A stretch of 59,088 nucleotides of DNA, counting the filler, from Sluysia triapertura (Eukaryota): the NCBI GenBank assembly GCA_046118255.1. It is 5 parts of 5 records of this genome, joined end to end, with 100 filler letters (N's around TTAATTAATTAA, not from the genome) between each part and the next. Parts side by side here need not be neighbours in the genome. Positions count along the whole stretch, not along the records: positions 23,040 to 35,554 come from JBJNIA010101878.1; positions 35,655 to 47,752 come from JBJNIA010139726.1; 3 more parts are not named here. One strand, given 5' to 3'. The notes beneath the pieces are model-generated. The model was not told where the DNA came from, searched no databases, and worked only from the letters and a program-made list of their open reading frames with translations. A program made the position numbers and the translations under genes. The first letter of the stretch is position 1, and every line of letters starts with the position of its first letter. This document shows positions 1-59,088 of this stretch, in pieces.

Positions 1-24
1 TTTAAATATGATTCAAACCATTTT

Positions 25-223
25 ATTGCACTAAATGAGAGACACATTTTTTGGAGATCACAAAGTAATATTTCATGGTCAACTGTATCAAAAGCACCAA
101 AGATATATCTAACGAAACCATCAAAACACATTTATTGTGATTAAAACAATTTAAAATATCGTAATTTATTCTTAAAATAGCCGTTTCATTTGAGTGATAG
201 GCTCTGTAGGCTGACTGATTCAT
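25..223 (-). mobile_element. Non-LTR retrotransposon (CR1/L2-type) reverse transcriptase fragment, frameshifted
   Basis: Translation NQSAYRAYHSNETAILRINYDIL...VLMVSLDI, then a frameshift to AFDTVDH. Matches the LINE RT motif QSAYRxxHSTETAL...DLSAAFDTVDH. Confidence 0.85.
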
Positions 224-1021
224 TATAAGAAATTTACTTTAATGTATATTAATATTTTAAAATATTAATAAGTGGAATAGAAAATTTATTAGAAATCATA
301 TTTAAAAGTTAATAAAAATCTTTAAAAAAATTAAATGGCTGAAATACTTTAATTAATAGAAAATTTTATATTATTAAAATATAATAAATGTTAATTTTTA
401 TTGGTTATTGTATATCTTAAATAGTTTGGGTATAAGTTGATAATTAAAAAGCACCGAAAATATCGAGGTTCTAGCTATTCTAATGGAAAAGTAGAAGTTA
501 AATCCGAACAAAATATAAGTCGAAAATAATTTACAAACTTTTATTAACCATGACACTTACAATACAATACACAAATGTTATACTAACAATGATGTACTAG
601 ATATTAGCAGATTGTTTTTAAATTTAAATTTAATTTAATTATTTTTATTATCATAGTTATTCGCAAACTATTTATTATAAGGTTATAAATATGTAGACTT
701 ACTTTTCCGTCCAATGAAATCATTTCTTCAAATTAAATCTTGTAACTTGAAACCTAATTTGTATTCGAAGGTTTTTTCATTTAATTCTTTTTTATGGTCT
801 ATTTAGTTTTGTATTAGATTTGACATTATACTACAGATATATGATACTAATAATGTTAAACTGGCCACATCATTCTTTACTTCTATTAATGTTAATAATA
901 ATAATAATAACCCTTTAAAGCTTTTTAATGTTTAAATAAAATTAAAATTGGCATTTAATAATTTCTTCAAATAAAATAAAATAATAAATGTTGTCATAAT
1001 TTATTACACGAAAATCCTTTT

Positions 1022-1075
1022 TTGAAATTATTGATTTATTATTGAAATTATTGATTTATTATTGAAATTATTGAA
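1022..1075. repeat. 20-bp tandem repeat x~2.7 (TTGAAATTATTGATTTATTA)
   Basis: Directly visible tandem units. Confidence 0.8.
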
Positions 1076-1650
1076 TAAACATTGATTTTGTTTTTTATTA
1101 ATTAATAAATAATTAACGAAATATAAAAAATAAAAATTATATTTATTATTTGTTTATTATTGTCTTAATAGTTTCTGTAAACGATTATAATCATTTATTT
1201 AATTTAAATTTCATTTTTGTTTTAAATAACACTTAAATGTGAAACGTATTTTTTATTTAATATTTTAAAAGGAAAAAAATGATTTTAAACATTACATTTG
1301 AAATATTTTAATAATAATAATAATAATAAAATTTTGAAACAATAAATATTTTATCATAACAATTGTTATAACTAGAAATTTTAAAATTTATTTCATTTCA
1401 ATGTTATTTACTCAAATTAATATTTTCAAGAATTAAGTATCACCATTTTTAACTTGCTATCTTATCAATAAAAATGTTTGCTTATCTTAACATTATTATT
1501 TGTTTTTTTCACAGTCAATTATAGTACTTTTTGATGCCTATAACATAGTGATAAGATAACTTGAATTATACGTACTTGTATTAAATCGCTTCAAGATAAA
1601 GACATGATTAAATAAATTAATTATATTAATTAAAATTTTATATTGAAATG

Positions 1651-2116
1651 TAATCCCTTTCCCCGCCGCTGGGACCAATTGGTCCCACTCGTATTTCTGC
1701 AAGTTTCTCAGGCTTAAGCAGGTCAAGTTATATATTGTTTTAGAGGATTAAATAAGGACAATGTTTTGCATAATTGTTTCTACTTTTAAAAGAAAAATAT
1801 TTGAATCAAATAAAATAAGTAAAAATATTATAAAGTCTAAAGTTATTATTATTTTTGTTAGAAGATGGCAGATTGCTTTAGAACATTCCACACATTATAT
1901 TACACTTTGATAGAGAATACTAAATTTACCAATTTTCACATGTTATGCTGTTTTATTGAAAATTCATGAAAAATTATACATTTTTTATTAATTTTGAAAT
2001 TAACACTAGCGAAAGTGGCGCCAGCTTTTGAATGGTTTTTCTGACATATATTTCATAGAGTCTCTCAAATAAATTTATGTTCGCAAAAATGCGCTCACTG
2101 GCGGTTAAATGGTTAA
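1651..2116. mobile_element. Degenerate piggyBac-like MITE
   Basis: Left end TAATCCCTTTCCCCGCC and right end GGCGGTTAAATGGTTAA are imperfect inverted repeats ending in TTAA. Internal palindrome GGGACCAATTGGTCCC at 1671-1686. Confidence 0.5.
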
Positions 2117-2579
2117 ATAAATGAAATATTTTCTAATATTATTATTACTACTATTATTTTTATCATTATTATTATTATAGTTATAGTTATAATTGTGATA
2201 ACAAAAATAACTCAAATATTCAATTTCAGTGTACAGAAAATTGAAAAAACAAAAATGTGAGAACATTTGATACCAGCTACAGCTCTATTTGAGTATAAAT
2301 AATTTCTGGCAGTAAAGTAGTGATCAAAACACTATGAGTAAAATAAGTGCTTGTTGGCTTGAATTAGAAATGCAGTTGAAGAGTTGGTAGGTAAACAGTA
2401 GCAATCATTTCTCCCATAAATACACTAATGAGGATGCAATAGAAATTTTGGAACTTTTAAAAATTTTTAGCACTTGCTACAGAAAATGAAGATGAAAATA
2501 ATTAAATATACACATAAAATTGATTTATTATTACTTTTAATATGTGACTTTAAAATATAATTTGATAAAATTTCAAAAT

Positions 2580-3500
2580 TGTATTACTTTGTTGTGGTGG
2601 CCAACCTTTCACTATTAACAAATTTTATTAAAATCTTTCCTTCTTAATACAAAAAAATCACATTCACCCTCAAAATTTACAATTTACATTCAAAAATCAA
2701 CACTTTGTATATAAAACCATATTCTCTAACATTTTAACATTCCCATATTTATCTCCTTTACATCCACTAAAACAATTTCATCCGCTAAAATCATTTTAAA
2801 TCCACAATCTCATAATATTCAAACCATCAAGTTACATTAAAAAAAGTTTATCTAAAATATTCTATTCTTCATTTCACCAAAGTTCAATTACTACGTACCA
2901 AAATCTAAACTATAACTTATCTCCTTTCCAAACACTAAACTACACTTTCGTTCAATGCATTTTAAGTCACACCTCCAAATAGCTAAACATTACTTTCACT
3001 CAAAACTTCAATGTATATTTATCATTCATTTTAAACAGTCAAATTATTTCAAAATATTTAAATCATAACTTTTCAATACTCAAGCTCATCTTCAGTCAAA
3101 AACATTAATTAGCATCTAAAAATTCATTGTAAACACTCTACACATAATCATACAGCATTATAACCACAATCACATATTAAAACATCAAGCATACATTTAA
3201 AACTAATTCAAACTAATTTTCATTTAAACCTGTTTTTGTCAAAATAAATTTAAATATGTCAAGAAATATTAAAGATCTAAAAGCAAGATGATGTAAATTT
3301 TAAGATTTTAAAGAATTTAAGAACTTTATGTATTTATAATAATAATAATGACGATAACATTGTTGCTGTTGTTATTGTTATTATCATTTTTAATTTTCTT
3401 TAATTTTTAATATTTTAAAAAAGATCTTTAAAAGATTTATGTATTTAAATAATAATGATAATAGCACCATTGTTATTATTATTATCACCATTTTTATTTT
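2580..3500 (+). repeat. Strand-skewed (A/C-rich, G-poor) periodic tract, copy A of the unclassified multi-gene element
   Basis: Begins GTGGTGGCCAAC and resembles the reverse complement of 41880-42800 (GTTGGTCACCAC) and 37680-38385. Followed by an AT-rich, T-rich tract. Confidence 0.7.
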
Positions 3501-3524
3501 TATTTATCAATCTGCTAATTTAAT

Positions 3525-3775
3525 TGACACTATCGATGGTGACACTATGAGTAGATATGTGTGAAGTGTTGTCATCATCGATGGTGGTTGATTTATTTGC
3601 TTGACGTGGATTTCGCTGCATTATTGGCTGTCTAATCACAACCATTCTTTTCATTAATTTTACTGATTTAATTAGACAGCCAATGGTGACAGTTGAATCA
3701 CACTGAAAATTGTCAACATTACAATTTGGTAGTAGTGCGGCCAACTAGGGCACGGCATGAGTGTTGCCGTGAGCG
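3525..3775. other. Cluster of four inverted repeats (hairpins) upstream of the copy A ORF
   Basis: GACACTATCGATGGTGACA/TGTCATCATCGATGGTGGT; ATTGGCTGTCTAAT/ATTAGACAGCCAAT (perfect 14 bp); TGACAGTT/AATTGTCA; CACGGCA/TGCCGTG (perfect 7 bp). Confidence 0.75.
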
Positions 3776-3938
3776 GTGCTACACACAGATCATCGTTAGG
3801 AGTACTGAAAATCAAAATTTTGGTGATAATAGACTACACTTACATTGCTGACAATTAATATAAGACAGTTTAGTTTAGAATTATCTAACAATTGAAAAGT
3901 AACGGTTAAATCAATCATAAATATTAAAAAATATTGAA

Positions 3939-5237
3939 TTGCCAGATATGATTTTCAATCTTATTAATTTGTCTTTATCAATATCTTCTAATTATTTCAA
4001 AAATCATTTTAGAACCAAGTCACATATTAAAATTAGTAATTTTCAACAAGATAAAGAAAATTTTAATAAGATTTTTAATCATATTCATGTTAAGGATATT
4101 GAATTAACAGTAATAGATGTTATGACTATATTAGATGGTACGGAATGTTTAGAAGTGAGTTGAAAATTTAATTTAGTTCATAAGCGTAAAAAATTTGTTG
4201 ATCATATAGTTCATCAAACTGAATATTTCCATGGCATTGAATATTTAGTGTATCTAATTGAAAATGCATTAAAATACAATATTCGTTCTGAACAATTAAA
4301 AGAACAACCTTTAAATTTGGTAGTTCATATTTGGCTACGTCAGTATACCTGCCACAAGATACCTCGAAAAGATCAATATTTAGATGACAATTTGATATTT
4401 ACATCCACAACAAATTTACATTATTCATTGATTATTATGTTTACTGAAATGAACCTAATTGATGTAGATAAATATTATGGTATTGACAAATCCTTGATGG
4501 ATAATTTTCATACAATAATTTCGGAATCATCCGACGATAAGTCAAGTAAACGTGACAATGAAATTAAGAACGGTTATGCAAGTTCAAACGAAAGTATTAA
4601 TCAAGACTATGATAATAAAAATTACAATAAAATGATACAATTACTGAATTTGATAAAACAGCAGTCCTTAATAAAATTTTAGAAACATTATTGGATTTAA
4701 TAAATAGAGGAGTTCATATTGGCGTAGATAAGCTAAAAGACATAATAGATTTTTGTGATCACAAAGATGTTAAAGAATTAATTGATGCAGCAATCAAGTC
4801 GAATGGAATTGACATTGTATTAACCAATCATAACGTTTATTCGCATGTCCCTAATCATACGCTTCATGATAAAGTTTCAAAAGAAATCATATGTAAAAGG
4901 ATAAAACAATTAAATAAGGGCAAAGCCTATCACTGATTATCAAACCAATGTTACAAGTTATTCTGAGGACGCACAAAGTAATAATTTGGCCACCGAATCA
5001 ACGAAAGATACTCATGCTACTAAGATTAATCGAATGCTATGTCCTTACAAATCAAATCTCAACGGCCAATGTCTAAGATTTGGAACTACATGCAGATTTG
5101 CACACAATATAAACCAACTTGAAGAACCAATACCCTCTGGCAGCTTCCCAACATCACATAAAAATAGATTAGATAAATATAGAAATTGTCCCGAAGACGA
5201 AATTCTCGTGCCAAATCAACGATTCGAATTCAAATAA
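3939..5237 (+). pseudogene. Disrupted ~430-aa ORF ending in a CCCH zinc finger, with possible CARD/DED-like helical domains (element copy A)
   Basis: ORFs 3939-4163 and 4248-4682 are in one frame, separated by a single TGA. ORFs 4691-4936 and 4986-5237 follow through frameshifts. C-terminal CPYKSNLNGQCLRFGTTCRFAHNINQL is a C-x9-C-x6-C-x3-H finger. Confidence 0.65.
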
Positions 5238-6004
5238 AGTAAAAATTTATAAATCTAATAACAAATTTTTATTATTTATGTCTTTTATTTTAGATGTTGG
5301 AACTTTTATAGATCCCAAATGGCATATTTTGGAAGATTCAACTTTAATTTATGTTTTAAATTTAATAATCAATAGATTTAAGGAATTTCGTTTTTCTTCT
5401 TTTAGTTCAATCAGTTTAGAAGTTACTTTCATCACATTTGTAAAAATTATGAACACGTTTTATAATTTGAGAATTTATCAAAATTTGCTTTACAAACTGA
5501 TAAATTTTAAGATATTATTTATTTACTGAAATATAAATTTAAAAATTTGTATGTTTTTTAATCATAATAAATCTTATGTGTTGCTTTCGAGATTTAAATG
5601 TGTATATTTTAAGTGCACATTAAGTTATATCTTAACTAACTTTTCAAGATCTTTCAAATAATATTAGAAAATATTTTTATATAAGAACTACTAGAGTTAA
5701 TTCATTTGTTCTATCGAACATCAGATTCAATATTGTATTATATCATCTACATCAGATATGTACACAAAAATTAACCTTACACAAATTTCAAAACATATCC
5801 CATTGCATAATACCATATGCACTTCTAAAATAATAAAATTTTAAACAAATTTAATACATTAACCTTATTAAATTTCAACTTTTGTAAACCACATAATTGC
5901 GATTGTCATATTATGGTTATTCATTTTCTACCCTTCTATTTTCTTCATATTTCATCTTTTATTCATTTAATTTGAAAGTGATTTGTTAATTCTAATTTTT
6001 TTAT

Positions 6005-6110
6005 TTCGTCAATGTGCTCACTGGTTAGTTTTAATAGTCACTTTGGAGTTGTCGAGAAGAACAACTTATATTTACGGTGGGATGGTAAATTTAAAAATCA
6101 AACATTGCTA
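6005..6110 (+). mobile_element. Penelope-like RT fragment
   Basis: LEL..RTTY / LRWDGKFKNQ across a frameshift resembles the PLE RT motif TYFxFNGxxYKQ. Confidence 0.4.
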
Positions 6111-7499
6111 AAAATAAGTGAAATAGATAACTACTGATAGTTGCTTTAATCAAAACAGTAAATACAATTGAAACTCAAAAACAAAAGTAGAAAAACTAAT
6201 TTAAAAGAAAATAAAAAAGCATTAGTATATTTAGCAAATAATGTGTATTTACTTGAACAGATTTGTCTGCTTGATGAAACAATTTTTGATCAATCATTTA
6301 GTAATAGTTATGCAATCGAGGAACAACTGAAGAATGAATTTATTGTGAACTTCCTTTATTAATCTATGTTAATCTAGGTTAAGAAATATTAATTATTATT
6401 GTGATATTATTTTTAGAATATAGTTTATTAATATTAAGAACTTACAAGGTCACAGTTAGTCTCAAAAGTTAATATTTCAGTTATTATATCTACGATTTCT
6501 GAATAGATCAATGTCACTTTAAAATATAATGAAATGTGAGTTCACAAAATGAATGTTCAGTTCACATGGTTACCAGAGAAGAAATATTTGAAGTTCTACA
6601 AAGTTCTAAATTTCGATCATTATGAAATATCGCATAATGATAATCGTTCTCATATTATAAAGTCAGCTTTTATTAACATTTCTTGGAAAGATTGTGATAC
6701 TTTGATGAAGCCAGATTATTTTAGCAGCAATGAAACGTTTAAATATAATGGGGTTTTGTGATACATGGTTTGAAAATCAAGCTATATTTGTGCAATTAGA
6801 ATTTATGATAGGTGCTACATTTCAGTGTACGTGGTATGGGACAGATAAAAATAACAAGACTCAATTTGAAAATATGTTGCTCTATATTCGAATAAAACAA
6901 TAAATTACTCTTTCAATCTTCACTTAAAAAATTTATATTTAATAAATTTCAAATTATAAATACAATGAAATTCAGGAGATAGAAAAAACATATTTACATA
7001 TTATTACATATTGACCACAATGATAAACAGTCATTGCGCAATAGCCCTTACATCTTTTCAACACTTTAATTTCACCATTCTTCGACTATTACCACCATTT
7101 TGTAAGCGTTAACATTTGATAAAATAAATATTCAAAAAGATAAAAATGACTTTATCATCAATATTTTATCAGCATTAATATCTATTTCAAATAATTATTC
7201 GAAATTTATTGTCATTTTATTTTGACATTATTATTATTATTGTTATTATTATTGTTATTTTTATATTTATTACAAAATTTTATTATGTCTATTAGTTTAA
7301 TTTCAAAAATTACTATATTTTATTACTATTATTAAAAGTTATTTATTATCCTCGAAGATCAGTTGTACTATAACAATTAGAAGACGATAGAAGTTAAATT
7401 TCTGCATATGTTTTATGAGTATTTAGTGATAACAATAGATATTCATAACAGAATGTAACATTTATTATAATAGACATTTAAAAATATATAATAAAAGTT

Positions 7500-7830
7500 T
7501 CTAATATATTATATGATGATACTGCATGCAACTTCAAAAAACATGAACTTCTGTAAATGAATGAAGAATTATGTAAAAGTTTGTCATATCTTACTGGCGA
7601 TTCACGTTCGTTTATAGGTCAAAGTAAAAGAAATATTCTCAAAACATTAATTAATTAATTTATTATTGAATTATTCGACAAAATATAAAGATTATATTAT
7701 AACTCAAATTTTGGAAATAATGTGTAAATTTTTTGCACAACTTGAACCCTTCTTGAATAATTAAATGGATTAGATTTGCGAAAAATATATAGAGAATTAT
7801 TTGGATCCTTGGAAAATCTCAATGGACCAT
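7500..7830 (+). mobile_element. Penelope-like GIY-YIG endonuclease remnant
   Basis: SRSFIGQSKRNILKT at ~7603-7648 resembles YIGQTxRxLxxR. Multiple stops. Confidence 0.6.
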
Positions 7831-7870
7831 TTGAAAGTGTTTTTAAACTTTCATCAGTTTAAAAGCTCAA

Positions 7871-7947
7871 TTGTATGAGTTGTTTGGTCTTGATGCTCCT
7901 GATGAAGTGGAACCCAAAGATTTTCCAATGAAAATCTATAACTCAAT
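7871..7947 (+). ncRNA. Degenerate hammerhead-ribozyme-like motif downstream of the Penelope endonuclease
   Basis: CTGATGA (7899) - stem II AGTGGAA/TTCCAAT - GAAA (7930). Flanking TGAGTTG/TAACTCA can pair. Stem III and the cleavage triplet are poorly formed. Confidence 0.45.
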
Positions 7948-8799
7948 ATTTTATTTAATAGCACTAAAGTAATTAAAGTTTAAAAAATATAAGTGTAAAA
8001 GAAAACAAAACCAAAATTGAATTAAACGCATATGATATATTTGTACAAAAAATGCAAAATCAAAATCGGCTGAATTTAAATCAACTATTTATATCAAAAA
8101 AGCAATTCTATTTTATTTTACAATTACATTTTCCTCTTGTTTTATTGGTAATTAAAAATGACTGTACAAAAATTATAAATGCTATAACTGTGCATGTAAT
8201 GAATTTAACTAATAATATTATATGAATAAATGTAAATAAATCAAATATTAACATGCACCTAATAGAATTTAATGTTTATATATGAGATTAAATATACTAA
8301 AAATGAATTTGATTAAATATATTAAATAACGCAGATAAACAATTTATAAAATATAAACTTTTTTGAATAGTTAAAATTGAAACCAGTTATTGAGATCATC
8401 ACAATTAAAATTCGAATCGAGATCGTCACAATTGAAATCGAAATTTGTAATCGAAATCGTCAACTGAACATTTGTAATCAAGATAGTTATAATTCAGATT
8501 CGATAAGATTTTTTTCAAAGTTTATTTTATTATAATTTTGAGCAGGTTTAGAATTAAATAATTAAAATTTCATTATTATTTTATATATTTTGTCTTATGT
8601 AAATAATTTTTGTGTTGCAGTAGCTAGATAAATTTTTTCTTGTCCTGTAATACATTTATAATAAAACTGGACATTTATTAATTTGCTAGAGAGGTTGAAA
8701 AATAAGATTTAACGATAATAAATTATAAAATTTTAATTGGCACTTCCATTTAGTATTGAAATTAGAAATAAAATTAGAAAAGAGAATTTAATATGAAGC

Positions 8800-9080
8800 T
8801 AATAAAACAATTGTAGAAAATAAGCTTTAAATAAATTAAAGAAAAAGTTATTTGATCAAAACTTCAAAATACGATTTTATAGCTAAGTCAGTAAAAGAGT
8901 TATAAAGAATAAGTTTTAAGAATTAAGTCAAGATTAAAATAAACTAAAAATTTATAATTAACCCAAAAAAAGGATCACAAAGCTAAATTGTACTAATGTA
9001 ACAAAATTTACAATACAATAAAATATTAGAGTATTTAAAAATGCTGATGATTATATACTTATTCACTATAAGCTTCTGAG
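8800..9080 (+). repeat. A-rich dispersed repeat, similar to 23250-23560 (decayed coding sequence, family unassigned)
   Basis: Shared words AAGCT..AA...GATCAA, AGCT.AGTCA.T.AA.GA.TTATA.AGAATAA in the same order at both loci. Confidence 0.45.
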
Positions 9081-9742
9081 ACTAGAAACCTTAATGAATT
9101 TAGATTGTTTCCACTAGGATTAATCAAATTCAAGATTCAGTTAAAATTTTGGCGAAATTAATTTGATAATTTGATAAACAATATCGTCATAGTGTAAGTA
9201 GTTTTGGTAGCTTTTTATTTTTAAACTGTATTTTGTCGTAATTTATTACTGGAACCAGAGTTCCTCTAAAATCAAAGTATTTAAAATGCGACCCTTAGTT
9301 TCAAATTTAAAATCTTCAAAATGAAAAATGAATTTAACGTTAAAGATTATTGTACAAACATTAAACATTGATAAATTGTCCATCAATAAAAACCATATAT
9401 TTAATATTTAAATTCAACATTGTTAGCCGATGTGTTTAAATTTAAAAAGCCTTTGATTATATATTTGACAAATGTTACAAAATATGTTAAGGTTTTTCTT
9501 AACTAACTGTATCATAATTTTTTAGAGTTTCAGATAAGATTGGCCTTTTTCTTACCACAATAATCTGACAGCTCAGAGTAATAATACACTAACTGATTCT
9601 GAAATACCTCTTTAAAATAGAAACACCCTCATTATAAAACTGTTTAATATCAGTTTTGGTGGATCTTTATTGTATTTTCACATATTAAAAATTTCAAACA
9701 AACAATGTCTTACTTATTTCAATTTATTATTTTAACATTTAG

Positions 9743-9902
9743 TAAAAGAAGCGCGTAATTTAGTTCCTATGGATCCCAATGGACTTGCTGATCCTTACGT
9801 GAAAATTAAACTAATGCCAAGTGATGAACAAAAAGATAAAAAATTCAAAACTAAAACGGTAAGATCAAGCTTAAATCCTGTTTGGAATGAATCATTTCAT
9901 AT
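9743..9902 (+). CDS. PKC: Internal exon of a conventional protein kinase C (alpha/beta/gamma type), C2 domain
   Basis: TTTAG|TAAAAGAA...CATAT|GTTAG. Encodes (V)[52 protein letters not shown], close to the cPKC C2 signature NLIPMDPNGLSDPYVKLKL...KTKT.RS.LNP.WNESF. Confidence 0.93.
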
Positions 9903-10029
9903 GTTAGTTGTAAATAAGTATTTAATGAATTTTTTGATTATTCATTTAATATTTAATATCTTATATTTATTTTTGTTTTCGTTTTTTAAAGTAATTTTAA
10001 ATGAACAACATAGAAAATACTATTCAAAG

Positions 10030-10640
10030 AACAGAAGAACTAGTATATGAATTGATAAAATTGTTTGAAAAGTCAGATTTTATAATCTTCAGTAATTAAA
10101 ATAGCTACAATACCAAAATAAATGAAACAAAATTAATTGGTAAGATACTAGAAGTGAAACTAAAAGTAGGAAAATATAGGCTGCTATCTGGATTTAAAAA
10201 TATCAATTAAAGAAAATATCAAATATTCGCAAATTCATTAATAAAGAAACAACTAAATTAATTGTTTAATCATTGTGACCTAATAACACAGATTTTAACA
10301 ATTGTATATTGTACTCAATTTCATATAGAAAAGTGAATAAATTACAATTAATAAGTAATCTAGTAGTAAGGGTAATTTTTCCAGTGGGAGCAAGATCTCT
10401 CTTAAGGAATTATATGGGTTGCCAATAAAAGCAAGAATAGAATTCAAAATCATGACAGTAATTTACAAATAATAAAAAATTTGGAAACCAACATGAATAT
10501 TTCATTGCGACATAATAATCTATAGAGAATCTGCAGTGATAATAGGAGGTATACCGTTTATGTTTCAAAAAATGTACAACCAGTTACCAGATAATGTCAA
10601 ATTACTGGAAGATTATGAAATATTTAAGAAAAAGTAGAGT
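10030..10640 (+). mobile_element. Penelope-like element remnant (RT C-terminus/linker to endonuclease end)
   Basis: YLDLKISI; NNCILYSISYRKVNKLQLISNLVVRVIF (cf. PLE SxHPxxxKxxIIxxLxxRA); IYRESAVII (cf. RxxxESxxI). Confidence 0.6.
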
Positions 10641-10875
10641 TATTTCTGTTTCAAAAATATTATAATGAATGAATGAATGTAAAAAGTACGTAAAAGAAAC
10701 TGTTTTACTGTCATTTTGATATTTACATCTTAACCCTTATATAATCCTTAAGTCTTTCGATCTTAAGCATTACAACCATTCAGTTTATTAGTTTATTTCA
10801 TTTAATTTAATAATAAAAATAATAAATTATTTTTTCAAATTCACTTTTCTGTTATTGTACACAGAATAATTTGTT

Positions 10876-10975
10876 NNNNNNNNNNNNNNNNNNNNNNNNN
10901 NNNNNNNNNNNNNNNNNNNTTAATTAATTAANNNNNNNNNNNNNNNNNNNNNNNNNNNNNNNNNNNNNNNNNNNN
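10876..10975. other. Assembly gap with artificial linker (44 N + TTAATTAATTAA + 44 N); the same at 22940-23039, 35555-35654 and 47753-47852
   Basis: Identical 100-bp construct four times. TTAATTAATTAA gives stops in all six frames. Confidence 0.95.
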
Positions 10976-11005
10976 GATTCTTATTTCAACGATGTTTATA
11001 ATACT

Positions 11006-12012
11006 TCATCTGTTACTTCTCATCAATTCTTCCTTCATTTGTAATTCTATGTTTTTTACTCGTCTCTTAATCCAAAGTTGGACAATCCCAACAATTTTAA
11101 ATTTAACAATATTCATAAAATTTAATCCAAACAATGTAACTAAATTAACGAACGTTGTTATATTTAACGAAAACAACCAAAATAAAAGAATAAAATGCAT
11201 ACATGAATGAGTCAATGGAAGCATAGAAATAATAGAAGTAATAGAAGTACGAATCAGAATATACATAAATACTGAAAGAGCAGTATGAAAGTGATGTTCA
11301 GAAATTTTGAAATTAGCTTCATATAAACTGAATATTACGAATGCCATTTGTACTAGGAAAAGTGTAAAAGTAATAAACGTTTGTAGGAAGTTAAATTTTG
11401 GTGGATAATAAAGTTTCAACGTCAGTGATATGTGAATTTTGACACATACTAATTGCAAATCGTAGATCACCAGTGTTATTGAAATTTGAATGCAAAATAT
11501 TGTTGTGGTTTTCATAATATGAGTACAATTCATTAATTTGACTAGAACATAACTTAATAACCGATAAAAATAGCGAAGATTAACGAATATCATTAATTAA
11601 TGCCATATTTCATAATTCTGCTAATTTGTGATAGGTATATATTGATTTATTTTTACCACATTAATTATTAATTAATATTAATAAAATAATAATTTTTAAA
11701 ATATTTTCAAAATTTTACGAATTTTCATTTAATTCATGTTTTGACTCTGTATAATAATTGTTAAATTTGTAAGATGGTGTAATTTTCCTAAAATCCATGG
11801 TTGATCTATATATACCAAACAGAAATAAAAAAATAATAATAAATATACAAGAAACAATAAATAAACATATATAAAAGAAACAACTTTACAATATAATGAA
11901 GTAGAAGTAGCAGATATAATAATAAATATATGCATAAAGATGAACATAGATGCATGCAGAAAAGGAACATTATAACAACATTTATAAACAGTGTAACGAC
12001 GATAGTTATCAT
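11006..12012 (-). pseudogene. Tandem hydrophobic multi-pass membrane ORFs (11806-12012/11729-11947 frameshifted pair, and 11006-11593), possibly part of the unclassified element
   Basis: Successive 20-aa hydrophobic segments. Similar in character to 32017-32268 and 34888-35502. No recognisable family motif. Confidence 0.4.
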
Positions 12013-26289: not shown

Positions 26290-27900
26290 GTTAAAGAAAT
26301 ATTTCACGAAACTAATTGAAATAAATCAAAATGTGAGTTTTTCATTATCAGACCTAAATCATTTATTTGATCACTCGATGGATCAAAGTTATTCTCAATT
26401 ACTGATATCAACCAGACATTTTATCATACAGATTTAAATGAAGTAGATAAAGAGAAAACAGCATTTTTATATAGTGTTGGATAATATTTTAATCGTATGT
26501 AGTTAGGTATATGTACTGCACCAACAACATATCAGAAACCAATGCACCAAATTTTATAAGAATTACTATTAAAACAAATCGTTTACTTATGATTTAAGCT
26601 GGAATTAAAATGGATTGGGAAAAATATCACTTCTACAGAATCAAGTAGCAATTCTTAGGCCATATTATATTGTAAAACATTATTGTGTCTTATATAACAT
26701 TTTTCCAATAACAAATTCATTGTTTATATTAGATATAGATGCTTATTTCTCCAAAATTGGATAAAATATTGTCTTCGTTTTAAGATAGTAACTTCAAAAT
26801 AAATCTTATTATTTATATTTATATTTTAAATATTACTTATGTGCACACGAATTTATTGTAGGATCACATGATACATTTATGTGATCAAAGTAACCTTTAA
26901 AACTACAATTTCGGCCATGGATAACAATTCTTTCTGAATGAAATTCTGAACTTCAAAAATAAGGAAAATATAAAAATACTCATGTTAGAATATTGCAAAT
27001 GATGTAGCATCGAGAAAACAGGTATCAAATACTTAAATTTAATTTAAATAAAGAATAAATTCAATGAATTCGTACAAAATAATAAGGTTTTCATTTTAAT
27101 CACAAAAGTTTAAACAAATCATTATTAAATATTTTTATAGAAAATGACCAGCTATAAATACCAGTAGAAAATGAATCTATTGAAGAATACATTAATAAAT
27201 TTTATCAATAAAGGTGATAAGTAGTAAATCGCTTTGTCAGATAAAAAGTAAATCAATTTAAAAAGTAAATATTAATTTAGGCGAAATAACTCAGACATTG
27301 AAAGTATAAATATTTTTTAGTAATCATTGAATAGTTTAGTAAAGTATTATATTAGAAGCTATTTTAAATAATTTAATATATGAGTTTGGTAAACCATAAG
27401 AACAGTTTCCTAGAGAGGTCGAAATTTTACATAGAATCTTATAAAAATTCTTAAAATTTAATGAATATTTCCATCACTTTTGCAACACAACTATATCCGG
27501 TTGGCAAGAACAATACACAATAGTTTAAACAATTAAATTTGAAAGAAAATTTTCGTGCAATCAAATTTTAGAAAGAACTGAGTTCACAATGAATAGTACC
27601 AAAAGTCATCGGCATATCACTAATGGAAAAATAAAGCTACATTGGGAAAGAAATATAATGACAAAATCCAATAATGTATCAAAAGCTCGTAAAAATATAG
27701 AATCAGGAATAAAATTAGAATTTTATAAAAGCGAAAAAAGAATCCATCGAGGTTTCAAAGTTGGAAATTTAGTAATGGTTTAAATAACCCTAAACTAGAT
27801 AAAACAGAAATGCGATATGAATGTCCACACAAAATTATATATTTTATATAAACATCAAGTGTGTTTAAATGCCGGATGTGGTAAAATATATTGAAGACAG
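26290..27900 (+). mobile_element. Heavily decayed Ty3/gypsy pol (RT-RNase H-integrase)
   Basis: In order: DLNEVDKEKTAF, FNRM*LGICTAPTTYQKPM (cf. RMPFGLxNAPATFQ), FILDIDA, ANDVASR, EFGKP..GRNF, GFKVGNLVMV. Confidence 0.85.
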
Positions 27901-28923
27901 AGTGGCTAAAATATCCATTAAAAGTTATGTTAATTGAATTATTTAATTAGTGTGTGTATTGAATTAAAAATGATTTTGTAGCTAACAAACAATAAGATAA
28001 CCCCGAGGATCAAAAACTGTAAAGTTATGAATTTATATTTTGTGAAAGTTCTTTTTCATCATTATTTAAAATAATGAAACCGTAAAACGTCGAGTAGTCG
28101 GAATTAAAAAATAAACTACTTGAAATCCCGGCATATTAATATTTTGGTAAACAATGATAATACGTTCATAAATTATACTCGAGTTTTAAATGATGCATTT
28201 ACTGTAAAACAGCTCTGATACCATGCTATTGATATTTTTGATATTTTTATTAAAATATTGATATATTTTACATATGTCGTTTGACAATTCCATTACTCCA
28301 GTTAATTCATAACCACGAATTGTTGAATTGATTTGTAACTACATCTGATTTGGAAACTACATCTGAAAGACCTGCCAGGTGATATACAAAAGATAAACAA
28401 TTACAGAGATGGGAAAAAATAAACCATGATAGAACCCAGAAAACGTTACATAACAATTTCTATAATTATAAAAAACAGCTACTTGATTCACATAATTCGC
28501 GAAAAATATTCTAAATTTTGGTAGTGCAATGTTGATAAAATTTATATTTAATATTAATACAATTGATTATCATAATTTTGATATTAATAATTTTATTGTA
28601 ATGTTTATGATTTATACTGGATATAATGATATGTATGAAGCGCGTTTTATGTATGTGAATCAATGGCTGTGACACCATACTATTAATTATGCCAAGACTT
28701 GAAAAAAATGAATTTCTGTTAATTTTATTGCATCATTTATCAAAAACTTAAATTAGTATCTACTAGATTCGCTATCACAAACTTGAAAAATAAGTTAGTT
28801 AACAATTATGAAGCAACGAAATTACAAAATATTAGTCATAATAATCAAAATGCTTTAGAATTTTTTATGACCATTACTAAGTAAAGATAAATAATGTAAA
28901 TAACAATAAATGTTGTCTCTAAC

Positions 28924-29292
28924 CTGATGACTTTGAAACATGTTTTCTTCTTTAATCATATTCACACGTAAAACAGAATCATTATGTTCTTCATCGTTAT
29001 TTTTCAAAACTTCGATTTTTTTTGCCCAAAAATCGGAAAACAGAAACTGAAACCAAGTTCCAGAACCAGCACCAATTCGATCATTCTTGCTAGTTGTTGT
29101 AGAAATAGTGTTATTACTAAATATAGTAATTATGCTTTTTAAGTTATGATTATTTATTACATTAGTTTCGTAACAAACAAACATATCAGAAATATTGTAA
29201 GCCCAATCGATTGCGTGAATCCAAAATTCTGATTCGTGTTCGAAAGTCAAATTATAAAACTGTTTCAGTGAATCAGGGATAGATTCCCACTC
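28924..29292 (-). CDS. Probable calpain exon (end of the CysPc catalytic domain into domain III), divergent
   Basis: TTTTCTAG|GAGTGG... to CATCAG|GTTAGA, 369 bp, phase 0, open. EWESIPDSLKQFYNLTFEHESEFWIHAIDWAYNISDMFVC resembles calpain EWxxxxxxxKxxLxxxxxxDGEFWMxxxDFxxxFxxLxIC. Followed by RIGAGSG (cf. GxTAGG). Confidence 0.6.
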
Positions 29293-29569
29293 CTAGAAAA
29301 TAAAGAATACATTTTGGAATTTTATGGTTTACATGTACTATTATTAATTTTAGTATTAAAATTAATATAATGAAAATAAAAATGGATTATCAAAGAGAAA
29401 ATATGTTTTTCGCAATTCATTAATAAATTTTTACAAGTAAAAATAAGAACTACTTTTTAAACTAAACTCCATTCTATTACTTATATAACAAAGCCAGAAT
29501 CGAATGAACAACTCTTAAATAAACTAAAATTGTTAAAAACTTAATAACATTAAAACATTAAAATAATAA

Positions 29570-30050
29570 TCGATTCACACTTTCTGCAAATTCATCAAAC
29601 TATTGTGAGAATAAAAGCAGCCAACGAGACAAGTGAAACTGTAGCTCCCAAAAACTCAAATTCAAAATTGTCTAATTCAGGGAAATATTCGAGTGGAATT
29701 TCCTAATAGCAGCAGTCTAACAACCAGTATTGAGAGCAGATATTCTCAGTTATTAAAGCTCCACAATTGTCTCGCATAAAAATACAAATAGATCAACTTA
29801 ATGAAATATTAATTCGTATGTGAAGCAAGTGTATCCCAATTTACTTCGCCAACAATTCAACCCAAATTATACACCTAGCTCGGAGCCCTTTATCAAAACA
29901 CAACTCATTTTACCGTGCAGACAAAGAATAAAACTCTCAAAAAAATCCGTTCTCCGGCAGAGCTCAAAAAAAATGAATTGTGCAACGATATTTATCAACT
30001 TGGGTCGCACCATTCGCATAAGAGGTGACTATCGAATTTTTAGGGATGTA
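29570..30050 (+). mobile_element. Second Ty3/gypsy pol fragment (protease to RT start)
   Basis: FEWNFLIAAV*QPVLRADILSY (cf. FxWxFxIADVxxPILGADFL), then TWVAPF and GDYRI. Confidence 0.75.
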
Positions 30051-32016
30051 TAAAAAATGATTCTGAATTTTTAATTTTATCATTTTTGCTCCTGCAAATA
30101 TATTTTAGCATTAGTTTTCTTTCAATGTTTATATGAAATTGTTTTTTAGAATTTAATATTTATTTTAAACTTTAAGAATTTAAAAGCCGCTTAAGACCGT
30201 CAAAACCAAAACAACGAAATTGAAACAAACAATTAATCATTTAAAACAATGAAAACTCAAAAACGAACGGTTAATTAAAAGCAAAACAAAAAATATTAAT
30301 CTGACACAGTTCGTATCCAAAATTTTATTACATTTAATTCCAACAACGTTCGATATTATATTAAAATGAACACAGAGAAAATATTCAAAGTATTAAATAT
30401 TTTAGTATCAAAATTTATAGTATCTTTTTCAACAACATTAATACAAACAAAATTACATTTATAATTCTTTCTTAAATATTGTATCCACCTGACAATCAAT
30501 GATAAGATATTTAGAACGAATAAGATATATAGAAACTAAAATTCATTTCTAAGGCTTGTTGTAAGAACTCCCTTGTTCTCCACCATTCAGAGCTAGTTGT
30601 AATCATCATATGAAGAATAAATATAACAAAAATCAGAAAATGGGTTTCATGTTCAAATCGCTCGTCAAACACTCAAAACTGTGTTACAATTATTTTTAGC
30701 TAAAACATTTAACATAAAATTTGTAACAAATATTGCAAGTATAAACGAAGAAATATTAGCAAGGTGTACGCCAAAACTGAGAATTGAATACAGATTTGGT
30801 TTATTTAATGTAAATTTGATTTAAATCAGTGTTCACAATATTTCTAGTTTCAATATGATAATAAATGGCAAAGAAATGGTATATTATAAAAATTAGGACT
30901 GTTATAATAAATGCTTGAAATTAATTTTTGAAATTGAAATACCAAAATATAAATAAATATTGAAAATGTTTGTGTGCTTGAATAAATAATATTAATAACA
31001 AATATTAAATGATTGTTGAATAATGAATTATGAATATAATTACTGAATGGTTAATGAAATATGAATGTTGATGCTGAAATTACAATCAGTGTTATGCTAA
31101 AAAATTGATAGTATGAATAATTTTAGTTTAAATTTTACTGTTTAAAAAATTACACATTAATTTCGTAACAAATTTAATACGTAAAATTTATCTGTAATAA
31201 TTTTGTAATAAATCAATTTAACTAATAAATTCTATACAAAATTTAATAGTAATAATAGTAATTTAATAAAAATAATTTTTTGTACATATTAAAAATAGAA
31301 TAAGTTAAAAAAGAATTACAATAAAGGAGAAAAACGATTTCAGTTTTCGAGTTAAACATAATTTTAATAATCATTTCATAAATTTTATTAATTAATTTCG
31401 AATTTGAATCTATCAAACGACTTGGTATCTACATTAATAAATCATATTCGGCAGACAAATTATTTGATTGTTCAAATTTTCAGAGATTATCGAGCAATTC
31501 AGAATTACCGATCAATTTCCAAACTCGGATTTGACAAATTACATTTTTTAGTTTTCTTTTTTCTGCATTTATTAAAATAAAAAATTAACTTTATTTTAAA
31601 AAAATTATAAACTTTTTTTGTTTTATTTAAAGTTTATAATAATATAATTTAAAATATAATTTTATTTGTGCTTGTTAATAAATATTTGATTGAATCAAAA
31701 ATATTACTTTATAATTTTCTAACTAGCACTTTTATTTTTAAGAACAGAGACAAGTATCGAACTCATTATCCGAAAGATATTAAATAAGTTAAGCACAAAG
31801 TTAATTAAATACAGAGAGAATTTTAATTTTAAAGAAAATATACTATTTTTGTTATTTTTATATTTAAAATTACAAATTTTAAAATTAGAATTAAATGCAA
31901 TAATAATTTTTTTAATTTTTGGACTTTTATTCTCGGCTTAAGGCCGTTAAAAGCATATAACATAAACATTTCAATTGTAGCCGATTTAATTAAAACACAA
32001 CAATAACATAACAAAC

Positions 32017-32268
32017 TTATATTCGATATATAACATTTATATAGAACAAGTTAAACAAAATTAGTAGAACGATATAAAAACCGCTAACAGTTTTGGTTAT
32101 TGATAGTTTTGGACTTAGTAACTTGACGCATGCAGCATAGACACTTATAACGATTAAAAATTTATGGCAAGCAAAGCTCGTATATCGAATAATATTAATT
32201 ATTACATCGCGACAAAAAATAACCAAAAACACCAAAGCAAAACTTACCCAAACATGCCGATGGGGCAA
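32017..32268 (-). pseudogene. Three-segment hydrophobic membrane ORF remnant
   Basis: VWVSFALVFLVIF / FLIVISVYAACV / GFYIVLLILFNLFYINVIY. Followed by the CUUAA hairpin at 31934-31946. Confidence 0.4.
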
Positions 32269-32877
32269 TGAACCGCGAATAAAACTAAGTCTTGTTAATA
32301 ATAAACTTGTAAGTTCTGCTAAATCCGCAAAAATTCCTGTCTGCTTTTTACATGTAAATATATTCTTATTTTACTGGAATGTCTTAAGCTTATATTAATT
32401 ATTTCAGCTTTAGGAAAAAATTACCTTAATAGCTTATAGTTATAGTTATAGTGATTGTAAAAAATACTTTATACTCGTTTCAAAAATGATAACATTTTCA
32501 TTACTGCAATCAAGGTAACCTACGTATAATCCACTTTTAGTATTTATATGGTTATTTTCGGATGACGTACATTGAAATTTTATATCAAATATTGTAAATT
32601 CGAATAAGATGGAAAAATTACGAGAATGTATTTTTGAAACATAGTAGTACTGAATTTAGTAAGTGTATTGAGTTGAGTTTCACTCCCGAAAAACATTTTC
32701 TTTTGATAACCTCTTGCACTTATTTGGTGAATCAACAACATAAAGAACATTTAGGACAATAAAAACGTAGATGCACGACTTCATCAACAGTTTAATGTTC
32801 ATAGTAAACATGATAGTAAATTTTTTAATTATTAATTTTTTTATCATTATATGAATCAGAAGTCGAAATTCGTGTTC

Positions 32878-32955
<78 letters not shown>

Positions 32956-34174
32956 TAAATTTTAGTTTCTGTATTGTTATGATTATTGTGACTGTATTGT
33001 GAATATATGTTGAATTTGCGTTGTTGTGTCATGTGAAGACTGTTTCTGTTTTATTTATGTCGTTTGTTGATTTGATATTTTGTATTAGATCGTGTTGAAG
33101 TTTGCTTAATATTTTATTTGTGAGAAATTAGTTGGATTGTGTTGATGTTTGCCTGTTTGTGTTTATGATCATGTTTTTGCTTTGAGCTCACTACGCGAAT
33201 GCTTAACAATATTTGACGCCTTTTGATATCTCTTATCACGCATATCCTTAGACCAAGGTAAATAGTATTTATTAGAAAATATTCAAATTTTGAATGAATT
33301 GAAATTTAATTTAATAGATTTTCTTGAGCATAAATAAATTTCATTTATAAGACTATTATTGTTATGAATCATGACATGAAATTTATCGTTGTTGCTGTGA
33401 ACTTATATTTGTCAACGTAACTTTGATATGTTAAAATTTCATTTAAAGCTTCGTTGATAAAAATTTTCACTTATGATTAATTGAAAACTGTACGAGCATT
33501 TACTTTAAGTAAATTGGTTATAGTAAATCATAATTGAATTTTAAATTTAAATACTATTATAGAATGGTACTTCATAAGAATATTGATATGACTATTTATA
33601 TTAAATTGATTCATAATTACTTTATCATTTAGTGATTCAGAAAGCTGACCATATTTTATTTCAACCTCAACACCACATTTACAGAAGAGTGAGGAATTTA
33701 TTTCATAACATTTTTCATCTGGAACTTTATTCATAATGAAAATTACATTGATTGGGAATAATAGAATCTTTACGTTGACTTGAGCTATTTCAATACTGAA
33801 CAGTCGTAATTGTATCGTATAGTCTATTAACTTCAGAACAAACTAATATATTTTTAAAATCGTCGTTAAGACTAATAGAACGACTCGGTACCATAACCTT
33901 TGTCACTAATCGACTCTTAAAATTATGATCGAAATGTTTGGATATATTGAATTTCGTTGTAACATGATCTTGAACTATTATATCGAGTGTACGAGTGTAT
34001 CATTATTACGGTACCTTAATTTGAAATGGCTTTCTAATTTAGCTATTTTATACTTAACAGTGGCTTTAATATAGATACAACATTAGAATCAATCAATGGA
34101 CTGTATGATTTTAAAGATTTTTATGAGTTTGAATCGCGCAGCATAAATTTTGCGTGAAATCTTGATGTGATGTA

Positions 34175-34280
34175 AATCACAATTATCATAGATAATAATC
34201 ATAAATAATAGAATCACAATTATCATAGATAATAATCATAAATAATAGAATCACAATTATCATAGATAATAATCATAAAT
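34175..34280. repeat. 37-bp tandem repeat x~2.9
   Basis: AATCACAATTATCATAGATAATAATCATAAATAATAG starts at 34175, 34212 and 34249. Confidence 0.92.
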
Positions 34281-34887
34281 GGTAGATTGCTTGTCCTTTC
34301 AGAAATGGAAAACTTTCATAAATATTAATTTCAGTGGTTTCGTTGAATATCTTATGCGTCGATTTCCTATAGTATAATTGAATAAGTTTGCTTCAAAGGT
34401 ATAAATAACAATAGGTTGATTTTCTTGATTACATCTACCATTGACTTTAATAACGTTTGGATTATAATTTTTAATATCCAATAAAAGACGCAGATTTTCT
34501 AACTCAATATTGAACACAATTATCCGCAGTTTCGCAAAATAAATTTAGCAATGTAAGACAAATTAAACATAAAAACTCAACGACAAAGATTTGAAAAAAA
34601 TCTCAGAAGTTCGAACTTACTTGGAAGTGCGGTAATTAAATATTTTGATTTAATATTTTTAATTAGGTTGAACCAATGGAATAGAAATTGACAACTATTG
34701 TAGCCAATCCACATTTCATTAGACAATTAAGAAAGTCACTACGCAGTGACTAAATTAACTGAGTTTTCCACAATAGTGAGAACAATAATATTGATTATTT
34801 TAATTAATAATATCGGTGGTAACTACCAACATTATTTCATGATTATATTTATTATTATTTTAGTTTGTATTTTGATATAATATTGAT

Positions 34888-35502
34888 TTATAAAATAATA
34901 CATACATACATATATGTTGTGGGCGTTATTAAAGCTATTAATTTACGTAGTTTAACCTTAGTTGAACAAAAAACAATTAAAACAAAGCTATTTTTATTTA
35001 TTTTGTTATTATTTACTAAAATGGGCTTAAGGCCCAGAGTTATTAGAAATAAACAAATAATTAAAGTAATTGAAGACATAACAAGATTCAACAACATTAT
35101 GTTATTTACAAAAAAATGTATTAAATAAGATTCTTTTAAATATAAAATGAACAAATAACAAATAAAATTTTCAACGATTAACACAGCATGCGTACCTTGT
35201 ATTAAATAGTCCATCGATTCTTCTTTTTCTGCTTTATCTACACCTTCCAGACTTCCATCGAGGGAATCATCATCTATGGGTGAAACGATGTCGTAAAGTA
35301 TCCATTTTGTAATTTTCGTGAAATATAATGTCAAATAGACGAGGAAAATACCAAATATAATTGATAATTGATGATGTGCCGTAATTGTACCACGAAATAA
35401 CGTTTGAGAAGTTTCTGCCAAATATACTGATGCTATAACAATTGTCAACATAGCATTTATATATAATATAGAACGATTTATGTAGAAAAACATTATATTC
35501 AT
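34888..35502 (-). CDS. 204-aa multi-pass membrane ORF of unknown family
   Basis: Longest ORF in the window. About four hydrophobic helices with an acidic loop (PIDDDSLDGSLEGVDKAEKEES) that is unlikely in random AT-rich DNA. Confidence 0.45.
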   Translation of the reverse strand: MNIMFFYINRSILYINAMLTIVIASVYLAETSQTLFRGTITAHHQLSIIFGIFLVYLTLYFTKITKWILYDIVSPIDDDSLDGSLEGVDKAEKEESMDYLIQGTHAVLIVENFICYLFILYLKESYLIHFFVNNIMLLNLVMSSITLIICLFLITLGLKPILVNNNKINKNSFVLIVFCSTKVKLRKLIALITPTTYMYVCIIL

Positions 35503-35654
35503 TTTTACGAAATTTAAAACTGTAAATGAACCAACAATAACTCCAATAAAAACANNNNNNNNNNNNNNNNNNNNNNNNNNNNNNNNNNNNNNNNNNNNTT
35601 AATTAATTAANNNNNNNNNNNNNNNNNNNNNNNNNNNNNNNNNNNNNNNNNNNN

Positions 35655-36031
35655 GGATACTATGAAACTATTAATCAAAAGTGTATAAAAACATTGTCAC
35701 GGAAAATGCAAAATGTTGGAAAATAACTACTGTCTCCAAAAAATTCTGGTGAAATTAAAATAATAGATAAAAATACTGAGATCCAAAGCTTACAGAAATT
35801 TTATTCATGTAGGTAGAATGATAACACAAATAATTTCCTGATCATTAAAGGCAAAAGTATTTGATCTCGTCATCGTGATGCCATACTTTGATCATGGTGA
35901 TTGATGTATGGGTAGAAACTCTCCTTTTGACAATCTACCACAGATTTTCTATGGGATTCATGTCTGGAGAGCAAATATTAAGAAAACCAAAGAAAAACAT
36001 TTTTCCCGTTTTAGTCTAATAATTTGTTTGG
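35655..36031 (-). mobile_element. Tc1-family deleted element, copy 2
   Basis: Reverse complement of 18349-18830 (TCTCCAGACATGAATCCCATAGAAAATCTGTGG). Truncated at the gap. Confidence 0.9.
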
Positions 36032-36320
36032 TTTTATATAATTATACTTGATTGAAATAATATATTTATTTAAAAACTTTACTAATAAAATTAATTTAAA
36101 TTCATTAAAATCTATTATTGCAAATTGAAAACAATAACTAAAAATATCTATATTAATTAAAACTTTATAAAAACTGAATCTTTTTACAGATTGTCCTAAT
36201 TTTTTTGAAGATACCACGTAATAAACTTCATACGGTTCTCTTAAAAAAGTTCGGCATAGAAAATAGTCGAAGTTAATAAAAATAAAGAAAAATAGAAAAT
36301 TACTTATGGCTCGTCGTGTA

Positions 36321-36584
36321 TTACGGGGTCCAATGGAACGTTGATGCGATTGCCATCGATAGTTTTAGTATCTTAAATAGATAATTTTTCCAAATGTAAT
36401 ATGCTTCCAAAGGTTGATAAGAGAGTTTGCATTCTCTTGTAGTGATCATTATCATTTGACGAACGACTAATAGTACATTGCATTCGAAAACTCCATGACA
36501 ATATTTGCAATTCTTATTATATCTGGAGCATTCTCCTGTTTCAGTTAATTGGTATAAACAAAGATCTGTTTTCTCGACACTCAC
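36321..36584 (-). pseudogene. CCCH zinc-finger ORF (element copy B)
   Basis: KTDLCLYQLTETGECSRYNKNCKYCHG has the same C-x9-C-x6-C-x3-H spacing as copy A. Confidence 0.65.
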
Positions 36585-37356
36585 TATAATTTTTCAGACA
36601 TTCTGATCGTTTACAGTTACATTCCTTATGATGCAACTTTTGTCGTTGTCCAGAACCTATTTTAGGTACAAATGACATTGGATCTTTATTCAAAATCCTC
36701 AACAGAGGTGACGAATGATTTTTTCATGAATCAAATTATTCATACGATTGTTGCAGTTATAATTGACACATAATTTATCTCGAGCAGAACATTCACAATA
36801 TAACTTTAAACAATATGATTTTTGTATAAATATATGGACTTTCATGATTATCAAAAACAGAATCAATTTGATTAAGAGTTAATAATAATACAATAGAACA
36901 ATAATTTCCATTCATTTGCTCGAGTTTAACAATCTTTTCATTCTGAGTAACTTTAGTGGTTTGAATTTCCTTCGTTCTGGATTTTTGATTGTTGCATGAT
37001 TCTTTATCATTTAAATTAGATAATATTCGTTTTACAGCTTGTATCATTAAGATATTGTAAATAAATTAAAAAATATTTAAATAGATAAGCACATAAAAAG
37101 GTAATAATATTTCTTTACACGATACTTAATATAAAACACAAATTGCTTTATAATTAGCTATCATTGGGCATCCAATGAGAAAAAGATTATAAATATACCA
37201 AGAGTAGTAATGATTGGATGTCCAATCGAAATGTAAGGTGCGAACAAAAAGGTAAATGTATCCCTGTGTACTTGTAAATGTGTGCCTGTCACCATAGGAA
37301 TTTCAAAGTTAATGATTACAAAATGTGAAATGGTGACAGGTGATGAAGTTTTTTAA

Positions 37357-37587
37357 CCTTTATCGTACGCTATTTATATTGATTTGTATTACCTGCCGGA
37401 CGGAATTAATTTGCAAAAGGTGTGATCAGGTGCAAATATTTACTTAAAATAACATAGCTCACGTACTATTTACACTAGATTTATGAAACGAAAACGAAAT
37501 TAAAGAGAATGGAATTTTCTATATTCCTATAATTCGGCAAACGAGTACAAACATTGGTTAATATATTAACCATTCGTACGATAAAGG
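37357..37587. mobile_element. piggyBac-type MITE, 231 bp
   Basis: TTAA-CCTTTATCGTACG ... CGTACGATAAAGG-TTAA: perfect 13-bp TIRs with TTAA target duplication. Confidence 0.9.
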
Positions 37588-37679
37588 TTAATAAAGGTCT
37601 ATCAAGACTAACAGAAACTAAATTAAAATTTTTATTAATAACGTTGAGACAATTAAGAATGATGATAATAAAAAATAAT

Positions 37680-38381
37680 AATAATGATATTAAAAATTAT
37701 AATAAAGTAAATGAATAAAATAAAATAATAATATTAAAATAAAACAAAATAAATGCATAACTTGTTGTTCTTTTCACACAATCTTTCTTTTGTTACTTTT
37801 TCATTGTTCTTTTTAAAAAAATGAAGTTTTCTTAATATGGTTCTTTTAAAGATCTTTAAAAAATTTTAGTTTATGAAATTCTTTTTAATAAACCAGAAAG
37901 AAAATGATAATGATAATAACTGAAAATTGAATAAAAGAGATAATACTAAAACACAAATTTTTCTTCATAGAAATCTGATTCTTTCATTTCGAATAAAAAT
38001 TTATTAAATAGAATTCCTTTAATTATGTCTGATTATCTTTTCAAAGTCTAAGAAGAAGTAAAATAATAATAATAATGACACGCAGTTATAGATGTTAAAA
38101 GAAATTCCGTTTTGGTTTTGACGTGTGAATTTACTGTTTTTCAATGATATTAATGATTGAATGTTGAAGAATTATGAACTTTAAATGTTTTGAATCAATT
38201 TTGAAATGTACGATTGAAAATTTTAAATGTAAATTATGATTTTATTGTTATGAAACTGTGAACTTAAAATGATCTAAAGTATTGACAATTTTAAATAATC
38301 CTAAAAGAATTGAATTATTGAATATTCTGAAGAGTGGTTTTTATGTCTACTGTTAAGTTAAAATTTTAAGATATTTGGTTG

Positions 38382-38385
<4 letters not shown>
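37680..38385 (-). repeat. Strand-skewed periodic tract, copy B; further partial copies at 30930-31150 (-) and 53500-53760 (+)
   Basis: Shared units such as GTTTTGAATCAATTTTGAAATGTACGATTGA...ATGTAAATTATGA with 42240-42480. Confidence 0.7.
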
Positions 38386-38412
<27 letters not shown>

Positions 38413-38417
<5 letters not shown>

Positions 38418-38709
38418 AAAACTAACCTCTGTCTGGCCCTGTGCATTATTTTAAATTCGGGCCCTCATACATCAAGAATTATATTTGTAATGAATAGTGT
38501 ACATATTCAAAAAGTATATAAAAAATAAAAACCAAACAGCAAATACATGGAAGAAGAAAACTACTTTAAGAATATCGTCAGCATACATAAATCGGCCAAG
38601 CAGTTTATTTAATAAGCAGGTAAATTTAATTAGTCGTTTAGATTAGATATGTGTTGTTCTTTATGGGAGAAATTTCATTCGTCGGCCCACAGACCTAGTT
38701 ACGGCTCTG
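38413..38709. mobile_element. hAT-like MITE next to a (TA)n run
   Basis: Right end GGCCCACAGACCTAGTTACGGCTCTG. Degenerate left end GCCAAAACTAACCTCTGTCTGGCCC...GGGCCC. Confidence 0.55.
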
Positions 38710-39049
38710 AAATCATTAACTATCTAAGATTAGTTTATCGTGTGTTCGAATTATAATATGTTGTATAAAATTACAAAGCATTGAAAAATCGAAGTCACAC
38801 TTTTATCAATGATTAAAATATTTTATGCTATACTTAAGTCAATGTAATTTTAATTGTTTTTATAAAACATTGTTTGATTAATAATTAAAAACTATTAGTA
38901 TTGTAATTGTAACTGCTTTATCCCATAACTTTATTAAGGTATGTAAAGAAGGATCAATATTAAACATAATTAGATTATTAAGTGCTACTTACATTAATGT
39001 TTTTTATACTTTCATCGTACCGAATATTGCTAAAATGTCATGGCAACTG

Positions 39050-40740
39050 TTGTGTCTAAGAATGTGATGTTGTATCATCGAGATTGTGTCGATTTATGGA
39101 CAATGGAAATTCCTAAAAATACAAATACAGCAAATATATACAAAGAACATACATAGACCTTGTAATGCGACACGCTAACATGCTAATTTTATGAAGTTGA
39201 TTGATCACATTTATAAATCAAATTACTTACATTAAGGAACTACATACGATGTTTCTCTGGAGGATAATTATTATAAATATAATTACCGAAATTATAATAA
39301 TGATAATAAATGAAAATTAATCAAATATGAAAATAAATTAACCGGACTTTTATAGCTATAATAATAATTATAATTATAAATATAATTATAATAATAATAA
39401 TCTTAAGGATATTTGCAATGTTTTATTATTATTTTATAATTTTGTCATACAATTTCATTAAATGTATACATATATAGGGTAAATGTATATTCGCTTGTGG
39501 AAGTCCATTCGAGCCAGTTCAGTATGGATATAATTATTTAGTACCTAGTCAATGTAACAATTCTTATATTTTCCCAGGAGTGGCACTTGCTATAGTCATG
39601 TTTAAAATTCGACCGATTACTGATGATATTTTTATTACAGCTGCTAATGTTAGTATTATATTATTTACTAATTTCCCTGTCTTTAATATCCGAGATTTTC
39701 TTTCCGTGTTCCTTCGGGAATTGGATTTATTATTTATTATTATATTACATTCAAGTAAAGTATTTCAACAAATTAATAAATAATTTTTCTAAAAATCTAA
39801 TGTATTATATGTAAATAAGCATTTTAAACATGTACGGATTTTTTAATGTTTGATTAAAACATTTAATATAAATTTAAAGGGAAAATTTGAAAATACGAAC
39901 CTTTTTTAAAAATTTGGAAAACATTAACTTTTTCTTCAAAATTGGACAAATCTTTCATTAATTGTCCTTAAATTTGACATTATCTGATCAAATTCTGCTT
40001 CTGAAAATGTATTCGCAGCTCTTCAAAAATGATTCATAGCATTCGCATCTCTAAATTTCAATCTTAAATTTTTAGCAATGTGCCTTATACAGTATGAGCT
40101 TGATCAGTTTGGAGCCATTGATTGCAAAGCATTTAGAATACCCTTGTCTGTGTCTGAAAATATTATTACATCAGGTGAATTCAAAGAAAAGTTAGTATTG
40201 TCCAATTTTGAAAAAAAAGTTAATGTGTTTTCCAAATTTTTAAAAAAAGTTCGTGTTTTCCTAATGCCCCTAATTAAATGAACATTATTTAACATATCGC
40301 ATTATGAGCGAGACAAGTATTAGTACCTGATTCGTGGGCTGTCAATTAAGAGCGGGCGAGTATTTATATCATTTGAAAAGTATTTCAAAATGTGCAGTCG
40401 AGGAGTTCAATTATAATTGAAATAAGTATTCATTCTAAGTATTCGTAGTTTGAAATTTGAAAACTCCACCTTTTACTAATATTATTGTTCAATTTCTCCA
40501 TTATGTGGTAAATTTCTTTCTACAGTTGATAGCTTATAAATGATTTTAATATATGTATTATCGTAATAATATGGTCAATTTCATCTATTTATTAATTTTG
40601 GTAGTTGTGTTTGTCTCCCTTTTTTTACTTATATTTTAATAAAATCATGTTTTTTTGTACTTAGGTGCTTCTGCCTAATATGTCACCTTTACTTCTATTC
40701 TGTGTTTAATGAATTCTATTTTTGTTTTATATATTTCTTG
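39050..40740 (-). mobile_element. Mutator/MULE transposase pseudogene
   Basis: PDVIIFSDTDKGILNALQSMAPN*SSSYCIRHIAKNL (cf. ISDRDKGLxNA...CxRHI). Possible SWIM remnant (MLACR) near 39170. Confidence 0.85.
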
Positions 40741-40818
40741 AATTAAGATCAGAATTTAATATTGCAAAACGACTGAAAATATTAAGATACTTTTATTTTA
40801 CGATTTATTACGAATATA

Positions 40819-40848
40819 CAAGGTGTCCCAAAAGTAATCGAACCACAA
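40819..40848 (+). mobile_element. Tc1/mariner left TIR, same family as 13450-13995
   Basis: TA-CAAGGTGTCCCAAAAGTAATCGAACCAC matches the reverse complement of 13969-13995. Confidence 0.75.
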
Positions 40849-41199
40849 ACTTAAATAAAAATTAGATATATTATTGTTTACATAATTATTAAAGTCAAAT
40901 ATTGTTTTGAATATCACAATAATAAATGAGTGTGCTATATTTAGAAAGTCCATAATATACTTTCTCGCTCTTTTTCTTGTGTGTCTAAAATGGCAAAAAA
41001 CGCCTCCTTATGTATTATAGCCAAAAATTTAATTGTTTATAATTAAACATAACTTGTGAATCAGAATCATCATTAACAAAGGCCAATACTTTAAACATAC
41101 ATGTTTCATCAATATTGTTGTGATTTAGAATAGTTTAATTCACTAAATCATTTTAATTGATTTAAAAATAGGTTTTTATAACAATATTTTTTCTTAATT

Positions 41200-41880
41200 T
41201 TTAAAACTTTTATTCCTAAGTTAATATTCATCGGATCTAAAAATAACAATGAATTTAGAAGTTTACAAATAATGAACGAAAATCTGTAAACACAAAACTT
41301 TTTATTCAACGTATAAAATTTAAAAAATTGATCATTTAGGAAGATTATTATGTTACTCTCGATGAGACACGCTTCGCTATCTAAAAAGGAAACAAAAGTT
41401 AAGTTGTCTTTGATATAATAATAAAGAAAGTTTACTTTATCACAACCAATAGATCCAACGTTGTCGAATATCCCTGAAGTTGTTAGTCCTAAACTTGCGA
41501 ATAAGTTTGTTTCCGGGATGTATATTCGAATCTATCATCCAACAACTGATTTATGGTGTACACATGTACACAATTAAATCAAAATTTTGTGCATTTGTCA
41601 TTTCGGTCACTAGTATATGGGCAAAGTGCTCTTTTAAGATATAGATTTGAACTTCATGAATCATTGAAATAGTTGTGTGGAATTGAATTGATCGCAACCG
41701 AAGAGAATGACATTAAGTTCTTGAATCTATAGTTAAAACGTTGTCGTTTATGAGTATCAGTATAATGGTATACCGAACATATTCCAAATATTTTTTACAT
41801 TCATTTTTGTCCTCTGTATTTAACTGAGATAAGTTAATTCGTAAAGCTTTAGGCTTGCATTTATCGTTATTATCTTAAAA
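41200..41880 (-). pseudogene. CCCH zinc-finger gene remnant (element copy C), absent from the ORF track
   Basis: 41629-41543 reads ALCPYTSDRNDKCTKF*FNCVHVYTINQL and aligns without gaps to copy A MLCPYKSNLNGQCLRFGTTCRFAHNINQL. Confidence 0.75.
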
Positions 41881-42800
41881 GATGAAATTAATGATATCAA
41901 AAAATGATAATTATAATAGTAATAATTAAAATTAAATAAGCATAAAATAAAATAATGATAATAGTAAATTAGCTAAAACATAAATTCCTTTCTTTATCTT
42001 AATACATGAGCTCTCTAAATACAATAACATGATCTTTCTTTACTTTAATTTTCTTTTTTCTTAACATATTATGAAATAAATCGTTTAACTTTATGTTTTA
42101 AGATAAAATTGTTTTTTAGTTCTTGATGATTGGAATGTTTACAATGGTTTTAGAGTCATTTGAAGTGTGAATTTGATGTTTTTCAAAGGTGTTAAAGAAT
42201 GAGTGTTGACGATTGTGAAATTGAAATATTTTAGGTTGTTTTTATAATGTGTATTTGATAGTTTAAGATGTAATTGTATTTTTAATGTTATTAGATAATG
42301 ACTTTAATGTTTTGAATGAATTTTTAAATCTAGATTGATGGTTTTAGATGTAAATTGTGGTTTGAATGGTGAAAGTTTGCGAATTGAGCTGTTTTGAATA
42401 ACTTTAAATTGTAGATTAATGGTTCTGGATGTAATTGTGGTTCTGATGTTATGAATTATAGGTTAAAATGTTTTGAATAAAATTTAATGTGTGTTGGTGG
42501 TTTGGGATGTCGATGTAATTTGGTGTAATAGGTTTGTAACTCAGCATATATTGAAATAAGAATATATGAAAAAAGGTTTTCATAGAAAATAGTTAGGATG
42601 TTATGTAATGTGAGATGTGTTGAATTGAATTTAACATGTTTTAGATTAATTTTTTAAGTGTGTAATTGATGATTTTCGGTATAAAATGTGAATTTAATGT
42701 TATGTAATTTATATTTGGAATGTTTGGAAGTATTGTGAAAGGTGATTTTGTTGTGAATTTTTTTTGAGTTGGTCACCACAGTAATGAATTACACAATTAA
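41880..42800 (-). repeat. Strand-skewed ~78-80 bp periodic tract, copy C
   Basis: Repeating unit TAGATTGATGGTTTTAGATGTAAATTGTGGTTTGAATG...GTTTTGAATAA near 42250, 42330, 42410 and 42490. Confidence 0.75.
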
Positions 42801-42949
42801 CTTTTTTGAGTTAATTAATAGATATTTTAATGAGTTATTTTAATAGTTTAATTATCAAAAATTAGTGATTTTAAGGAGAATATTATGTGGCATCTGTTAG
42901 GTACGGCCTTAATAAAAATAAACTAACGAATAATTTTTTTTAAAAAATA

Positions 42950-45900
42950 AGTGAATTCTCGAAGATCCGGTTCCTTTGGATTGAAATTTATCAAATTTTA
43001 CATCAGGAGTAATGGTAAAATCGTATTCTGGAAAAATTGTGTTAACTAAAAAATTGTATTGTTTTTAGTAGTTTTTACAGTCGACCTTGACTTACAAAAG
43101 TGAAATAATTTAAATAAAACAATATTAATAAATTAGAAAATTATTAACATTTAAAAATAAATAATTCAATCCAATGAAACTTTTAAAAATCATAAAATAA
43201 TCATAAAAATATATCGTAAGATTAATAGATTTAGTAACTTTAAAATCAATAAAAATCCATATTCATGTAAATTAAAAGTCAGTACACATTTATATTCAAA
43301 GTCAATACCAAATTAATAACATATACACACATTACAATATTAAATTCTTAAATATAATACTTACTCTTTATCAAAATTTCCTTTTTTGTGGTAACAAAAT
43401 TTTCGTGTTGTAGCAGTATACCAAGAGGTCAATGCATAAATATGTTAATGAATGTGTTAATAATTGAAACGAGTACACAAAAATACTTCGAAATAAAAAG
43501 AAATTATTTGAATTAATTAAAATTAATTTATTAAAATGGGACTTATGGTCCATGCTTATTGTTTTAGATTGAAAATGAAAAGTAGACTTAAGGCCTAAGA
43601 TTGATTTCGTTTATTGCATTACAAGTAAAAACAAATACTAAATATTAATGTGACATCAGAGTTGGATTCTATTAATCGTAATAAAAATACCTCATTGTAT
43701 ACTATTTTCAGAAACTTTAGAATTTATTTATAGTTATGCGGTAAGCTAAACTACTGTTATGATTAAATTTATTTAAAATAACCTTTAATCTTAAAATTAC
43801 TGTTGACGTAAGGCCTGGTGAACGTCAAATTTTAAAGGGTACTTCGTGCATGTGAATAATAATGTTTTCCTCGTTGTCTTCTTACAGCACTATATTTATG
43901 TGGATATTTTCCCTGCTAGGTGAATTAAGGTTCTATTTCTCGGGAGTTCGTGATGACGGAAGTTGATGAAGTGCAGCAATGATAAAATTCCATTCAAATT
44001 GTTTTTTGAAGATGGAAAATTAATTGATGTTAGTGTAGTTTATGTAGTGACATGGAGAAATCTAAGCGAGTATATGGAAAACTAGGAAAGGTTAGTCGAA
44101 AAAATTGATGTCATGATTAGGTTTTTGACGGAAGAGGCACACTTGTCCATGCACCATATGCGTGATAAATGAACCGGTCATTGACCTGTATTGTCGAAAG
44201 AACAGATTCCGATGAATTTGGAATATTTCTTTAAAATTTTGTTCGCGTTGGAGGACCGGGAAATCTTAGACGATGCACTAAGATTTGGTTGATTTGCACA
44301 CAGTTTTTTTGTCACAGGGTTTTTAGTTGTTTGAGAATAGGCGATTTTGTTTCCTGATCTTCTTTTACTTGATAGTTGGTCTTTTGTACAAGCAGATTTA
44401 TATCTTGTGATATGTCAATATCACCAGGAAGCTGATGCTTAATTTGGACTATTGAGCCTAGATGCAGTGGCAATGATGTGCGCATTTACAATTCGTCTTT
44501 GTAGTTAGACATCCCATGAATGATGGTGATTTTAGAAGTAGGCTTCACATTCCTGATAATATGCAAAGCACACTTGACACTTTTGATCCGAATAAGTTGA
44601 TCATTGTACTGATGTGGGTTGGTTGATTCTTTCGTCTCAAAAGAATATAACTTACCTTTTCGGAAGTATCCTCCCTTTTACGCGCCTGCAAATAAGAGAT
44701 TAGTATTTTATACGTTCAGGTTTCTGAACTAAACAGCAGATTTCGGTAAACTTGATTTAGTAGGTGTACACTTTTCGATAACCTTAGGTTCGGTATGAAA
44801 CTCGTTGAAAGTTGATTGAATGGTATGCTGAACCCGAAAGTGATTTTTCGTGGTTTTGTTTGGAGATCGTTCTAGGCGAATAACTCATTTTGAGTCGTAG
44901 CAGGATTGAAGAGTGTAGACAAATATTTCCTAGTTACATAGCTATTTCTTGAAGATTGACATTCGACCACGTGATTTCTTTGGACAATCGATAAGGATGT
45001 TATTCAAGAAATGAATTAACTTTAAGCCTCATGCGATAAGGTCTTAAAAAACCAATCATCAATACCGTTTAGCATTTTAAGGTCCATAATATTATAAAAA
45101 TATAAAATAAAACACTTTAGGCACTCAAGAAATAAACTGCGAGTTTAGGGTTTTGTGGTTTACAGATGATGACTCTAAATAATTATTATTACTATTTGAA
45201 AATAAAAACTTTATTTCTTTGTTTAGGTATATTATCGGTGAGCAGTTTACTTCACCTAGGTTTACATTATTATACATCAAGGATTTATTTAATTTGATTT
45301 ATTGAATTGCAAACTCTAACTCTTACTATTAAGTTATTGAGGGCGACATACATTATCCTATCTCTTTTTATTTCAAAATACTCAAGATTTTCATTATCAT
45401 ATATACATCTATTAATTAAAGAATTATTGAACACACAGAGACTAATATTTATTAAAATGTTAGAAATTTTAAAAAAATAGTTAATAACTTTAGGAATTAC
45501 ATGGATCATTTTATTATTTATCAAAATCCTTCGCACTGCATCTTTGGGTATCGCGTTGGACCTATAGCTGGAACATAATTCTAAAAAAATTATGTAGTTA
45601 AAATAACAATAAAAATAAATAAAATAAAATTTTACTGAATATATTTTCTTAAGGTTAATGTCTTCATCTCCATCTTCATCTTCAGCTGCGACAAAAACCA
45701 CAATTCCATTTTGTTAGTTTCTAGTTTTGTATTGATTTCGCCGAAAATGTAACCGGAACTTACGATGATTTTGTGCCTTTTTATACTCATTACACTGAAC
45801 CTTAGGAAATTTTGGAAAACTTTGACATCTCTTCGACTGAATGGATACTGCTGTTGATTAACTTTATTATCTGATCGTAATATTCCGCTTAAAATAATAA

Positions 45901-47500
45901 TAGTCTTTTAGAATCACGTACAAAACACACTTTGCCATATTACTAGTCGGTTTATCCGTTTCTACATATATTCTTTTAACTCTATATACATCTTTAACGG
46001 GTTTATCTATTTCTAATTTTGTTCGTCTAACTTTATATACATTTTTAACATATTTAATAGGCAATCCACTCACTCGCAAAAAATCAAAACAAGTTATTTT
46101 GTTTTAGAACAATTTTTTAGCAAGAATAAATTTTAAAAACATTTAGTACGACGTACAACATGTAAGTTGATCTTATTGCCATTTGAAGCAATATTTATGG
46201 CTATGGAAATTTCTTTTAATAAATTTAAAATTTCAATTTGGAGTTTTGTGCTAAATATTTCATTTTAATCTCCTAGTAGAAATTGTACAGTAAAACAACT
46301 TCCAGAAAACGAACTTCTAAATTTGTAATATTTTCTCTAACTTGATTATTTTTGGTACGGAATAGAAACAATTCAACTTACGTGGATGTGCATAACTCCT
46401 TTAACTCCTATTTTTGCCTCTAAAATAAAATACAGTGTCTACCTTCTTCCATAAGTTGAACTTCTTCAAATTTGAAATTTTCTCACTACTTATTTTAGAT
46501 ATAAAATGGAAATAATTCTTTATAATTAGACCAAATAGTTTCTATGTCCTGCGTGGCTAAGTGAAATCAGATATTCATAACATAGATAAGTGACACACCT
46601 ACCCGGAACAATTCATCAGATCGCTCACTGATAAAATTTTGAGTTCGAAAAATGTTGTTCCACCAAAATGAATCAAAAAATATAATCAAAAAGACAACAG
46701 TCTTTTATTGTTAAAAGTAATTTAATTAATTTACATTTTATTTATTAAATTTATAAAAATAATAAAAATTTATTCTATTGATAACTATAATCAATTAAAA
46801 TATGAAAAGAAAAAATTAATAAAGAATTATTTATCCGATGATATTAATTCTTTTTTATCATTTTCGATATTTAATTTGTTGTTTGTAGTATCACTGTCAC
46901 TAGAACTATCTGATCCATCGTCACTGTGCTTGTCCAATTGTTTTTTCTTCCGTTCTACTGTTTCTCCAGTTAAATCGTTTTCATTCGATGCATCCATAAG
47001 CATATTGTTAGGTAATGCTTCTTTTTTCAAATTGGGATTTAAATTATTATCAACAAAAATTGGACTATATTTAGTATGAAATTTGTTATTTTGTAATCGA
47101 CAACATATATTTTTGCAACATTGATCAATTTCGACATTAAACAAACGACTGCAGATTGTTACCATTATCATAGTCAAAATCTGAATTAACAAAAAACAAA
47201 ATTTATATTACTTTTATCTACTCTAGACAATAAGTAGATGAAATAAATAATAAAATAATAATTAAATTCTATATTATTTTGCTTTTCTGTGTTTGTGTAT
47301 TTTATTTTTATTGCGAATTTAAATGAAAGATAAATTAATGACAATTAAATAAGATTTCACATAAAAAGAACTTATTGGATAACGAAAATGTGGAGTGTTT
47401 TCTGGTTTTAATTTCAATTGATCTGCAAATATTGTCTTCATTAAAATACACACTCCTTCCATTTTTAAATTTCTTAGTCGATGAGATGCATTTTCGTACA
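42950..47500 (-). other. Decayed minus-strand multi-ORF block upstream of copy C
   Basis: Visibly higher GC at 43800-45000 with long interrupted frames. ORFs 45285-45701, 45867-46079, 46827-47192 and 47319-47501 are all on the minus strand. CUUAA hairpin at 43583-43597. Confidence 0.35.
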
Positions 47501-47616
47501 CATTGTTTTCTTCAATTGTTGGTCCGTAACATTATAACAAACTGTCCATAAATAAAATATATTAAAACAAAACGATTCAATAAAAAATCAATACTTTCTC
47601 TATTTTCTATTTAACC

Positions 47617-47752
47617 CAGTGGTGTCAAACCTTTTTGCTTTACGGGCCACTTGATACAACGGAAATCTAACGGATGGCCGCTATGGCAAAAGTCAAGTAA
47701 ATTTATCAAACTGAGAAAAAGATGTACAACTACAACAGCAAATATTTATTTC
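47617..47752 (+). mobile_element. hAT (Charlie-like) MITE left end, truncated by the gap
   Basis: CAGTGGTGTCAAACCTTTTT...CGGGCCAC terminus. Confidence 0.65.
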
Positions 47753-48976
47753 NNNNNNNNNNNNNNNNNNNNNNNNNNNNNNNNNNNNNNNNNNNNTTAA
47801 TTAATTAANNNNNNNNNNNNNNNNNNNNNNNNNNNNNNNNNNNNNNNNNNNNATAACGGAATCTACGTAACATTATCATTTAAATTTGTTACAATTGACA
47901 TATAATTAAATTTCTAAAACATTTACCTCCAGAATTAAGGTGTTAGGTAAAATCGCTATAGTCTAAAGTCAAGCATCTTTTCTTACATTAAAATCCAACG
48001 GCTGGACCTCGCTGGTATGTCCAGTACGTTGATGAACTCACGTTAATTTTAATTTTAATTTATTCTTTAACAATCATTTCTTACAATTGTATAATTAGTT
48101 TGGTAGAGAATATAACTGAAATTAAATCATATTTTGTTGTATGAATTTTTAATTATTTAAAATTAACTCAGTGTTACATTAAAGTATTTAAAAGACATAA
48201 TTCTATGTACAAAATAGCTTGATTGTACATAAATGAGTATAAGTTGCGGAATATAAGTAAGTTTACATAAATATAGATGTGAATGTTCAAAGAATTTATT
48301 TTAACTAATTAAATATCAAATGTTCTCGATCCATTATTATTCATTTTTTCAACAAAATGAGTAATTGAGCAATAATGAAAATAAAGATGTATTCGGTAAA
48401 TGGTTAGTTGTTCACATAATTAGAATTAGCAAAATTTGGAATGTTATATTGATCAATGCTATTGTTGTGTCTTATAAAATTCTTCGATTTAATTCATTTT
48501 ACTCTATAATAACTTCATAATCAAAATTCAATAAATTAAAATTATAGTGCTAGTATTATAATTTAACTAATCGCACAATTATCAATAATAATATTCAAAC
48601 TAAGCAGAACAATTATAAATTGTATATAATACAAATAACTATTGAACAATCAATCTTCGTATAATATTGTTAATTAGGCAAATCATTCGATAAACCAAAG
48701 GTGAGGAAACCAAAAAAATAGAAAAAGATATCAAAGGGTAGAATTAAAAGGGGATTTTATCCAAATAGTTCAAAATTCAATTTCCTTTTAATAAAGTTCA
48801 GAAAAACTAAACAGACATTTTTATTAAATAATGAAACAAAAAATTATTAAATATATCGATTTATAGATATTTTGTTAATTAAAAGCATTGTTTAACGACT
48901 ATGAAAACAACCAATAATATTAACATTAATTTTCAAATAAATTTTACAGGAAAATTAAATAAACTTATAAAAGTAA

Positions 48977-49518
48977 ATGATTTTATTATTAATTTTCTTG
49001 AATTTAACACTAATTGAATGTATTTGTCCAAATCCATATACTTTACATAACAATGTTTGTTATTTGTTTATTAATCAACCAACTAAATATTGTGAAGCAG
49101 AAAAACTTTGTGCTGTACATAATGGCACTTTAATAAGTATAGAAAGTATAAAACAAATCATTGAAAATATACCATCACAAAAATATTGGATAGATGTAAA
49201 TGATTTAATGTATGATAGAAAGTCAAATAGAACTGGTTGGTTAAGAATAAATGGATCAGAATTTACAAATATTAATTTATGGGATAATGGCGAACCTACA
49301 AATGAGTTTAATAATGAAAAATGTGGATCTCTAAGGTCGAATAGCATTAATGATGTTCCATGTGATACTAAATTACCATTTTTGTGCGTATATAACGCAC
49401 ACATGACAGCAACTAATTTAGTGCTAATTAACGATATCAATGTTCACTATTATTCAAGTTCCTATGTTAATTGTTTCGAGGAATACCAAATACATTCTCA
49501 TTTCGAATGCGCTACCAA
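48977..49518 (+). CDS. Secreted C-type lectin domain protein, first coding exon (ORF runs to 49534 if unspliced)
   Basis: Signal peptide MILLLIFLNLTLIEC. CTLD motifs CP...CY, EAEKLC...GTLISI, YWID, W..GEPT, EKCG, INDVPC...FLC. Likely donor ACCAA|GTATGA. Confidence 0.9.
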
Positions 49519-49559
49519 GTATGAATTTATTTGATTCTTTTAAAATTTATTTTTCCATT

Positions 49560-51850
49560 TGTTAAAAAAATATTGTTTAATACAATGAAAATATAACTCT
49601 TTGATGAGTCAGTATTAATATTTTTATGTATTTTAAATTCAACAACTACTTGTAGTATATATGAATGTGTTTATTTTTAATTACTATTGAATCAATCATC
49701 AAGAATAATTTTTCAAGAATGCGATCTCATACAATTACACTTGTTGCTAATAAAATCAAAAGTAGAATTAAAAATCATGATGGTAATCCATCGAAGTCCA
49801 TATTATCTTTGGTAACAAAAATACATGCTAATATACAAAAATAAAGGTTCTAAAATAGTTTGGTACTTTATAAAGCTCTCAGGGGTGTGGGTACTTCCAC
49901 CTTCACTACTTCTTTATACTAACTACACTTGTATTGGATTTTAATGTATTGAATATCTTAATGTATTTTTAATATTAGTATCAACGATTTTATTTCACAA
50001 GTGTTTCAAAGATTCTAAAGATTTTTCCATGTTGCACAAAGGTTTTTCAAAGTTACTTAAATATTATAAATCTTAAATGGTTGCAAGGTTCACAAGATCA
50101 AAGTGCTTCAATGCTTCAAGACGTTTTCAAGCCAATCTCAAGTTTCCTCAAAAGTCTCAAAGGAATTCCTCAATTCTCAAAATAACCAAGCCTGTAATTA
50201 TAAGTGCTAGTGCTTTATGTTAAAAATATTTAAATTCTTACACTTACAAAATATCTGAGAGTCGATTCACCTAATATATCAATACTGAAGAGGTGCCATT
50301 AGGATTTTGCAAAAGAACTACGAAAGAAAAGATAGCTTGCTTAAATACTAAGTCATGAAGAGTTAATTTTATTTTACTAATTTATCTTTACTTTTGTTTC
50401 TAAATATTTAATTTATATTTCACTAGCCTTTTATGGCCTAGTATTTAAAATATTTAAATCACACTAGACTTGTATTGTCTAGTATTGAAAATAATGAAGT
50501 GATTTTACGATTTTACACCAGCCTTTTAAGTCATAATTCTTTAACAAATATTTTATGACTTGAAAATAAAAAATAACAACTTAGTGTTAAATTCTATTAC
50601 AAAAAACCTAATTAAAAGTAAACTGACAACCTTAATGTATAATATGTATAAATATATTTTAAAAATTCATGTTGAATTCCTTGAAGTAGTATTTAATTTT
50701 AGTTTTAGATCTCGTTAGCCTTTATAAGGTCTAGTATAAAAAATTATGAAATTTGTGTGAGATTTTAAACTTCCCATATATGTTGAAATTTTTTAACTTA
50801 TTCAATAAAAATTACTTGTTCATGGAATCGCTTTAAAAATCAAAATTTCAAAAATTTCTAAAAAAATTTGTTCTCCTAAATATTTATTTCTCTAAAAATT
50901 TTTTCGAAATTTCTTTCTAAATTGTTTCTAAATTTATATTAATTTTTAAGTCTCCATCTTATTTGATTGATTTATTTAAGCAAAACTTTCAAATATATTA
51001 AAATAGTAAAAATTTATTAAATATAAAATATTAAAATTTACATTTTTAAATATTAATGAAGTATTTACATTTTTTAAATATTAAAATTTATTTTGATTAA
51101 TAAACTTAAAATTTATTATAATAAAAATAATTATTTTAATAAAATCATTTATATATAAAATGCATTTAAAAATACACAAAATATTATACAAAATACAAAT
51201 AATATAATATACATAACTAGAACAGAAACTAAAAGAACTTCTACACTTCATCGAGACCTCTTTTTAAACATGGATTCTAATTGTATGGCGTCCAAACGTA
51301 GTACTGCATCAAATAACTTTATCTAAAATCTATCTAAAATTTTCTCGTAATAGATTTAAAAAACAATAATCACTAAAATTATTAATTTTGACAAGTTAAT
51401 AGCAGAAATAAAAATTCCAGCTTCAAATTCATTAAAATCCACTACACACATGAATTTCAATAAATTGAAATACATAAACTAGATTTTCTCTGAAATTATT
51501 AGACGAACGTTATTTTTAAATCTTAATTTACCTTCCTAAAAAGAAATAATAAGAACAAGATCTGAAGAAATATTTTCCACAAACATTTCAGTATGTGTGC
51601 AATAAATAGAATATCTCACTTCCATTATAATTTAAATTTATTCAAATTCATTCCAATACAACATTAATGTGAAATATCGACATGACTTCTCATTTTATCT
51701 TCAGAACTTATTATAAAAGATTGTAATAACCAAATACAATGAATGTATTTACAAGACATCGATAAATTTTTCATTTGCCCTTCCTTGAATAATTTGTTTT
51801 AATCATTCTGAATTTTACAATCTCTAATATTAAATTTTTAAAAAATACTA
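49560..51850 (-). mobile_element. Possible heavily decayed Penelope-like element with internal simple repeats
   Basis: Weak minus-strand motifs in PLE order: RLDAIQLESMF (~51300), LS*FFCKILMAPL (~50310), LYEIAF...HSYILQ (~49700). Confidence 0.3.
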
Positions 51851-51995
51851 GAAAAGTATTTATTTTTATTTTATATAGTATTTGAAAATATTTTTTAATT
51901 TTTAATTTATTTTAATAATATCAACAACAATAGTTTTTAAGGTTTTTATAGGTGAATTTTACTTTCGTAATAAAATGCATGTTTCATAATTTTAA

Positions 51996-52795
51996 ATGAA
52001 ATTTTATACTTACTTTCAATTTATATTATATACTTTCAATGTAATCAAAATTTTGAATTGTAAAGTATCTTTAAATTGTATATATCCTAGTCATAATGCA
52101 ATCACGCAAAGTATGTATGTTATTGCAAATATAACTGGTGAAGTGTAAGATGTTTTAATATTTCATTTAATTGAAAAATAGATATGAAACTAATGATGAT
52201 TCATATTTATATAAACTGTGTATATGTGGACCACTTAAAGTTCCTGGAAATATATCAGATAATCACGTCAGTGTATATCAACAAAGTTTGCATACAAAAA
52301 GTGACATATTCGTACTTGGTCGATTTAATAATACTGACGTTCAATCCGGAAGTATTTATTTTATAGATGTGATATTACCTTATTAAGATAATTGGGTTTT
52401 TTTGGAATATAAATCAGGTGATTCTTATCATGAGCACTGTGACAAAGCTCAAAGACGATCTTTAATCATGATAACTTGCAATCCAAATATCGATAAAGGT
52501 AAATTGAAAATAATAGAAGAAAACAATCAAAAGACTAGTTCATGCTACTATTTGTTCGAATTAGAGCATCCTAAAGTTTGCGTACATGTTAAAGAAACTG
52601 AAAAAATTAGTTGGGTACTTCTATGCTTTTTGATGTAAGTAAACTGTAAAAATTTGTAAATTTTTTAGTTTCCTTGGAATTACGGCACTGTATTTTGGTA
52701 TTGGTTTATTTATTAAAGGTATTATATTTAATAAACGTGGTGTTGAGATGATTCCTAATTTAAGAATATGGAGGTGTTTCGGATCATCATTTTCT
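51996..52795 (+). CDS. M6PR: Cation-dependent mannose-6-phosphate receptor; exons 51996-52144, 52182-52351, 52388-52634, 52669-52795; last exon not found
   Basis: Spliced frame is open with GT-AG introns of 37, 36 and 34 bp. LGRFNNTDVQSGNNWVFLEYKSGDSYHEHCDKAQRRSLIMITCN...EEN...CYYLFELEHPKVC, then a TM helix and KRGVEMIPNLRIW, match CD-MPR. Confidence 0.92.
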
Positions 52796-54002
52796 GTAAG
52801 TATATTGAATTATTTGAACTTTGTTCATTATATATAACATAATTAACAACTTTTAAAATACATATTATTTGTATGTAACTCAATAAATTTCACTTTGTAC
52901 TAATTAAGTAAGATATTTATTATTTTGTCTATATTGTGATTTTTCGAAATTTTGGCAAGAAATTCTATAAATAATGCAAAGGCTAAACACACGATCAATT
53001 TTTTTCATTTGATTCTGCAATGAAATGTCTTGAATTCGAGTATTGGTCAGTCCATTTTCCAAATGTAAATGAATCAGAAACTGAGTGGAACTAGATTTTA
53101 TGTAATTAAATGAAATCTATCAAATTAATATAATATAGCTTACTATTTGTCACTGTCAAAGCACAATATTTTAAGCATTTAACAGTCTCTTAATTCATTA
53201 AGTTTTATTTTGTGCTTAATTAGTGTAATGTGTTGTTAATTCTTAAAGCATAAATTTATTGTGTCTATAATTACTTATCATTTTACATTATTGTTGAAGT
53301 TAAAATATTAAATTAATAATTATGGTAAGCTAAATAAATACTTAGTTCAGATTACGATACAATGTCGCGAGTATACGTTAAATGAAAAATTGATTAATTC
53401 AATTATTAAATTATTAAGTTTATAATGTGATAGCTTAGCCGATTACCACGCTCATATTATATTAATAACGTCACTTACAGACACGAAAACTTTATCATAA
53501 AAAGATATCATAACACGTTTCACTTATACCATCACATATCATCCCATCAAATCTCATAATTTTCACAATTACATATCAACTCCAATAGAATTATAAAATC
53601 ATCGATTAAAATTAAATTCTAAGTTAATAATATTAATGTTACCACACTTCAACTTTTACAATAAATATAATGGCCATCATCATATTACTGTTATCATTTT
53701 CACACTTTTGTCCATATTTGTGCTTTTATTATGCTTATGTTTTATGAAACTAGTCTTTTCATATTGAATAAATTTTCATCGAGATCGTATTACAAATCAG
53801 AATTATCACAGGCCATAATTCTGCGCACCAAATAGTCATTTGTGTCTTTAAGACTTATATTATATTTTGTCAACCATCAGAAATCCCTTATTTTATGCAA
53901 CATGTCATTAATTCCAAAGAATTAAAGAAGAGAGAAGTAAAGAATTAAGCATAAATAAATTGTTTAAAAAGATTGTTTTGTTAATTATAAAAACTCTATA
54001 TA

Positions 54003-54514
54003 TAAGGTGGCCAAATTATTAGAAACATTAGAAATATGTTTCTCGATGATCATGGTGTTAAGCTGCTACCCTGGTCTGGAAACTCTCCGGACATGAAACC
54101 CATAGAAAATCTGTTGGAGAGTTTCTACCCATAAACCAACCACCAGGACGGAACTTATTGAAACCTGATAAAAGTATGGCATCACGATGACGAGATCAAA
54201 GATTTGAACCCCTAGCTCATCCGTGGGTTACCTTTAAGAATCAGGAAATTATTGAATAACAAAGGAGAGAAATAAGTACATATTTGATTTGTAGTAAATT
54301 GTGTTATGAGTAAAATTTCTATATGTTTTGAAACTCAGTATTTTTATCTATTATTTTAGTTTAACCAGAATTTTTTGGAGAAAGTAGTTATTTTCCAACA
54401 TTTTACATTTTCCGTGATAAGTGTTGGTAAATGGCATGTATTTATACACTTTTGATTAATGGTTTCATAGTATCCTTGAAAAATGGTCTTTAGTCTAATA
54501 ATTTGGCCACCAGT
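54003..54514 (+). mobile_element. Tc1-family deleted element, copy 3, both TIRs
   Basis: GGTGGCCAAATTATTAGA ... TCTAATAATTTGGCCACC. Internal LLPWSGNSPDMKPIENL. Confidence 0.92.
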
Positions 54515-55804
54515 TTAGTAAGTCGACCTTGGTACAACAGATGAAATTCGAAAAGATTTTAAAAAGAAAAATTCCAAATGACGACTTTAAAAATAACAAA
54601 TTTGAAATAACATATCTTGAAAATATGAATATGATTCCTGGTGCTTGATGACGGCAGAAGTGAATCCATCCATTTTGTCTACTTACCACCACAATGAACG
54701 AGATTTTATAAACGATAATTCAATGTTATGTAACTTCAAAAGTTTTAATTATGTCAAGTCTAATGTAACGTCAGCCTCTGTATACTTAAGCGTGTCACAC
54801 ATTTACCATGTTTTACTGGGATCGCCTACCACGTGACTCCGAATGTTTTAGATTGTTTGCACATCCAGTTACGTTAGGGCCATTTGAAAGATGAGAAACT
54901 AGATGTTAAAGTCAAAAGTTTTAAATTTAGACATTCAAAATGGAGCGAGTTCACGATTAGTTTGGATTGCTCGAGGCTTCATTCAAAGAATGAGACGAGC
55001 TGGATGTTAAGATTAAAAGTTTTCAAAATAGAAAGTCAAATTTAAATGAATTTACGAGTATTTTAAATTATTTAAAACTGGAAATCACTACCATACATGC
55101 GTAGCATGTTACAATATGACTAAACCAATATTATAAAAGAAAAAGTAATTAATATTAGATAAAATTGGTCATATTATCACGAAAAATCATGACTAACCTC
55201 CACGATACAGAGTCAAATTATAAACAGATTTGACTAATAAAAAATATCCATTGTATCTTAAAGCTAAATGTTCATAGTACTTCAACTGTTATTGATATAA
55301 TGAAAAATATTATAAACCTATTAAAATTAAACTGCTAAATAAAACTGGAGGTCTAATAATAATCATAATGTTTACAATAAAGTAATAAAAAGATACTTAT
55401 TACACACTGCATATAATTATTTAATCCAAATTCAATAACTGGAAAATAATTTGGCGATTATCTTTTCATGTATTTACGAATTAACTTCATAAAGACTCAA
55501 GTTTCTTTTCTAAATTATTGATGGATTATTTGCAAAATAATATAATAATTTTTAACTTCATTACTTAAATTACTCAAATTGTAATAAATTAAATGTCTGT
55601 CTAATTACTTTTAAACTTTACTTTTTCTATATTCTAAGTTTCTAATATTTTATCGCTATATTACAATTACAAATTCTATCAATTAATCTCTATACCAAGG
55701 AAATTAGTTTTTGTATTTAAATAGTTTGAAATTTTAACTTGCTGTAATTTTTCTTAGCTTTCTACCTACTTATTGCATAAACCTACCTCTACAGTTCAGA
55801 AAAT

Positions 55805-55850
55805 TGGTGTCATTAGTGGAATTTGAACCTACACCCTCAAAGAGAACCAT
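55805..55850 (-). pseudogene. tRNA-Leu-like 3' half ending in CCA
   Basis: Minus strand TGGTTCTCTTTGAGGGTGTAGGTTCAAATTCCACTAATGACACCA: long variable arm, GGTTCAAAT T-loop, Leu-type TGACA acceptor end. No 5' half. Confidence 0.6.
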
Positions 55851-56349
55851 AAATTAAATTTAACTTTTCTTTTTAAACATTTAATGATTTAAATGCTTTA
55901 TGTTTGTGTACAATGTTCTAGATTATTCTGTTTAGGCATGTTTGCGATTCTCATTAAATCCAAAGCCTAAATTTTCAGCACCTTCTTTGTCAATCAATAT
56001 TCTATAACAACTTCTATATAATTCATTACTTTCTTTTTTTTGATTCACATATATATTTCACAAACTTTTTAATCCAGTTTTTCTGCTTTTAAAAACGTGT
56101 TAATGGATCAATTAATTTGCCATTGTTATAAAAACCATTTTCTTCCATTTCTTTTTCTAATATATTATATAGCTTTTAATTATTGATCCTGTGTTTTTAA
56201 CCTTAGTAGTTTTTTGACAGAGAAAAGATAATTACTGTGAAATAAAATCAAACAGCGTAAATATTATGCAAAAAAAATGATTAGTTTGAAATAATAAAAC
56301 AAAAAAGAAAAATTTTATGCAAATAATAATATTCAATAATAATAAAATG

Positions 56350-57249
56350 CAGTAAACTCCCTACTATCCGTGGATAATATTCAGAAAATGAATATGTCAA
56401 CCAATGTCAAAGAAATTTAAATAGGACAAAGCACCATACACCTACCTCAATAAATTCTCAAACCAGTCTTTCAGTGTTCACAGTGTATGTACAAAACGGG
56501 GAGTTCCCGCGAGGGTACCTCAAAAGGATTGCCGCAGAAACCAGTACTGTTATTAGATAATGCTCCTTGTCATCCAAATAGAAGCAGATGAAACAGATGA
56601 CGGCCTTGTAGCTGCAAAATTTTTACCACTAATGTAACATCTTTAATTCAACCTATGGTTCAAGGAGTTATCTCTTTAACGAAACGCCATTATCGCAATG
56701 ATCTCCTTAGAAGCTTTTGCAGCGAGAATGACGATTTAATGAAATTATGTTGGATTCAATATATGTTAAATCTTGGAACAAAATTAAGCCAATAACACCA
56801 GTTCGATCGTTGTTGAAAATTTTGTCAAATGTAAAAAGTAATGTTTCGGACTCTATCGAACCTCAGATATGTAACTTTTCAGAATTATGTGAACTAGTAA
56901 AATATTTAAATGGCTTTGAAAATGTTGATAACCAAAAGAAATGGATGGAATTTGATTCATATAATCCAGGATTCCAGGTACATAGTGACACCGATATTAT
57001 TTCAAATCTAATTTCAAATCCAAATGAAAACAAAAGTGAGACTGAAAGGGAGGTAGTCACGATACGACACTGACTTCTGTCGATACTTTACTAGAATACT
57101 TCAATCAATGGAGCTTCGACTATACCGATTTTTTTTGTTTTTGTACTTTCATTGTTTTTGTATTATACTAGTATTTTTGTATTATTGTTTTGTGAATTTA
57201 TCCATGCTGGCCCTCCCCATCATTCGCCCGGATAATCGGGAGTTTACTA
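56350..57249 (+). mobile_element. pogo/Tigger-type DNA transposon, deleted
   Basis: TIRs CAGTAAACTCCCTACTATCCG / CGGATAATCGGGAGTTTACT. DDE_1 motifs VLLLDNAPCHP and NVTSLIQPMVQGVISLTKRHYR. Confidence 0.92.
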
Positions 57250-58299
57250 TATAAATATAAATTAGTGCTATAATAAACTAAAATAAATAATTGGTCGAAC
57301 ATAACCATAGCAGGAAATAGTATAAAAATGCTATTTAGATTTAACACAAGTCAAGAGAGAAAGGTTTAATTATAATTTGTGAAAACGCAATATGGATAAT
57401 ATTAACTATAATTTTGCAGAATAAAATTAACACTTGAATTTTACACATAATACTTCTTTATCAATTATATCTTCAACATCAATCGATTGAAACCTTCGGA
57501 TTCGTATTCGTAAGCATTATATACATAACAGTAACTAAATTCATCATCCTTATAAAAATATTTTTTTCTAATCTAATATAAAATTCATTGAATCTTAAAT
57601 TAAATAATTAACTTAACTCAATATTGCGGTGGTATTTTCAACAAAAACAAAAACATCACACTTACAACAAAAATAACACAAACACTAAATCTCTTCAACA
57701 TAAAGTCACTAAATTCTAAAATAACCAAAATGCAAATATCTCCTTCCTTTTGCATTTGTTGCACTCTCTTACTCATATTTCTATTATTTCCAAGATCAAA
57801 TACTGGTTATCTACCACCACAAATTTTGAATATATGAGTGTATTTGAAAGAAATAAAAAATCAAACCTAAATAAAACCATTCAATAATTTTCGCAAAAGA
57901 ATGAAACGATGAAAACTAAAAACTACAGCTTATTAGATTAATTACAATCAAAACCTGATTATATAGTAAAAAAATTATTCGAAAAAGAAAATACAGAAAT
58001 TTCTTCAATTGATTCAGTGATGGATAACAAACAGATGTATCAGACTAAGTACCAAATAATTTTGCTTGTACAAATAATTAATTAAATATCAAAAAAATAA
58101 GAAAGATTCCTTTGTTAATGTAACTCAAACCAAATATTAATGTTCATAGTCGCCATAAAACTGTGATTGACCTTTTGCATTTGTGGTATCAGAAATAATA
58201 ATTCAATATGAATGAAAATACTCGTTATAAAATTCTAAATCACTAATGTTTATGTTTTGTTTGTTACTGTTCAAAATTTAGAGCCAATAATTATTTAAT

Positions 58300-58620
58300 T
58301 TTCATCAAATAAGATATTAGCTATAATCAGCTTCCATTTAATCAGTATTTAATTTTTTGACCAATTTAAATCCATAATCGTTTATATGTAGTGGATATAT
58401 AGCCAATTACAGTACATATTATCGCTTTGGTGATATTTTTTATTTTATATACTTTGTACTTTATTTATATCCGCTTTGTTAGTATTTGTTTGTGTCTGCT
58501 TAACATATTTTTCTTCTTTTATTGATCCGTAACATTTTATGGATGTTAATTAAGTATAAGTTTATGGGGTCCATAGAATACTACAGTCAAGTAATGAATA
58601 AAATGAAGGATTATTTAAAA
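58300..58620 (-). mobile_element. LINE ORF2 C-terminal remnant
   Basis: LLDCSILWTP resembles the CR1/Jockey LEYCSxVWxP motif. Confidence 0.4.
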
Positions 58621-59088
58621 ATTTTTGACAAATTTGTTGTAACATTGTATAAAATCTAACTATTTTTACATATATATTTAAAATTATTGTTAATTATTTT
58701 ATAAATCAATGAATATCAATTGTTTATAATTACTAATATTTTGAATGTTGTGTAACATTAAAGTGTTTATTGGTAAATCATTTCACATTTTTGTTTGTAA
58801 AATGTTGATATATCTGACTAATTTTACTTTATTTAACTTAATTCACGTGGAAATAATCGAAAACTGTTCGAATGTTTAAATTTGTTCATTGAAGATTGTC
58901 CGGTTGAATTAACTACAGAAATCATAACTATATTATCATTGTTTGAAATATAGTAATAGTAAAATGAATAAATTTGAATTATTTTATATATTAAAGTAAT
59001 TCAATCATATTAACTTATAATAAAACATTGTCAATTTTAAAATTATTTATTTATAACTATTTATAGATTTAATTGATATTGATATATA

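What the first reader, a model, noticed from the sequence alone, without database searches (positions are those of the whole stretch)
2580..5600. Unclassified large multi-gene repeat family in three diverged copies with a conserved layout
Seen: copies A (2.6-5.6 kb, +), B (36.0-38.4 kb, -) and C (41.2-42.8 kb, -) each begin with the same skewed periodic tract and carry a CCCH finger at a matching position. A and B have the unusual C-x9-C-x6-C-x3-H spacing; C aligns to A (LCPY.S..N..C..F...C.....INQL) with its His and Gly codons mutated. A and B also share downstream sequence (AATAGATTTAAGGAATTT vs AATAGATTTTAATGAATTT). All copies are disrupted. Inference: a dispersed, formerly mobile multi-gene unit (giant retroelement accessory region or endogenous virus) rather than a host gene family. 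Known analogues with many accessory and TM ORFs are planarian Burro LTR elements and bdelloid Terminons, but no homology to them is shown here.
Basis: partly seen in the sequence, partly recalled or inferred. Interest (0 to 1): 0.85.

Follow-up and report, generated by a model that had tools for sequence, protein, structure and literature searches.

The report
Decayed gene-capturing zinc-finger retroelement family
Three broken copies of an unnamed jumping-gene family share the same start region and an RNA-binding zinc finger, and two of them carry different pieces of ordinary cell genes placed right in front of that finger, which suggests the element picks up host genes.

Summary
The three copies are real homologues. 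They share a non-coding C/A-rich tract with a degenerate ~80-nt repeat, a CCCH finger (TTP/POS-1/Unkempt-like), and an open 117-127-codon hydrophobic frame after it. A and C also share a start motif. B carries a LIN-54/tesmin CRC segment (PDB E 6e-9; 73% identical to one unnamed protein) that ends where that protein ends and abuts the finger. A carries a weakly supported BTB-like frame. C has almost no cargo. In A the 5' 1.14 kb reads like an LTR (TGT...ACA, then a PBS-like site), but B and C show this only in part. No 3' LTR, PPT, TIR partner, or linked gag/pol or viral gene was found, and no fourth copy. The quoted downstream A/B match is out of register and not significant. Best reading (about 0.5): 5' remnants of an unclassified LTR-type retroelement that swaps host mRNA segments in front of a constant CCCH module, as Bs1-type LTR retrocopies do. 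Rivals are a host gene family and a Pack-type DNA element. Membership of Burro or Terminon is not supported.

The parts
2580..2605 (+). Copy A start motif (TGT-start, shared with C); candidate 5' end of an LTR-like module
   Evidence: A-C alignment 0/500 shuffles, nothing shared further upstream, 143/500; core 13-mer seen 0 times in 200 shuffled windows; coordinates
2606..3250 (+). Copy A C/A-rich non-coding tract with a degenerate ~80-nt repeat (U3-like)
3250..3520 (+). Copy A A-rich then T-rich tract
   Evidence: A-C 5/200, A-B 70/200
3500..3830 (+). Copy A hairpin zone; holds ATTACA at 3718-3723, a Met-type PBS-like site at 3727 (9/12) and a Leu-type site at 3684 (10/12)
   Evidence: fold z -4.95, 0/100 shuffles; sites; reference 12-mers from the PMC13524379 supplement
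3921..5024 (+). Copy A cargo: intronless frame with an N-terminal BTB-like part, broken by one stop (4161) and two frameshifts (near 4650 and 4925)
   Evidence: Pfam BTB E 0.007, below cut-off; phmmer hit P0003, a BTB protein, E 4e-4, 28%; tblastn of P0003 on the window E 4e-10
5025..5237 (+). Copy A CCCH finger and tail (end of ORF1)
   Evidence: zf-CCCH_UNK E 1.4e-5, below cut-off; PDB 6nzl/1m9o/5elh
5173..5529 (+). Copy A ORF2 (118 codons, +1 frame, overlaps the end of ORF1), function unknown
   Evidence: 0/500 and 0/300 shuffles; no Pfam or PHROG hit
38090..38384 (-). Copy B shortened C/A tract; start obscured by an (AT)n run at 38385-38414
37600..38090 (-). Copy B A/T-rich tract
   Evidence: B-C 2/200
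37240..37610 (-). Copy B hairpin zone, with 17-bp and 11-bp inverted repeats and a Leu-type PBS-like 9-mer at 37294 (no CA before it)
   Evidence: fold z -4.32, 0/100; homology to the A hairpin zone depends on parameters (7/500; 39-142/500)
36571..37065 (-). Copy B cargo: LIN-54/tesmin-like segment (N-terminal stretch, CXC1, hinge, truncated CXC2), four frameshifts
   Evidence: two Pfam TCR hits above cut-off; PDB 5fd3 E 6.3e-9; P0005 73%, E 2e-16; 84/150 identities over P0005 aa 19-174
36321..36570 (-). Copy B CCCH finger and tail, directly abutting the CRC end, with a frameshift just after the junction
   Evidence: (zf-CCCH_UNK E 1.7e-4)
36011..36364 (-). Copy B ORF2 (117 codons); its 3' end is cut by a Tc1-like repeat at about 36026-35655
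   Evidence: 1/500 and 0/300
42768..42793 (-). Copy C start motif
42100..42767 (-). Copy C C/A tract, the clearest ~80-nt repeat
41850..42100 (-). Copy C A/T-rich tract
41443..41714 (-). Copy C short ORF1 with a degenerate finger and no recognisable cargo
   Evidence: Pfam none
41148..41531 (-). Copy C ORF2 (127 codons)
   Evidence: 0/500 and 0/300; ESM atlas no usable hit

Best explanation
A, B and C are decayed 5' remnants, or non-autonomous derivatives, of an unclassified LTR-type retroelement lineage in an AT-rich animal genome. The constant shell is a ~1.0-1.2 kb non-coding 5' module (TG start, ~80-nt repeats, A/T tract, hairpins; in A a TGT...ACA boundary followed by a PBS-like site), then an ORF1 ending in one RNA-binding-type CCCH finger, then an overlapping hydrophobic ORF2. 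During RNA-based replication, by template switching onto co-packaged mRNA or by splicing of a captured exon onto the finger, different lineages put host coding segments in front of the finger: a LIN-54 CRC segment in B, a BTB-like segment in A, little or none in C. The copies were mobilised in trans or lost their gag-pol, then decayed. SHOWN: homology of the shell, identity of B's cargo, adjacency of cargo and finger, open ORF2 frames. INFERRED: LTR identity, RNA-level capture, original in-frame fusion, RNA binding by the finger.
For: A and C share a start with no upstream homology. The tracts are non-coding repeats. A and B both have structured leaders. CA-spacer-PBS-like sites: 2 of the 5 positions in the whole window fall in A's 450-nt leader (37/2000 shuffles have at least one, 2/2000 have two). 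The middle differs between copies: CRC in B, BTB-like in A. B's match to P0005 runs to P0005's penultimate residue. P0005 then ends with Val-stop in the middle of CXC2, whereas LIN-54 continues. The four residues that follow in B match A's finger lead-in at 3 of 4 positions. I read that Val-stop as run-on into a GT intron, which would put B's junction at an exon end (inference). LTR retrocopies with part of the internal ORF replaced by mRNA segments are documented (PMC5131818, passages). Accessory ORFs with ubiquitin-pathway domains occur in giant gypsy elements (PMC6431247 section 7).
Against: No 3' LTR. No PPT-like tract downstream of any copy. No gag, RT, RNase H or integrase hit on the copy strand downstream of A (to 8000), of B (35554 to 27900) or of C (41100 to 38420). 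The only RT hit (26251-26800, +) is unlinked. A-B leader homology is not robust. P0005 is unnamed and could be another element copy or a pseudogene rather than the host gene. The BTB call is below the Pfam cut-off, 2 of the 3 phmmer hits were repeat-driven noise, and PDB gave nothing. The stretch after ORF1's stop also reads as a GT..AG intron of 55/64/55 nt in A/B/C, which would fit an unprocessed host gene. The ORF2 proteins are not significantly similar to each other.
Confidence: 0.5

Rival explanations
1. A lineage-specific host family of single-finger CCCH genes that gained N-terminal domains by exon shuffling, spread by segmental duplication or retroposition, and decayed. The 5' module is a shared promoter or 5' UTR.
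For: The finger is of the cellular TTP/POS-1/Unkempt type. A GT..AG pattern sits at the same place in all three copies. No TE enzyme is linked. Only three copies are detectable.
Against: About 1.1 kb of non-coding leader is conserved while ORF2 has diverged beyond recognition. The GT..AG stretch lies inside a frame that is open for 117-127 codons in all three copies. No intact member was found in protein searches (0 of 35 candidates; 0 of 13). The 5' boundary is sharp and starts with TG.
Confidence: 0.2
2. A Pack-type DNA element (hAT, MULE or Helitron-like). The start motif is a TIR end, the ~80-nt repeats are subterminal binding sites, and cargo was captured as genomic DNA.
For: The start motif resembles ends of other repeats in the window (47620, 54005/54512). 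The window holds MULE, Tc1-like and pogo-like remnants and isolated single exons of malic enzyme and of a C2 domain. Pack-TIRs in animals are reported (PMC8277862, search listing only).
Against: No inverted partner of the start motif near any 3' end at up to 2 mismatches. A and C both start with TG, not CAG or TC. B's junction has no retained GT donor and appears to fall at an exon end (inference).
Confidence: 0.18
3. The upstream accessory region of a giant Burro-like gypsy element, in which BTB and CRC are long-held element domains rather than recent captures, and whose polyprotein has been deleted here.
For: Burro elements have tandem repeats, upstream accessory ORFs and host-like regulatory domains (PMC6431247). 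A gypsy-like remnant lies about 1 kb upstream of C on the same strand; it was recognised by eye and shares a 16-aa match with another remnant (E 5e-4).
Against: No MATH, BIR, ankyrin, BCL2, env or gag hit. The remnant upstream of C has no Pfam or PDB support. A and B have no such neighbour. The cargo differs in every copy.
Confidence: 0.08
4. Fragments of an endogenous large DNA or RNA virus.
For: BTB and CCCH domains occur in some large viruses (recalled, not tested).
Against: No polB, capsid or other viral hit. About 1.3 kb of low-complexity non-coding leader per copy. B's cargo is a cellular DREAM-complex domain.
Confidence: 0.04

Closest known systems
LTR-mediated retrocopies / Bs1-type chimeric LTR elements (Tan et al. 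2016, PMC5131818; abstract and passages seen)
   Same: A partial host coding segment replaces part of the internal region inside an element-derived shell, junctions show short similarity, and the products can be non-autonomous.
   Different: There the flanks are recognisable, named LTR families with both LTRs. Here no 3' LTR or gag-pol is seen, and the cargo sits in front of one constant CCCH finger in two separate copies.
Burro/GYPSM1 giant gypsy elements of planarians (PMC6431247, section 7 read; the primary genome paper was not held)
   Same: Tandem repeats, accessory ORFs, host-like regulatory and ubiquitin-pathway domains.
   Different: No gag-env-pol polyprotein and none of the listed domains. 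That review does not contain the word CCCH (0 occurrences).
Bdelloid LTR elements with captured ORF3, and Terminons (PMC5408684 passages; PMC6431247 passages)
   Same: Small hydrophobic extra ORFs and modular ORF acquisition.
   Different: Their extra ORFs lie downstream of pol or next to an Athena RT with hammerhead ribozymes. Here there is no RT and no Rfam ribozyme.
LIN-54/tesmin/TSO1 CRC domain (PF03638, PDB 5fd3)
   Same: B cargo: CXC1, hinge, first part of CXC2.
   Different: CXC2 is cut short and joined to a CCCH finger; frameshifted.
TTP/TIS11, POS-1-like and Unkempt CCCH fingers (PDB 1m9o, 6nzl, 5elh; PF25427)
   Same: Cys3His pattern with aromatic and Gly positions and a similar tail after the His.
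   Different: A single finger with C-x9-C-x6 spacing, scoring below the Pfam cut-off.

Membership tests
Ty3/gypsy-type LTR retrotransposon | Two direct LTRs | tested here: not met
   No same-copy downstream repeat of the 5' module. B is cut by a Tc1-like insert and a gap, so truncation is possible.
Ty3/gypsy-type LTR retrotransposon | TG...CA termini | tested here: inconclusive
   A: TGT at 2580 and ATTACA at 3718-3723. C: start only. B: start obscured.
Ty3/gypsy-type LTR retrotransposon | PBS directly after the 5' LTR | tested here: inconclusive
   A 9/12 Met and 10/12 Leu; B 9/12 Leu without CA; C none. 37/2000 shuffles, post hoc.
Ty3/gypsy-type LTR retrotransposon | Polypurine tract before the 3' LTR | tested here: not met
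   None found downstream of A, B or C.
Ty3/gypsy-type LTR retrotransposon | Linked gag-PR-RT-RH-IN | tested here: not met
   No Pfam hit on the copy strand in the flanks scanned; RT remnant at 26251-26800 is unlinked.
Ty3/gypsy-type LTR retrotransposon | 4-6-bp target-site duplication | not testable with these tools
   3' ends are undefined and no genome was available.
Burro/GYPSM1 | Giant gag-env-pol polyprotein with MATH/BIR/ankyrin/BCL2 domains | tested here: not met
Terminon / Penelope-like | Athena RT and hammerhead ribozyme in the terminal repeat | tested here: not met
   Rfam at E<=1: 1 match, the (AT)n run to mir-297; no RT linked.
Pack-TIR (hAT/MULE/Tc1) | Terminal inverted repeats at both ends | tested here: not met
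   No partner motif near the 3' ends; true ends may be lost.
Helitron | 5' TC start, 3' hairpin plus CTRR, RepHel | tested here: inconclusive
   Start is TG; 3' end undefined; no RepHel hit in the scanned frames.
LTR-mediated retrocopy (Bs1 type) | Host mRNA segment lacking parent introns, with junction microsimilarity, between element flanks | tested here: inconclusive
   B junction coincides with the end of P0005.
LIN-54/tesmin CRC (B cargo) | Two complete CXC motifs joined by the conserved hinge | tested here: not met
   CXC1 and hinge present, CXC2 truncated: derived from the family, not a full member.
TTP/TIS11 tandem CCCH proteins | Tandem C-x8-C-x5-C-x3-H fingers (spacing recalled) | tested here: not met
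   Single finger, C-x9-C-x6-C-x3-H.
Classified Repbase/Dfam family | Sequence match to a curated consensus | not testable with these tools
   No such library is on hand.

The most novel reading that the evidence does not exclude
A retroelement lineage that uses a constant CCCH RNA-binding module as a docking cassette. Different sublineages fused captured host regulatory domains (a BTB adaptor-type domain, the DREAM-complex DNA-binding CRC domain) in frame to it and kept the fusions as functional accessory proteins, so that host regulators are steered to RNA. This would be repeated, site-specific domain swapping rather than one-off gene capture.
Probability: 0.17. Interest if true: 0.8.

Novelty: new variant of a known kind. 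Interest (0 to 1): 0.5.

Why it matters
Gene capture by retroelements is known, but two of three neighbouring copies placing different host regulatory domains in front of the same RNA-binding finger would point to a recombination or splicing hotspot, or to selection for such fusions. That is a route to new domain architectures. I saw no report of a CCCH accessory module in a retroelement in the listings of four searches aimed at it, and CCCH had 0 occurrences in the three papers searched for the word. That is limited coverage: subscription journals, Repbase Reports and bioRxiv supplements were not visible. If the copies are instead a dead host gene family, the value is modest.

Tried and rejected
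Protein searches for intact family members: A finger ORF against longer proteins, 0 of 35 candidates; three-finger alignment against similar lengths, 0 of 13; ESM atlas for A 4164-4679 and for C ORF2, no usable hit; PHROGs, 1 weak hit in 12 proteins, ignored; PDB with the A BTB frame and with the remnant upstream of C, none. The AlphaFold model of A's BTB frame from a single sequence had pLDDT 33 and was not searched. P0002 and P0004 were dropped as repeat-driven matches. A 4631-4933 does not match P0003. Fourth copy: nhmmer with profiles of the three copies found none. Of 66 tract pairs compared, only A-C, B-C and an unrelated pair (5750-5963 with 53530-53730) passed both nulls, so the tract after A is not A's 3' LTR. 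A coding origin of the C/A tract was considered because the period is near 81: no ORF excess, and gaps were multiples of 3 in 11/33, 2/10 and 2/14 cases. The codon-phase test had no power (its positive control also failed) and its C self-comparison was invalid. B-C downstream DNA similarity (0/200) vanished with composition-aware scoring (166/500). The start motif as a PBS: neither 8-mer was found in the errantivirus supplement, but that table lists the opposite orientation, so that look-up was uninformative; I set the idea aside because no upstream LTR homology exists. Testing whether B and C lie in introns of a malic-enzyme gene failed because only one exon was found. Rfam and tRNA scans found nothing relevant. 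The identity of P0005 and P0003 stayed unchecked, as did viral and metagenome contig collections. The host organism was not determined.
Full report
Setting. The window is about 24% G+C and has scaffold gaps. It holds a few host-like pieces: C2 domain, malic enzyme, sugar transporter, C-type lectin and a mannose-6-phosphate receptor, the last with introns of about 34-36 nt. It also holds much transposon debris: Tc1-like, pogo-like, MULE and RT remnants. This points to an AT-rich animal genome (inference); the organism was not determined.

The observation. A six-frame scan finds three CCCH-like patterns. Two are the A and B fingers, with C-x9-C-x6-C-x3-H spacing; the third is unrelated. C aligns to A over 32 residues. 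Peptide shuffles give A-C 0/5000, A-B 0/5000 and B-C 6/5000, and the A finger scores 77 on C against at most 47 in 40 shuffled windows. At DNA level the finger regions are not significant. The G-poor tracts are homologous for A-C and B-C (0/200 under three nulls) and marginal for A-B (1-7/200). They show no coding signal (the phase test lacked power) and contain a degenerate repeat of about 79-84 nt. Many segment tests were run, so values near 1-2% should count as marginal.

Directly upstream of B's finger are two Pfam TCR (tesmin/LIN-54 CXC) hits above the cut-off and a match to LIN-54 in PDB 5fd3 at E 6.3e-9. One of 5 candidates in a protein search passed: P0005, an unnamed 175-aa record, 73% identical. 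B follows P0005 from residue 19 to 174, with 84 of 150 identities and four frameshifts. P0005 ends one residue later, in the middle of CXC2, with Val and a stop, whereas LIN-54 continues with further cysteines. At that same point B switches to four residues that match A's finger lead-in at three positions. I infer that P0005 is an exon called through a GT donor, and that B's junction lies at an exon end, which implies capture through RNA. P0005 could instead be another element copy or a pseudogene; this stayed unchecked. A search listing on LIN-54 intron positions gave nothing usable. In A, three end-to-end frames (3921-4682, 4631-4936, 4914-5237) run into the finger. The first part is BTB-like: Pfam E 0.007, below cut-off; 1 credible hit of 3 among 1.84 billion proteins, a BTB protein at 28%; none in PDB. 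C has only about 220 nt between the T-rich tract and the finger, with no Pfam hit.

After the finger. Each copy has an open frame of 117-127 codons that shuffles almost never reach (0/500, 1/500, 0/500; 0/300 each). In A it overlaps the end of ORF1 in the +1 frame. The three products are not significantly similar to each other and are only weakly hydrophobic, and searches found no family. The same stretch also reads as a GT..AG intron of 55, 64 and 55 nt. This ambiguity is unresolved and keeps the host-gene rival alive.

The 5' module. A (2580) and C (42793) share a 26-nt start beginning TGT (0/500), and nothing upstream is shared (143/500). A and B have strongly folded zones before the cargo (0/100 each); C lacks one at that position. 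In A, ATTACA at 3718-3723 is followed by a 9/12 match to a Met-tRNA primer site, and a 10/12 Leu-type site lies at 3684; the reference 12-mers come from the PMC13524379 supplement. Two of five such positions in the window are in this leader (37/2000 shuffles have at least one, 2/2000 have two), but the test is post hoc. B has the Leu-type 9-mer without CA, C has nothing, and A-B leader homology depends on scoring (7/500; 39-142/500). No 3' LTR, PPT or TIR partner was found. Pfam scans with stops read as X found no gag, pol or viral gene on the copy strand in 5600-8000, 35554-27900, 41100-38420 or 46200-42900. The rest of the window was scanned only as open frames of 60 codons or more. A gypsy-like remnant 1 kb upstream of C is recognised by eye, with one 16-aa match to another remnant and no Pfam or PDB support.

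Mechanism. Most likely (0.5), these are 5' remnants of an LTR-type retroelement whose ORF1 ends in a CCCH finger. Host coding segments entered in front of the finger during RNA-based replication, as described for LTR-mediated retrocopies (PMC5131818, abstract and passages). That the finger binds RNA follows from its likeness to TTP, POS-1-like and Unkempt fingers and is untested. The rivals are a decayed host gene family (0.2), a Pack-type DNA element (0.18), a Burro-like accessory region (0.08) and an endogenous virus (0.04). Some kind of mobile origin totals about 0.75-0.8.

Comparison with what is known. It works like Bs1-type or LTR-mediated capture, but membership in any LTR family is unproven because several defining features are absent from the window. 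Burro (PMC6431247, passages and section 7) and Terminon features (PMC5408684 passages) were not met. Eight paper searches were run; their listings showed no CCCH cargo element. PMC13524379 was seen as passages and supplement rows. The primary planarian genome paper was not held, and Dfam, Repbase and bioRxiv supplements were not available.

Verdict. A real, small, unclassified repeat family with swappable host-derived cargo; a new variant of a known kind; interest 0.5. It rests on three dead copies, and only B's cargo is firmly identified.

Noticed in passing
window 5750-5963 (+) and 53530-53730 (+): A second repeat family, also a C/A-rich tract followed by a T-rich stretch (0/100 under two nulls; aligned). 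One copy directly follows A, but it is not homologous to A's 5' tract.
   Followed up: partly
window 12600-11006 (-), 33200-32017 (-), 31300-30800 (-), 57620-58000 (+): Further units with similar composition (C/A tract, ATT-rich tract); two end in hydrophobic ORFs of 196 and 117 codons with 3-4 predicted TM peaks. No detectable homology to A, B or C; possibly distant families of the same class.
   Followed up: partly
window 11056-11099 and 21774-21817: A short shared segment at the end of the 196-codon TM ORF, suggesting a second decayed copy near 21.7 kb.
   Followed up: no
window 39478-39651 (+) and 9736-9905 (+): Isolated single exons of malic enzyme and of a PKC-like C2 domain; no other malic-enzyme exon or kinase motif was found in the window. 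The malic exon lies between B and C, next to a MULE remnant.
   Followed up: partly
window 18352-18850, 35655-36026, 54006-54511: Tc1-like repeat family with an 18-bp TIR and a DDE_3 remnant; one copy truncates B.
   Followed up: partly
window 26251-26800 (+), 29450-30100 (+), 45000-43800 (-): Gypsy-like remnants. The first has an RVT_1 hit (E 4e-4); the other two are by eye, with a mutual 16-aa match.
   Followed up: partly
window 28223 (-): A CA directly followed by a 10/12 Met-type PBS-like site, possibly the junction of another LTR element.
   Followed up: no
window 13355-13945, 16424-16871, 39935-40212, 56601-56792: TIR-bounded remnants, a MULE transposase fragment and a DDE_1 fragment.
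   Followed up: no
window 35550-34891 (-): A 220-codon frame with a sugar-transporter match only in its first 80 residues, on B's strand just beyond the gap; host exon or further cargo.
   Followed up: no
window 48977-49534 (+), 52171-52834 (+), 29292-28855 (-), 47207-46827 (-): A C-type lectin ORF, a mannose-6-phosphate receptor gene with very short introns, and two unassigned ORFs of 145 and 126 codons.
   Followed up: no
window 10876-10975, 22940-23039, 35555-35654, 47753-47852: 100-base assembly gaps with a 12-base all-frame-stop linker in the middle; ORFs crossing them are artefacts.
   Followed up: no

What the first reader, a model, noticed from the sequence alone, without database searches (positions are those of the whole stretch)
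30187..43597. Recurring covarying stem-loop with a CUUAA pentaloop downstream of successive minus-strand coding remnants
Seen on the minus strand: UAGGC-CUUAA-GUCUA (43597-43583), UGGGC-CUUAA-GCCCA (35036-35022), CGGC-CUUAA-GCCG (31946-31934) and degenerate CGGU-CUUAA-GCGG (30199-30187), plus a CUUAC variant at 43804-43816. The loop is fixed while the stem changes in compensated fashion. The G-U pair at 43.6 kb works only on the minus strand, which is the coding strand. Lower stems extend past an internal loop (e.g. GCUUUUA/UAAAAGU at 31.9 kb). Each copy is a GC-rich spot at or just after the hydrophobic or coding part of an ORF. Inference: a gene-end, processing or protein-binding RNA signal punctuating a multi-gene element. 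The element's own CCCH protein is a speculative candidate reader.
Basis: partly seen in the sequence, partly recalled or inferred. Interest (0 to 1): 0.85.

Follow-up and report, generated by a model that had tools for sequence, protein, structure and literature searches.

The report
Small hairpin before poly(A) signals
In an AT-rich animal genome, a short GC-rich hairpin with the loop CUUAA recurs five or six times just ahead of a polyadenylation signal among decayed, same-direction genes; it is probably, not certainly, a real and so far unnamed gene-end signal, and nothing found links it to the nearby zinc-finger proteins.

Summary
All five sites are at the stated coordinates, on the minus strand. 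Recurrence alone is ordinary once motif choice is corrected for: comparable four-copy groups arise in 576 of 649 shuffles. Adding pairing makes it rarer, from 29 of 304 to 0 of 189 depending on the statistic. Only one pair position shows true double-sided change among the five; lower stems are not conserved. The best new support is positional: AATAAA follows within 56 nt in 5 of 5 (background 13%), and a stop codon sits at the same offset in 4 of 5 (152 of 20000). A covariance model found no significant new copy; one candidate (43551-43539, E 1.2) carries a compensated pair and an adjacent AATAAA. The copies are not on one contiguous element: an assembly linker and a host exon lie between them. 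Flanking proteins found no homologues; the CCCH-reader idea has no support. Best reading: an mRNA 3'-end cis-element of a decayed accessory-gene array of an unidentified mobile element (0.45). Chance remains possible (0.25).

The parts
43804..43816 (-). Variant copy AGGC-CUUAC-GUCA at the end of the GC-richer coding remnant; stop TAA at 43799-43797; AATAAA at 43773-43768
   Evidence: hairpin not in MFE fold
43583..43597 (-). Copy UAGGC-CUUAA-GUCUA (one G-U); no stop at the shared offset; AATAAA 50 nt downstream is shared with the next hairpin
43539..43551 (-).
   Evidence: covariance model E 1.2, not significant alone; 4-bp stem folds; such a hairpin occurs in 91 of 1500 shuffles
35022..35036 (-). 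Copy UGGGC-CUUAA-GCCCA; stop TAG at 35018-35016 (not in the frame of the long ORF); AATAAA at 35002-34997 followed by a U/GU-rich stretch
   Evidence: (z -3.2)
31934..31946 (-). Copy CGGC-CUUAA-GCCG with lower stem; AATAAA at 31931-31926, which contains the in-register stop TAA (31929-31927), so these two features are not independent here
30187..30199 (-). Degenerate copy CGGU-CUUAA-GCGG (G-G mismatch); stop TAA at 30182-30180; AATAAA at 30164-30159
   Evidence: hairpin not in MFE fold
34888..35553 (-). Intronless multi-membrane ORF (221 aa, cut by the assembly gap) holding a sugar-porter TM4-5-like piece; contains the 35.0 kb copy
   Evidence: Pfam Sugar_tr E 2.5e-5; XylE/GLUT E 0.006; atlas 0.87, lead only; no homologue
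32017..32850 (-). Decayed hydrophobic ORF with in-frame stops, upstream of the 31.9 kb copy
   Evidence: no homologue among 1.84 billion representatives
30180..31430 (-). Hydrophobic coding-like fragments in several frames upstream of the 30.2 kb copy; weakest coding evidence
   Evidence: no Pfam family
43797..45000 (-). GC-richer (35-38%) stop-poor coding remnant upstream of the 43.8 kb copy; identity unresolved
   Evidence: no hits
35555..35654 (.). Assembly linker (N44-TTAATTAATTAA-N44) separating the two groups of copies
39478..39648 (+). Intact host malic-enzyme exon with AG/GT borders, between the two groups of copies; not part of the motif, bears on the one-element claim
   Evidence: Pfam Malic_M E 1.3e-17; borders read; only such exon among 118 plus-strand ORFs scanned

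Best explanation
The hairpin is an RNA cis-element at the 3' end of transcription units. Shown: a 4-5 bp GC-rich stem with a C-U-U-A-A-like loop, on the strand of the decayed ORFs, usually followed by a stop codon two codons past the stem and by AAUAAA 1-50 nt past the stem. Inferred: each unit is or was a separately polyadenylated mRNA from a densely packed, same-direction, intronless accessory-gene array of a large mobile element or endogenised virus-like element, now decayed; a protein reads the loop (fixed sequence) on a stem whose base needs pairing but not sequence, and so licenses or strengthens cleavage and polyadenylation at that AAUAAA, or stabilises or exports the mRNA. In a 75% AT array full of chance AAUAAA such a second mark would tell true ends from cryptic ones.
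For: All five listed copies on one strand, the strand of the stop-poor frames. AATAAA within 56 nt downstream 5 of 5 vs 13.1% background (22.1% for 100 nt, p 5e-4); any hexamer shared by five random windows 60 of 20000; upstream 1 of 5; control GC-rich 11-mers 8 of 66; family-wise five-member group with AATAAA 1 of 77 shuffles. Same-offset stop 4 of 5, look-elsewhere 152 of 20000. Three WC pair types at the outer position, family-wise 0 of 189 when combined with rarity. Candidate sixth copy, found by the model and not by AATAAA, has a compensated pair and AATAAA 5 nt away. Gene-end hairpins with conserved motifs are reported for invertebrate iridovirus (PMC5923455, passages).
Against: Only 5-6 copies, all from one window; recurrence alone is not significant. 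Two copies do not fold as drawn and 131-nt folds are not better than shuffles. For the four main copies alone the shared stop is not significant (3 of 4; 1780 of 20000), and at 31.9 kb stop and AATAAA overlap. The 35.0 kb copy lies 48 codons inside its ORF, and that same frame stays open 32-74 codons downstream in 4 of 5 copies (592 of 20000 for 3 of 4), which fits a coding position rather than an end. The 56-nt window was set after seeing the data. None of 15 other ORF ends examined has a clear copy. No hallmark gene of any element and no homologue of the flanking proteins. No transcript data.
Confidence: 0.45

Rival explanations
1. Chance. In 75% AT DNA any few GC-rich self-complementary words stand out, and the extra regularities were found by looking for them among five sites.
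For: Four-copy groups in 576 of 649 shuffles, with a loose hairpin in 347 of 649; 29 of 304 and 25 of 304 under score and clustering tests; 81 of 189 on rarity alone; the model finds no significant held-out copy; flanks share no similarity; copies are split by an assembly linker.
Against: AATAAA was named by the gene-end hypothesis beforehand and is present 5 of 5 (1 of 77 family-wise); outer-pair statistics 0 of 189; all copies on the coding strand within 13.7 of 59 kb.
Confidence: 0.25
2. Retroposition tag. The hairpin is a 3'-tail stem-loop read by a reverse transcriptase, as the GGAUA pentaloop of eel UnaL2 is; each ORF-hairpin-AAUAAA unit was copied and inserted head to tail, giving the same-direction array.
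For: Pentaloop on a short stem above an internal loop at a unit's 3' end matches the UnaL2 design (PMC1636434, passages); intronless ORFs with host-derived pieces; A5-A7 runs 11-20 nt after AATAAA at 31.9 and 30.2 kb (read by eye); Terminons form such arrays (PMC6431247, section 8).
Against: Units mobilised by one tail should share more than 11-13 nt; flanks are unrelated. No reverse transcriptase found. U/GU-rich genomic sequence follows AATAAA at 35.0 and 43.55 kb where a poly(A) tail would be expected (by eye).
Confidence: 0.12
3. DNA-level or intermolecular signal. GG(C)CTTAAGCC is a palindrome with one extra base; it could be a binding or recombination site read as extruded DNA, or a kissing loop through the self-complementary CUUAAG.
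For: CTTAAG is intact in the four main copies; the 35.0 and 31.9 kb copies fold about as well on the plus strand.
Against: The two variant copies lose the palindrome (CUUAC, CAUAA) but keep stem and AATAAA; the downstream features are strand-specific; no recombinase found.
Confidence: 0.08
4. Translation-level signal. The hairpin lies in coding sequence and acts at a stop: pausing, recoding into the frame that reads G-L-K, or termination-linked control.
For: One frame stops five codons after the first G in 4 of 5 copies while the neighbouring frame stays open 32, 74, 48, 38 and 8 codons.
Against: No shared slippery heptamer upstream (contexts, by eye); first downstream ATG is 29-166 nt away; open-frame excess is only 592 of 20000; sequence after the hairpins is very AT-rich.
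Confidence: 0.07
5. Remnant of hammerhead ribozyme stem II from Penelope-like elements.
For: At 31.9 kb the stem is followed by GAGA and preceded by one unpaired C, as in minimal hammerheads (PMC4209133, text parts 1-2); the 43.8-45.0 kb remnant looks Penelope-like by eye only.
Against: No intact CUGANGA core next to any copy; no hammerhead in Rfam at gathering score or at E up to 10; the pair that should be an invariant G-C is the one that varies.
Confidence: 0.03

Closest known systems
Invertebrate iridovirus IIV-6 3'-end hairpins with TAATG/CATTA motifs (PMC5923455, passages)
   Same: Hairpin with a conserved short motif at the ends of many genes in AT-rich DNA, proposed to define transcript ends.
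   Different: Those hairpins are 22-56 nt, the motif is in the stem, and they replace poly(A) signals; here the conserved part is the loop and AAUAAA follows. No iridovirus core gene was found.
Mimiviridae 'hairpin rule' for polyadenylation (PMC4402537, start of abstract and passages)
   Same: Hairpin tied to polyadenylation at gene ends in an AT-rich genome.
   Different: There the palindrome is itself cut and tailed by viral enzymes; long stems without a fixed loop (recalled). Here a 4-5 bp stem with a fixed loop precedes the host-type AAUAAA.
UnaL2/ZfL2-2 LINE 3'-tail stem-loop (PMC1636434, passages)
   Same: Pentaloop read by a protein, upper stem, internal loop, at an RNA 3' end.
   Different: Loop GGAUA, followed by UGUAA repeats and shared as a whole tail; here loop CUUAA, followed by AAUAAA, flanks unrelated, no reverse transcriptase found.
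Terminons, giant Penelope-like retroelements of bdelloid rotifers (PMC6431247 section 8; PMC5408684 passages)
   Same: Many same-direction accessory ORFs, including membrane proteins, with a recurring RNA motif.
   Different: Their motif is a hammerhead next to telomeric repeats; hammerhead core not met here.
Burro giant gypsy-like LTR retrotransposons of planarians (PMC6431247 section 7)
   Same: AT-rich host, captured host domains, accessory ORFs, decayed copies reported; composition here is planarian-like (my inference, host not identified).

Membership tests
Any Rfam 15 family | Match at gathering score | tested here: not met
   0 matches in the window; 11 sub-threshold matches at E up to 10 in 28.0-47.75 kb, none over a copy
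Minimal hammerhead of Penelope-like elements | CUGANGA box 5' of stem II and GAAA 3' of it | tested here: not met
   20 CTGANGA sites in the window, none beside a copy; GAGA after one copy only
Minimal hammerhead of Penelope-like elements | Conserved G10.1-C11.1 pair at the stem base | tested here: inconclusive
   Outer pair varies A-U, G-C, C-G; the next pair is G-C in 4 of 5
Penelope-like element / Terminon | PLE reverse transcriptase or GIY-YIG domain | tested here: inconclusive
   By-eye resemblance at 44.1-44.7 kb from recalled motifs; no Pfam or homologue hit; frames are broken, so sensitivity is low
Burro LTR retrotransposon | gag-pol polyprotein with BIR/BCL2/MATH/SMC domains | tested here: not met
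   No such Pfam family in the ORFs and frames scanned; coverage of 23-47.7 kb is large but not complete
Burro LTR retrotransposon | Long terminal repeats flanking the array; similarity to Burro accessory ORFs | not testable with these tools
   Segments are about 12 kb; no long direct repeat in the self-comparison; no eukaryotic genome collection on hand
Iridovirus 3'-end hairpins | Absence of poly(A) signals; TAATG/CATTA in the stem | tested here: not met
   AATAAA follows 5 of 5 copies; stems are GC-rich
Mimivirus hairpin rule | Polyadenylation inside the hairpin by viral enzymes | not testable with these tools
   Needs transcript ends; no viral core genes found
Stringent LINE 3'-tail stem-loop | Whole 3' tail shared among copies, ending in short tandem repeats | tested here: not met
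   Similarity confined to 11-13 nt; no tandem repeat at the sites
Canonical metazoan poly(A) site | AAUAAA on the sense strand downstream of the coding end | tested here: met
   5 of 5 within 56 nt vs 13.1% background
Canonical metazoan poly(A) site | Cleavage 10-30 nt past AAUAAA in transcripts | not testable with these tools
   No RNA data
Helitron 3' terminus | Hairpin about 11 nt before CTRR, with shared terminal sequence (recalled) | tested here: not met
   By eye on contexts: CTAA 15 nt after the 43.6 kb copy only; flanks unrelated

The most novel reading that the evidence does not exclude
An undescribed giant mobile or virus-like element of an invertebrate carries a row of captured, intronless genes, each closed by a hairpin-stop-AAUAAA module that a dedicated protein reads to choose true 3' ends, or that marks each gene as a movable cassette: a structured punctuation code laid over host polyadenylation.
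Probability: 0.12. Interest if true: 0.8.

Novelty: new variant of a known kind. Interest (0 to 1): 0.42.

Why it matters
If real, it is a sequence-specific hairpin working together with the ordinary AAUAAA to mark gene ends in a multi-gene selfish element. How giant invertebrate elements express rows of accessory genes is not described in the passages I read, and a 13-nt tag would give both a handle to find and delimit the parent element genome-wide, even where its proteins have no database match, and a simple reporter test. If it is chance, the region is only a decayed gene array of unknown origin.

Tried and rejected
Protein searches that found nothing: the 221-aa membrane ORF, the BTB-like region on the first segment, the 277-aa decayed membrane ORF against 1.84 billion representatives, a 78-aa piece of the GC-richer remnant, the 142-aa ORF at 45.3-45.7 kb in the atlas, the calpain-like ORF against PDB sequences. 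Single-sequence folds were low-confidence (pLDDT 41.8 and 47.4); the one fold search gave no match under E 0.001. The three membrane ORFs show no similarity to each other, so shared ancestry of paralogues does not explain the motif; a conserved G-L-K peptide is rejected because third codon positions are fixed on GC-rich codons. The second statistic was flawed (no penalty for unpaired members) and was replaced. Covariation controls (7-8 of 500; 5-12 of 500) are not counted as proof because the rows were picked for being hairpins. Hammerhead, Helitron end, iridovirus hairpin and LINE tail were tested and not met. tRNA anticodon arm, histone stem-loop, U12 branch site, baculovirus TAAG promoter and spliced-leader resemblances were considered from recall and dropped for lack of their other features; they were not run as tests beyond Rfam. 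Literature: four spellings of the 11-mer occur in 12 papers whose titles are unrelated (listing only); none of 30 listed papers for CUUAA with stem-loop terms contained CUUAA (30 of 119 listed). The original Burro paper and a 2026 Burro1 paper were not held, so a prior description there is not excluded. Viral and metagenome contigs stayed unchecked; the prokaryote genome scan was not used, as the window is eukaryotic.


Full report
Setting. The window is 25% GC eukaryotic DNA with AAT microsatellites and spliced host exons (protein kinase C2 domain, malic enzyme, C-type lectin, mannose-6-phosphate receptor). It consists of five segments joined by N44-TTAATTAATTAA-N44 linkers. The look is planarian-like, but that is my inference from composition; no call names the host. 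Three copies (30.2, 31.9, 35.0 kb) lie on the segment 23040-35554 and the others (43.6, 43.8 kb) on 35655-47752; whether these are neighbours in the genome is unknown.

Observation. The five sites are exactly as written, on the minus strand, and they are the only independent sites within two mismatches of GGCCTTAAGCC. Among the five, one pair position changes on both sides (A-U, G-C, C-G, C-G; unpaired in the fifth); the rest is invariant, wobble or broken. In 61-nt folds the hairpin forms at 43.6, 35.0 and 31.9 kb but not at 30.2 or 43.8 kb, and only 35.0 kb beats shuffles (z -3.2). At 131 nt none of the five does. Lower stems exist at 35.0 and 31.9 kb but with bulges on opposite sides.

Is it more than chance? 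The fitted pattern gives 4 against 0.12 expected, but it was chosen from the data. Asking instead how often any motif does as well: four-copy groups of GC-rich 10-mers arise in 576 of 649 dinucleotide and 549 of 584 trinucleotide shuffles; hairpin groups of equal score in 29 of 304, clustered within 14 kb in 25 of 304; equal sequence rarity in 81 of 189. With pairing added: two all-GC stems with one loop of five or more bases in 6 of 328; three Watson-Crick types at the outer pair in 15 of 189, and together with rarity, or with a G-C outer pair, in 0 of 189. So recurrence is unremarkable and the pairing is suggestive; these tests were built after seeing the motif.

Independent positional test. 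It is there in 5 of 5 copies at +29, +50, +19, +1 and +21 nt, against 13.1% of 56-nt and 22.1% of 100-nt windows on that strand; upstream it occurs in 1 of 5; any hexamer shared by five random windows occurs in 60 of 20000. GC-rich 11-mers as control give 8 of 66. A five-member hairpin group all followed by AATAAA within 100 nt arose in 1 of 77 shuffles, groups of three or more in 51 of 77. A stop codon sits 16-18 nt from the first G in 4 of 5 copies (152 of 20000 with look-elsewhere; for the four main copies 3 of 4, 1780 of 20000, not significant); at 31.9 kb it is part of the AATAAA. Base skew shifts from T-rich to A-rich across the sites (p 0.028); the GC drop is not significant (p 0.078). 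Against a clean gene-end reading, the frame reading G-L-K stays open 32, 74, 48, 38 and 8 codons downstream (592 of 20000 for three of four), the 35.0 kb copy is inside a 236-codon frame, and none of 15 other ORF ends examined shows a clear copy.

More copies. A covariance model from the five scored them at E 1e-4 to 4e-3 by construction; the other 18 of 23 hits had E 0.41 or worse. One of them, 43551-43539 (E 1.2), is GGAC-CAUAA-GUCC, with G-C replaced by A-U and AATAAA 5 nt on; a hairpin of that description appears in 91 of 1500 shuffles. I count it as a probable sixth copy; it shares its AATAAA with the 43.6 kb copy. With it, two pairs change on both sides, but rows were selected as hairpins, so the shuffle counts there are not proof.

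What surrounds it. The minus strand from 28 to 47 kb carries many stop-poor, apparently intronless remnants: a multi-membrane ORF with a sugar-porter TM4-5-like piece, further hydrophobic ORFs, a weakly calpain-like ORF (E 0.035), a gene with two TCR domains and one Unkempt-like CCCH finger, a second CCCH gene at 41.1-41.9 kb related to one at 3.9-5.5 kb, and a GC-richer remnant at 43.8-45.0 kb. No gag, pol, capsid or polymerase family was found, and all homologue searches were empty; broken frames and low complexity limit these. An intact opposite-strand malic-enzyme exon at 39478-39648, the linker and a Tc1-like repeat interrupt the run, so a single contiguous element from 43.6 to 30.2 kb is not supported; two or more insertions of related elements are more likely (inference).

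Mechanism. Most likely (0.45) the hairpin is an RNA mark of true 3' ends: loop read by a protein, stem base kept by pairing, followed by stop and AAUAAA. Rivals: chance (0.25), a retroposition tag like the UnaL2 pentaloop (0.12), a DNA palindrome or kissing loop (0.08), a translational signal (0.07), a hammerhead remnant (0.03; no core beside any copy). The CCCH reader has no support: single broken fingers, absent from the segment with three main copies, and Unkempt is reported to bind UAG (PMC12136788).

Comparison with known systems. It works like the gene-end hairpins of invertebrate iridovirus and Mimiviridae, and resembles LINE 3'-tail loops in shape, but fails or cannot be tested for their defining features; no Rfam family matches. 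Papers seen: PMC6431247 (passages, sections 7 and 8), PMC4209133 (text parts 1-2 of 4), passages only of PMC8532177, PMC11410931, PMC8557442, PMC5923455, PMC4402537, PMC5408684, PMC1636434, PMC13465017 and PMC12136788; no supplements or figures. Searches for the motif in print found nothing relevant in the listings, but the two main Burro papers were not held, and supplements there could bear on novelty.

Verdict. Observation partly confirmed; interpretation partly supported; probably a real, unnamed 3'-end motif (about 0.7 real), resting on five or six copies from one window. New variant of a known kind; interest 0.42, up to 0.8 if it proves to be a punctuation code of a new giant element (probability 0.12).

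Noticed in passing
10876-10975, 22940-23039, 35555-35654, 47753-47852: Four identical N44-TTAATTAATTAA-N44 linkers join segments of about 12 kb; adjacency across them is not guaranteed.
   Followed up: partly
2590-3250 (+), 42780-42100 (-), 38385-38050 (-): Three related tracts almost free of G on the sense strand (3-6% G), each starting near a TGG(C/T)-CCAAC-like word and each lying upstream of a CCCH-finger gene. A repeated unit arguably as interesting as the hairpin.
   Followed up: partly
3921-5529 (+), 41900-41150 (-), 37065-36011 (-): Three broken genes with one Unkempt-like CCCH finger each; one has a weak BTB match upstream (E 0.007), one has two TCR/CXC domains upstream. No homologue for the BTB-like part.
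   Followed up: partly
35553-34888 (-): Intronless membrane ORF containing only a TM4-5-like piece of a sugar porter, then an acidic loop and unrelated helices: looks like a captured host fragment.
   Followed up: partly
45000-43800 (-): GC-richer coding remnant; by eye faintly like the thumb and GIY-YIG region of a Penelope-like element (recalled motifs); no tool confirmed it.
   Followed up: partly
27529-27783 (+): ORF ending in FKVGNLVMV, by eye like the C-terminal part of a gypsy-type integrase (recalled); no Pfam support.
   Followed up: partly
30185-30163 (-): A second, AT-rich 9-bp hairpin with a CUUAA loop directly 3' of the 30.2 kb copy; it is the one that forms in the MFE fold.
   Followed up: no
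42910-42893 (-): Sequence right after the stop of ORF 42909-43064 resembles the 43.8 kb copy and its 3' flank (about 14 of 17 bases by eye); possible decayed seventh site, no AATAAA, not found by the model.
   Followed up: partly
1671-1686: Perfect 16-nt GC-rich palindrome about 0.9 kb upstream of the G-poor tract on the first segment; GGCTTAAGC lies 25 nt further on.
   Followed up: no
29292-28855 (-): Weakly calpain-like ORF (Pfam E 0.035) behind a good splice acceptor; host exon or captured piece, undecided.
   Followed up: partly
18352-18850, 35655-36026, 54006-54485; 39864-40301; 56601-56792: Tc1-like repeat in three copies (one at the linker edge), a MULE-like fragment with a short inverted duplication, and a DDE_1 fragment.
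   Followed up: no
34175-34285: Exact 37-nt tandem repeat, about three copies, inside a coding remnant.
   Followed up: no
47207-46827 and 46103-45285 (-): Two stop-poor ORFs of unknown family: one Cys-rich then acidic, one with an EDEDGD stretch; no Pfam or atlas hit.
   Followed up: partly
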